Origin: Oopsacas minuta
Lineage: Eukaryota > Animalia > Porifera
NCBI GenBank assembly: GCA_024704765.1
Contig: JAKMXF010000233.1
Location: 1-64,000, forward strand
Reading direction: 5' to 3'
Length of the DNA stretch: 64,000 nucleotides
Below are positions 1 through 64,000 of the stretch, in pieces. The notes under the pieces were generated by a model, which saw nothing but the letters and a program-made list of their open reading frames with translations, was not told the DNA's origin and did no database searches. Each line of letters starts with the position of its first letter. Positions within the stretch are counted from its first letter, which is position 1. Made by a program: the position numbers and the translations under genes.

Positions 1-851
1 GTGTATTAGGAGGGTTAGCAGATTTTGGAATATATGGGATATTTAGATCTTCAAGAAGTTTAAGCGTATCTTTCGCATAATGGCTACTTGCTAGATCAGG
101 CCAGAAGTAATATTCACCCTCATCATGAAACTTTTCTAAGAAAGGAATTAGATGCTTTTTTATGCATTGATTTCGGTAAATTTCGCCAGTAATTGAAAGA
201 TTCCGAGGACAAAAGTATGACTCCGATATGCCTTCTTTCGAAATTGCTAACCAAATTAAAAGTTTAGGTGGGTACTTGGATTTACGAATATAACTGATTC
301 TAGGATTCAGAGACTTGGCTGAGAGAGATTCTGAAATATAATAACCCTTATTGAGATTGATATTGTCATCCTTTAGTCCGAAATACGATTCGTCATCCAT
401 TACAATTTGAGTTGTGCTTGAGGGGGGAAAAAAGTCTCCGTAATTTTAGACACCTGGACTTAGCCCTCAATTCTTGTTCAGGTTTGCTATCTGGGACTCG
501 CTTACGTTTACGATATGTAACACCATTCTCTTTGATAATATTACGAACATATGATTGAGAGATATCGAATTTTCGAGGCATTTTTCTGGTGGAGACTCCT
601 ATTTTATTGCTAATTTTGCACAATAGAGATCGCCGGAGCCTCTTGGGCATTTTGACAGACTTGCGACCGCTACCCAACTTCCTGTTTAGGGTTCCTCTAT
701 TCTTGATAGTAGAAATTATGTTGTAGATAGTAGATCTTGCGATTCCAAACGCCAAAAAATGCTTAACAGTATAAGAAATCCCATGCTCATAATTTTTACG
801 AAAAAATTGTCCAATAATGTGTCGCCGTTGTGTCACTTTCAAATGATCCAT
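1..851 (-). mobile_element. Tc1/mariner superfamily transposase, DD37E (ITmD37E/TRT-like), one frameshift, runs off the window start
   Basis: ORF 393..851 has the paired HTH N-terminus (GIARSTIYNII, GSGRK). A second frame from about 420 to 1 reads SSTTQIVMDDESYF...KYPPKLLIWLAIS...YFWPDLASSHYAKDTL...NPPNT. The frames join by removing one base from TTTTTTCCCCCC (422-433). Possible TIR end ACGGGTGAGCACTAAAA followed by TA at 980-981 (weak). Confidence 0.9.
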
Positions 852-1406
852 CTCCAGATGCTATGTTCTAAAATAATCGAAAATGGATTGAATTTGAGAT
901 CTATATACAAATAATGCATTGGTGAACAAAGATTTATGGTGAACTATAAAATATGTCTAAAATTTTAGTGCTCACCCGTTACTTCATAAAGAAGAGTTAT
1001 GAATAATGCGATATATACTGAACAGCTATTCCGAAAGTCTTACACCAACAATTATCTATCATCATCTATGATAAATCAATAAATTCAGTTTATAAAGTCC
1101 AGAACCAAATATTACACAACGTAGCAACAACAAAACAACATTGTACTGGTAATCGAGTCCGGATATGGTACAAGATTTCATAAGTATTTGTTCAGTTTTG
1201 GGGACTATGAGTTAGCAGATTTAAAGATTATGGTAATATCATCTTTGCTACGGTTAAGATTATGAGTTTATGTACTCGAAGGTCGTAGGCCCGAGTGCGG
1301 GCACAAAGTGTTCGCTACCGCGTAGCAAGCGAGGCACGTTAGTATAACCAATATTATAACAATACAATTGTAAATCAATTATTATCTGCAATATACAATC
1401 ATTATT

Positions 1407-2308
1407 TCACATTTTCATTTTGTAAGCTGTATTGTTTCTTTCAATCAAACGTTTGAGAGAAGATCTGTTAGAAGAAATATTGTCATTCAGCTTAATACGA
1501 TGATAAATGCTCCGAAATGTCCTGCGTAGAGAAACAGTCAAATAGAGTAATATCTGTATGCTAGTTCCAACTGTTAACAGAATTAATTCGATTAACTCAA
1601 ATGTATAAATGCATAAAACAATAATATAAATAGTATCAATATCATTGAATGTCCAATATGCATTGGTTAAGGCATCTCCTATAATTTTCATAATAACTGG
1701 ATTGATACAGTAGATGGAGAAACCCAAATATTGAACAAAGAATGCTATTAACATAACAATTGATCCTTTCTTATAATCATTGTATACTGTTTTGTAGTAG
1801 AGTATTACAGTTCTAGATTGGTTTTCATGTTGAATTGCATCAGAAAGTCGTTGCTTGAGTAAAAGACACAATTTTCTATTTGCAATGAGAAGCAAGACAT
1901 ATTCATAGATTACCACCATTACAATACAAACATTACACATCAGTATTAGTTGTGGTTGTGGTACTACAGCCATAATGAATAGGACGATAAGACAGGAAAG
2001 TGAGATATATAACTCAAACTTTAAATTCAGTTGTGATTTGAAATAACTGTATTGATATACCATAAACTGTGTTAGAATACGAACAAACAATGCTATAGAG
2101 TAGACAGATATTGTGGTTACAGCATTCGCAATACAGTGGGCTGTGTACCTTACTAGACGATCTATCTCACCGTAAGTATCACTATAACCTAGAAGATATT
2201 CTAGGTGAGCCCCTAAAATTCTATACCAAACCTGGTGTTTTGGATAACATTATATGCCAGGACAAAAACGGTTGAAATTGTTAGCCCAATTTCACTCAAA
2301 CATATAGC
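1407..2308 (-). pseudogene. 5'-truncated, frameshifted copy of the orphan 7TM gene at 7014..8195
   Basis: 1407..2126 is near-identical to 7014..7724. The upstream piece AICLSEIG (to 2308) also matches, but the spacer is 182 bp versus 192 bp, so it is out of frame. Homology stops at 2308, where a CAGTAGCGGC-starting repeat begins. TM1 and the N-terminus are absent. Confidence 0.85.
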
Positions 2309-3394
2309 CAGTAGCGGCTTCAGGGCTAATTTGAGGGGACCCGAGCCCCTCCCTAATTTTGTGAAGGGGATAAATATTTGAATTTTGTGACAGAATTTGT
2401 TTCGACTTTGTTTAGTTTGGTGTCGAAATGTGTTAAGCTATTACGTAAATATTTTTGTAGAATCTTTTTCTAGATGCCTTGTTTGCTTATATTCTGCCTT
2501 AGTTTATTGAAATATAATAGTGAAACTATCTAATATTTTTACCATAACTATGAACTTTCTTATAACTGTTTGTAGAAAATATGTTTGTCTGTTATACGTA
2601 TACAGGTACTTTGATCCCCCAATGACTTCATGAATTCATGATGTCTAATAATTGTCAGCTAATCACTATATCTTCGTGTGTTCCTCATAATTCAACTCAA
2701 TCCTTCTGTCCTCGTTTGATTACTTTAATTAATCATCTGGTCATGTAAATCAATCTCTGTCACGATAAATGTGCTGCTAGCACAACTTTAATTGACCTTT
2801 ACAAATTACTTTTGTTAGAAAGTTAGGAAATCAAGATTCATATTCAAAGTAAGGAACAACAGCAATTGTTCCTTACTTGAACATGAATCTTGAAGTGATG
2901 AGATGAAATGAGATTTATGTACGTGGAGATAAATTTCTTGTAATCTGCTTAACTCAAAGAGAAGTTTAAGTCTTGTTTGTATAAGTACCAGTTGGAACGG
3001 TACAGTGATAGAAGGTGTAATCTCACGGCTTGGCTAAACGCCAGGTTGGAATCTATGGTGTTTATCTTGGAAATAGATGTTTTAACCCAAGTACTAGATT
3101 TCAACCTCTATGATATTAGGTTTTGATAAAACTCCGAGTATTCTTGTGGCACGAGATGGAATTGGTATGAGTTGACGAGCAACCACAATTTGTATTACTG
3201 ACTGTGATAACTCACAATGGAAATTCAGAAAATATAACAATTAAAATTACAGGAGAATTCATAGATATTGCAGGCAGGTGGGCTGTTCATTATTTATGAA
3301 TGAATCTGCTTGGCTCCATTAGGTTTATAAATTTACAAACAATAAATAAAATTATTGCATAATTACTCCAATCAAGCGAACTACAATCTACGTT

Positions 3395-5089
3395 ATGAAT
3401 TTCAAATCACTAATAAAATTCTGTAAAGAAGAAATCTGGATAATTATCAAATTAGCATTCCCTGTCTATCTAACAACACTTACTTCAGAACTGAACAAAA
3501 GCTTTATTCCTTCAATATTCGCTGGACATTTTGGAAATACAAGTAAGAACTATGCAGCTATTACACTAAGCATCAGCATTGTTATGTTTTTCGGGACACT
3601 ACCACATATGTGTTTGAGTTCTGCACTCAACACGTTAGCTTCTCAAGCTTACGGAGCTGGGAAACATAAATATTTAGGAACTCTATTACAAAGAAGTATC
3701 TGTATACATCTACTAATGTGTTTTCCAATTATTATTGTGTACCTAAACACAGGGAATATTCTGATAGTGTTAGGACAGACAGCTGAGCTTGCAGCTCTTT
3801 CAAGTGAATTCATGATGGTTTGCTTACTAACTCTACCAGCTGATGCAATACTGTATCCTGTCATGAGAATTCTACAGATTCAAGGTATTGCATTACCATC
3901 TACTGTGATATTTGGATTTGGAAGTATGCTTGAAGCGATATGTTGTTATTTCTTCATTTACAAGCTTGAACTGGGAGTGAGAGGGATAGCATTAGGTATT
4001 GTAATTTCTCTGTATTTTATGGCAATTGCACATCTTGTATATATCCGTAGTATGAGTGTGTGGTACAAAATATGGAATGGTTGGAAATGGGAAGCATTGG
4101 AGAGGTTAGGACAATATGTATATTATGGAATGCCTTTATTGGTAATAATGTGGGTAGAAGCTTTGGTCTTCTATGTTGGAACAATATTAATAGGGGCAGT
4201 TTCTGAAAATCCGGCATTTGAAATATCTGTATATTCTGTTGTCCTCAATCTTGATCTGTTTATGTTCATTTTGTCGGTATCTTCAATTTCTGCTACTTCT
4301 ATTCGTATAGGGTGTTTGGTTGGAGAAGGTAAGATAAAGAAAATGAAGGGTGTAGCTCTCCTAACATCTTTATTGATTTATGTCTTTCAAGTGATACAAA
4401 TTACGATATTATTAGCAGGAAGACATGTTTGGGGTTACATTTTCACTTCTGATGAGAAAGTGATAGAATCTATTTTGAAGATGATGTATTTACTAGCTGC
4501 ATATACACCAATAACAGGTGTAGCAGAGAATTTCAATGGTATATTGGTTGGTATTGGTAAGCAAAGCATTGGAATATTGTTTCCAATAATATTTTTTGCT
4601 ATCACAGTACCAATTGCAACAATTTTGACAGTTGTCGCTAATCTTGGACCATTTGGCTATGTTCTAGGTATATGTATTGGGATGTATTTTCGTATTGTAC
4701 CTCCCATTCTAACAACCTTTTGTTGTATTGATTGGAACAAAATAGTGAGAGTTGATAACTTTGGCAGTACAAATATTATCAACATTGACAATTCTTCACC
4801 AGAGCAATCACTACTAATCTCACATATTAGTGAATCAAGTGAAGATTTCCAACAATCCTTTCTAGATGAATTAACCGTAAAGAAGAGACTCTCTCTTCTC
4901 GTTTTCAAATTTATCTTTGTATTCGTTTGTGTATCGTTGTCGGTTTGGTTGATATCTTGTGACTGTAGTGCTACTAGATTCGAGTTAAATATTGGAAATT
5001 CTTATCTCAAATCACCTCTTGACTTATTTTGCTTCAGATTCTCACCTCTCAGAAGTACTTTAAATATTTCTAAATATTTAATGCACTAA
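3395..5089 (+). CDS. MATE family multidrug/toxic compound extrusion transporter (SLC47-like), intronless, 564 aa
   Basis: Motifs KLAFPVYLT, SALNTLASQAYGAGK, GTLLQR, SIRIGCLVGEG and GILVGIGKQ. About 12 TM helices plus a C-terminal extra helix, as in animal SLC47. Confidence 0.93.
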   Translation: MNFKSLIKFCKEEIWIIIKLAFPVYLTTLTSELNKSFIPSIFAGHFGNTSKNYAAITLSISIVMFFGTLPHMCLSSALNTLASQAYGAGKHKYLGTLLQRSICIHLLMCFPIIIVYLNTGNILIVLGQTAELAALSSEFMMVCLLTLPADAILYPVMRILQIQGIALPSTVIFGFGSMLEAICCYFFIYKLELGVRGIALGIVISLYFMAIAHLVYIRSMSVWYKIWNGWKWEALERLGQYVYYGMPLLVIMWVEALVFYVGTILIGAVSENPAFEISVYSVVLNLDLFMFILSVSSISATSIRIGCLVGEGKIKKMKGVALLTSLLIYVFQVIQITILLAGRHVWGYIFTSDEKVIESILKMMYLLAAYTPITGVAENFNGILVGIGKQSIGILFPIIFFAITVPIATILTVVANLGPFGYVLGICIGMYFRIVPPILTTFCCIDWNKIVRVDNFGSTNIINIDNSSPEQSLLISHISESSEDFQQSFLDELTVKKRLSLLVFKFIFVFVCVSLSVWLISCDCSATRFELNIGNSYLKSPLDLFCFRFSPLRSTLNISKYLMH

Positions 5090-5454
5090 ATATTCTATTT
5101 CATACAATATTCAATAATCTTATTTCTTTCACATTTACTATCATGGTTACTAGGCATTATGATCATATGATCATACGAGTGATACTTTTTTGACGATCTG
5201 GCAACGATCGGCTATCATTGTTATATTAAGGATCGGATGTAAGATTGCGATCATTTTTTGCACAAATATTTTTGATCATTTTTGTATACTTTGAATGCTA
5301 CTATCATTAGCGTGTTTTATACTTGGGTAATTGTTCAAAATTTGTGTTCGACAATCAGTAATATTCGTTCGTAGGATGCGTTGATTCTCCACCTATGTTT
5401 CTTTTGGCATAAGAAATGATGTAACTATCAAAAATATATGTCTTGAATATTACA

Positions 5455-5880
5455 TCAACGATCGGAAAACTGATCGAGATCGGGATTTATAATGTTTATG
5501 TCAGAGTTTTCGATCAGAGTGGAGAGTACTAATCGCTCATCTTTGTTTTCCGAAGTACTCTTTGCTGCTAGAAGCAGAGGTGTATTCCCGTATGTGTTCT
5601 GAATATTTGTATTTGCTCCCCTCTCAATTAGATATCTGACTGTTGCACTCATATTTCTCTCACCCGCATAGTGTAACATTGTATTTTGATCTGTGTCTTG
5701 TTGATCCAAATCTTGAATGTCCAACTTGTCTAATACTCTCCAACCATCGCAGCCAGATATATTGAATATGTTAACTTCCAATGGACTTTCCTCCAAAAGC
5801 CGACATATACATGCTTCATTAATAGCTTTGACACTAATCTCCAGTGCTTTTCCGATTTGTTTCCTAATAATAAACTGGGG
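5455..5880 (-). pseudogene. Ankyrin-repeat gene fragment
   Basis: TMLHYAGERNMSATVRYLIERGANTNIQNTYGNTPLLLAAK is one and a half ankyrin repeats. The ORF-track start at 5796 is a TTG. The frame is open to about 5900, then has stops, and no clean start or complete exon set was found. Confidence 0.6.
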
Positions 5881-6545
5881 AATAGAAAATTCGGATTCAG
5901 CTTACTTTGTCACCCTATTGTAGCCGTTAAGAGCACCTACGTATGTCTTTTAATCGCATACTGATCATGCTGGAGTGCATATCAGAAACAATACACTTTT
6001 GGCATGTCATCATTCCTTGAATCAAAAACTTCAAAATATTCCAAATTATATATTTTGTAATCAATAATTATAATTTAGTAAATTATCAAAAAATGCGCCA
6101 TCTTTAAAACCATGTCGAACGTTTTAGTTGTTTCAAAGCTACTCTTTCACAGGATGCAGCTACGATCGGAAAGGTTACAAAAGGTTAAATATTGAGGTTG
6201 TATTACCTCAAAATTTATATCAACCCCAGTTCAATTCTCTGAATTTTGGTATTTAATGTCCAAACAGTTAGTCAACCTGTCAGATTGCTGTTGATCGATC
6301 TCAATAGTTCAACAGTTTCATAGCCTCTTACTGTCACTCGCTTGGCTCGGTCCATCTTCCCAGAGAGCGTACCTCTTATAATATCATGTGGGCCCTTGCC
6401 CTTACCCTTGATTATACACAATTTCATTTGTTCTGAGAATATTAGTAAATATAATCTTTAATCCTGATTGAACAAATCACATAAATAGCTAACACTCATC
6501 AATATACTTTAAGTTATAATAATCCACACAAATATCATACTAGAG

Positions 6546-6889
6546 CAGGGGTTCTTAACCTTTTTGAAGTGAAGGCTCCCTATGAAGATCTGGTGAAAGC
6601 TATGGACCCCTGTCCAGAAACTGTACAAAACTAAATAATGCGTTAAGTTGGCACAATTTTATTTTTCGCTCGCATGATAATCTGAAGAAAACTATGGTCT
6701 TATGAATTACTAGTTATTTAGTATATTAGTAAAATGTGTATAATTCAGAATTAGTATGTTATGATAATTGCGAGAAAAAATATTTCTTATATAAAAAGAA
6801 TGCAAAGTTTACAAAGTACATGAAACTCCTTTTCTGCACGAAGGTATGGACCCCTTGGGGGTCCATTGACTCCCGGTTAAGAAACCCTG
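6546..6889. mobile_element. hAT-type MITE (344 bp) with perfect 8-bp TSD
   Basis: TIRs CAGGGGTTCTTAACC and GGTTAAGAAACCCTG (14/15). TSD TACTAGAG at 6538-6545 and 6890-6897. Confidence 0.92.
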
Positions 6890-7013
6890 TACTAGAGGAC
6901 ACAAAACATATAACTGATGTATTTAAAAGCACGTATAATGAATTAACAAAGTGTTACCTCATAGAACACAAATGCAATTGTAAATCAATATGTCTGCAAA
7001 CACCGTGAATATT

Positions 7014-8195
7014 TCACATTTTCATTCTGTAAGCTGTATTGTTCCTTTCAATCAAACGTTTGAGAGAAGATCTGTTAGAAGAAATATTCTCATTCAGCTT
7101 AATACGATGATAAATGCTCCGAAATGTCCTGCGTAGAGAAACAGTCAAATAGAGTAATATCTGTATGCTAGTTCCTAGTATTACCAGAATTAGTTCGATT
7201 AACTCAAGTGCATAAATGCATAAAACAATAATATAAACAGTCTCAATATCATCTTCATTGGTTAAGGCATCTCCAATAATTTTTATAACAACTGGATTGA
7301 TACAGTAGATGGAGAAACCCAAATATTGAACAAAGAATGCTATTAACATAACAATTGATCCTTTCTTATAATCATTGTATACTGTTTTGTAGTAGAGTAT
7401 TACAGTTCTAGATTGGTTTTCATGTTGAATTGCATCAGAAAGTCGTTGTTTGAGTAAAAGACACAATTTTCTATTTGCAATGAGAAGCAAGACATATTCA
7501 TAGATTACCACCATTACAATACAAATATTACATATCATTATTAGTTGTGGTTGTGGTGGTACTACAGCCATAATGAATAGGACGATAAGACAGGAAAGTG
7601 AGATATATAACTCAAACTTTAAATTCAGTTGTGATTTGAAATAACTGTATTGATATACCATAAACTGTGTTAGAATACGAACAAACAATGCTATAGAGTA
7701 GACAGATATTGTGGTTACAGCATTCATTGTACGAGAAACTGTCGACGTTACCAATTCTTGTATACTAATGAAAGTATGTATATTTTGGTCAACAAATACT
7801 AACTTTTCGCCAAAATAATATTTTTTCAACCAAGTAGTGTTATAAATTCCTGGTATTGCATAAAGTACCTGGAAAACGATTGAAAATGTCATTCCAATTT
7901 CACTCAAACATATAGCTAAGAGGAAAATATTTTTTATTCTGTTTGTCCTAAAATTTTGCATCTCATTGAGCCACACATGTTCAGGTTGGCTGTTAACTAG
8001 TTTAGAATTCAATTTCTCTTTTCTGTCATCTTTCATCAATTTATGAATTAAATATATTGCCCATGAACTGGAGAATATCAAAATAAGTATAAAGTTTAGG
8101 AAGAATATTGGCGTAAAAATATTATGAATTTTGTTTATATGAGACAAAATTATGAAATTATCAGGTTTTTGGGATGTAGTGATGCTACTGTTCAT
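7014..8195 (-). CDS. Orphan seven-transmembrane (GPCR-topology) protein, intronless, 393 aa
   Basis: Seven hydrophobic segments by eye. Sequons at NSS (N-terminus) and NTT (first outer loop). Basic inner loops and tail. No class A/B/C GPCR motif recognised. Confidence 0.75.
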   Translation of the reverse strand: MNSSITTSQKPDNFIILSHINKIHNIFTPIFFLNFILILIFSSSWAIYLIHKLMKDDRKEKLNSKLVNSQPEHVWLNEMQNFRTNRIKNIFLLAICLSEIGMTFSIVFQVLYAIPGIYNTTWLKKYYFGEKLVFVDQNIHTFISIQELVTSTVSRTMNAVTTISVYSIALFVRILTQFMVYQYSYFKSQLNLKFELYISLSCLIVLFIMAVVPPQPQLIMICNICIVMVVIYEYVLLLIANRKLCLLLKQRLSDAIQHENQSRTVILYYKTVYNDYKKGSIVMLIAFFVQYLGFSIYCINPVVIKIIGDALTNEDDIETVYIIVLCIYALELIELILVILGTSIQILLYLTVSLRRTFRSIYHRIKLNENISSNRSSLKRLIERNNTAYRMKM

Positions 8196-8539
8196 TTCTT
8201 GTGTATTACTGTTGATATCTTTTTCTCATATATATATACTATATTCTCCAATATTTAGTCCCCTCTCTGATTACTCAATTAGTAAATGCTCATTTCTATT
8301 AACTGATCATCCTATGCTAACTTCTTACTTAATTATCTGATATAATATCCAATCATTTCTAACTATTTCCCTCGATATTTATCCCAAATTCTCCGGATTT
8401 ATTTTCCCTGAATTTCTAATTTTATTTATATTATTAACGCAATTAATGTGATGTAAGTATATTTCTATATGTATTCTTATGTTTATTTGTCCAGAATTGA
8501 TTGAAGAAACTGGAAGATCCCCAGAGCTAATTTTGGCAT

Positions 8540-8760
8540 AGAGGGGAGGGGTCCTTTGGGCCTGGCTCGGACAAATTCGAGTCTTGGACGAAAGTTCAAA
8601 CCTCTGACGAAATTATGATGTAATTATCACCTTTTTGGATTTCCGAAATATCACATTAATGGCCACTGCTCAGCCAATGAGAGAAATTCTGACGTCATCA
8701 TTTTGAACACTTGAAGATTCATCTTGAAATTATTACGTCATCATGACTGTATAAGATCAA
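8540..8760. repeat. Dispersed repeat family with GCCACTGCTCAGCCAAT and TGACGTCA/TTACGTCA cores
   Basis: Matching segments at about 25120-25330 (gccactactcagccaat, attattacgtca) and 29250-29290 (inverted, ttcgtccaagactcgaa). Weaker matches at about 10660-10700 and 48150. Confidence 0.6.
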
Positions 8761-8972
8761 GAAATTTTGTTTAATACTTAAGCTAATCGGAGGCGCTAAG
8801 CTATCGTGCAGCGACCTAGTAAGCGAAGTGCCCAACAGCGCAAGTATCTAATAATATGAATATTTCACTATTATATCAAAACATTGCTAGAAATAATCAA
8901 TTATCGCCTATTTTCCCTTGATTAGTAATTATTACCTCGATACCATGTTAAATCCAGGTGCCCCGGTGTAAC

Positions 8973-9162
8973 AGCCTAGATTAACCTCCTAACCCAGTTT
9001 AATCCGGGTATAGTCTGGGCTAGCCTAGATTAACCCCCATGTATAAACCGGGCTATCCCAGATTAAGTCCCGGGGTTAATCTAGGCTAACCCAGATTATA
9101 CCCTCGAAAGGGTGTTAATCTGGGCTAGGTTGGTTTGTACTCAGGGGGTTAGTCTAGGATAG
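8973..9162. repeat. Array of about 9 copies of TAGCC(C/T)AGATTAACCC in mixed orientation
   Basis: Copies at about 8973(+), 8991(+), 9006(-), 9021(+), 9056(+), 9071(-), 9088(+), 9110(-) and 9144(-). One isolated copy at about 53560. Confidence 0.8.
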
Positions 9163-12100
9163 TGATTTTCAACGGGGGTCCACTTGGCCCCCTGGGGAGG
9201 ATTATGTTTAAGGAATATCCACCAGACTCTTGGGTCACTAACCACTCAGAATCGGTTAACCTACTTAAATAATTTCGACTTAACCTGGTTCAGAACTTGG
9301 ACAAATATTTATATTATCCAACCAAATCTTGTTTAACACGATCGACTTATGCCTTAATGGCTACCCAATGAGTAAGTCCCTTGGTTACAAAATCGAATGG
9401 TTGCCTAATTATGTTGTACTTTGAATATTCTTTTGGAGAAGACTATTTCAGAATACGGATCTTCTGACAAGGGGTTTCTAACAAGCAACCTAGGTTCATA
9501 CAAGTCATCCAACTATATTTTTGTGGCATATGTATTATTCACCTTGTTCCCAGGGGATTAGTATGTAGCATCATAGAATATACTCCACATGAGTTTCAAG
9601 AATGTCAGTATAAACGTCCTAAATGCTGTTTATATGACCCTTCGTTCTGAAATTTTTCCTGCTATTTACCTACACTCGAAGGATAACTGGTTTTCAGAGC
9701 ATTAAAGGAGCGCGTCCCAAAGGGTGGCACTCGGGTGCACGCTCCTATTTTAGGAGCAGGACCTGGACCTCGCTTCATTTATGATTCAGGAGCGGAAGGT
9801 GGAGCAGCGCTCCATTTTTGAAGGAGCGAGCTCCTATTCAATTGCAAACATTTTACTAATTTCATCGTTATTCTGCATAAATTCAGTATTCTTGCTCTAA
9901 AAAGTGGATGCTGGGGACACTTTTGTATAATTCACAATTTATTGAAATGGTTTGACGTTACACATTTAACAATTTCCCGAATGTACATAGGCGGTGCGTG
10001 AGATATCGTATGAGGAGGCTATGTATTAATTACAGTTGATACACTAAATGCCAGTTGTCAGGGGGTGCTTAGCACTTCCTGGAATATTTGAGCTACTTAA
10101 AAGGTTTTTGGTAAGTTATATCGATATTACATCATCTTAGATTTTTGATTTCTTTAGTTGATAATCTAGAAAATATTATGTGGATATGTGGAATTGGCTA
10201 TACATACTTCTAGTTTATTTTGTGTCTAAATATACTTTATTATGCAACTATCATTCATGTACTTAATTATCCTGACGAGCGGGATATATCCGTCACTGTA
10301 TTAGCATAAGTCACGCTAATATTGGATATATGAGTCATTTTCTTGTTAGCATCCTACTATTAGCTACAATTTTCCAAACAATATATTTTTAGAGTTACAG
10401 TTACTTGAGCTTTCAAATCAAATCTATTGCTGTTAACAGCCAATTTGAGCTTCCAACAGTCAAGCTCAAGGTTAGTTTAAGCGTGACCATCGTTATAGAA
10501 GGCCATACCACTGAGCCTAATATCATAGTCCATGGATTACTCGAAGTCCATTAAATTTAATAGTAGGCAATAATATTATTCACGATAATACAAAATTGGT
10601 GCATTTTGGCCCGAATAAATGTATTATTGTTAGTTAATAATTAACACAAGCTATGTCATCCGACGAGTCCCAGGTCAAAATGACGTCATCTGATAGGCTA
10701 AAACTGGAATTGGTTGTGAAAAATGAGTTTAAAGGTTTTCAAGTTATAGGTGAATATTAGGAGAAATGTGTCATCCATGGTCACTATTATAACTCTGGAG
10801 AACTTTATTATGGCAATTTTTTGATATTTTGTATGAAAATATCCTTGAATCAATTGGTGTTAATTTGGGTGTTAATAATATTGATCATTTGACAGAGCTT
10901 GAAAAATGGCGCATTTGCTTAGCTGTTTCCATCCCTGCAAATATGTACTTCATGATAGGGATTTCCACTAATCCCTGGAAAAACTATCAGCTAATTACAA
11001 AGGGATAGGAAAACCATATATAATAAATTCACTTAGAATATTGAATAGTAATAATTACAGTAACTAATTGGAGAAAATATCCTAGTACAACCATAGCAAG
11101 CTCCATATAACACTTTATAGATTTAGTTCTGTATTTCATACGAATTATTAGAGGGCAGATTACACTCGATAGGGGGCCATTCATAGCGCCATGAATAGTC
11201 CGGGAGCCAAATCTTACGCCACATACGAATAGAATCAAATGGACAAAATATCCCGATTTCAACTGTTTACTATTGTCGATAAAAGGAAAACTGGATTTGG
11301 TTGAATGGTTGGTAGAATTATACTGTAAATACGTAGTTGGACACAAATTGATAATCTTTGAAATTTACGACTTTTTCAATGTGGAGTATGGTTAGAATGA
11401 GTTGATATAAAAATGACCAAAACCTCCTAGACTAGAATGAATATGTTCCAAATGGCATCTCTATACATACACTGACTGCATAATTATAACGTGTTAAGTG
11501 TGTGCTCCATTTTTTTCGTTGCCAACAGACTCATTGTATATTTATAGTGTTTTATGAATTGTGGCGGAGTGAATGATCAATTTATGCTAGAATTACGATA
11601 ATTTAAATATTATATATTTACATACAGTATATCTCGAAAACTATAATTCGCATCGCTTAGCTCTAAAAAGGAAAAAAGGTAGGTCTTGGCGTCATCTAGC
11701 CAAAAAATACGACTTGGACCAAATCCAGCTATCCTAACAATAGGTGTTGTGCACCATTAATGTTGCTAAATACTCAACAAGTACATTTCAAAGACATGTT
11801 ACCTTTGATTCATCTGTTGCTTAGAAATATTCTAAGTTTAAGACATATTTAACCTAAGCAGAACTGGCCCCCTTGCTTGTCATTTTATCGCACTGGCTTC
11901 AGAAACCCCTGGTAGCAGCAAAAAGGAGGCATGCTACGACTTTCTAATTAATACGTTTATTCACCCTATTTCTAGCTGCAAATGACGGATCCAACTTAGT
12001 AATTCAGGTTGTAATCCAGGTGCAAACGCGTTTGCTGTTTTAGGGACATTTGAGTGTATACGCTAGCGATATAGGAACGGGATTAGTTAGTGTCATGGTT

Positions 12101-12789
12101 GCTCCTGGCTGGGTGCTGATGTGAAATGCACAAGTTGAATTGTTGCAGTGGGGCTTTCTATCTATAATTATTTTGGTCCGTTTGCATATAAACTGTCTGC
12201 AAATAGTAATCTCTTCGTTGAACTAGTTTTTCAGCTCGTTTGTGTAAAAAGTGTTTGTAAATATGATGATCTGAAATTCTTCCTGCGCTTACACAAGGAT
12301 CACGATCCATTGACCTTCCCATATTTAATCCTGAGACCGTTGGTTTCAAGACTTTATTAAACTGCAAATGACCTGAAACACTAATACAAAGTAGACATTC
12401 CTCTCGGTAAACAGTTCACATGCAAACAAACCTAAAGACTAATAGAAGGGTAATCCAACTTCCAAAACTCAAATTGTTTGCTAAAACTCTGTACAATACT
12501 AAGAGCAAGTGTTCATTTGCTTATAAATAACCTATTATTTGTAATAACTATCCCAATGTTTATCTCTAAATTGATTCTCAATCACTGAATTCGGACCTTA
12601 GTAGCAAATTGCATAACCTTAGTGAAATAATGAAAATATTGTTAATTAATGACAAGTTTCAATATCCCTAGAATAGCTTATGCTAACATCTACCATGTAT
12701 GTGATGTAGGAGTGTATATATTTAACTATTCTTAATAAAGTAATACTACATATATTATATACAGCTAAATTACACAACAGGATATAATT

Positions 12790-13060
12790 CTCTAATGCTC
12801 TTGACGATGCTGTTTAGTCTCCCAAATTTCGATTCATCAATCTCCACCACTGTACCGGGCCGCCTATTGGTTCCTGATTTATTATTAGATCCTCAATGCA
12901 AACATCTCTCACAAAATTCTTCCAGTCCAAAAGTATTCGGAGACCATTGCAATTGTTTCTCAAGAAATGCGTGTGACCGTATATCTTCACTCCAAAAATA
13001 CAAGAACTGCAATAGAGAGGGAAGAGTAGATTTGAATAGATCCATAAATTATAGGACGAA
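12790..13060 (-). mobile_element. Merlin (IS1016/IS1595-like, ISXO2 domain) transposase relic
   Basis: Across frameshifts the minus strand reads LQFLYFWSEDIRSHAFLEKQLQWSPNT / LDWKNFVRDVCIEDLIINQEPIGGP / GTVVEIDESKFGR. This matches the Merlin signature DWxNFxRxVC...IGGPGxxVEIDESKFG. Confidence 0.8.
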
Positions 13061-13901
13061 TATTAAAACCTCATCGCTAAATTACCGTACATCATCACAA
13101 ATTATTCAAAAGTGGGGGGGATGCCGGATTCTATGGTTGTACCCAATTCTGTTTATTAATAATTATATTGCATATGCACATCTTCAGGCAAACTGGGTTT
13201 CAAGAAAACAAGTCTCGTCATTGATACTAATCTTCAAGTTTGCTCTTGTTGTAACAATGATTATTGTCTTCACTATCAGGCATTCGTCCAATGTTCACAG
13301 ATTATGTGCTTGAAAGTTTGTGAGGCCAATGTGTTTGAAGAGATGGCGTATTACTTAATCAGTCCAACGAATATATCTATCCTGGTGCTTGATACCCTTC
13401 ATAACTTTACCTTGAGAACTATTGGTGGTTGGTCCTGTAATTCTTGACTCGGGAAATATAAGCAACAAACAGAGCTCATTTTGGAAATTCTCAGTCCCCA
13501 TTGTAGCTAACTTTACTCTCCACGTAAATACGACCCAATACTCTCCCCCGTAATGGAACGGAACTGCTTGAGAGTCGAATAAAGCATCTCCCGAGCATTA
13601 GAATTAGTCATTCTAGGCATGGCTATTTCAGAAAAACGTAGAACAATTCAAATAAAACTGGGTACTCAAAGAAGTGAAATGATATAACATTATAAGTGAT
13701 GCACAAATATTTGAATATAATGCAAAACCGTCCAGCACTTAAATAAATATATGACCCGGAAGCCTAATTATATTTCTACATACTACTTAGGTTTAGTATT
13801 ATTCTTGAACATTCTATACAAAGTAAGCTGATATATATAGCGATGTTAGTAGGTTAGTATTGTTGTTAGTATTGTCTCGAATTCATTATTCTTTAGTAAT
13901 A

Positions 13902-14136
13902 CCGTAAACTGGGGCTACTTTGGCCGCTGAGTTTGCTTTAGCCCAAATATTGAAAATTTCTTACGTATCGAATAGATATTGTATTTGTATTCGAAATTGT
14001 CTATCGATATTTGAAAATTCGTTAAAAATTTGCTAAGTCATTTTCAAGTATAACACTGAATCTAATCTAGTTTCTTTGAAACTTTGATATTTGGGCTAAA
14101 GCAAACCCAGTGAGCCAAAGTAGCCCCAGACTACGG
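13902..14136. mobile_element. MITE with about 60-bp TIRs and TA TSD (Tc1/mariner-pogo type)
   Basis: Left CCGTAAACTGGGGCTACTTTGGC...TTTGCTTTAGCCCAAATAT and right ATATTTGGGCTAAAGCAAA...GCCAAAGTAGCCCCAGACTACGG. TA at 13900-13901 and 14137-14138. Confidence 0.88.
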
Positions 14137-14897
14137 TATCTATATTAATACAGTATGCTAGTTTGCCAACTACCAGTAGCGCATGCGGCAGGTACTATTA
14201 AATATATGGTATATGGAGGTGAATTTTGATTGCGTCATTGTGGTTAGAATTACTGACTTATCATGCTCAAATGTGTTCTAGATCTATCAGCCGTATGTGA
14301 TAACCTAATAATAGTTGAATTCATGACGATTTGTGAAATTCTTCATGATCATTTTGAATATTATTAATGGCCTGAAAATAATTTTAGCATTGGGTGTATT
14401 TTGGTCAATATTTGGTTTGTTGCTCAGGACCTTTCTTGGATTAGTGCCCAGTCTTCGTCGCTTCGAGGAGATTTTGTCTGATGCCAGACTACCTCCTGAT
14501 TGTCTGATTGTGTGTTTTAGAGTTTGGTCTGGTGGTTGATATGGATATTTCTCTATTTGTTCATTATCAAGCTTTTCTGGTACTGATACTCTTGTTTTCA
14601 TATTGACTCTGCAATAACTCTTCTTCCATCAATTCTTTACTAATTTGATAAACTGCAACCATGGTGGCACAAAAATTATATGACCAATTTTCCAGAGGGA
14701 CCAACGTTTTCATAACACCCCTACCAATCCTGTCAATTGGCATCATATGGCTCTACCAATTACACCCCGAGTTTACGCCTCTGATAAACACTTGTACATT
14801 TTGATAACTCTTTTTTCTTTAGTATCATATTAGCTACGTAGTACATAAACAAGTGCATATTACTATACAAACCTAAGTGTGTAATTGGGCGTGTACA

Positions 14898-17800
14898 ATG
14901 TCTGAACAGATGGATGCAGTCCAGTCTTACGTAGCTAGCAGCACTCAACTGCTCTCAGCGCCCCAAACTTCTGGGGCACTCACTCACACTTCTAATTCTA
15001 TTCCTACATATCCCCATTCTCACAATAGCAACTACATTCAGTATCCTGTACAGAATTCTTATCATCAATACTATACTCCACAATATACACAGAAACAACA
15101 ACAGCAAGATCAACAACCTGGTTACTATGTTTACCAACAGAACAACTGGAATGAGTACGCAAAAGCTACGGCACCTCCCCCTCCCCCTCCTGGGGTGCCT
15201 GCTACTCCTCTTCCTCCACCTTGTACCTATCATGGCCCATATAATACTCTACAGTACCCTCCTGTGTCACAGACAGGTACGCAGGGACAGATAGGAGCTG
15301 CTGGAGTATTGCCCTCTCAATTACAGGCTCAGGAGCCCTCAGCTAACCTGAATCAGGTAACTTTATTAAATATATATATTTGTATTACGTATGTCTGTAT
15401 ATGAGTCTGAATCCTTTGTGGGAAGTCAGAGTCAGGATTTCTTGCCCAAACTACCTCAGTATATTATTAGGTGTGCGTACCTATAGTAAGTATCTCATTT
15501 GTTTCGTAGACAGTACTGTTAGCATGGGAAGAAACCGCGTACGAATGAACCATCAATGGAGAAACATAATTGGACCATGGATCATGAAGTATTTTCGTAT
15601 TATGACTTGCATGCTTTGAGGTAAATTAAGACCAAGAAATGAGAATATTATAAAAAGATATCCACGAGTGTTCGGCCCAATTATAATATCCTGGATTCTG
15701 TTCAAAATATGATTCTCTACAATCTGGGTCAAGTGAGGCCAAACTTTACGGTCAGCTATCAATTATTTTTGGCTAATGTTTCATTTGGAGGGTGCTTTAT
15801 CTTCCCATCATTAGCCTCGCTACTGACGTTGCGAGGCTAATTTCTTTTACGGTTTTCGTGCACTTTTGAATAAAACTCATTATTCTGTATAAAATCATTT
15901 AGACAATTATATCTGATCACCAGTGGCTGTCTCAGGGGGGGCAAACGGGACATTTGCCCCGGATTCGGAAATCATGCCCGTGTCTGCCAGATCCTCTGAC
16001 CAGCACTGCCAATTATACGTATAATAAGAATTTACCCCTGTTTACCCCGAGTATGTAAATCCTGAGACCACTCCTCCAGTCTCCTTTCAATATCTCCCTA
16101 CCTCTTCTCATTTTCCCTTAACCTTATTTATTTCCTTCTCATCTTCCTTCCACTCTCCTTGGTACCGATCCTATAAGTATCTCCCGTTGAGGTCGGGAAG
16201 AGGGGTAATAATTGTTACCGCCATAAATGATCATTTCTAAGTCTCACTGGTTTATATATTTATATTTCTGATTATTTGTTCATTACTCTTCTCTAGGGCT
16301 ACTCTAATACTCTCTACCCCACATATGATCCCAGCTATCAACACGTCCCTACACCGCCTCAACCTTTCTATCCCTCATACCCTCAACAAAACTACCCTCC
16401 CTACTTCCCTCCACCCTCTCTTCCCTCTCAGCCACCATTCTACCCTACACATTCCTTTCAACCACCTGGTTACTACGCAGCTGTTCCCCCACCCTCTGCT
16501 CAAATGACACATCACGCTCCACCTCCAGATGTGAGAGGTCCACTTGAAAATGAGAGTGTTTCTGCTCCTACGTTTCCTACTGGTGTAGATAAGCAGGAAA
16601 GATACGGGGGAGTACAAGGAGTGGATAATAGGGTAATGTCTAGAAGAGGTCAGGAGGAGAGAGGGGAGTATGGAAGGAAAGGACATGGTATTGAGAGAGG
16701 GAAGAAATCTCTTAGAGAGAGTAGGTGAGTTTTATTTTTACCATCTACTACAGTATACTCGCCAATACGATATAATCTTTGGAAAATAGTCTAAATGTTT
16801 CTAATCCCATTTTGCCCATTTCTCTTACTGATAATACACGACATACGTAACTAGCCTTTTTACTGAGCATATTTTCCTGGACCATGGATTACATAATTCA
16901 AGTCTATTTATTTTCAGTTACATATTTATTATTCTCGATTATCTAAAATTTATACCTTTCTGCTTGAATATATTTATTATGTATTATGGATGTAAATGTC
17001 ATCCATAAATATCAAATTTTGGTAATTAACAAATGTAACTTTATTGAGTTATTCTAGATACTACTTTTGCCAATATCCACTTATAACTCAATGATTGCTA
17101 GATTTATGGTTCAATATGTCCAGCCAGTATGTACCACATACCCAACTTCCCATATCCTTGTAACACATGAATATATCAATATTGAACCGCTGTCCTATGG
17201 TATTGTTTCTATGTTATTCAATAATACGAATAATTTGACTGATTAGAGCTGTCCTTATTAACTGTCTTTCATTAAAACTCGAATATACATTTCATTATAA
17301 TTCGAAATTCTATTACTTTCAATTTCAATTTCAAAATACCAAAGTCAACCACGTGTTTAACAACTATACATTTCAAATTTAGTCCTATCTCTACTTCTCA
17401 CACTTCTCACTCAAAGAATCCTAAACACTTATCTAGCTCTGACACATCAGGTAGACATGAAGATGCTTCAGATAATCTCCCTGAATCAGCTCAGATGTAC
17501 ATTAAGAGAGTATTCCAATCTTGTAGCAATGAGAAGGATAAGGATCGGATGCAAGAGAAGCTGAAGGATAAACTAGACAGGATTATGACTGCAGGAATAC
17601 AGTGGGAGATTGACTGGGATAGAGAGTCTATACCTACCATAGATTCTATTAAGAGCAATAAATCAGAAACGAAGGGTTAGTTATTATTCTCCTATTCGTT
17701 ATTCTTTAGTGTACAGTACACGTAAACTCCCGTTATAACCGACTCGAATATAAAGAATCTCCCGCAGTAAGGAAGTGATTCTTTACCATCTATAGCTATA

Positions 17801-19713
17801 TCTTGAAAGTAATTGACTGCTTACATACAACTGTTTTAACATGAGATGCACAAAGATACTGTGACCTCCTAATTAATAGTATTAAAGGCCAGAGTTGTGA
17901 TTTGATTTGGATTTGAATGAAATATCAATCAAATCCACAACTCGTTAAAGGCAGAAGTTTCTAACAAACTTTTGCCAGAAAATAGAATTGTATTATATAA
18001 TTTGAATCTGTTTTATCGGACAATTTCAAAAGTGCCAATAGAGTTCAGGTATTATGTTATATTCAGTTTTTACCGAAGCTCCTATTAATAATCTAAAGGG
18101 ACTTTGAGGAGATGTCCAAATAGCAAAGATGGTGTGCGATGTCTGTCCATGCATTCATGCGAAATCTATAACTAAGCTATATTTCTTAAATTCTCTGAGA
18201 TAAGCCCAACAGCGCAAAGTATTATTCTTGTGACAATAATCTTGGTTTCTAAATTTTTACATATTGTTCTGGTTACTCGGGTGTCCTGGGACCTTATTCA
18301 CTAACAGAACGTACTTAATTGTGTTCCTAATGCCGCACTTCCAATATACGTAGTTACTCATTAGAATAATGTATATTATTCAAATATTATACACTATTAT
18401 CCAACAGTCGAATACAGATTTTAAAACTTCATATTTTTTGTTATCTGATCTTATGTTATATATTATATTTTCTTTTAGTCCGTAAATCTCGTTGGGATGT
18501 GGATTCTTCTCCTGATAAGCCCAGCAGTCCCCCTACTCCTCCTTCCCCTCCCTCTCCTGCCGCACCTCCTCACACCCTACCTCCCAGCATTAAGAGCCGT
18601 CTCGGAGCAAAGCCCATGCAGATTGACTCTATCAATACAGACTACAGTGATAGTGGTAACAGAGGATATCAATTAGATAGCATTAAAGGTAACTCTACTA
18701 CTAGTCGTATTGTAACATCTGTTGTAGCCACTAAGAAGAAAAAGAAGAAGAAAAACAAAGGAGGTGCCGGACTCAAATCAGGTGGTGTGCCTCAACAAAG
18801 TAGCATCACACCCCTGGACGACCTTACCCCACAGGATCGGGACAGGATTCAGAGGAGAGCCGAGAGATTTGGATCCAAACAACTCGATACTAAAAGTTTC
18901 CCTAAAATTACTCTAAACACTCTGTTAAGTAACAATGATATACTACACTTTGATTCTGATAGGATTGTTGGTACTTCTAGTGACCTGGAGAAACCGTACC
19001 TCCGTCTGACGTCAGCACCTGACCCTATTGATTTCCGTCCATTAGACGTTCTGTATAAATCTTTAGAATATGTTTTAGACAAATGGAGGGATACTGGTGA
19101 CTACTCTTACACTTGTGAACAGCTCAAATCTATCAGACAAGATTTGACTGTACAGGGTATCAGTAATGAGTTTACAGTTCATGTGTATGAAACACACGGT
19201 CGTATAGCTCTAGAGAAACGAGATCACGAAGAGTTTAATCAGTGTAACTCTATGCTTATGGAGCTATACGAATCGTGGGACGGCAATATAGCCGAGTTTA
19301 CTGCATACAGGTTATTCTATGGAATGTTAGTGAGAGATTATGTTGACATCGACCAATGTCTAGCCACTATTCCGCCTGATATACGTGAAGTACCTGAAGT
19401 AATACATGCTATAAAGATATACACTGCATGGGTGATACATGACTATTCTGCATTCTTCAAGCTGTACATAGCAACGCCTAATATGGGTGGGTACCTAATT
19501 GATATGTTTGTACAGCGAGAGCGATTGAGTGCATTGAAAATCATTTCCAAAGCGTATAGGCCTACCGTCTCAGTAGATTTCATCACACGCATGTTAGCGT
19601 TCCAAGATAGGGAGGAGTGCATCAACTTTTTGATCAGTGTAAGTGCAGTGCTGACAGCAAAAAAAGATCAATTAGATTGCAAGCTGTCTTTGTCTGATCT
19701 TACAATGCCATAG
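14898..19713 (+). CDS. LENG8: LENG8/THP3 homolog (SAC3/GANP-PCI domain), 4 exons, about 786 aa
   Basis: Exons 14898-15356, 16297-16724, 17437-17675 and 18479-19713 have GT-AG ends and compatible phases (0, 2, 1), totalling 2361 nt. Motifs: P/Y/Q-rich N-terminus, YIKRVFQSC...IDWDRE, RKSRWD, LEKPYLRLTSAPDP, YTCEQLKSIRQDLTVQ, YETHGRIALE. Confidence 0.93.
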
Positions 19714-21349
19714 GAGAACTCTGGTAATCAACCTGGATACATTGCAATGTGTTTAGTGCGTAACTAATGTGTTGACTCAGTTAATATTTCGCATAATATT
19801 GTAATTTTCAGTACCTTTCTGATAAGCCAATTTTTCTGGATAATGATGAAACAGAAATAGAGATTGTTTCTTCACACTTTCATCTTTACATAATTAATTA
19901 CTTTATTTGATTAAATATTAACAGGCTAAAATCACATATTTTTCCTGGTTTGACTAGTTTCTTGCATTATGGGATATATTAAGTTTATTACAATGGTATA
20001 TTATGTGGCCACTATTTTTTCCTCAACCTCACAAATTTAAAAGTTTAACCGACTATTAATGAACTATCCATATCCCATATTTTACATATTCATTGCGTTA
20101 ATAATTACGTTGCTATTTATATTATTTCTCTTTATTTGGACATATTTATTCTCTTGTTTATGTTATGTTCAGGTTCGATTCTTTGTTATTTCTATAAACT
20201 ATGATTACTGATATTTAATCTTGGGCATTTACCAATACAGATACGTTTATTTATGGGATTATGCTATGCGTTTTAATTGATTTTGTACGTATTTGTTCCC
20301 TATAATAATAATATTACTATTTATCATTGTATTTACTCTATATACTTTCCCAACAATTCATAGATTAATTCAGTGCAATTTATATCCTTATCAGAGACAT
20401 CAAAGATAATTCATTCATATAACCACATATAAACTCGAAGCATTATTTCCTGATATATTCTCAACTCTCACGACAAGATCGTGAAAGTTGAGAGCCCTGC
20501 AAACAAATTACTAAGCTATAAAGCCTACCATACACGAAGCAACTAAACGATGTTGGATGAAAAATTAAATTTTCATGCAATAATGTTCTAGGAAAATAGA
20601 ACATGTTCCTACTTCCATGCACCAAGATTCTTGGAACATCGTTGCATGCAACTCTTACCATACACGGTGCTTTTTCAGCATTTTGTCAGAAATTTGGGGT
20701 AAATATCCAATATTTTCCCTGGATTTAGTAATTTATCCCGGAAATAATGCCCTTCCCGGGATGGTTGGCAAGTATGCATATTGTATAATTTCCGATATAT
20801 CGATATTTGCCAAACTTTGTTAGTTGTTACAAAAATGCGCACCCCTAGCTCCAGTTAACGTTTGAACGTCTCCTATTTATCTGTGTCAAGTTTGAAATTT
20901 AATGGGCTTGGATGGGTCACGTTCAGTTTTGCAGCTCTGGTTCTATACATACTTATCGTCTGTTGGCTACAAAGTCCAAATATTACTCTGTATTCACCAA
21001 ATACGACTACGTATACTTTTCCATTCATAGATATTAACATACGTAGCTATGAATTTCTTAACACTTTCCAAAGTAATGTGTTTAGATGTCCCGGAACTTA
21101 TCAAATGCTGTATCTACCTGAGCAGCTAGTATGCTGTGTATTGTGATTAGATAAGAATTACACACAGTAATTACAAATTATATTGCAATTAACAGTCTAA
21201 TAATAGACTAAAATACTAATTTTAGTATCATTATTACTATACTATAATTAGCATATACTATAAGTACAAGTATTAGATCAATTCTAATTTATTTATTGCT
21301 TGCATTATTACAAATACTAATTCTAATAATATAAGAACTTATCTACAAT

Positions 21350-22090
21350 ATGGCTTGTTTTCGTGCACAATTTGAAGGCAACAATGAAGTTGGAGTATTC
21401 TCAAAGCTAACTAATAGTTATTGCTTAACTGCAATAGGTCAATCTGAGAACTTTTACAGTTTATTCGAGTCGGAGCTTGGAGATAGTATCCCTGTCGTAC
21501 ACGCCAGTATCGCTAGCTGTAGTATAATCGGGCGTCTGTGTGTGGGCAACAAACACGGACTCCTAGTGCCAATTACCTGTAGCGATCCTGAATTACAACA
21601 TCTGAGGAACTCACTACCTGATTCAGTGAAAGTACAAAGAGTTGATGAAAAGCTATCCGCCCTGGGTAACGTTATATGTTGTAATGATTATCTAGCGCTC
21701 GCACATCCTGACCTCGATAAAGAGACAGAAGAAATTGTTAAAGACACCCTCAAGGTGGAAGTGTTCAGACAGACAATAGCTGGACACCCGCTGGTCGGCT
21801 CCTACTGTCAGTTCAACAATAAAGGCGGATTAGTCCACTCTAAGACGAATAAACTGGCACTCAATGAACTCTCATCTCTGTTGCAGGTCCCACTCGTCGC
21901 GGGTACAGTCAATAGAGGCAGTGATATCATCGGCGGGGGTCTGGCAGTTAACGATTGGTCAGCTTTTTGTGGGCTGACTACTACAGCTCCTGAATTATCT
22001 GTAATTGAAGGAGTGTTTAAGTTAAATGTACACCCAGTTCCCATTATGGGAGCTAAAATGCGTGCAACTATAGTAGACTCTATCTCGTAG
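21350..22090 (+). CDS. EIF6: Eukaryotic translation initiation factor 6, intronless, 246 aa
   Basis: [46 protein letters not shown] and [16 protein letters not shown]. Confidence 0.98.
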
Positions 22091-22602
22091 TCAAACGCAT
22101 TATAGGCAGAAATAATTATTTTTGAGTATTTGATTTATCTAGTAATTAATTACATTACATTAGTATAGTAGTATATTAATCAGTGTAAATTATTTCAAAT
22201 TTCTTATTGAGTTTATTGATATAATATTAAAGTTTGTTGTAATATTATTTATTTTAATTAATTCTGAAAAGGATAAATATGAGTTAGGATTACTAATTTG
22301 AAGCCTAGTGCCCGCGAATTTTGATAATGCAGATTGTAAGTAACCTTACACATTGGTTTTCTACGCGACTAGAGTCGAAATCGTTTTTGGCCTCCTTGCA
22401 TGTGCATGTTTCTCCATCATACTATTGACATATGAAAACGTATTGTATTATTTTGAGTATCGGAGTTTTCCACTTTGATTATGTAATAAATCGCTCTATA
22501 ATGTGCTCTCTTTCGGGTTCGTAGCCTTTCTATTTATTGCCCTCTTCTGACTTTGTGAAGGGAGACGTTAGCGTACGGAGACATTTGTGTTATCGTGTAC
22601 CG

Positions 22603-22897
22603 AGCTAGTGCAACGTTTGTGTACTAATATTTCTGTACATAAACGTCGCACTAGCTTTTTACCTTGGATTAGTGTCAATATTGCTCATGGATGTTGTCCA
22701 GTTGTCTGACTACATCCTTGTTTTAAAATTAGGTGTTTTTTGACTCGGTATTATATTACTTGCTGAATGGGAATTGATTGGCTTATAATTGGTGATTATG
22801 TGCATTTTACTGCACTATTTCATTAATGTAATAATTTTATCAAGCTAGTACTACGTTTGTGCAGAAATATATCTGTACTCCAATTTCGCACTAGCTT
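22603..22897. repeat. Two related hairpins (AGCTAGT...ACTAGCT) 240 bp apart
   Basis: 22603-22656 has an approximately 22-bp stem with 2 mismatches. 22842-22897 is a more degenerate copy. Confidence 0.7.
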
Positions 22898-23652
22898 TGC
22901 ACACAAATGTCATACTGTCCCCTCTTTAATGTGTCCAGTGTCTCGTAAATTCTCTATCTCGAGTCCAACTTTTTATTGGTCAAAAGTGCTTATTTTTGGT
23001 ATTTATTTAATTCTTATACTTATTTTTAATGATTTTGTTCTCAATAGTCTACGTAGGCTAATTCGATTAGGTGAAGACTGTGAAGACAGAATTTTGTTTA
23101 TTCATGATATAGGTTTTGTCATTTAATGAGGGTTTTGCTTCTCTCGCGCATCTAACGTCGTTAAAAAGTTCAGTCATGGGTGCTCCGTGGTTCATACACC
23201 GGCTTGAACCTAAACTCCATGAGTTTATATAAGAAATAGTCAAATAGAAGGTAATGGATCCAAATAATTACGTACTGTAGAGTTCGCCTATTAGCAAGGC
23301 ACGATTTTCCAATACTACTACACAATTTCCATGGCTATTTCTACTATACAAATTAGAGGAACAATTTCGAATACAATATACACTATATTTTTTCAATAAC
23401 ACTTTCTAATAGAGGAATCCAGCAGTCCTAGCTACAGTATTACCAATTTTAATATTGACGAATTAAGGATGCCAATTTGAATACAAATTTCTTATTCCAT
23501 TCCTAATAAATATATAATATTATAATACAAACTTTACAGATACATACTATAGTTTTCAAGTGGGATAAATATACGTATATAGATACATGCAATATCACAG
23601 GGAAGCTTGGCCAAACAATGAAATTCGTTTTATTCGATTAATGTTGTTATTA

Positions 23653-24786
23653 TTATCGGTTTTCCTCTTCTCTTTCTTCGTTTCTTCTCGTTTCTATTTG
23701 TGGAACCTGCATCTCATCCTGAATATTTATTCTCTCTCGAATGAATTTCTCTAACAATTCTTCATTTTCACTATATATGAGATCATCCTTCAGCATTATT
23801 CTGCAAGCTTTCTTGGCCGCATACTTAGCTATCTCTATTTTCTTCTTATCGGGTAAATCCTTAGTTATTGGATCACCAAGTGTATCTTTATATACCTTAT
23901 GGTATTCTTCTACTGCACTTCTCCGTTGTGTTTCATTCTTGCTGTTAGTGTCTTCAATTCTATAGTTGGGATTTGTCATTTCTTTGACCTGTATAATTAT
24001 CCTATTGAGTTTGTCGCCTACTAGCGAGAGTTTATATTTTACTCTCTGTTGGTTTAAATCCCTTTCCATTTCTTCAATTTCTTTGAATTTCACCTTTCTA
24101 GATTTTCCAATATTATATGCCCTTATAAACCAGATTGATAATGCTATTGTTGCACCTATGGCTAACCCTATTACAGCGCCACCCCCGATTATTCCCGCTG
24201 CACACCCAGCTATACCTCCTATCCCTATCCCAGATAGAATGTTGGTTATAGATATCAAGCTAACTTTAACACCGATTGCTGTTCCGATTACTGCTCCGCA
24301 ACCTCCAGTACCTCCCAGACCTGTGCCGACCATTGAGGTAATTCCTGTGATTGTTATCGTTTTGCAACTATTTCTTATTATTTTTTCTAGAGGCTGTATT
24401 TCAGTTCTATTCGTGTCTAATAAGTATTCTTTGGCGTATTCTTGTATCATAGTCTCTACTCTTTCTAGCTTTTCTATGTTTAACATGAGCCATTCTATGT
24501 AGAGCAAAGTTCGGTTAAGCAACGTATTTATTTCTTCTAGTTTTTTCCGTAATTTCATAGGATTTGTCCTACTCGTATTCCCGTTCATCTTATCACCTAC
24601 TTTTGTGATAAGATCCTTACTCAAAAGTCCAATTGTTTCATCGGTTAGTACTAAGATACAACTTTTAACTGACTTTTGTGTCCCTTGGTAATCATCATGC
24701 ATTTTCTTGATAATTTCTTGCAAAGTTTGAACTGGTGGATTATCTGGGTTAACATTTATTTCATTATCATCAATGTTCTCAGCCAT
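23653..24786 (-). CDS. Uncharacterised 377-aa protein: helical/coiled-coil flanks around a long glycine-zipper hydrophobic segment
   Basis: Long intronless ORF with an ATG. The central hydrophobic stretch of about 75 aa has repeated GxxxG (GAVIGTAIG; GGIAGCAAGIIGGGAVIGLAIG). Confidence 0.8.
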   Translation of the reverse strand: MAENIDDNEINVNPDNPPVQTLQEIIKKMHDDYQGTQKSVKSCILVLTDETIGLLSKDLITKVGDKMNGNTSRTNPMKLRKKLEEINTLLNRTLLYIEWLMLNIEKLERVETMIQEYAKEYLLDTNRTEIQPLEKIIRNSCKTITITGITSMVGTGLGGTGGCGAVIGTAIGVKVSLISITNILSGIGIGGIAGCAAGIIGGGAVIGLAIGATIALSIWFIRAYNIGKSRKVKFKEIEEMERDLNQQRVKYKLSLVGDKLNRIIIQVKEMTNPNYRIEDTNSKNETQRRSAVEEYHKVYKDTLGDPITKDLPDKKKIEIAKYAAKKACRIMLKDDLIYSENEELLEKFIRERINIQDEMQVPQIETRRNEEREEENR

Positions 24787-26309
24787 ACCTTCAATTCAAT
24801 TTATGCAACACTAAGTTACGAGTATATTTCAGAAATATATACATGATGTGTGAGGGATATATTTCCCACTCTGGGTAATTAAATCAGTTATGCATATTCA
24901 CAGGATATAACCTAATACTCTGTGTTATTAATAATATTAATCCAGCGATACTATAGAGAAAATGAAATATTTATATAACTGTTGTATTTGTAACTTTGTT
25001 TCAGCTCCACTGCCCAAATATGATTTGCTACTGCAAGAATATTGTTATGATTAACATTTTTGCCATTATTTTACCATTACTCAATCTAATTCAGATACAC
25101 GATGTATAAGTAGGTGATAGGGTGAGGCGTCATTGTCATATTTTTTGCATTTTCGACAAATCATATTGTCAGCCACTACTCAGCCAATATACATGATAGA
25201 AGTTTGAAATTTGAATCACAGATCCCCCTCAATATGCCAAATGTCATGACTTTATCACTTTGACCAATTGCGAACTCATCATGAATTATTACGTCACAAG
25301 ACTACAAAAAATTAAAATAGTACAATAGTGTTCATTTCGTTATTACTCACTATAATAGGTTTAATTTCTCAGAAAATTTTAAAGTGAGAAGGTAGAAATG
25401 TAAGTTGTGTTCGAATACGTGAGCGTGAGTCTCATTGGATCCCTGAGACTTGACCACTATGCTGGTCAAGCAACTACGAGACAGGCTAGCTCTATGGACA
25501 TCTATATGGATATGTTTCCCACAATTATTTCTTTAGCCTGTTTGGAAAATGGTGCTTTATCTCTTTTTTTATGTGAGTGAAGTCGCCTACCAGCCCCAAT
25601 GTTTCAGTTGTCCAGCGGCTAAGTCATTATTTTTCAGAGTGTCTAAAAATCAAAATGAGTTGTTTTATCTGGTAATCAGGGGAATCTCACTTATGCCAGA
25701 TAGGAAAATTGCTATTTCAAGACTTTTTGTTTCAAAAATTTCTGGGAGCGGTTCCCTGGTGGACAATCCCCCCTCGATGATGCCTATGACCTGACAACAC
25801 TGCTGATTTTCACTAATACGTCACAAAGCAATGAACTAATTAAAGTGTAAAACCTCCTGCATAATAAAATTCATCTGATGTAGAGCTGAGAAAGAATTAT
25901 CATTAAAAGAAATTTTAGCAGTTAGCTCTGCTCAGATAGTGAGGTACTAAGTATTATGGCATAGATGGTTTCAAAGCGTATTTTTCCGCCAGACCAGTGT
26001 TCTCTTTCGTCGGGCAGCACATCTTACGGGGGTGTTGTCAAAAATCCTGGTAGTACTGGCAAAAGTATGATAAATACGGGCAAATATCCTGTAGATCGAA
26101 CTTTTTAAGCGAAAAATTGGGGGGGCGTAAGGTCTAAAAACAAGAAACTCCTGAGAATACTCCTCGGATTCCTTAGAGGGAACACTGCAGCAGATATCAC
26201 CAAATCCCGACAGATTACATAATTCTCTAACTCCCATTTCCATACACAAAATAGGGATAACTATTCTTTTATTATAATTAAAATTAATTATCCTAACAAT
26301 ACATTAGGC

Positions 26310-27446
26310 ATGTCAGATGAAATTCCGCTTTTGGTGATTGATAATGCTTCTGGTATGATAAAGGCTGGATATGGTGGAGACGATAATCCTTACGCTGTCT
26401 TTCCTAATATCGTGGGTCATCCGCGTCATTCAGGGGTCATGGTAGGGATGAGTCAGCAAACTTATTGTGTAGGAGACGGGTATTCATACAGACGTGGAGT
26501 TCTTAAGTTTACTTCCCCCATTGATAAAGGTGTTGTTACAAACTGGGATGATATGGAGCATATCTGGCATCACACGTTCTATAACGAACTACGTATGGCA
26601 CCAGAAGAGTGTGGAGTTCTACTCACAGAACAACCTCTTAATCCTAAAGCTAACAAAGAGAAAATGGCTCAGATTATGTTTGAGTCATTCAACATTCCTT
26701 TACTTTACTTGTCAACTTGTCCTGTGCTATCTCTCTATGCTTCTGGTCGTACAACTGGACTCGTTATTGAATCGGGAGCAGAAGTAACTCATATCGTGCC
26801 AATATTCCACCAGCATCAAATCTCTTCTACTAACCACCATGTAGATTTTGCTGGAGCACAATTGACTGATTACTTGCAGAAGTTATTTTGTGAGCGTGGG
26901 TACTCATTCTGTACAACAGCTGAACACGAAATAGTACGTGATATTAAAGAGAAATTGTGTTATGTAGCTATAAACCATGATCAAGAGACACATAAATGTA
27001 ATTCAAGTTCTGAATTAGAGAAGAATTATGAGTTACCTGATGGTAACATTATAACTTTAGGTTATGAGAGATTCCAGTGTACTGAAGCTATATTCTGTCC
27101 TTCTCTGATAGAAAATAGCTCAGAAGGATTACATAAACTAGTCCATGACTCTATCATAATGTGTGACAATGAAATACGACCGTTTCTCTACTCTAATGTT
27201 GTCCTTTCTGGAGGGAACACTATGTTTCCTGGATTTAGAGAGCGTATTCAAAAGGAATTGTCCCACTTAAACAGCACAGCTCCAGCTGCGACTATTAAAG
27301 TAATTTCTCCTCCTAATAGAAAGTACAGTGCTTGGATAGGAGGATCTATGCTAGCGTCTCTCTCATACTTTGAACAAATGTGTTTCAATAAGCAAGAATA
27401 TGATGAATATGGACCCTACATTATGCATAGAAAGTTCATATTGTAA
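26310..27446 (+). CDS. Divergent actin paralog, intronless, 378 aa
   Basis: Colinear with actin ([69 protein letters not shown]) but with many substitutions. Confidence 0.95.
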
Positions 27447-28014
27447 TTCTTTGTAGTTTTTGCATAAAATATTGTAAATAGAGATAAAAACATCCGTCTA
27501 TATGTTCGTTCTTGCACCGTACGAAATCTTGCAGTCCAATTCAAATGAAAATTGGTACACATATAAATTTTGGGTCGGAGATTGTACTTCGGATATGAAA
27601 TATTTATGTTGTGATTTTTTCACACCTTATATGTAAAATTCAAAAATTTGTTAGTTCGCCTTCAGTATCAGATCCTGAATTCATTAGTTTATACTTAATG
27701 ACAAAATATTGAATATATATTTATCAAAATAATCCGTTTATTATCTATCATGAATGGAAACCGCCTATAAAATCGGATCTTGCAAGATTTTTCCTTCCTA
27801 ATAGGCGGCTTTTGCTATTAGACGAATTGCTAATTGGCGGTTTCCACTATACTATTTTGTTCCTTCTAACTAAAGCGCTAGTTTACTTATAACATACACT
27901 AGAAAAGGAAATATAGAAGTATAAATGAAGCGCAGATAATTGGTTAAATACTAATCTTTGTAACTGATCTTGTTGGTGGTTAACTGGTTGTACAGTTGAT
28001 TATATTCTTCTTCG

Positions 28015-28703
28015 TCAGAAATACAAATCATTACTTGGTACCTTCTTTTTGAATTCTAGATGGAAAATGTATAGTTCACTGGAAAAATCAATGTTAACAA
28101 AATATCCAAATAATACTTTAACAGCTGGCAGTGAAACGTAAGGTAGGATTGGATACAGTTTGTCTATACTAACAGACTTAGCATCATTAAATTTCATAAA
28201 ATGTACTATATCAATATCTTCATCTTCACAGGTTAAAGCATACAATATTTTCCTGGAGAAATTAGTGTATATCTCATCGACAATTCCTACTATCTTAATA
28301 TCTTCAAACTTTTCTCTTTCTTCTAATATATTTCATGCAATTCTGAATTGAAAACTTCTATACTCTCGTTAATAATCATATATTTAATATGATAGTTACT
28401 TGTGACAGTCTGCTCCAATATGTTTCTAATAGCTTCCCTGTCTAGACTTCTAGTTGGAGCACTAACTATTATAATATACAGAGGTTTCTCTCTCAGAGAA
28501 CGCTTATCTTGTTTATCAATATTCTCTCTGGTATCTGCATTCACTAAATCCGTCTCTACTTTGGCATCTTCATTATGATTTCTAAACATAGGATACGTTC
28601 CACAATTGATCCATAATACTAATACACAATTTTCAAAACCAATAATAATAATTATAAACAATAAGAATTTGACTAGAAAGTCTTCTCGAGTAAAGTAATA
28701 CAT
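28015..28703 (-). pseudogene. Beta-1,3-glycosyltransferase (GT31/B3GALT-like) gene with frameshift
   Basis: Type II TM anchor and IIIVSAP...REAIR motif. After a 2-nt shift at about 28325-28332 (ATATAT) it reads ILEEREKFEDIKIVGIVDEIYTNFSRKILYAL...FMKFND. The DDD motif is eroded and an early stop occurs at 28015. Confidence 0.6.
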
Positions 28704-31049
28704 TTTGGGCAAAAATAATTTGTGTGAATATAAGTTTTGTGTATAATATTGTTATATACTACACTAATATAAATTTGAGGTTAAGAAATCCCATAAAAAA
28801 TCCTGAAAATATTTCTCTAATTCCTCACACTCTTTGAAATCAAGAAATGCAAGAGAACTTATGTATATAGCCAGTACTTTATATTGTTAAGGACAATTGA
28901 TTAGAGATAAATAATTGTTTAAGCAAAATCTCTGTGTCACTCTTTTGGAAATACAAAAAGAAGGGAGGCTTTACATTAATCTCCATGTGCTGGTCATCAC
29001 ACCGAATTTACGGTTTAACGCAAAATATAGACAAGGATAATATAATAGTGTCTGTGAAAAATATGACCCTTACACAATATTGAGTTGATAATTTGCAAAA
29101 TTTACTAGAATAAATCCAAAATTTAATACTTCGTAATACGAGTTTTTGCTACAAATGCTGGTTTGTTGTGTGGTCACTTGGGGTGTATGACTTAGGCATT
29201 AAAGAGCTAAATTTTATCGTGTTATTGGTCACAATGACGGCATGGGTGTAATTTTCGTCCAAGACTCGAACTGTTCCAGGCCCAAAATCAGCCCTGGGGT
29301 CTTGCAATTTCTTTTATCAATACAAACATAGATGCCTGATATAAGAAGCTTAACTTGATTTACTGAATCTTTTGTATTCTACTCCATGGAATTTTTACCA
29401 GATATAAGAACATTATGTCCAGTTCCCGTCGATGTTCTTATAACCGGCATCCACTGTATTCACATATGGGTTTACTTATACAGAGATCATCGGTGGTCTA
29501 ATTAAAGCCCCTATCCATCATCTACCGAAGATTGCTACATTTCACCGATGAGATCTACAAGTCAGGGAAAGACATTACACAACATCTAACAAATTGATCA
29601 TTGGTGATAGAGATAGATGATCGCAGGATAAATATTTCTGATACAGTAAACATTGGGTTTAACGACAAATTTTTCTTCCCCAGAAATACTCAGTAGTATA
29701 TGAAGCTACATAGGATTTAGAGACCTTATTTTTGCCTGCCCAAACGAGTGTCGTTAAATCCAATGTTTACTATGTATAGATTAATTACGTTTGAATAATA
29801 GATAACAAGGAAATAGATGGATTGCGAAGATCGTTGATATGTACAAAACTAATACGCTCAGTACTAGCCTAACAGCATCGAAGGGGAACTACATAAGGCT
29901 AATTATAACAAACTTGAGAATGGAATGAGTGACTAATCAAAGAATTAAATCTTAGAAGCACCCTGTGCAAACTTTACAATAAATTTAATACATTTAACCG
30001 AATTAAATATCATTCTATAATATAAGGGTATCGGAAGACTCCCAGAGCATAAAGCTCAACTTACCTGTAGTGTATTTGATGAAAGTTCTGTAGAAGTATA
30101 TAAAGCAATAACAAATCTTAACTCAACCGATATAATTACTTGTAATAATTCTATTCTCAATTCTTCCACATTTCTTTGTTTTAAACTTTGAATAGTATCC
30201 CATTCCAAAATAGTATTCTCTAGAAAATTCGATATAATTATTCGCAATAATGATTTTCTATTATTTTTGTTGATGTTTACATTATTGCTTGTTTGTTTAC
30301 CACAATAACTAGTTTACAAACAAACTAGCGGGACATTTGCTTTTTAGACGGCCTAACAAAAATGTGAAAGTTGCACTTTTTGGCACAACACTTGGGACAA
30401 TTATAATTATGTTATAAGTTAGAATTCCACACAGCAAACAATTAGCATATTACAGTGAGCTCAACCTGGAAACCTTCAATATCTTGAGATTCATCAAAAT
30501 TCTCACGATTCTATCGTGAGATGTGGAATTTAGCATTAGTTTTCTATGAGAAGATCAGGATTTATGTGTAGTATTGTAGCCCAGAATTATGAGACTCATG
30601 ACGAGATCGTGAGAGTTGAGAGCCTTGATGTTAGTGTCCACGAATATTTACATCACATCGATATTTATGTACCGCATTTACACTTTACGTATGTATACAT
30701 TGACTAAACATGGTGTGAAAGCGGGAGAATTCTCCTGCTTTTTCAAATTATTTCTTTTGGGAACTTTAGGATAAAATTTGAGCTACCTCTGCCAACTATC
30801 AACTGAATGCCGCGACTTCTACAGCGATTATGCATTGTTGCTCACCTGCTATTGGTCGTTCCTGCAACCAATGCAGTAACCGCCGATCCTTTTCTACAAT
30901 GAGACGAATATAATTTATACGACCCACCTCGGCCACCCCCGTCCAAAATTTGGATTATTTGAGGAAGGCGAAATCTTTACTTCTTCCAACATTTCAGGTA
31001 GGTAGACATAAGCCTAACTACCCTCTAATTAATATTTGGAATCGACACC

Positions 31050-31548
31050 ACTGCCTACTGAACTTCATGTTTATCCTCACAACCTATGGATAAAATTGTG
31101 GATGATTATCCTACAATTACCCCTTATATAACTTTAAAACGAGATCTTTAGCATCAATTTGGAATATGTACAAAAAGGTGTGAAAATATAATTAATCATT
31201 TAATAAAGCATGTAGATTTAGATTTGAAAGTGCGAAATTGAAATCTACAAGTTCATACTCGATTACCTCTGAATAGCAGTTAAAAACCTCGAAATTTCTA
31301 GCACCATTTTGAAATATTAACAAAATTGTGTGAAAATATGATTAATTATATGATAAATCTGTGAATTTGTAACTTTCAGAATGTGTAAAAATATGAATAA
31401 TCACCAAAAAGGTGTGAAATATTCAATTCATACTCGAGGTGCAAATCTCCGACCCAAAATGTATATGTGAATCGGACTGCTAGATTTCGCACGGCCGCAC
31501 ATTGTCCATGCAATTAGGGCATCTCCCTATAGGAGCTGCACTAAAAAA
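31050..31548 (-). mobile_element. Copy of a dispersed Helentron/HINE-like non-autonomous family
   Basis: Shared 5' motif TTAGTGCAGCTCCTATAGGGAGATG...ATGGAC(A/G)ATGTGCG and internal ATATGATTAATCATATTTTCACACC. Other copies at about 18130, 27500-27640, 35065-35830, 36400, 39924-40260, 48880-48960, 50350-50440 and 51330-51620. The superfamily assignment is inferred. Confidence 0.65.
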
Positions 31549-31798
31549 CTTTCCTAGACTCGAACAATGTCAGAACAAAATAGAATCTACAAAAAATTAA
31601 CTATAAATAATTACAAATCTAATAAAGTAATAAATACAAATCAAAACTAACATCAGATTAATATTGAAATTCCTAGGAAGAAATAGAATAAATTAGAAAG
31701 TACGTAGTTACGTAATATAAATAATATTCAAAGAACCTAGTGCTGCCTACAAAAGTAATGTCTATTTCGAAACTAAGAATTGCTATGAATAAGGCCGG

Positions 31799-33130
31799 TT
31801 AGGGTTCGGCTAAAAATCCCATTATCGAGTCATCAAAAGCATGTAGCCAATCTGTATGATGGGGCGTACCACGAGTACCTGTTATTACAGAGGTGAAAGA
31901 TTTATCGCGATAAGTCAAAATATTCTCTTTTCGGTGATGCTCCCATACTTTCAATTGCTGGTTTACTTGATCAATGTTGAACTTCGGACAGTCAACAAGT
32001 TTGAATATATCTTTCATGTAATCAGTATGGTAATCGATTTGCTCACTCGGGCTAGATAATTTGTCCGCCTTAAGTCTGAATGTATCGATTTCCTTTTGAA
32101 TATCCCTCTCTGACGGTAGGCAAAAAGTACCCAAAATGACATCACGCACAAACCAAGCTTGAGTGTCAAATAATGTAATTGTGTAATATTGGTTTTGCAT
32201 GCCCAGATAGAAGAGTTTATGGTTTTTCTTCCATACCACGCCTTTATATAGATCGGGACAACAATCTGTGTTCTCAGTTTTCAATCTTAGATTTTCCTCT
32301 AAGAATGGGAAATGGCGCAAGTAACCTGTGCATAAGATTATACTATCTACTTTCTGACTATTTCCATCTTTGAAATAGGCCATATTACCTTCTAGCCGAT
32401 CTAGGGACATTTCTTTCACAGTTGAAGGCCATTTGAATCCAATAGGATTCTGTCGATATACGATGGTTATTGACTTAGCACCATATTTGTAACATTGAAT
32501 GGCGATATCTTCTGCTGAATAGCTACTACCTATAACAATCAAGTCTTGTCCAGAAAATTGTTCTGCATTCCGAAAATCATGCGAATGGATAATACGTCCA
32601 GGAAAAGTGTCCATGCCAGGATATTCCGGCACGTAAGGGAAAGACAAATGTCCTGAGGCAACCACAACAAAATCAAACTCTTCTGTTGAGAATGAATCAT
32701 TGATTTTGTCCCAAGTAGTGACACTGAAGGTGTTATTATCAAAGGTTACATTCACAACTTTTATGTTGAATTTGATGTATTTCTTCAAATCAGCCTTCAC
32801 AGCACGGGTAATTATGTAATCACGCATTACTGGTCGAGGTGTGTATGAAGGAATAGCTCTGCCAAAATGTTCATCAAAAGTATAATCTCCAAATTCAAAA
32901 CATTCCTTTGGCGAATTTGACCACATATGTCTGTACATACTGTTAGGTACGCTGTCGCCATATTGATCACTACCCGTTCGCCAAGTCAAATTCCACATTC
33001 CGCCCCAATCCTCCTGTTTTTCATAACATAAAATTTCAGGAATAAGCTTTTGCTGTAATTCAGCTTGTTGAAATGATCTCAAAATTGAAAGGCCGCAGGG
33101 TCCGGCCCCAATAACGAGTACTCTTGGCAT
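31799..33130 (-). CDS. Bacterial-type flavin-containing monooxygenase (Tmm/mFMO-like), intronless, 443 aa
   Basis: FAD motif GAGPCG, EKQEDWGGMWNLTWRTG, SMYRHMWSNSPKEC, FMO fingerprint FPGRIIHSHDF, NADPH motif GSSYSAEDI, CYKYGAK and C-terminal HHTDWLHAFDDS. No animal-FMO C-terminal membrane anchor. Confidence 0.95.
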   Translation of the reverse strand: MPRVLVIGAGPCGLSILRSFQQAELQQKLIPEILCYEKQEDWGGMWNLTWRTGSDQYGDSVPNSMYRHMWSNSPKECFEFGDYTFDEHFGRAIPSYTPRPVMRDYIITRAVKADLKKYIKFNIKVVNVTFDNNTFSVTTWDKINDSFSTEEFDFVVVASGHLSFPYVPEYPGMDTFPGRIIHSHDFRNAEQFSGQDLIVIGSSYSAEDIAIQCYKYGAKSITIVYRQNPIGFKWPSTVKEMSLDRLEGNMAYFKDGNSQKVDSIILCTGYLRHFPFLEENLRLKTENTDCCPDLYKGVVWKKNHKLFYLGMQNQYYTITLFDTQAWFVRDVILGTFCLPSERDIQKEIDTFRLKADKLSSPSEQIDYHTDYMKDIFKLVDCPKFNIDQVNQQLKVWEHHRKENILTYRDKSFTSVITGTRGTPHHTDWLHAFDDSIMGFLAEP

Positions 33131-34398
33131 AAAATTCTAATACAATCAAAATAATGTGAAAATACGAAAAAATTTCAGATAAAATAAATAAGAAAAAATT
33201 GCAACTGTTGTTGTTTGTCTGTTTTCTTGTGCGTTGTCATAGAAAGAATTTATGGAATGCTATTTTTGATTCGAATTTTTCAATTCTGAGATGTCGCATA
33301 ACGATGTATATCAAATATGCTGAGCATGTATCAGGGAATATTGCAATTCTTTGCACAAATATATACAAATTTCGTAGAATTGTATCCCAGCTTTGTGCCA
33401 GAGCCATAGACACCGAATATTCTCAGAACAAATATGCCATTAGTCAACCAGAATTTTACTATGGTTTAGTGTCAGGATCATAGGCGCTGAACCCGGGGGA
33501 TGGGGCTCGAGCCCGCCCCCCCTCGCTTAGATACAGCCCCATAGAGCTGATACAATATATATATATATATGTGTGTGAGCCCATTGGAGCGTTCAAATTG
33601 TTTGAAAGTTTGGCGCCCCTGGTCAGGATTGCCCTTGGATGTTGCCACAATGTTTCACTACCTCCTGATTTTAGTTTTTGGCGGTGGCGATATCTATAAT
33701 CAAATTCAAAATTCCATAGGGACCCAAAATTCCCTGACAGCACGTGGTGTAGAGAATACGGCCGTCGCGCAGCGACCTAGCAAGTGAAGTGTGCTAGTGT
33801 TAGCAATCATAATTTGTCGTACAAAGCAAACGCCCCCAGGCCAGGGCTCTCAACTTTCACCACTCACGATTTTGTCTACGATAGGCTCGTGAGATTTTTC
33901 GCGAATTTCACAATTTTGAAAGTTACCAATTTGAGAGCCCAGCCAAATGGTTATTCACATGAGAAGTACATCACTACATGCCCCTAATCCTAAGGATTGC
34001 AAGTGGGAATAAAATATGATTACCATTGCCATCTCATTCCTACAGGATTCCCATATGGGAATCGCGTAAAAATTATATTTTCCGACAAGATTCCCCTGTA
34101 GAGGCTGTTGAGTCGATCTCTATGTAAAACAGTGACAGATCAACTCAACAGCTTTAATTGGTGCATCACTATAATTGTACCCTTACCTCAACAGTGCTGA
34201 TTCTCCTCTACCCTCAATGAGAGAACATTTCCATATTCAATTCTTCAACAGAATAACTCCTTTCTTCTTCTGCAATTACAATATTACTTGTGTATTACTG
34301 ATGTATCTCTTCTCTCTCTCCAATCCTCGCATCTCCCCACTATGGAGGTTCATTAGCCCACAGTTCACTTAGTTTCATGTTTGGAAATATAATCGGTG

Positions 34399-35062
34399 AA
34401 CTATAGTAATGCACACCTTGATGAAATGGGTTTTAATGAAGATGTGGTTATTGTAGTGTGGTAGAACTTAGAAAATAATGAAGATAGGTGAAAAAGAACG
34501 CAACAATCCGTCAAGAATTGAGAAAGTTATACTAATTTTCATTTATATTGAAAGAAGCGCATGAATAAGATGCATGCATCACGTACAAGGTTGGCTATGC
34601 TATGGAAGATATTTATTATTAGTACTATGTCGTGTACAGAACATCACACCACGGGGTAATGCTTTCTAATTGCTGCAATAATGTAGTTAAATATGTTCTT
34701 TTATGATATCTTTCAGGATAATGAAATATATACGCCTATTATATATTACTAATCACTTTGCAATTTGACATATATGAATATGTTAAAGTAGAAATATTTA
34801 TCTCATGGTATCCGGTGTGGATCATCTTATTATCATCATACCATAACGAAAGAATATGCACAATGTATAAGCATTCTGAAGTGTCAAAATTAGCATGGTT
34901 TTGGCTTCTTTCAATATAAATAAAAATTAGTCTAACTTTCTCAATTCTTGACTGATTGTTGCGTTCTTTTCACCTATCTTTATTATTTTTTAAGCTCTAC
35001 CACACTACAATAACCACATCTTCATAAAACCCATTTTCATTAAGGTGTGCATTACTATAGTT
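34399..35062. mobile_element. Foldback/MITE with about 158-bp inverted arms
   Basis: 34399-34556 (AACTATAGTAATGCACACCTT...TATATTGAAAGAAGC) is the reverse complement of 34908-35062, at roughly 90% identity by eye. Confidence 0.88.
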
Positions 35063-35064
35063 GT

Positions 35065-35830
35065 ACCCAGAGATTTGCACCTCGGGTATGAATTTTTTCT
35101 AAAGGAACATTTCACCTTTTGGTGATTAATCATATTTTCACACCTTTCGTAATATTTCAAAATGATGCTAGAGATTTCGTATCAACTGCAAGTCTGGAGT
35201 AACTGATTATGAGATTTCAAATTTCAATTTTTAAATCTATATCTACATGTTTAATCATATGATCAATCATATTTTCACACCTTTTTACATCTTATTCAAA
35301 AATCATGCTAGAGATTTGGTTTTCTGCTTGTCAGGGGTAATCGAGTATTGTGTATTTCTACAGTAGTCTCAATAACGGACACTGCGGATTAGATTTTGTC
35401 CTTTGTAGGTGGGTGTCTGTTTCTCAGAGATTGATTAAGTATTATTTACATGTATTATTAACTTAGTTCGTTCAACGAGCTTGTCCGTTGTAGAGGTGTT
35501 ATCCGATTTTCAGGAGTGTCCGTTTTGGGAGACTCCACTTTATATGAATAACCATATGATTAATCAGATTTCAAACTTTTTGCATATTATTCAAATTCAT
35601 GCTTTTTTTAAATTTGGTTTTAGCTGCTAATCAGAGGTAGTCGAGTATGTAGATTTCAAATTTCTATTCTCTATTTACATGATTTATCATATGATTAATC
35701 ATATTTCACGTCTTTTTACATATTATTCAAAATCATGCAATAGATTTCCTTTCAAAAGTACAGGGAGTAATTACAGGTTTATTATTCAGAATTTTATCCA
35801 TATGATTTGAGGATAAAATATGAAGTACAG
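35065..35830 (+). mobile_element. Long copy of the HINE-like family with about 4 internal tandem subrepeats and a nested TA-TSD MITE (35361-35540)
   Basis: The subrepeat core ATGATTAATCATATTT recurs at about 35125, 35255, 35560 and 35690. The nested element end GGGAGACTCCACT matches 62092-62150 inverted. Confidence 0.65.
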
Positions 35831-36885
35831 TAGGGGATTAATTCTATTGAATATCCTAAATATTTCTTATAACCGCCCGGATCCCAAATTCAGTTTGGGT
35901 TTTGTGCATTGCGGTATCTACACGGGGTAGTCACAAACACATAACCCTAAGCTACACTAGCAGTCTGTCGGATGGACATTTTATAATTTGTCTTGAATAT
36001 AATGATACAATATTAATATCGAATCTGTGGCTCAGGGTTTCATCCAGGTTCTCAGGGGCCATACACCTAGGAATTGATTCTAACTAATTTCATAAGCCTA
36101 GACTATACATTTTGTCTTACGATATAGGAGTTTCTAGAGTGAGATATTCGTACGCCTATAGGTATATTTGCCCAAATTTATGCGCCTGTATCCGCGCCGC
36201 ATACGCCTGGATAACACCCTGTTGTGGCTCTCAATGACACCGACTGGAGCTTATGCTGGGAGGTGTTCTCCGGATTCTGTGTCACCCTAGATCATGGAAT
36301 TAGGAATTTAATGCGAGCTACAGCTGTTTAATTGGATATTTTTCGAATTAGTGAATAAAGTTTGTACTGATCAGTGACAATAAAAGTCACAGATTGGCTA
36401 TTGGCATCTCCCTATAGGATCTGTAATTGTACCCTTAACTCAATAGTGCTGACTCTCTCTATAGGATCTCCACTAAAAATATCATATATTTCGAGAGGTT
36501 TCATCATCAACCTCTCGCTTTTTTTCTAAAACTCTCGTTTATGTGTCTAGAGGTTGGCAATGAATAACATCCCGTATAAAGGACAAGAAAAAACTTTTTC
36601 CTTTTTATTAGAAAATCCATGAAGCTACTCACTCTCTACTCTTTCAATATCTTTATCCCTCAGTTTTACTCACTACTCACTACCCACAAGGTATGTAAAC
36701 TGTACTGCGTTATTTCCAATAAGGCATAACACTTCCTCGATCCCTTCTACTAAAAACTACATCTTCCGAGAATTCTCAGGAACGTAATCCCCGCGAACGT
36801 CGAGGGCCTCCTGTATATTGATAGCTTGAATTTGTCCTAAAAATTTTGGATTTTGTCCTAACTTCAGGATTGGAATTTATCAAGC

Positions 36886-37146
36886 TTAGATTGTCATCTG
36901 ATAGCTATCATAATGATAAAGAAAGTATAAAAGCAAAAAATCAGGACTGTAGTAAAGGAGCCGAGCAGATTTTGACATGCAGACATGCAGACATGCCTGA
37001 TAACCACATTTACCGGTCATGAAGGTAGGACTGAATAGCTCTGATTTTCCGTGTACAGCTTTTGTCACATGATGTATCTTCCAAAAGAAAACTGTATTAT
37101 TCATCAACTGGATCTCTCTATCTAATCTATGTATACTTCTAACCAC
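36886..37146 (-). pseudogene. TRAF-type MATH domain remnant
   Basis: VFFWKIHHVTKAVHGKSELFSPTFMTGKCGYQACLHV fits the TRAF pattern xxWKI...SxPFYT...GYKxCxR. Stops upstream, an 8-bp x3 tandem (GCATGTCT) and decay downstream. Confidence 0.7.
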
Positions 37147-37370
37147 TGAGTATTGTTAATGGCAAGCTTATTCCCCTTAGAAGCGAGGCCTTGTATTATT
37201 TCCCAGGTAGCCCTTTTCTGGGAAGCTACATGCATTAGTTTATCTATTTATTTCCATCAGTATTATTAGTTATTCGTATTTTCTAAAATTAGAATTTATT
37301 AACTCAAGCTTGCTTATTACATTTTGAGCATAAGCTAGTTTCATCACACAATTCTAATTTGATATTCATT

Positions 37371-37850
37371 GATGGCAGAAAGGATCGGTTTTCAGGAATT
37401 ACGCATATCAAGAAATGGAAGCTACTGTTTGACGCAGCTACGGCAGGTATCAGAACAACCGAAGGGAGAGGGAAGAAGGCTTTATAGATGCTACCGGACA
37501 CATTAGCAGGAGCTTAGCGGAAGAGAATTTGTAGTAGTGGTGGTACAGAGCATTTGGAGACTGGTGATATTGAAGCAGCTTTCGAAGTGTTGATCCTAAA
37601 CCTATACCCGCCCCCAGACCAACATCGAGCCCTACAAACTTGTGTAGGACGTACTGGGTATAAGGAGAAGAAATAGACTTTTTTTTCCTATCGGGTGAAG
37701 AAAGTAGGAAATGAAGCTAAGGCCCCATTGAGCATGACCTACGGCTTCTTAGTGGGGCAGCTACCTGAACCTGTACAACTTCTATTAAGGACTGGCTCAA
37801 GAAGGAAGAAAATGTAGATCTGACCACCGCCAAGAGTAGGGAATTGGAAA
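37371..37850 (+). mobile_element. Degenerate LTR-retroelement gag-like relic
   Basis: Broken frames read MAERIGFQEL / KKWKLLFDAAT / AL*MLPDTLAG / GQLPEPVQLLLRTGS, resembling retrotransposon gag (GLPxxVxxxLR). Many stops. Confidence 0.35.
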
Positions 37851-38385
37851 GTTAAGATGGTTCTGTTGGACGCCTAGAGGAGAGTCTAGCGCTATTTCCT
37901 CCTGAGTGCATGTGCTATGCAGCTTTGTACTTCACAATGCATTGACGCAAAGCTGCAACCGCGATGTATTCCATTGAGTCCTTGACGCATTGACGAATTA
38001 CAATCCAAGGATCTTATTCACAAAAATTCTAAATCCAAAATTCTAAGAATATAACTACTGCTTATCGACTAGAGTCTGGATTTTTGAACCTGGTCGCCCG
38101 CGGGTGGATTTGTTAAAATTTCATCCCACATTCCCACGTACAACTTTGGGCGCCGTCCATATATACTTTTACACCGAGAGGATTTTCTATACTCAGGGCT
38201 CGCGTAAATTTCTTTATCTACCTCCTTTGGCAACTACACGAGCTCGGCTCCTCTCCTATAAGGGAAACCCTGATGGGATTATATGACTCACGAAGCATTC
38301 ATTTATAGTATATATATATATATAATGTAATGAAAGTACGTATATTGATACCGTTATAAGCTAAAGGAAAAACATCGATCACTGG

Positions 38386-39737
38386 TCAAATAATGTCCTT
38401 AGGGATCAATTGAAGTTGAAGTAAAATTGAATCATTAATAATATAGGGAGATAGAGAACCCATTTCAAAAGAAGGTAGATCTTGGTAAACTTCATGTATA
38501 ACACGGTCTGCATTTCCTTTCCTCATCCTAGACCTACTCTCATTCATCCGATTAACTAGTTGAAAATAATAGTGGCAGATACGTAATTCCTGTATTTCCA
38601 TTTTCTCTCCAGGAGCTCTCTTTACACTAATAGATATACCACCAAACATATAAGTCACACGGTATTTCAGTGTATAACCGTATAGATTGAATGGTGAAGA
38701 TTCTACTGAGCCATGTGAAGCTAACAAATTTTTAACATCAGATATTTCCCATTCAAACTTTTCAATCAAATCCATCTCATTAATTGTTATTTCTTCCCCA
38801 CGTGCTGATTTCATGATCAGTAGAGATGTGTGGAAATTAGTGAGCGAAGCTTTGAGCTCTTTATTATCTTTCACTAGTATATTTATTGAGGATTTGAGTT
38901 CTATATTCTCTTTTTGTGTCTTTTTTATTGATAAATTGAGCTCAGAATTCTTTGCATTCTCATTTCTAGAATGTTCTACTACATCAATCATTTTCATTTT
39001 CAAATCGTACAATTCACCCTTTAATTCCCTTATTTCTGAACATAGCCCAGTTTGATGATCAATCATCTGTTGTTGTTATGTTCTTTTAATTCTTTTCTTG
39101 TAATAGAGAGAGTCTTACAGCCGAGATTATAATAAAGACAAGAAACCTTCTTTAACTCACACATATTATTTATGTGTTCTTTCAATTCATTTCTCAATAG
39201 TTTCATTCCGCATCCTTCTGGACAATCCTCTGACATCATTGGACAATTGGTCATGTGTATCTTTAGGTCCTTTGCTAGTAATGTTACATCACAATACTCG
39301 CATGTTATTTTCCTCATAGGACAGCTCTTAGCTTGATGCTGCTTCACTTCGCATTGAGCTAATACCGTTTGACATTTGAGATTATAGGGTATTTTGAGTT
39401 GTTCACAACGAGGGAGGTGTTCATCAATTTGTTTTAACTGTCCCTTCCAATTACAACCGCGTGTATTTAACGGACACATAGCATCCAGTTAATTCACACA
39501 CTCTCTTACCTCATTATTTGGCCCATCTGTGAATTGATTCGTACAATAGCTGCATATAGTTTTTCCTTTGTAACTCACTGCTAGTCTGGTTATACCATCA
39601 CATATACCACAAATTAAGAATTTCTTTTCCAGATTAGTCAACTTTTGATTTATTATATCTTGTTTATATCCCTTATGACTGTCTATAAATAGGATTTTTG
39701 AGATTAAATCAATCTCATCCATTATATTACAGTACAA
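38386..39737 (-). pseudogene. TRAF-like gene (reduced RING, TRAF zinc fingers, coiled coil, MATH) with one nonsense codon and one frameshift
   Basis: ORFs 39489..39737 and 39063..39479 are in the same frame, separated by TAA (VN*LDAMCPL). 39063..39479 and 38386..39066 are joined by a 1-nt shift at ATGA. Motifs CGICDG...CSYC, CPLNTRGCNWKG, HLPRC, CEYC and FEWEISDV...SSPFNLYGY. Confidence 0.85.
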
Positions 39738-40776
39738 ACTACAAACTCACGAATACAACCTCAATTTGACCAGACATACATTGAGAAATTAAACTAGGGC
39801 ATATTATATATAGTAGTGATAAATGACAAGAATGTATACGTGTGGAAATAAGATACTTTTGTATTCTATTTCTCCTGTATATTCTTATTGTATGCTGCCT
39901 ACCTGTCTGGCATTGCAAAATACTTATTAGTGCAGCTCCTATAGGAAGATGTCCAAATGACATGGACGATGTGCGACGTCTGTCCGCTCGGCCTTGCGAA
40001 AACTATAAGTCCAATTAACATAAACATTTCGGGTCTGAGATTTACACCTCGGGTATGAATTTTTCACACCTTTTGGGTGATTAATCATATTTCCACACCT
40101 TTCTATATAAAATTCAAAGGGATGCTTGGTTTCAACATGTTGTCAGGTAATTGAGTGCGTAGTGTCCGATTTTGGGATTTTGTGAGCCTGAAAGTTACAA
40201 ATTCACAGATTTATCATATGAATAATCAGTTCACACCTTCAGACTGATACTTCAAATAATATTATTAATTTGGTTTTAATTAACTATTAATCACTGATGA
40301 TTTTGTTTCGTCACCCCTGCCTATTTGGTAGTGGCCAAGTTTGGTCATACGACCACAGGTTGAGAAACAATGTTTTTTAGCTCCCCTGGCCTCACCCCTG
40401 ACTGGTGCTTGACCCGACCTGTCAACCTGTCCATCTCTGTACTGTCCTTTATTTGTTCCTGGTTTTTTAGTATTTGTTTTAAAGCATACAGCGTTTCCAC
40501 GTTTCTGTCAAATTCTAAGATTGTGGAGGTTCATTCGTATGGAACTTGGGATTTGGTCTATTTATTATTCATTCCATTTAAGGTAGTTCCTCGTTACCAT
40601 GTGTCCCGTTTGTCGAGGTTCCATTGTATTATCCATTGTATTAACTACAATTATTTACACTCAATTTAGATATTATATTCTTACAAGTATGCTCTCTAAT
40701 CCCAATACTATTCATTTTATTAGCATTTATATAACTCATTTTACGGTATTTGTAAATATTACGTTTGAGTGGAGAG

Positions 40777-40780
<4 letters not shown>

Positions 40781-40806
<26 letters not shown>
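40781..40806. repeat. (TA)13 microsatellite abutting the putative FRMD4 start codon
   Basis: Read directly. Other (TA)n tracts at about 33553-33570, 38310-38324 and 55397-55419. Confidence 0.95.
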
Positions 40807-40807
<1 letters not shown>

Positions 40808-43800
40808 TGCCAGAAGTCAATGTCAGAGATTGTTATATACATCTGATAGATGGATACAAGTTGACTGTTCAAGTTAGGGTTAGTTCATTCTTATGTGAAT
40901 AATCTTATGAATGTATTGATGCCCTCAATCAGGACAAATTGACAATTAACATCTTTCTTATACAGCGCAACTTCTATAACTGGGGCAATTTTGGTCCCCA
41001 TTCATACATTTCAATAGAAACGAACCTCTATAAGCGGGGAATGGGGAATGGGGAATGAGGCATGCTTTAGAGAATATTATGCCTCACACGATTGAAATGT
41101 ATCTCTATAAGTGGGAAATCTGCGAAATAATTTCTTAAATAGTCAATTTTTGTGCTAAATCGGAAAAACCACGTATTTTATGCTATGATGAATTATAATC
41201 TCGTTTTTCAATTTTTTATTTACAACAACCTTAGGGCATATTAGAATAATCAAATATCATTGAAAAGCAGTCGTTGAAGGAAGTGGCTATACATATTTAC
41301 TAAAACTCTCTAGTTAAAGGACATTTGAATTTGAAATTATAAATGTGGAGATATCAGGAGATTCGCCGCCACGACCTCCCCCACTCATAGAGGTTTTACT
41401 GTGTCTAACTTTTCTGTACAGTTGACTCTCGCGATCTCGTTACCAGATTTATGCGTTTTCAATGAATGAATCACTTTTAATTATTTAGAATCCCTGACAA
41501 GGAGTACAAATTTCGTCCGTCCTGGTCCATTCATAACGTAACCACATTAACGAGAGTGACTATTGTATTGAGGTATATTTATCGAGATTTTGTGCTTGAT
41601 GGACATATCTGTATACTTACTAACCTATATCCTTTTCACAGGATTTTCGAAAAATTCCCTGGATGAATTGAGTAATTATGTATTTGTATTCTATTCTCCA
41701 GCCACTCCAGTTGACTAGTGATTTAATGAACATAATAGCTAATCAACTCAAACTGAGAGATAAGGAATACTTCGGTCTGTATTATGAAGTTAATGGGTGA
41801 GTATGCAATATTTATGCAGGTTATTCAACATTGTGAACTTAAATATTGATTTCAATTGACAAATACAATATACTTACATTTGTACTCGTTTAGTTCATTG
41901 AGATATTGGGATAAGAACGGAGAAAGCAGTTATCATTTATATAGCGGCAGAGAGTTATACAGGTTCTTAAGAGCATGTTCCTAATGCTCCTCCTGTCAAA
42001 TTTTCTTACAGTAGAAATCGGGGTTTTTGTTTATTTCTTTACAAAAATATCCAATAAATAAAATAATTAGAAAGTGCATTCACGGCAAAAATCTTCTTTT
42101 TTACAATTTATATGGTTTTACGAGGACCACAATATCGGATACAAATACTTATCCCTATTTCAACTCTACACCTAAAGTACTTAATTAATATTATGGCATA
42201 GGGAAATAAGCTCCTTGTTCAGATTCCTATATGTATTTTGGTTCCTAAAAGAGCGCCCGAAGCTCTTAGATAATTCCCTGTATAGCATTCAGGCCATGAG
42301 TCTGATCTATGTATAGGAAAGTGGTCAGACACGGTGCTTGGCTAACCTGACTGTTAGTGTTTGTGTCGCTCTGTCATTTCTACCAAAATGTCATTACAAA
42401 GCCTTTAGCTTGGTCACTTCGTATCACTGTATGAATTAATTATATACTATTAACCTTATAGATCTTAAAATTGTAGCATCATATGGTGTAATTCTGAACT
42501 AATTTACTGCTTTATCGTAAAACAATTATGGAAAATTTAAATTATTAAGGATTACTTAATACGTATCACCAATGTGAATATTGAATTGTAGATATTACTA
42601 CTCAATATGTATGACCGTAATTTGAATAATTATTATACTTACTTAACATATTTCTATAAATATAATATCAATTGATTAATTTCAATGAATAATGACTGAA
42701 CACGTATTCAATAGTGTAATTATATTCCCTATGGTTAGCTAATAATAGCTAGAAGCTAAGTAATCATGTCCATAATCTTTCTATTACGCATTCTCCAATT
42801 TCATTCATAACTTCCAGTACTTGCTCTTTAATATCTTTCTGTATAGCTTTTATTGGTCTTGAGGCATCTAGTATTTTCCATTCAGGCTCGATTAACTGTT
42901 TAAAATTAGACAAAACTTTCTTCTGGAATGTGTCTACTTCGTAACGTTCTTCTCCGAAGTCACCTCTCCCAGCAGCTACATCCTGTGACAGACTTAGGAA
43001 TATAACTAAGTCAGGACGGGGAAGTCCTATCTCTGGGCCTCTACACCAGTCTATTGAGAAGCCAGGCTTTGCTGCAGTGAACGCTACCCCAGAATACGAG
43101 TACCTAGTTTAAATAGTATAAACAGAGAGTCGTTTTCAACTCTGTTTCTGTCCATTTTTACACACCCCTCAAAATTGATCAAAACTGTAATACCATCTCT
43201 TGTACAATTTATTGTCAACCTTGAAGCAATAATTTTTGTATAGTGAAACTTTAGACTGAATTAAGTGACTTATGAATTCGGCGTTCCAACATGCAACAGG
43301 ACTGTAGCAGCTCATGAAAACCAGTCCATCAATCATCAGTATGATATAGTAACCTGCCTTCACAGAAACCAGTTACCTAAACCGGTCTTTGCCGGCTGGC
43401 TGCTATAGCCTTGACTCAACTTACCGTAATAATGCTCACTAACATACCTATCCACAACAAGTGTAACACCACTCTTCATATCAGATATCATCTCAGCCTC
43501 ATACTCCCACCTATTAGCAGAGAATAGCAGGTGTACTGCTGAGTCATGTAATTCTATCCGCTTATTCAGGTAGTCATCTATAATTTTCCCGACTGCTGTC
43601 GTTCTCATTGGGAAATGCAAGTATTTACTGGGTATATTGATAGCGTTGAGAGATTTAGTGAGTAATTTACATTGAGTAGATTTACCCGCTTTATCCAATC
43701 CTTCTATTACGATTAGCAGGCCTCTCTGTTTGGATTCTGTCTCACTAGTTGCCATAGTAGTTACTGAATATAATGCAAATTTATAAGGTTGTTCAAATGC

Positions 43801-46800
43801 TACGTAAAACTTTGAGGTAATTTCGGGGATTTGCATTTCGTAGGTTCCTAGCGACCCAAAGATGTATGGATTCATACTTCGGATGCCTGCATTCGTTTCA
43901 TAAACATTTCAGCTTTTTTAAGTAAATTATATTAGACCGGTTATATCGAACTCCACTTGTATCAAACTAATTATCGTGGTCCCTTGAGCTTCGAAATAAC
44001 GGGAGCTGGGAATTGATTGAACTTGCTAAAATTCGCAATTTCGTATTAATTATGTATTGCAATGAATTAATGTGATTCTAGTCATGACCAAGCAAACAAT
44101 AAATTTCTGCATAGTATGCTACTAATAGAATTACATTAAAATCACTCAATTACTTTATTTACAAACAAATCCAGATAACATCTGCTGCTATGAACAATAT
44201 TTTCACGAATAATTGCTAGTATTTCTCTGAATTAGTTAAAATGAGTGTAACAGGGATAATTAAGGATAATTGCGAAACGATTTCAAATAGTTCTATTTAA
44301 TCGTGGTGGTTCTTCGCCGAATAGAATAATATATGATTGAATAAACTATAAACTTTCAACAGACAACAGGATAACTAACATATGTGTAAACAGTTAAAAT
44401 CTGGGATATATCAAGAATTTCGAAATTTGTTTCAGCCACGCGCCACGTGCTGTGATTATAATATAAAAGTGTACACGCTAAGATCAGATAGCAGATTAGG
44501 CCCAAACAAAATATTTCTGACTTAAAAGAAATTAGCCAAGTGTTTTAAAACACAAACATGATTTGGGACCATGTTTGTACAATTTCAGACTTAGCTATAA
44601 CTTATATAAGCGGATATTTCAATATTACAGAGGAGTTGACTTCATATGCTTCGATATAGTAAGCGAGTGTAATTGAATTCTACGGGTTATCGACGTATGA
44701 ACCATATGCCCTAATTCTATTATTTAATGCACGCATGTATTTCGATGTTGACTTCGTTACATGAGTTACTATAAGTTGTTAATTTAATTCCAAGTTTGCA
44801 ACCGAATAGTTCAACATTCGTGTTGACCAAGTAGTTCAATATTTGGTTGCCTCCCGAATATCAGTATTCGGTTAGCAAACAAATATATTACGTACTTGAA
44901 AAACCTTCCCGGGATCCTTAGATTATCCCCTGAATATACAAGAAATACATTTAAGAAATCGAAATCAACGCAAGAAATTGCTATTTATGGAAACATTGAA
45001 ATCCAGGGAAAATTAATATGGGTTGGTAAGTATGATAGTTAGACAATTCGTTTGGAGCTGTTTCAACCTTGTTAAATAAGTATTGATTAAGTTTTATGGT
45101 TGTCTTACATAATTAACTTAACAGGAGTGACAATTGTGATTAAATTGATAAATCATTATTCTAGCACTCAATCTTGAAACACAATGCTCTGTTATAATTC
45201 ATTCTCAGGCCATCCAGAAAGTTAAACCTACCACACACGATGTAACTTGTTGTTTGCAACTGTTGCATACAACAATGTTGGATCTTGTATCCAAGCCAGG
45301 GTTACGATGAATTAGATTATCAACCACGATACGTATACGATGCTAATAATATGACCATTACACAGATGGCTGTTAAGAATTGGCTTCTAATTGTACCCCA
45401 CATATTTATGAATCACTTATGATATCTTACAAATTATACAGGTAAGAGCGTAGTACACATTCCAGCTAATCTAACTATACAATTTGGCTTCTTGTTGTTG
45501 ATTTGACGTATACCGAACTAATATACACAAAATAGACTGAAAATTGAATTGAAAAGAGTTTGATAATTGGATCCCTAGTTTTTATCTACAAAAGAGTTTA
45601 TGTATATGCGATGCTGCCACGAGGCCCCACATCTAGTTACAAGCCTGACCAATTGATATTAAGACCAAAAAATGTTCTGAAATGACCGCTTCCGCCCCGA
45701 CTCACTCCCTCTGTATTTATTAGTGAAGGTGGAGCCAGTACGGCCTGACCAATTTTTTGAATTCTCCCATATATTTAGCTATTGCAGGACTCATGGCCTG
45801 CTTCCGTCATTCCTGTATATTCTACTGTTTGAGTGCTCATTGAATTGTTTTAGCCTTGAATTATAAACTGTTTTTTTCAGTCATAACTTATGATTACGCT
45901 TCGGTATAGACTTTTATGTAACGTTTGAACATTCCTAACTGTCCATTATATATCCAACCACTAACCTTTTATCACTCCTTTGTCTTACAGAGATTATCAG
46001 TGCTGGTTAGAGCCTGGTCGTACTGTAGTGGAGCAGGTTCCTGGTACTGATCTAGATATTATTATCCTACACTTCGGAATTATGTAAGTTCTTATTGTGT
46101 TCATTAGTTTGAGTGTATTTTATTAAAAATGACCATTCAAAGATGGAGAAATTTCAAATAATAACAACAAAGCTTTAAATTATTTTGTTTTTCTGGTTAT
46201 GGCAACTGATAACTATTAATTAATGGCAGACTTAGCTATAACTCATACAATCTCTATGAAAAAATAACAAAGGAAATTCATGTAGAACAAACTCGGCATA
46301 TTGCATTGCATGGTAGGGATAACTCTTCAATCCTACAGGGTATATCACGAGAACTTCAAACAGCTACAAGATGGAGTTGCTATAGGTCTCTACTACATAC
46401 AGTGCCAACAACTCATATATAAGGTAATGTCTAGTACAGGTAGGCGTAGGAAAGCAAACTCATATTGAATTTCAGATATCTATTAGATGCTCCATAGTAA
46501 ATATAAATACAAATCCAGTAGACTCTCTTTAAAAATGCAACACCCAGGGAACCTCGAAATTCCTTAGCTCTAAAATTCATATTGACCGTTTTGATTTCAA
46601 TTGAAAAGGTATTGAAGGAGAGTGAAAATTTTTATCCCGAAATTCTATTAAACTAACAACTTTTCCTGCAACATCAAGTGTAGGAATTGTTTGAATTCCA
46701 AATGTGAGAATCAAATACCGTATTTCTTGAATAAGCTCTGGGGCTTGAATATCGCATACCTACACAAGCGAATATAAATATATTTTTATTCCATTGAGGC

Positions 46801-49800
46801 CTTGACTAATTCTGTACGAATTTTACACCTGATTGCAAAATGTAACTAATTAGGATAATCAAACTCTAAAGTTATTCTTGTATTTAAGTATTCTTAAATA
46901 TAATGAAAATGTTTAGGTAAAAATTGGCCACGATAAAATAAGCGCTAAGGTAATTATTCAGGCAATAAGTGTACGATACGTATACTATAGAGAATAGACC
47001 AGTGGTTCTCAACCGGTGTAACGCGGCACACTTTTGTGCATCAGACCATTGTTTGGTGTGCTAATGTTACTAACATGAAACAAATTTGTTGTAAATGGAT
47101 TCAAGGTTCTTACTTTCGGGTCTCTGGATATCAAAGTGCTAAATGTTAAGAATAACTAAACTTTAACGCCAATAATTACATATAAATGGTATAATACTAC
47201 GAGAATTTTACGCCCCTGTGTGTGGTACTATACTCAATTGAGCTATGGCAGTTGTGCCTTCAAATTAGATATGAAAATAGTGTACCGAAGTTTGAAATGG
47301 TTGAGGAGCACTGGTATAGACTATGTATGTACTAATAAATGTTTGAAATACTAATATTCATGTACTATCAAACTATTATGTAAAATCATATAATTACGTA
47401 ATAACATCCCTTACTAACAGCCCTTACTATTGCTTCTGTAATACATTAGGATATGGCTTTTCCATGAAAATATACTTTTCCTCTTTATAATAACACTTAT
47501 CTGTATAGAACGTCTTGTTATACCCGTATGTCTCTAAACTGACTCGATAACAACCTAGATATTGTCCGATACAAGTAAGAATACGAACCAAAAGTACGCC
47601 AAAGCCTCTACCACGATACTTCTCTTCCACTATCAACATCTCAATTCTCCCACGTGTGGTTGCTCTGTAAAATTTCTCATCCAGTATTAGAACTCCTGCT
47701 GCTACAACCTTACCACTAGTTTTATCCTCTATTACTACTATGTAGTAGACATTCTTTGCTGCTCTCATCCTATTGAATTGTTGCTTAAACTTGGTCCTGT
47801 CTAGGTCTCCGATAGGATTGAGTTCTGCTAGTAATTCCCCGAATGACTTGTCGAAGTCGTTATAATCTATAGGCCTGAGGATACAATTATGTTTGGATAA
47901 GTCTACAACTGGATCAGTGCTGTCTAGTAGTTCTGTAGCTTTATTGATTATTATTGGGTCAAATAGTGGAGTATAATGTTCTGTAACTGCCATCTGTTTG
48001 ATAATGAATGCTAGATCAGCTATCTCAAATTGTCATTAATTTTGAATACAGATTAAACTCTTATTCGTGATTCAAATCTGATACCGTATTTATGGACTCT
48101 CTCTCTCTCGTATATTGTTAACCGAATACTCCCTGGAAAATGTGTGATTTTATGACGTCAAAAAGGTGCTAAAATGTCGTTTTTGGTGTGGGAATAGGTT
48201 AAAACGAAGTTGCAAATTTTAGTGTTCCTTTTCATATGAACGTAAAACTTCAGCCATGATTGATTATTCTAAATTCATATTTTTCTTACATTTCTCATAG
48301 AATATAATACAGTGTGAACATCCTACACTTATAAAGCTCACAGCTCTAGTTCTACAGGTTTGTTCTGTTATGATTATTCAGTATTCATAGGCGCCACAGC
48401 CGCAGCGGCTGGGGCGGCCATGACACCCCAGTTTTTACAGAAATAATGTAGCTCAATGGAGAATAGAGAGTTGAGCCCCTTCACCTTAGATTACCCAAAT
48501 GACAATTGTACTTGTTAATATTTACTTCATTCATTCTAGGCACAACTAGGAGACTATACTACGTAAGGAATTACTTGATATTTGGAGATAATTCTCATAT
48601 ATACGTATATTAAGATTCTACTCAATCATTGACTCTTATCTCTCTTACAATGGCTAACGTAAATTTTCAATTATAGTTCCACATAGGTAAACTTGTCTGA
48701 ATATATTTTGTGTGTAAAAACTGCTAAACATATTTCATTAAGATATGATATACCCGATAAATTATCCGTTTAAGTGACATCTCTAGGATCATTTGAATTA
48801 TAACAAAGCTTTATGAATATTTTACATTACATGCTTATTTCGTATCAATATGACAACCAGATTTAGCTAGATCGCGCAATTGCGTCCGTGCGTATGAACG
48901 TATTACGTCGTGCATTATCTATGACAGTAGGACATCTCCCTTTACCAGCTACACTAAGATTTACGATTAATCTGTTTCATTTGTCAACACAAAGGTTATC
49001 CTCTTTAACTGAGTAAAGTTATTCCCAGATCTATATGTGCAAATAAATACAATTTCATAAAGAAGGATTAGATCAATTTACATCTTATGGGACACCATAC
49101 AGTTATGTATCATTCAGTGTTCAGTATTACGTCACTAAGAATGCCTCAGCTTTGAGTGTATTCTTGCCATATAACTTTTTCTCATATTGCAATAACTGTG
49201 TTCTGTTATCTCTCATGATAAACACTCGCCTCTTTGTTGTTACCATCTTCAATGCTTTATCAAGCTGTATCCCATCTCTATGCATAACATAAGCAATAGT
49301 AATTGTAGCCGAGCGATTCCTGCCAGCAGCACAGTGCACTAGAACACGAGCATCATCCTGTTTCATAATCTCATCCAGTTTCTCAAACGCTTGATCAAAC
49401 ACACGACTTATCCCTTCATCTTGTCCCATATCTCTAACCCTCAGGTTAATATACGTAAATTCATTAGGATGGTAGTTAGGTACATCATCTGCTACGTTCA
49501 TGATATGAGTTACTTTGTGTGCTTTTAGCTCTTTCAGATTATCTGCAGCATATCCGCCTCCGTAGTATAGTTTATTATCGTATATCTCTGCTGCATCCCA
49601 AAGCTGGGTGCTCCTCTTCTTCCTGAAAAAGTCTGAAATTGCTGAAGCCATATATCGTCTATATATTATAGATCTCTAGTACATACAGTTAAACTTGTCT
49701 ATAACACCCACCACCAGGGGAATGTCCAAAAGTATTCATGTACGTACAGGTGTGGTAGTAATTTGAAGTTATTGGCCCTTATATAGATGTAGTGGTCTAT

Positions 49801-52800
49801 ATATGAATGAAGTGGCCAGTTGGATAGCTGACTGATAAATAAATATGACTATATATAAAGATGCCAACTCTCACACCTTACCTGTGAGTCTCACGCTTTT
49901 TCAGAGGTTAAAAATGAAATCTCACGCCATTTTATGATTCTTAACCGTACATTTTGGTGCTGAAATGCTAAATCTCATGCCTTTTGAGTTCTGAAGAGAA
50001 ATCTCATGGCTTGGCGAGACGCCAGAGCCAGCACGCCCAAGAGTCATATTAATCTTCCATGGCTAAATTACGTAAATTTCAAATTATAGTTCCTTCACTA
50101 TTAAACGTAAAATCTTAAACAAAACTCCTGTCTTCGCTAAATAAGTTTAAACTGAAAATCTGATTAAGATTAAGAATCTACATACCTGATGATGAGTTAA
50201 CATAAATATCCGTTGGAATGAGATCTATAGAATCATTTTCGAAAGACATAGCACAAATGGTTTATGAAAAGTTTCCTTACAAAAACTCAGATCCCTCATC
50301 TCCAATTTGAATGTACCTTTATTCCAATTTTTATTCCAATCTATAGTTTCGCAGGACCCCGAGGTAAGCGAACGTTGAAACAGAAGTCGCGTATTATCCC
50401 TGCCTGTGTAGGGCATCTCCCTTTACAAGCAGACTTAGATTTACGATTATTCGGGTTCGTTTCTTAAGGCAAAGGTCGTCCTCTTAACTGAGCAAAGTTA
50501 TACACATATCTGATATTAACACAGATTTATAACGATACATCTTTTGGTTTGGTGTTAAGTTACTTAGAATGCTTCCATTTCTAATGTATTCTTCCCATAC
50601 AACTTTCTCTCAAATTCTAATAACTGTCTTCCGTTATCTTTCATGATAGACACTCTCCTCTTCTTGTTAACGATCTTAAATGCTTTATCAAGTTGTATAC
50701 CATCTCTATGCATAACTTACGCAATAGAATTGTAGCCGAGCGATTCAGCCCAACAGCACAGTGCACTAGAACACGAGCATCATCCTGTTTCATAATCTTA
50801 TCCAGTTTCTCAAACGCTTGATCAAACACACGACTTATCCCTTCATCTTGTTCCATGTCTCTCACCTTCAGGTTAATATACGTAAATTCATTAGGATGGT
50901 GGTTAGGTACATCATTTGCTACGTTCATGATATGAGCTACTTTGTGTGCTTTTAGCTTTTTCAGATTATCTGTAGCTATTGCGCCTCCAAAATATAGTTC
51001 ATTATCATATATCTCTGCTCCATTCCATGGCTGTATATTACTCTTACTGAAAAAGCCTGATAATGCTGAAGCCATTATATCTACATATCCATACGTGGTG
51101 TATGAACTATTTCTTTGAGGATATTGTATAGTTAACAGATATCTCCTGCTATTGGAAATATAATATACTTAGAATCACATATTAACAATTTCTGTTATCA
51201 TATTAAATATCTACCAGTTTAATTTATGAGAAGCAATTATTTGTTAGGGTGTGCTTATTTCGGACGTTTATCTGTATTAACTAAATAGAACGTGTTTATG
51301 AGATTTGTGACTTGTTTGTGAACTTGTAATTATTTAGTGCAGATCATATTGGGACATTCTCTAATGACTTGGACGATGTGCGACGTTTGTACGTCCGTCC
51401 ACGCGACAGTCTGAAATCTATCAGTCAGATTATCGCGAAATTAGTATACATTTAAACATTTTGGGATAGAGATTTTTACCTAATGTATGAGATTTCCTAA
51501 TTGAATTTTCACACCTTTTTCTGTACGTGGAGTTGATTTTGGGATATCAGAGCATGAAATTTATAATTACACAGATTTATCATATGATTAATCATATTTT
51601 GGCGCACCTTTTCTCCTAAATTTCCAAAGCAAGATATGTATGTGACCCTCGTTTTAATACTCATACCAATGTTCCCCAACCTGGAGCCACGGTAAAAAGT
51701 TTGAAAGACTGACTCAGACAGGAACGATATTATTAATAATTGATATTAGCCGAGTATTGCAATTACAAATTATTAATTACATTTTCCAAGTAAATTTGGA
51801 TTTTATTGCAATTTTGTTGAAATTAATTACTCATTTGTACTACTCCATATATGGGTTGTAGAAACTATCTAATGACACTAATCGTATTATGAACATTAAC
51901 ACTAAGAACAATAAAATCCTGGTTTTCGATTACATAGTCAATGAAAGGGGTAGATAAAGTAGGGAGGCTAATCCTGTTGTTAGTTAGATAACGTAACTAC
52001 ACTAAGAATAGGATAGTTAACATCAACACGAGAGTAGAAATAGCGAGGGAGAACACAGGTGCACCTCCTGTAGCAGTTGTGATAACAATCTCACTCGAAG
52101 TAACACATCTACCAGCACTTCCATGTTGTTGGATTAATCCACCAGATACAGTACCCCAAGCTAGAAGCACGTAGTATCCTGCACCTCTATTCAGATTAGG
52201 GCTACCTAAGACATTAGTAGTGAAGGTACAGTTTATGATAGAAGCATCGTTGATGGAGTTTATTAGGGTTAGATCAGATGTGACTTCTGGAGGTCTAGCT
52301 CTAGCAGAGGCAAATCTTTCTAGAACAACGACATCCACACCAGAACGTACACACATGAATATGAATGAATTTGGCATACTTCGGGTAGTGGAAAGTCCCA
52401 TGGCGATCCAATCTGCTACAGGATTATCATACTGTAACTGGAATTGTACAGTGGTATTATCTATTGTATAGATGGTGCCGATATTAGGGGTTGTTGGAGC
52501 TGTGTTTACAGCACAATTCGAAAACTGGATGCATGTAGCCATAGTACCACATCTTTCACCGATGAGAAGATTAGACGGTTGGGTAGTAGCTGATGGGTTA
52601 GTAGCTGATGGAGTAGTAGCTGATGGAGTAGTAGCAGATGGAGTAGTAGCCGTTGGGGTAGTCGGATCAATTCCTGTAGCAGTTGTAATAACAATCTCAT
52701 TCGAAGAAACACATCTACTAGCACCTCCATGTTGTTGGATTGATCCACCAGATACAGTACCCCAAGCTAGAAGGACGTAGTATCCTGCACCTCTATTCAG

Positions 52801-55800
52801 ATTAGGGCTACCTAAGATATTTGTATTGAAGGTACAATTTATGATAGAAGCATCGTTGATGGAGTTTATTAGGGTTAGATCAGATGTGACTTCGGGAGGT
52901 CTAGCTCTAGCAGAGGCAAATCTTTCTTGAAGATTGACATTGGCACCAGAACGTACACACATGAATATGTTTGAATTTGGCATACTTTGGGTAGTTGAAA
53001 GTCCCATGGCGATCCAATCTGCTGCAGCATTGTCATACTGTAACTGGAATTGTACAGTGGTATCGTCTATGGTTGTGAAAGTACCGATGTTTGGGGTTGT
53101 AGGAGCTGTGTTTACAGCACAATTAGAAAACTGAATGCATGTTGTATCATCATCACATCCTACACCAATAAGGTCATTTGCATGGATAACTCCGAGACAA
53201 CTTAATAGTAAAATTAAAATGAGTATTTTAGACATTTTCAGTTCACCTCTGTTATGTATACAGTTGAAAACAAAAATATTTTTATTATTCTTGTATTTAT
53301 AGTAGTATTAGACCACCCACTTAGTGTCTGTTAACTTATCAAATATCAATCAAGAAGAGTCTTAATACAAAATCAGACTCCGATAATATTCGATATATCC
53401 GTATTCGATATGACGGGAGTTGACTGTATTGATTAGAGATATTAAACAGTATGTGTTAACCCACGGCTATATCAGTGGTTTATCCAGGAATTTCTGCCCG
53501 GTACTTTTGTCCTTTATAGCTGCTGAACTGACACTTTTAGGTGCCATTTAACAACCTAGTCCTAGATTAACCTCTGGGCTCTATTAATTTATTAAGCAGA
53601 GCTTACCGTTTAACATTCAGTCTCCTTCATTGTGAATTCGTCCCGTTTCCTATGAGAAACGGGACGAATTCTTATCTATGATTGACTTAATTAAAGCCTA
53701 ACTTAATTTAATACAACAGCTATGAGAATTATTATATCAGAACGCGTCTCATTTATGAGATCGATTATACAGTTAGTAATGCTATGTGCAAGCAGTGGCG
53801 TAACTAGGCGCTTGGTGGCCCCTGGCCAAATACAATTTTGAGTCCCCTCCCATTTCCTAGACAATTGCTTTCTAAGCATCAAACCTCAACTTAAAATATT
53901 AATCATAATTTTAGTAATACTAATCCCTGGACTTCTTCTTTTCCCGCTTCGCATATCCTGATTCAAAAGTACGTTTCATATCGAGATGAAATTAAACTAA
54001 TAAAAGAACGAAACACACTATAATATACGTATATATTGAATAGCCATGGTAAAACTGGGATTAGCGAAGTGCTTGATTTATACAACTAATTCTCGCTGTA
54101 CATTCTTATAATTGATAATATTTTTTAACTCTTCTCAGGAACTCTCGGAGGCCCCTGGACTATGTCCACCCTTGTCCTATAGTAGTTACGCCCCTGTGTG
54201 TAGGCTTATTATTTTAGTATAGACTTACAAAGTATTTCAAGTAACATAATCAATTCATATTGGCTTATTTCTCCAAAATTCATCGGAATTCCACCTATTT
54301 GTTGAAAATGTTTATTAATAGCTCTATTTTGTATTAAGTTCTATGAGAATTTATGTCTCTAATTCCCATAGAACCTAATACAAAATTTGGTCTATAAATA
54401 GACCGTCTATGAATAATCTAGCACTTTTATATATTACGTACGACATAAGAAGTTGCTTATGATTCTCTAAGCAGCAGCCTAATCCCAATAGGTCACTGTA
54501 GAGCACATAGCAACTATGTTACTGGGTGGAATATCCTGTATCGTATATTTATAAGCTAACTGAAAAATGTAATTTTGTATCGTTGAGAGACTTCATTACT
54601 CAGAATTTAATTCTATTTTACAGTAAACTCTCGTTATAACGAAGTGCTCGAGACCTCAGTTTCATTTCGTTAAAAGCGGAACTTCGTTGTGAGCTGAGTA
54701 AAATCAATTATTTTCAAGCTATAGCGGTTATGAATCACTTCGTTATAACCGACTTGTATGTAATGGGAGTTTACTATACTTTAAATCTGCAATGCTAACT
54801 ATATTATAATTATTTCTAAATGTAGAGAACATATAGCTATTGAAGAAGCTCTCAAAGAGATTAAATATATATCAAATTCTCTCATCAGCACTGAAGCAAA
54901 TGAAGATTGGTGAGTAACGATACGCTTACTAATTAGCCTTACATCACCTTGAAACCAAAGTCCACTATACATGAAACAAATACGTACATGCGAAAACAAT
55001 GTGTATGCAACAGAAGAACTTTGTTGTATACAATGTGGCCCAGGGTTGCCGTGGGAATTCTCATGGGAATTGGAATCAAAGGGAGGGGGGAGGGCAACCA
55101 GGACATATGCCCTAGGCGTCGCTTCGTAGGGAGCGCAATAAAGGCTTCGGGTTACTTACCATGATATGGCTCACAAGAATCATTGAGCTACCCTGGGCGA
55201 ATAGATGGGAAACTAATTCACGCGACTGCTTGTATGACTTAGCATATTTAAATTTTAAAACATTAATTAAGGGAGTTTGTTAATTGATTAAAATATTTAG
55301 AATTATTAGATATTCTTGATTTAGCGAAGAAGAAATACTTACACACTACAAACTGCTGATTGGTATGCAGAAGAATGATGCTATATCAACGTAAGGATAT
55401 ATATATATATATATATATAATACAGATGAGCTCAGCTCCTGGTGAATGAACCTACCAATATGTATTTACAATTATATCCACCTTATAGATATTTAGAACT
55501 GGTACAAGAATTACCTTCTTATGGAATGCAGTTCTATAATGTTAAGGTAAGCTCTAATCTCATATACTTCAAATTTCAAATACATTTGGCACGTATTCAT
55601 TATCCACTTCGAATTCTGTAATTGCCCAGGGTTCTATAATTGTACGCTTCGAATCCCATTGCCCACTGGTAAGTTTTCTATTATTTAATTCTTGTAGGAT
55701 ACAAACGAGGTACCAAAATTAATTGGGATTGGATTATGTGGAATTACACAGTTTAGTATTGACAACAGAAATCGACCAGAACAGGTAACTTTACTCAGTA

Positions 55801-58800
55801 TTAATGTATAACAAACATATTCCTGGAATGTAACGATATTATGTTGTATGCTCAATGGAGTCTAGATGCGGAGGTTCATTGAGAGCTTGTTAATGAAGTT
55901 CATTAGGAAATTATTTGTGGAGTCCGAGCCTCCATTGTCAAATGAAAATTTTCGGAGTGAAGAAATATAGAATTTAACTTTCTCCATTATTTTATGAATA
56001 TAATTCGAATAACAATACTGCTACTTTCTACTGGATAGCTTTATATTGTATATTTTATATTCATATTTACGTAGATTTATCTGTGGACAGGGATCTCCAA
56101 GATATCTAGTAGAGACAATAAGTTTATTTTAGAGTTCAGGAATGAATCATTGGACCTGGACAGACTACTAGTTGACGAGTAAGTAGCGTAACGTAATTAT
56201 ATAAATTCAGCACTCCACGATGAACTTGTTTAAGCTACAAAAAAGTATTTCAAGATGCACAGCGGAGTTTGCCTATTAGCATGTTGTATTTTGCAAGAAT
56301 TTCTCTAGCTATTAGAGGAATTATTTGAATTTATTGGTGTGAAAAACTTGTAATTTATGTGATATTGCTATTAGACGAACGCCAAAGTATATCCGTTCAC
56401 TTTATTTGAAATGTAACTATGGATTATTACTATGCTTCTCAGTGGCATAACTATATTATTCATTCCCCTGTATCCACTGGGGCCCTCCGCCAGGGATAAT
56501 TTATATAATTCGGGCATAATTAGGACAATTGTGTGTACATATTCCGTATTTCTCTGATTTTCTTTTCGTGTAATTTTTTTCAATTTTTGGAAACACAAAT
56601 GAATTTGGAAAACTAATTATCCTCATTTGTTGCATATTCAAATGAGATTCATTAAAAACATTCTTCTCGAGGGTGGTGATAATTTGTTATTCATAAGTCT
56701 TGGAACCTTTTTCTAGCCACGTCGCTTATTCAGGGTAATACGGTATGTACCCCCAGGGCGCTAGAACATTAGTCAAGGCAGGACCAGTCTAATTTAGCCC
56801 TCTTGGTTGAGTGATTATCAAATCTAATTGCATATAAGTAAAATTACAGCAATCAATAAACTTATCTCTCTCTTAGGAACGTACTAAACACGGGTAATCA
56901 ATGTCATAACATACTAACTGTTCAATCTTGGTATTCAGACTCCCATCAGCTGATTAGAGTTATGGAGACGATGGCTGCTACTCAGTTGAACTTCTTTGAA
57001 CAAAGAAAGAAGATCAGGGCAAGTACCTTAGAATATAATATTAGTGATTAATTACGTATTGTGTACAACCTTAGTGCTGTCTCTTATACACATCTTGTAG
57101 GAAATTAATGCGATTTGGAGCAAAGCACTTTTGAGTACATGCAATTAACCTGATTGAGAGGAAGGAGATAGTAAACATATGAAATTAACACGAACAATTA
57201 TTCGAAAATAAGGGTTCTAAAACTTTCTGAAAATAGGCTTCCAACCTACTCAGAACTAAATACAACACAGTTTAACATCGGAATAGTTAGCTTGAAAGTT
57301 TGCATATCCATCGTAGGCGCGCTGGAAATGAGGATCCGCGAAATTGTGCTGGAAAATAATTTTCGAATGTAAATATTAAAATTCTGAGAAATCCTTTTAG
57401 TACTGGGGTATGGAACCAAATTTATTAAGCATTACTGTAATCGACCTGAAAAGTGAAGATACATTTCAAATTTCAAAGATGAATATCAAATTTGGTTGAA
57501 GGTTAATTCGCGTAAATTCCTAATTTACGGACTCTTACCAGACACACTGAATTTCTCAAAATATTTACTACTAACTCTTACCTGTATATGTCTATAGGTG
57601 GGTATCCGTCTCTACAGCTCTACCTCCTCAACAAGCTCTATCAGTAGCCTCAGCTCTATAACCCATTCGTCTTCTGCTTGTACTCAGAAGTCTGATAACT
57701 CTATAAGTAAGCATATTGTACTGTATTATTGTATCTTGGTTTTGTTATAATACTTTACGAATCAAAGTGTATACGTCCTAATATCAATTTGCCCAAATCC
57801 GTAACATGTTGAAATAGCAGATTAATTGCAATGATCACTGGTGTATCCAAATCTGGGCCTATTTGATATTGTGCCTATTGCTTCGGAGGCGTGGTAGAAA
57901 TCGGTAAGGGGTAATGCTCACGGATTGGTGAGACGTCAGGTTGGCATCTATGGGTAATATCTCTTTCAATCAGGATTGAGTTAGTCTTGAGTTATTACGA
58001 CTGAGCGACTTTGACTATATACAGTGCAATTATCCTGACTCGTTGGGACCTGTCAAAAGCGAGGTCGTTTATGCATAAAGGAATAGGACCTGCATGTCCG
58101 AATGATCGAAATTGTACTGTATGTAATTTTGTTATATTTCATACGTCTGTTACTCAGTACTACGTGATCTAGGCTAGTTTACACGAAGTACGTAGAATTT
58201 CCACTTAACCTGAGCTAGTAGTAACTATAACTCAGGTTTATTCTAATTTAATGTATGAATTGCTTTTGTCATAAAGCATACGCTTCTTATCTAAGAAATT
58301 TTTATTTTCTTAGATAAAATATTTATATATTTGTTACTGAATCAGGTTTTTAACCACTAGGATATTTCGTTTGGGGCATTACCTACTTGGTAGTATAATA
58401 TTTTCCGAGCATTATTTCTGATTCTTTCTGAGATTCTAATTCAAATAACAAGGGTAATATTTCCTTTAATTCTTCATTAAAAGATCACGATTCTCTAATT
58501 TAAGCTAATTAGAGAATCGTGATCTCTTAATGAAGAATCAGCGCAAGTAGCACACTAATATATGTTACATATTGTTGAGTAATTTTTCATACAAATATTA
58601 ATATATTTCCTTCAATTATTGGTATATTTTGGATTTATTACCATGATTGTGTGGGTAATAATATTTTGAAACAATACTTCAATACGAATCACTTAGAAAA
58701 TCTCATTCCAAGATAATTATTAATTTCGCCACAGTCATATGCAACGATTATTTCTGTAAGATTTGTAAGCAAGTATTATTGTTATGGTAAATTATGAACA

Positions 58801-61800
58801 ACAAAAATTGGCAGTAATAATTTACTGTTGCTATTATTTGGTATTATTTTCAATTAATACTGTTTGTTTTATTTGATTATTCCATAAACGTATTTCAGTG
58901 TTTATTGTTGTCAGTATTAAGCAACATTTCCTCAACTGTTCCGACCTTATTGTCCCTGCTTGTTGGCATATTTTCCCATATTTAAAATTTTCATAATCAG
59001 TAGGTTATTATTTGCGAAAGTAATTAATGAAACCCAATCGATTTCCACGTCGTCATATCCATATATCCCTCTACGACGATGATCACAGTCAAACTATCCC
59101 TGTATGCACGCAATATGTTTTTATTATTGATGACGCTGGAATATAATTCCATTTTATATATTGGTTATTGGTTAGGCTATATTAATGCACATTATAGAAA
59201 TGAGGTCAGATCATTAACCCGTTTTCTCCATCCGTTATCAGTTTACTACAAAATAATGATGGATTATTGGTACTACGTTTATTTAACGCTCTGCACTTTG
59301 TTAGCTTAATTAACTTTAATAGTTGCTATTTTGCAGTGACGTTAAGTTAACCATCCACATTACTTTAACATTTTTATCAAGTCAGTTAATATCGCCTGTG
59401 TTTGTATATTTTAACTTCAACTACACTCCCTTGCCAAAAGTACTTGAACTTATCACGCCATGTGGTACAAGTGGCACATTGCTTAAACTCATTTGCAACT
59501 TTACGTACACACATTGAAATAACTTAAAAAAGTATATTTGTAACTATAAATGATCCAATAGTAGTTCTAACAATATATTCTCTATAATTCAAGAACCATG
59601 GGAAGTGGCCCAAGCATTTTACTATGTGCCTCTTGTACCACAAGTGGCTCAAAAGCGTTCAAGTACTTTTGGCCAGGGAGTGTACACTTTGCTTTCTCCT
59701 ATGAGTATATCACTATCAAATACACTACGGAAATTAGATATTAATTTCTGTAATCACATTTTTTGGTGAGGTAATGTCGCTTTCACCATTTCTAGAAACA
59801 GATAAATATTTGTTCTTCATTTCCTTTCCAGCAAAATACCTAAACTTTCAAATGATAATTGTACAACGTTACATACTTTCAATATCTTATTAGGTTTATG
59901 GTTTGCATACTGAAACTTCCTCTATATCGGCCAATTCCTTGAATCATCTCCGTGGTTCATGTTTGGCATTCTAATCTGTATTATGCACACACAAATAGTA
60001 TTAGATTGAAATTTAATACATTCCTACAATAGTTTAATATCACTAAAGCTAATAGAAATTAGAATTTAATTAGCACTCAATACACTGATTACTCTCACTG
60101 TAATTAATAGTAATATTATTTATATAAATAGGACTGATGTTTCATATTTTAAGATGTGGATGTTAATACGTGTCTTAAATAATAATGTTTATAATGAATT
60201 GATTTACAAACATTTGTATAAGATATCACTAGTCGTATCTAGTGAGTTATTTGCCTTACTAAACAGATCATTTTACAGTTTATTTTAATTTGCATACTTC
60301 TTTGGTCTCTGGACAGCTCTATTTAGAGACGATATTATCATAGATGCCAACATGGCCTCTCACCAATCCTTGAATTTGCATGTAAGAATTCGTAAGATTT
60401 GGCATCTCTGCATCAAAATACTGTAAAGGACCAAAAATAACCGTGAATTATTATAGTTAGAGCCGCGAGAATCCGTGAGAGTTGGGCAGTGTCTGGATAT
60501 TTAGAATTATGTTTGTCTAAATTATATGTCCATTACTCAGATCATATGACATAAATCTCCCTTGTAATGTCAAAATGGATATAACGCATATACGTATCCA
60601 AATAGTTGTCGCGCTAATACATTTACATTTTATTTTGTTAATTAGCATCAATGGAGGCTACACAAACAGCGAGATTAGCTAGCAAAGAGCACTACAACAC
60701 TCTGAAGATTAAAAAGGAGGAACTAGAGAGGATTATTGAGGATAAAGAGGCTGAATTGAGAAGGATTAAGATTGAAGAAGCGGTGAGTTATTTGTTAACT
60801 TGATTGTTAAGAAAGGCAAATAAAAGTAAAATGGAGGTTCTTAACTAAAACAGGAGCTCCTTGGTGTGTCCTGGGTGTCCAGACTCAAGGCCCCCAGACT
60901 ACTGTTTGCCTTGGCCTACACAACTCTATTGGACATGCCAGACCACATTTATTTTGTTCCCTTGAGTCTATCGAGCTGTCACTCCTTGGCGTCCAGGAAA
61001 GCTCCTGGAAACAAGGTTGACGACGCTTGAAAGGCTCAGCCATTTTGCACACACAAATCTACATTCAAATTCTGTGAAGGCATTTTTGCAAAATTATTTT
61101 TCGATCTGATTACACAAATTACAATACATAATGCTCTTTTTCTCTAGAAACTTACTGGAATAGTTCCAGATGACCTGACGGAAGAAGAGAGAGCTTCTCT
61201 CCCCAAACAGATGGCTACTTCCTATACTCTGCAGTATCTAGTAGAGAGTGACTTATTCAACTCTGTACAGAAAAATTCTTCAATAGCTTCTACTGACCCA
61301 GAGGTAGGCACACCTACGTATATACGTAGATTCGTATCTAGAATTCGTCATGTACCTATCCAATCCTTTTTGATTATGGAATTATTGTCTGCTCGGACCA
61401 TTACTCACATATTGCACATGATAGAATGTGGAGATGATGGTCTGTTACTGATTGGCTGGGTAATGTACATATCATTTGTTTTCAAAAATCGAGGATTATG
61501 AGAATATTATGTCCTGAGCATTCACGGTATTATAAGTAACTACAGTTAACTCAATATAATTTGGTCTCTTTGGAACGAAGATAGTTTGGCCATTCGATTG
61601 CAGTTTAACATATCAATTTCTCTTTAGAACGACAAGGAACTTAAACGGTTAACTCGTGTGTATGAAGTACAATGCAATATCGTCAAGGCCGAATATGTAA
61701 GTTATGGCTAATTATATATTACAGCGGATGCCTGTTATATGAACATGTTCTTATAACCGGCAAAAATTCAATGAGGTAGACAAAAGATTCGGTAAATCGG

Positions 61801-63632
61801 CTATGTTTCTTATAGCCGGCATGTTCTTATGCCCGGCATCTGCTGTATATTAATTAATGACTATCTTTAATGTGTAAATTTTATTTTTCATTAGAAAATA
61901 TACAAAGGAGATTATAGTAGCAAGAAGATTAAAAAGCAGAGGAAGAAGAACTACAAAGCTAGTGAGAAGAAGGTTTGGAAATTATTTGTACCTCTATATA
62001 CTACACCAATACAGCTAGCATTTTCACTGTCAAAGAATTTCTGAGCAAATGGTCCAGTCGATAATCATTTCTTGTTCCTGTTAAAATATAGAGTGGAGTC
62101 TCCCAAAACGGATACTCCGAGAGGCGGACAATCCCTCTACAACAGACAAACAGAATGATTAATTTTAGAATTCTATTCTATTTTAGCTGAAAGAGCTGGA
62201 GAAAGAATTGGAGAAGAGAAGAGATTTCCTTGGCATCTCATGCAGACAATCTAGATTCTATTCACAAGTAGCAGATAAAGATGATTACAACTGGGAAGTA
62301 ATTGCTTCAAAAAGTTTTACAATGCCACTTAAATATAACCCTAACGGTAATTTGCTAATACGTATAGTCGTATACGGGGTTTCTGAAATTCCAGTAAAAC
62401 TCTGAATCAGAATTTATCTGAGTAGGTGAATTTCAGGAAAATACACTAAGCCAAGCGTGAATATTCGGTCAAGACGGCCCGAACTTCAAATCATAATGCT
62501 ATATGCATAGTCTACGTCTAGCCGTTTGGCGTATAGCCCTGTTATTTACCAAAATTAACTATGACGTATTGTATTAGTAACCTCTCTCATTCCTCTAGTA
62601 AAGCTATCAGCTGTGGATGAGAACAGAGTTACACAGCACAGCTCAGTTATGCGACCAGCTAGACACTCCTCAGCTGTTCCAATCAGGATAGATCCTACCA
62701 TGATGCAAATAAGACAAAATAAACACAGCGCTAGTACAACCTATAACAAGGTTAATTGGTAATAATGTATTGCTATTATCGTTTCGTTTTATCGTGTTAT
62801 TTCAGTTATTAATGCACTGGTGTGTTTTTGAATGGCTTATGTCCCGCATATTCAAAATATATTGTCGAACTTCTAAACTCTCTTACGCACGCTTTTAGAC
62901 TATTCTTGCACTGCTACGAATCATGAATAATCTTATTTTCTACAGAATAAATTATTCATTACCTGGGATTTCGAATATTACTGATTCCGCATTCCATACC
63001 AATCTCTCTCCTATTTATAGAAAAGCAATGCATCAGATTCCTACTCTACAGCCAGTCCTATGGAAGGGAATTCCTTCCTTTCTCTCTACTCCCGAGGCTC
63101 CAGTTCTCATATCAGCTCTACATCAGTTAGTTCTGATGAAGATAGATGTCTGTCTTGTCCTGTTACCGAAATGATCCTCCGCAAACATAACGAGAAAATG
63201 AGAAACGAAGTTATAAAGAAACGAGCCTCACAACACCTAGACCTAGCTTTCCCCGAGAAAGCAATCGTTCAGAAAAAGAAAGAAACAATCGACAATTTGA
63301 ATTTAGATATAACTAATCATGTTATTTTCAAACCTCCCACACGCTATCCAGATCCTACAAACTCTAAAATATCATTCTCTGCTCCAAAACAATCTGCCAA
63401 AGAATTCTATGCAAAATCTTTACCATTGGATGACAGGGAAGAACGAGAAGAGCGAAATCTCACACATTCAGCTAATTTTGTGAAACATCAGTATAGTTCT
63501 GATCAGATATCTAAACAATACGAACACAAGCTAGCCTACACCCAACAAAATAGCAGTACACGCTTTCATAGGACGCCTAGTCCACGGACAGTTCTCTCTA
63601 ATAACACAAAATATCCACTACCTTATACGCGG
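40807..63632 (+). CDS. FRMD4: FRMD4A/B-like FERM + CUPID coiled-coil protein, at least 20 exons, continues past 63632
   Basis: Exons 40807-40878, 41702-41796, 45991-46083, 46339-46423, 48301-48357, 48540-48562, 54826-54909, 55325-55390, 55489-55546, 55698-55784, 56075-56178, 56877-57018, 57598-57706, 60646-60782, 61148-61303, 61628-61696, 61895-61972, 62187-62346, 62599-62750 and 63021-63632 join in one open frame (2439 nt). Motifs RDCYIHLIDG, LRDKEYFGLYY, LVQELPSYGMQFYNVK, ELRRIKIEEAKLTGIVP and SKKIKKQRKKNY. Confidence 0.92.
42764..43755 (-). CDS. DTYMK: Thymidylate (dTMP) kinase, 2 exons, 215 aa, nested antisense in FRMD4 intron 2
   Basis: Exons 43755-43448 and 43103-42764, with a GT-AG intron in phase 2. 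P-loop IVIEGLDKAGKST, HLLFSANRWE, VVDR|YSYSGVAF, GLPRPDLV, GEERYE, ending ERLWT*. Confidence 0.95.
47000..47313. mobile_element. hAT-type MITE (314 bp)
   Basis: TIRs CAGTGGTTCTCAACC and GGTTGAGGAGCACTG (13/15). TSD GAATAGAC / GTATAGAC (7/8). Confidence 0.82.
47427..47993 (-). CDS. GNPNAT1: Glucosamine-6-phosphate N-acetyltransferase-like GNAT, intronless, 188 aa, nested antisense in FRMD4 intron 4
   Basis: LRPIDYNDFDKSF..LLAEL, YYIVVIED, acetyl-CoA loop YRGRGFG and LGCYRVSLE. Orthology versus a diverged paralog is unresolved. Confidence 0.8.
   Translation of the reverse strand: MAVTEHYTPLFDPIIINKATELLDSTDPVVDLSKHNCILRPIDYNDFDKSFGELLAELNPIGDLDRTKFKQQFNRMRAAKNVYYIVVIEDKTSGKVVAAGVLILDEKFYRATTRGRIEMLIVEEKYRGRGFGVLLVRILTCIGQYLGCYRVSLETYGYNKTFYTDKCYYKEEKYIFMEKPYPNVLQKQ
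49127..49651 (-). CDS. Small atypical dual-specificity phosphatase, intronless, 174 aa, nested in FRMD4 intron 6
   Basis: LYYGG, VTHIMNVA, general-acid D loop (VRDMG), VHCAAGRNRSAT and IAYVM. Confidence 0.93.
   Translation of the reverse strand: MASAISDFFRKKRSTQLWDAAEIYDNKLYYGGGYAADNLKELKAHKVTHIMNVADDVPNYHPNEFTYINLRVRDMGQDEGISRVFDQAFEKLDEIMKQDDARVLVHCAAGRNRSATITIAYVMHRDGIQLDKALKMVTTKRRVFIMRDNRTQLLQYEKKLYGKNTLKAEAFLVT
50564..51075 (-). pseudogene. Tandem duplicate of the DUSP with a 1-bp deletion and nonsense codons
   Basis: After VHCAVGLNRSATI, ATT ACT has become ATT CT (frameshift). In the restored frame TAT has become TAA, and there is another TAA at 50564-50566. 3' flanks 48870-49030 and 50350-50510 are also homologous. 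Confidence 0.88.
51997..53235 (-). CDS. Secreted, membrane/GPI-anchored protein with two tandem DOMON domains, intronless, 412 aa, nested in FRMD4 intron 6
   Basis: Signal peptide, two repeats offset by 606 nt (WIAMGLST..SMPNS..FMC, YYVLLAWG, IQQHG), an (ATTPS)n linker from 15-bp repeats at 52583-52660, and a hydrophobic C-terminus with no cytoplasmic tail. Confidence 0.85.
   Translation of the reverse strand: MSKILILILLLSCLGVIHANDLIGVGCDDDTTCIQFSNCAVNTAPTTPNIGTFTTIDDTTVQFQLQYDNAAADWIAMGLSTTQSMPNSNIFMCVRSGANVNLQERFASARARPPEVTSDLTLINSINDASIINCTFNTNILGSPNLNRGAGYYVLLAWGTVSGGSIQQHGGASRCVSSNEIVITTATGIDPTTPTATTPSATTPSATTPSATNPSATTQPSNLLIGERCGTMATCIQFSNCAVNTAPTTPNIGTIYTIDNTTVQFQLQYDNPVADWIAMGLSTTRSMPNSFIFMCVRSGVDVVVLERFASARARPPEVTSDLTLINSINDASIINCTFTTNVLGSPNLNRGAGYYVLLAWGTVSGGLIQQHGSAGRCVTSSEIVITTATGGAPVFSLAISTLVLMLTILFLV
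53793..54196. mobile_element. hAT-type MITE (404 bp)
   Basis: TIRs CAGTGGCGTAACTA and TAGTTACGCCCCTG (13/14). Flanks TGTGCAAG / TGTGTAGG (6/8). Confidence 0.75.
54621..54776. mobile_element. pogo/Tigger-like MITE, TA TSD
   Basis: TA|CAGTAAACTCTCGTTATAAC ... GGGAGTTTACTA|TA. Related ends at about 17720, 43990 and 53415. Confidence 0.7.
59424..59682. mobile_element. Tc1-like MITE (259 bp), TA TSD
   Basis: TIRs CACTCCCTTGCCAAAAGTACTTGAAC and its reverse complement (25/26), extending to about 55 bp. TA on both sides. Confidence 0.92.
61722..61845. mobile_element. Short TA-TSD MITE (124 bp)
   Basis: TA|CAGCGGATGCC ... GGCATCTGCTG|TA. Internal GTTCTTATA(A/G)CCGGCA repeats. Related fragment at about 29430. 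Confidence 0.78.
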
Positions 63633-63845
63633 GTGAGTTGTGTTGAGGTATTGTAAGGATAATACTTTGCTAAGGAATATCTACCTGGGATATTATATTT
63701 TTATAAATACTGTACATTTCTACAATTTTTATGTGAACTCAGCCAATATATGATAATTAGAATGTTTATACTGCACTTCCAATACCTTTACTTTTTGAAT
63801 ATAAATACGTTAAATTGTATATAAAGCAACAAAAATGCAATTAAC

Positions 63846-63980
63846 CAAACGGTTCCCAACCTGGGATTCACGGATGACAGGAGGATCTCTAAAAATTTGC
63901 ATTGCAGTCTATGGGAGGGGTCAACAAAAAGTGTTGAAATTGGTAGGGGGTGTATGGGTGGAAAAGGTTGGGAACCGCTG
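63846..63980. mobile_element. Degenerate hAT-type MITE
   Basis: CGGTTCCCAACCT and AGGTTGGGAACCGCTG inverted ends. No TSD recognised. Confidence 0.5.
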
Positions 63981-64000
63981 GTGCATGGATTAAGCTGGAG

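Follow-up and report, generated by a model that had tools for sequence, protein, structure and literature searches.

TMAO is the best-known protectant of deep-sea animals against pressure and osmotic stress. Its usual animal source is FMO3, which takes trimethylamine (TMA) as a substrate; to our knowledge, the biosynthetic route to TMAO in invertebrates is poorly known. Glass sponges live mostly in the deep sea, and one of them, Oopsacas minuta, is also able to live in shallow cold caves. The ocean's most abundant bacterium is SAR11. As far as we know, few bacterial genes are firmly documented in animals other than rotifers, nematodes and arthropods. In bacteria, the gene for trimethylamine monooxygenase (tmm) is accompanied by genes for a TMAO transporter and a TMAO demethylase. 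In the enzyme of Pelagibacter sp. HTCC7211 (Tmm7211), Asp314 binds the ribose of NADP+ and closes the substrate entrance; its replacement by alanine halves kcat, and glutamate is tolerated (PMC8498191). According to PMC7997507, TMAO made by Tmm raises the pressure tolerance of Myroides profundi.

The DNA analyzed here, called the window, comprises the first 64,000 nucleotides of contig JAKMXF010000233.1 of O. minuta (assembly GCA_024704765.1), and contains a tmm gene among host genes and repeats (Table 1). Very probably, a bacterial tmm was captured by an ancestor of glass sponges and kept under selection, its product being, by homology, a Tmm-like FAD enzyme. The donor would have been a marine alphaproteobacterium with a SAR11-type Tmm, or a member of its stem lineage. 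The gene would then have become part of the germ line in an ancestor common to several glass sponges, taken on host codon usage and come under purifying selection, to be found at its present site between host repeats, near genes for actin, an orphan protein, eIF6 and a SAC3/GANP protein.

Table 1. The tmm gene and its surroundings in the window
Feature	Position	Strand	Remarks
tmm gene (bacterial-type trimethylamine monooxygenase)	31799..33130	-	intronless ORF, 443 codons
tmm codons 1-44	32999..33130	-	FAD-binding Rossmann start; absent from public gene model
Actin, divergent, intronless	26310..27446	+	host neighbor of tmm, 3' side
Orphan ORF, 377 aa, host	23653..24786	-	homologue (41-42% identity) adjoins tmm in relatives L087 and L006
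eIF6	21350..22090	+	93% identical to eIF6 after tmm in relatives L005 and L087; same relative orientation
SAC3/GANP-family gene	18499..19713	+	77% identical to the L087 gene after eIF6; ends conserved block
High-copy host repeat	31250..31700		starts ~100 nt past tmm stop codon; independent read contigs break here
Second copy of same repeat family, inverted orientation	34950..35500		~1.8 kb upstream of tmm start codon

The open reading frame starts with ATG, is uninterrupted over 443 amino acids and, from Met1, can be aligned at its N-terminus with those of bacterial Tmm. The public gene model (P0001, 399 amino acids) begins at Met45, lacks the FAD-binding GAGPCG motif and needs an N-terminal extension of 44 codons. 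Because residues 3–441 are collinear with positions 1–442 of the 443-position NCBIfam model for trimethylamine monooxygenase (NF058570, E 2.7e-199), the gene is intronless, as an earlier reading of the letters without database searches (the sequence-only reading) had maintained. Its score of 662.9 bits lies 12 bits below the curated equivalog cut-off of 675, which is an annotation rule derived from bacteria; related proteins of the sponge clade reach 742 (P0002), 713 (P0003), 719 (P0004), 678 (P0005) and 663 (P0006) bits. In phmmer comparisons, the protein matches Pelagibacter Tmm (7d4k) with 616 bits over residues 1–440, mFMO with 528–533 bits and ancestral mammalian FMOs with about 102–116 bits. 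Foldseek, run on an AF2 model (14-row alignment, pLDDT 72) that served for identities and overall fold only, gives identities of 56% to 7d4k, 50% to Methylophaga mFMO (2vq7/2xve) and 18–23% to the mammalian (ancestral) enzymes. An identity as animal microsomal FMO1-5 was rejected on these low values and on the length of 443 residues. The comparisons thus support a protein of the Tmm/mFMO type and not of the microsomal FMO1-5 type, in agreement with the sequence-only reading, whose estimate that about half of the residues match mFMO was accurate and whose motif blocks are all found in the protein (WGGMWNLTWRTG, SMYRHMWSNSPKEC, DYTFDEHFG, GSSYSAEDI, CYKYGAK and HHTDWLHAFDDS).

By homology, the product would be soluble, with FAD as cofactor and neither a signal peptide nor a membrane anchor. 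NADPH and O2 would generate a C4a-hydroperoxyflavin, shielded by the bound NADP+, from which one oxygen would pass to a small soft nucleophile. The predicted main reaction is the conversion of TMA to TMAO, probably together with that of dimethylsulfide (DMS) to DMSO. By analogy with the bacterial enzymes, the sponge probably makes TMAO in this way, and since its tmm stands alone, TMAO would be the end product. The likeliest use would be that of a compatible solute against pressure and urea-like stress, or else the removal of TMA or DMS that microbes release when digested or while resident. By the same analogy, the roles proposed in the sequence-only reading, with TMAO as osmolyte or piezolyte and with oxidation of DMS or indole, are plausible. 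With the same origin, the enzyme might instead mainly transform DMS, methimazole-like thiols, indoles or alkaloid amines of microbial or dietary provenance, and serve less as a source of TMAO. Bacterial Tmm and mFMO also oxidize DMS, indole and other amines (PMC8498191; titles of 2xvj and 5gsn), eukaryotic relatives within the larger FMO clade act in the detoxification of plant alkaloids (5nmw; PMC10682829), and neither TMA-producing nor TMAO-using genes lie near tmm in the window. Such a specialization is nevertheless rather unlikely; the points against it are indirect, namely that the residues surrounding the flavin are those of TMA-oxidizing enzymes and that NF058570 is an equivalog model for TMA monooxygenase.

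The motifs of the cofactor sites are all present, namely the FAD motif GxGxxG (GAGPCG, residues 8–13), the FMO motif FxGxxxHxxxF/Y (FPGRIIHSHDF, residues 176–186) and the NADPH motif GxSxxA (GSSYSA, residues 201–206). Fifteen of the 18 residues contacting flavin or NADP+ in Tmm7211 (list from PMC8498191) are identical in the sponge protein. Residues shared with the bacterial enzyme are Trp70, Asn72, Tyr170, Ser202/203/205 and Arg226, followed by Asn287, Gln314, Thr317 and Arg408 (288, 315, 318 and 409 in Tmm7211). The three exceptions are Leu45Met, His227Gln, at a variable site, and Asn313, which occupies the position of Asp314 of Tmm7211 and Asp317 of RnTmm; among the other aligned Tmm, 97% have Asp there, and P0005 shares the Asn.

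The loss of Asp at an entrance-closing residue is one of several signs that, after an old and real transfer, tmm could be relaxed or unexpressed in this species and drifting towards loss, for example because an animal able to live in shallow cold caves has less need of protection against pressure. The window protein also has the longest branch of the sponge clade (0.42 versus 0.11–0.18), departs 29 times from residues that at least 90% of other Tmm share (7–22 times in its clade mates), remains below a family cut-off that most clade mates exceed, and has its first 44 codons skipped by the public gene model. Decay of this kind is, however, quite improbable. In a genome of 35% GC, 443 codons free of stops and frameshifts are unexpected under neutral drift; the departures are mostly conservative (L/M, F/L, D/E, K/R, W/F), and dN/dS between the window gene and its relatives, taken pairwise, is 0.06–0.16. 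Asn at the entrance site recurs in P0005, an equal family score in P0006, and a second sample, diverged by 4–5%, retains the gene. Scans for poly(A) signals and TATA boxes carried no information, the canonical hexamers being absent from several host genes too; neither AATAAA nor ATTAAA occurs within 400 nt past the tmm stop codon. A contig of a relative (L004), which lacks a poly(A) tail and is 100% collinear with genomic contig L003, is not evidence of transcription. We infer that tmm is expressed and its product active, with the substrate and physiological role proposed above.

The sequence-only reading had regarded this enzyme type as foreign to animals, a view that did not hold, as cnidarians, bivalves, copepods and a nemertean own a well-supported Tmm-like clade. 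Because other animals carry such genes, motifs alone are insufficient for a claim of transfer, and the case rests on phylogenetic placement, the glass-sponge genes lying outside the animal clade and inside bacteria. In the maximum-likelihood tree, the sponge Tmm form a clade (100/99) that is sister to SAR11-type Tmm (100/100 for the two together) and nested among bacterial Tmm, with Acidiferrobacterales and Streptomyces next; the animal Tmm-like proteins (cnidarians, molluscs, copepods and nemertean) form a separate clade (97/97). The window protein is 57–61% identical to SAR11-type proteins versus 48% to that of Tigriopus, and its best genome matches are nearly all from Pelagibacteraceae. No bacterial protein among the 5.8 billion proteins searched exceeds 61% identity. 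The sponge Tmm is thus nested in a bacterial clade, apart from the homologues of other animals, which is the pattern of a bacterium-to-animal transfer. Since the sponge Tmm branch beside the SAR11-type clade and not inside it, the donor can be named by type only.

Under vertical inheritance, tmm would represent Porifera within the Tmm-like family of animals, and its grouping with SAR11 would be an artefact of shared AT-rich composition or long branches. A broad animal clade of such genes does exist, the branch of the window protein is long, and FYMINK residues are frequent in both the sponge (0.315) and the SAR11 proteins (0.342), versus 0.259 in other bacteria. This explanation is highly improbable, as a single clade of sponges and other animals fails the AU test with a site-heterogeneous model (delta lnL 78.6, p 0.00077). 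Placement is unchanged upon Dayhoff-6 recoding (sponge plus SAR11 99/100, nested in bacteria), and sponge copies on short branches (0.11–0.18) take the same position. Proteins of the animal clade are fairly AT-biased too (0.296) and still do not join sponge and SAR11. The AT-driven amino acid bias shared by sponge and SAR11 proteins could attract them to each other; recoding left the result unchanged. The broad, vertically inherited eukaryotic clade that the sequence-only reading had named as contrary to its proposal was not recovered. Its proposal of horizontal acquisition stands with regard to the grouping with SAR11-type Tmm. The gene is not private to this animal, since relatives hold it as well.

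The gene is integrated in the sponge chromosome. Its neighbors in the window are eukaryotic genes according to Pfam, and no bacterial gene adjoins it there. The two repeats beside tmm match each other and further stretches at 39924–40228, 51555–51600 and 27558–27599, and have a read depth up to about 250 times that of unique sequence. In the read data (four runs of one sample and one run of another organism, none of them registered as RNA, all assembled into contigs that include intergenic DNA), the depth over tmm matches that of its unique flanks (238.7 versus 213–352 in X2, 42.9 versus 46–67 in X1). Independent contigs extend from tmm into both flanks with zero differences, and continue in non-bacterial sequence for 168 nt on the upstream and 278 nt on the downstream side of the frame. 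The run deposited under another organism label, from another study, contains a copy of tmm with 4–5% differences, together with pieces of the flanks. The GC content of tmm is 0.387 and its GC3 0.354, within the range of 11 neighboring host ORFs (GC3 0.27–0.40), compared with 0.19–0.25 for GC3 of SAR11 tmm, and its codon usage is host-like. The host-like AT content, the recurrence of the flanking repeat families elsewhere in the window (confirmed for both copies in Table 1) and the real integration that the sequence-only reading had deduced are therefore all borne out, the last by the eukaryotic neighbors, read depth, second-sample copy and gene order in a relative. Contamination or a chimeric assembly, in which bacterial reads were joined to sponge DNA, has next to no chance of being true: the sponge is rich in microbes, SAR11 is its likely food, and the read contigs end at repeats on both sides, but the depth, the non-bacterial continuation of the contigs, the host-like codon usage, the absence of an adjoining bacterial gene in the window, the distance to the nearest bacterial protein and the conserved gene order in a relative all speak against it.

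The transfer from bacteria to a glass-sponge ancestor is further documented by these relatives, in which the search for orthologs suggested by the sequence-only reading found tmm, partly at the same locus. The proteins closest to the window Tmm (63–66% identity) are all encoded on eukaryotic contigs of 35–39% GC with transposons and eukaryotic genes, and relatives also carry tmm paralogues. For example, contig L087 contains a homologue of orf7014, tmm, a homologue of the orphan ORF (orf23653), eIF6 and the SAC3/GANP gene; from tmm onward, order and orientation are those of the window except for the window's actin gene, and the orf7014 homologue lies on the opposite side of tmm. A relative with the same gene order has it on a contig of 398 kb. 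An actin gene beside tmm in L003 was dropped as a case of conserved gene order, being just 34% identical to the actin of the window. On the basis of shared gene order, we infer that the contigs carrying related tmm genes come from glass sponges. As relatives hold tmm, partly at the same locus, its acquisition is old. The gene is adapted to its host and under purifying selection, with dN/dS of 0.06–0.30, and this range, together with the host-like codon usage, points to an old transfer and to continued maintenance of the gene.

No description of this gene was found in the literature on Tmm, TMAO and monooxygenases of sponges and invertebrates or on horizontal transfer, and the text of the O. 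minuta genome paper contains neither the word 'horizontal' nor FMO. For a bacterial gene in an animal, the evidence is unusually complete, as it covers conserved gene order, read depth, codon usage, selection and the rejection of an alternative tree. A donor of SAR11 type, as likely sponge food, fits gene uptake via feeding. The analysis also reveals that the Tmm-like genes of many marine invertebrates form a clade of their own, which makes glass sponges a natural comparison, with two origins of one reaction. Tentatively, and with a chance that must be called unlikely, glass sponges may make pressure-protecting TMAO through an enzyme taken from SAR11-like prey, instead of or beside the invertebrate Tmm-like enzyme, the gene having been retained and multiplied as an aid to life at depth and changing faster where a cave-tolerant species needs it less.

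Among known systems, the vertebrate microsomal FMO1-5 have class B flavin monooxygenase chemistry in common with the sponge Tmm, and differ from it by a length of about 530 amino acids and by a membrane-associated C-terminal part with no counterpart in the sponge protein. The Tmm-like genes of Exaiptasia, Desmophyllum, Oculina, Rhopilema, pectinid scallops, Sinanodonta, Tigriopus, Eurytemora and Tubulanus are likewise animal-encoded, and their products belong to the same family, have the same length and score near the NCBIfam cut-off (587–686 bits); they nevertheless form the clade that the AU test keeps apart from the sponges. Methylophaga sp. SK1 mFMO (2vq7/2xve), Roseovarius RnTmm (5ipy) and Myroides profundi Tmm (6kbw) are alike in architecture, with 48–50% identity, and belong to other bacterial branches, farther from the sponge protein than SAR11 Tmm; the Myroides enzyme provides a precedent for Tmm-made TMAO as a pressure protectant. 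The closest described system is Tmm of Pelagibacter sp. HTCC7211 (7d4k), of the sister group, with the same length and fold, whole-chain identity of 56% and the FAD, FMO and NADPH motifs in common. In contrast to it, the sponge gene has no adjoining tmoX transporter or tdm demethylase gene, encodes Asn, Gln and Met at the three exceptional cofactor sites, and resides in an animal chromosome with the codon usage of its host.

The product of the trimethylamine monooxygenase gene (tmm) is recognized by Pfam as FMO-like (1.6e-44) and matches the NCBIfam trimethylamine monooxygenase model from end to end (residues 3-441 on model positions 1-442 of 443), with a score of 662.9 bits for a model cut-off of 675. 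The best match among solved structures is the Tmm of Pelagibacter sp. HTCC7211 (7d4k, Tmm7211; 616 bits, residues 1-440), followed at 484-559 bits by the thermostable mutant FMO 8b2d, Methylophaga mFMO, Nitrincola FMO and the Tmm of Myroides and Roseovarius. Insect and plant FMOs (117-158 bits) and reconstructed mammalian FMOs (∼102-116 bits) match far more weakly. Foldseek, queried with an AF2 model of modest quality (pLDDT 72), gives identities of 56% to 7d4k, 50% to mFMO, 48-50% to other Tmm structures and 18-23% to mammalian FMOs. The sequence-only reading had put the similarity to mFMO at about half of the residues, as now measured, and every motif block it quoted is found in the ORF. The enzyme type is well supported. 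The public gene model omits 32999-33130, begins at Met45 (399 aa) and lacks the FAD-binding GAGPCG motif; it looks truncated, and the proper start is probably 33130, since all bacterial and sponge relatives align with the ORF when it is read from Met1.

Features of the tmm locus and its neighbourhood (window coordinates unless a related contig is named)
Feature	Position	Strand	Description
tmm ORF	31799-33130	minus	443 codons, ATG start, uninterrupted, single
High-copy host repeat, 3′ side of tmm	31250-31700 (paired copy 31136-31449)		begins ∼100 nt past the tmm stop
Same repeat family, other side of tmm	34950-35500 (paired copy 35070-35348)		opposite orientation
Actin gene	26310-27446		intronless, strongly divergent (Pfam Actin 406 bits)
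Orphan ORF	23653-24786
Near-duplicate ORFs	1407-2090; 7014-8195		multi-pass membrane protein
Phosphatase ORF pair	49127-49651; 50641-51075		tandem, dual-specificity
DOMON protein	51997-53235		secreted-looking; two near-identical DOMON/cytochrome-type halves, Thr/Pro/Ser/Ala-rich repeat linker between them, hydrophobic tail at the end
L087, clearest related locus (from a 398-kb contig)			homologue of ORF 7014-8195 (45%), tmm, homologue of ORF 23653-24786 (41%), eIF6 (93%), SAC3/GANP (77%)
Contig L006, extra tmm fragments	14007-14609; 14670-15163 (L006)		two C-terminal-half fragments, inverted, ∼8.5 kb from the intact copy

The other long ORFs of the window are eukaryotic and encode a MATE transporter, SAC3/GANP, eIF6, a divergent actin, a TRAF zinc finger, a GNAT acetyltransferase, dual-specificity phosphatases and a DOMON protein. 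The host-like AT content and surrounding repeats invoked by the sequence-only reading as signs of integration are both borne out. The GC content of tmm is 0.387 and its GC3 of 0.354 falls within the range of 11 host ORFs (0.27-0.40), the GC3 of SAR11 tmm genes being lower (0.19-0.25). The codon log-likelihood ratio of host versus SAR11 is +0.089 per codon for the window gene, +0.056 to +0.19 for host genes and -0.057 to -0.113 for SAR11 tmm genes. The two repeat copies that flank tmm are ∼76% alike and ∼3.7 kb apart, and further copies occur elsewhere in the window. Read contigs contain many ‘opposite strands’ joints between flanking repeat copies, and the inverted pair around tmm may be a chance placement of a dispersed element. 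Elsewhere in the neighbourhood, the actin shares only 34% identity with an actin-family gene near tmm in the related contig L003, and the second phosphatase ORF may be a decaying duplicate because it is shorter and its C-terminal end diverges.

Physical linkage is documented by contigs built independently from four public read runs of one sample, which span tmm and both flanks with zero differences from the window; one covers 31521-33298, the next 33273-34428, and breaks occur only at repeats. Word depth over tmm equals that over unique flanks in both run X2 (238.7 versus 213-352) and run X1 (42.9 versus 46-67). A run from another study, under another organism label, also contains tmm (39 differences over 960 nt, 32 over 621 nt), together with pieces of the flanks. 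All these runs behave as DNA, because intergenic DNA is covered, and none is registered as RNA.

Besides the window's own model, the closest proteins among the matches listed from 5.8 billion are five of 441-444 aa (63-66% identity), after which identities are at most 61% and all listed matches come from marine bacterial contigs. The genes of all five lie on long ENA metagenome contigs that bear eukaryotic genes and elements (LTR and hAT transposons, THAP, NHL, torsin, kinases, actin, eIF6, glycosyltransferase) and a GC content of 35-39%, each as an intronless ORF. These contigs probably derive from glass sponges, judging from gene order and similarity. Their 90% clusters contain further full-length tmm copies, at times several per contig, and tmm is therefore duplicated in the relatives; other copies are located among Zwilch, ENTH, ribosomal protein and SNF2 genes. 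The extra fragments in L006 look like duplication remnants.

Orthologues in relatives, proposed as a check by the sequence-only reading, exist, and L087 keeps the gene order of the window. From tmm onward, order and relative orientation are the same, except that the window alone has an actin gene separating tmm from the orphan ORF. The homologue of ORF 7014-8195 is on the opposite side of tmm in L087, so some rearrangement has occurred. In L006 the orphan-ORF homologue adjoins tmm, and in L005 eIF6 is near it. Because this gene order is common to the window and related contigs, tmm already occupied its present locus before the separation of lineages whose Tmm now diverge by 37% and whose SAC3/GANP diverge by 23%. 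In L005 and L087, homologues of the 1407-2090/7014-8195 family (43-45% identity) occur upstream of tmm at a distance of a few kb, and this orphan family therefore travels with the locus.

When one genome per bacterial species was scanned, 78 of the best 80 loci came from Pelagibacteraceae or from single-cell genomes of related Alphaproteobacteria (55-59% identity); a Hyphomicrobium and an Acidiferrobacterales genome supplied the remaining two. An exhaustive search of 50%-identity representatives returns one tight Tmm cluster (its representative at 52%, 537 bits), then at most 45%. The operon around the top bacterial match is a typical one that includes OpuAC-type ABC transporter genes and a Tdm-like gene; neither type is found among the neighbouring ORFs of the window.

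A maximum-likelihood tree of 65 sequences (LG+C20+F+G4 by PMSF; ultrafast bootstrap/SH-aLRT) groups the six sponge sequences in one clade (100/99), whose sister is the SAR11-type clade (100/100 for the two combined). Next outward come Acidiferrobacterales (95/79) and Streptomyces (94/81), with another bacterial group alongside, and invertebrate Tmm-like sequences form a separate clade (97/97). Forcing the sponges together with other animals costs 78.6 log-likelihood units and is rejected by the AU test (p = 0.00077). The phylogeny, suggested as a check by the sequence-only reading, sets the gene with SAR11-type Tmm. Since sponge and SAR11 proteins have a common AT-driven bias (FYMINK fraction 0.315 and 0.342, versus 0.259 in other bacteria), the alignment was recoded into six Dayhoff classes. 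Sponges and SAR11 still group (99/100, SH-aLRT/bootstrap), Acidiferrobacterales come next (99.8/100), and the animal clade lies outside the group made up of all bacteria and sponges. The transfer is well supported, and its direction was from bacterium to sponge, the next branches outward being bacterial. Because the sampled SAR11-type sequences form the sister group of the sponge clade and do not enclose it, the donor is best described, at clade level, as a marine bacterium with a SAR11-type Tmm or a stem lineage of such bacteria.

The premise that this enzyme type is foreign to animals does not hold. Among the matches listed in a second word search, queried with a nemertean protein, are Tmm-like genes from numerous marine invertebrates: cnidarians (Exaiptasia, Desmophyllum, Oculina, Rhopilema, Sanderia), bivalves (four scallop genera, Sinanodonta), copepods (Tigriopus, Eurytemora, Acartia) and the nemertean Tubulanus. 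Many are labelled ‘trimethylamine monooxygenase-like’ in RefSeq. Within this animal clade (P0322-P0375, P0162, P0173), genomes often carry several copies, and sequences largely cluster by phylum.

Among sponge copies, dN/dS is 0.06-0.30 (Nei-Gojobori); synonymous sites are saturated in every pair with the window gene (pS 0.63-0.78), which fits an old split. In its clade, the window Tmm has the longest of the terminal branches, at 0.42 (0.11-0.18 in the others), and it differs, mostly conservatively, at 29 positions where at least 90% of 30 other Tmm agree (7-22 positions in clade mates). Family-model scores tell the same story, with four clade mates above the cut-off (678-742) and the window protein and P0006, a clade mate, just under it (663). 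Of the FAD and NADP+ contacts mapped in Tmm7211 (PMC8498191), Gly10, Glu37, Trp46, Trp70, Asn72, Val125, Gly160, Ser163, Tyr170, Ser202, Ser203, Ser205, Arg226, Asn287, Gln314, Thr317 and Arg408 are unchanged. Leu45 is replaced by Met, and His227, at a site variable among Tmm, by Gln. Asp314 of Tmm7211 (Asp317 in Roseovarius Tmm) corresponds to Asn313, and another sponge copy, P0005, likewise has Asn here. The role proposed for the Asp is to hold the NADP+ ribose and shut the substrate entrance; in Tmm7211, kcat falls by half and the Km for NADPH increases in Asp314Ala, and Asp314Glu is tolerated (PMC8498191). The window protein is probably a functional enzyme on which constraint has become somewhat looser or has shifted in this lineage; that its gene is in early decay is conceivable.

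The window Tmm opens directly with the Rossmann strand and GAGPCG, and should be soluble and cytosolic because, by alignment and length, it has no signal peptide and no microsomal-FMO C-terminal extension. By homology with Tmm and mFMO, FAD would be reduced by NADPH and then react with O2 to form a C4a-hydroperoxyflavin, stabilized by Asn72 and bound NADP+; entry of a small amine or sulfide would shift NADP+ and permit oxygen transfer (PMC8498191). The enzyme would be expected to convert TMA to TMAO and DMS to DMSO. Given the lack of a neighbouring demethylase, TMAO would either accumulate or be exported. Two physiological roles are plausible. One would be the supply of TMAO as a compatible solute, by analogy with a deep-sea bacterium in which Tmm-made TMAO improves pressure tolerance (PMC7997507); the other, the disposal of TMA or DMS from digested or resident microbes.

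No report of Tmm in sponges was found in the literature searched, and the paper on the O. minuta genome discusses neither gene transfer nor FMOs. In a recent FMO phylogeny the distribution is described as patchy, the clade with the bacterial FMOs also includes some invertebrate sequences, and horizontal transfer is left possible (PMC10682829). The sponge tmm is a new, well-documented case of a known event, the fixation of a bacterial metabolic gene in an animal lineage.
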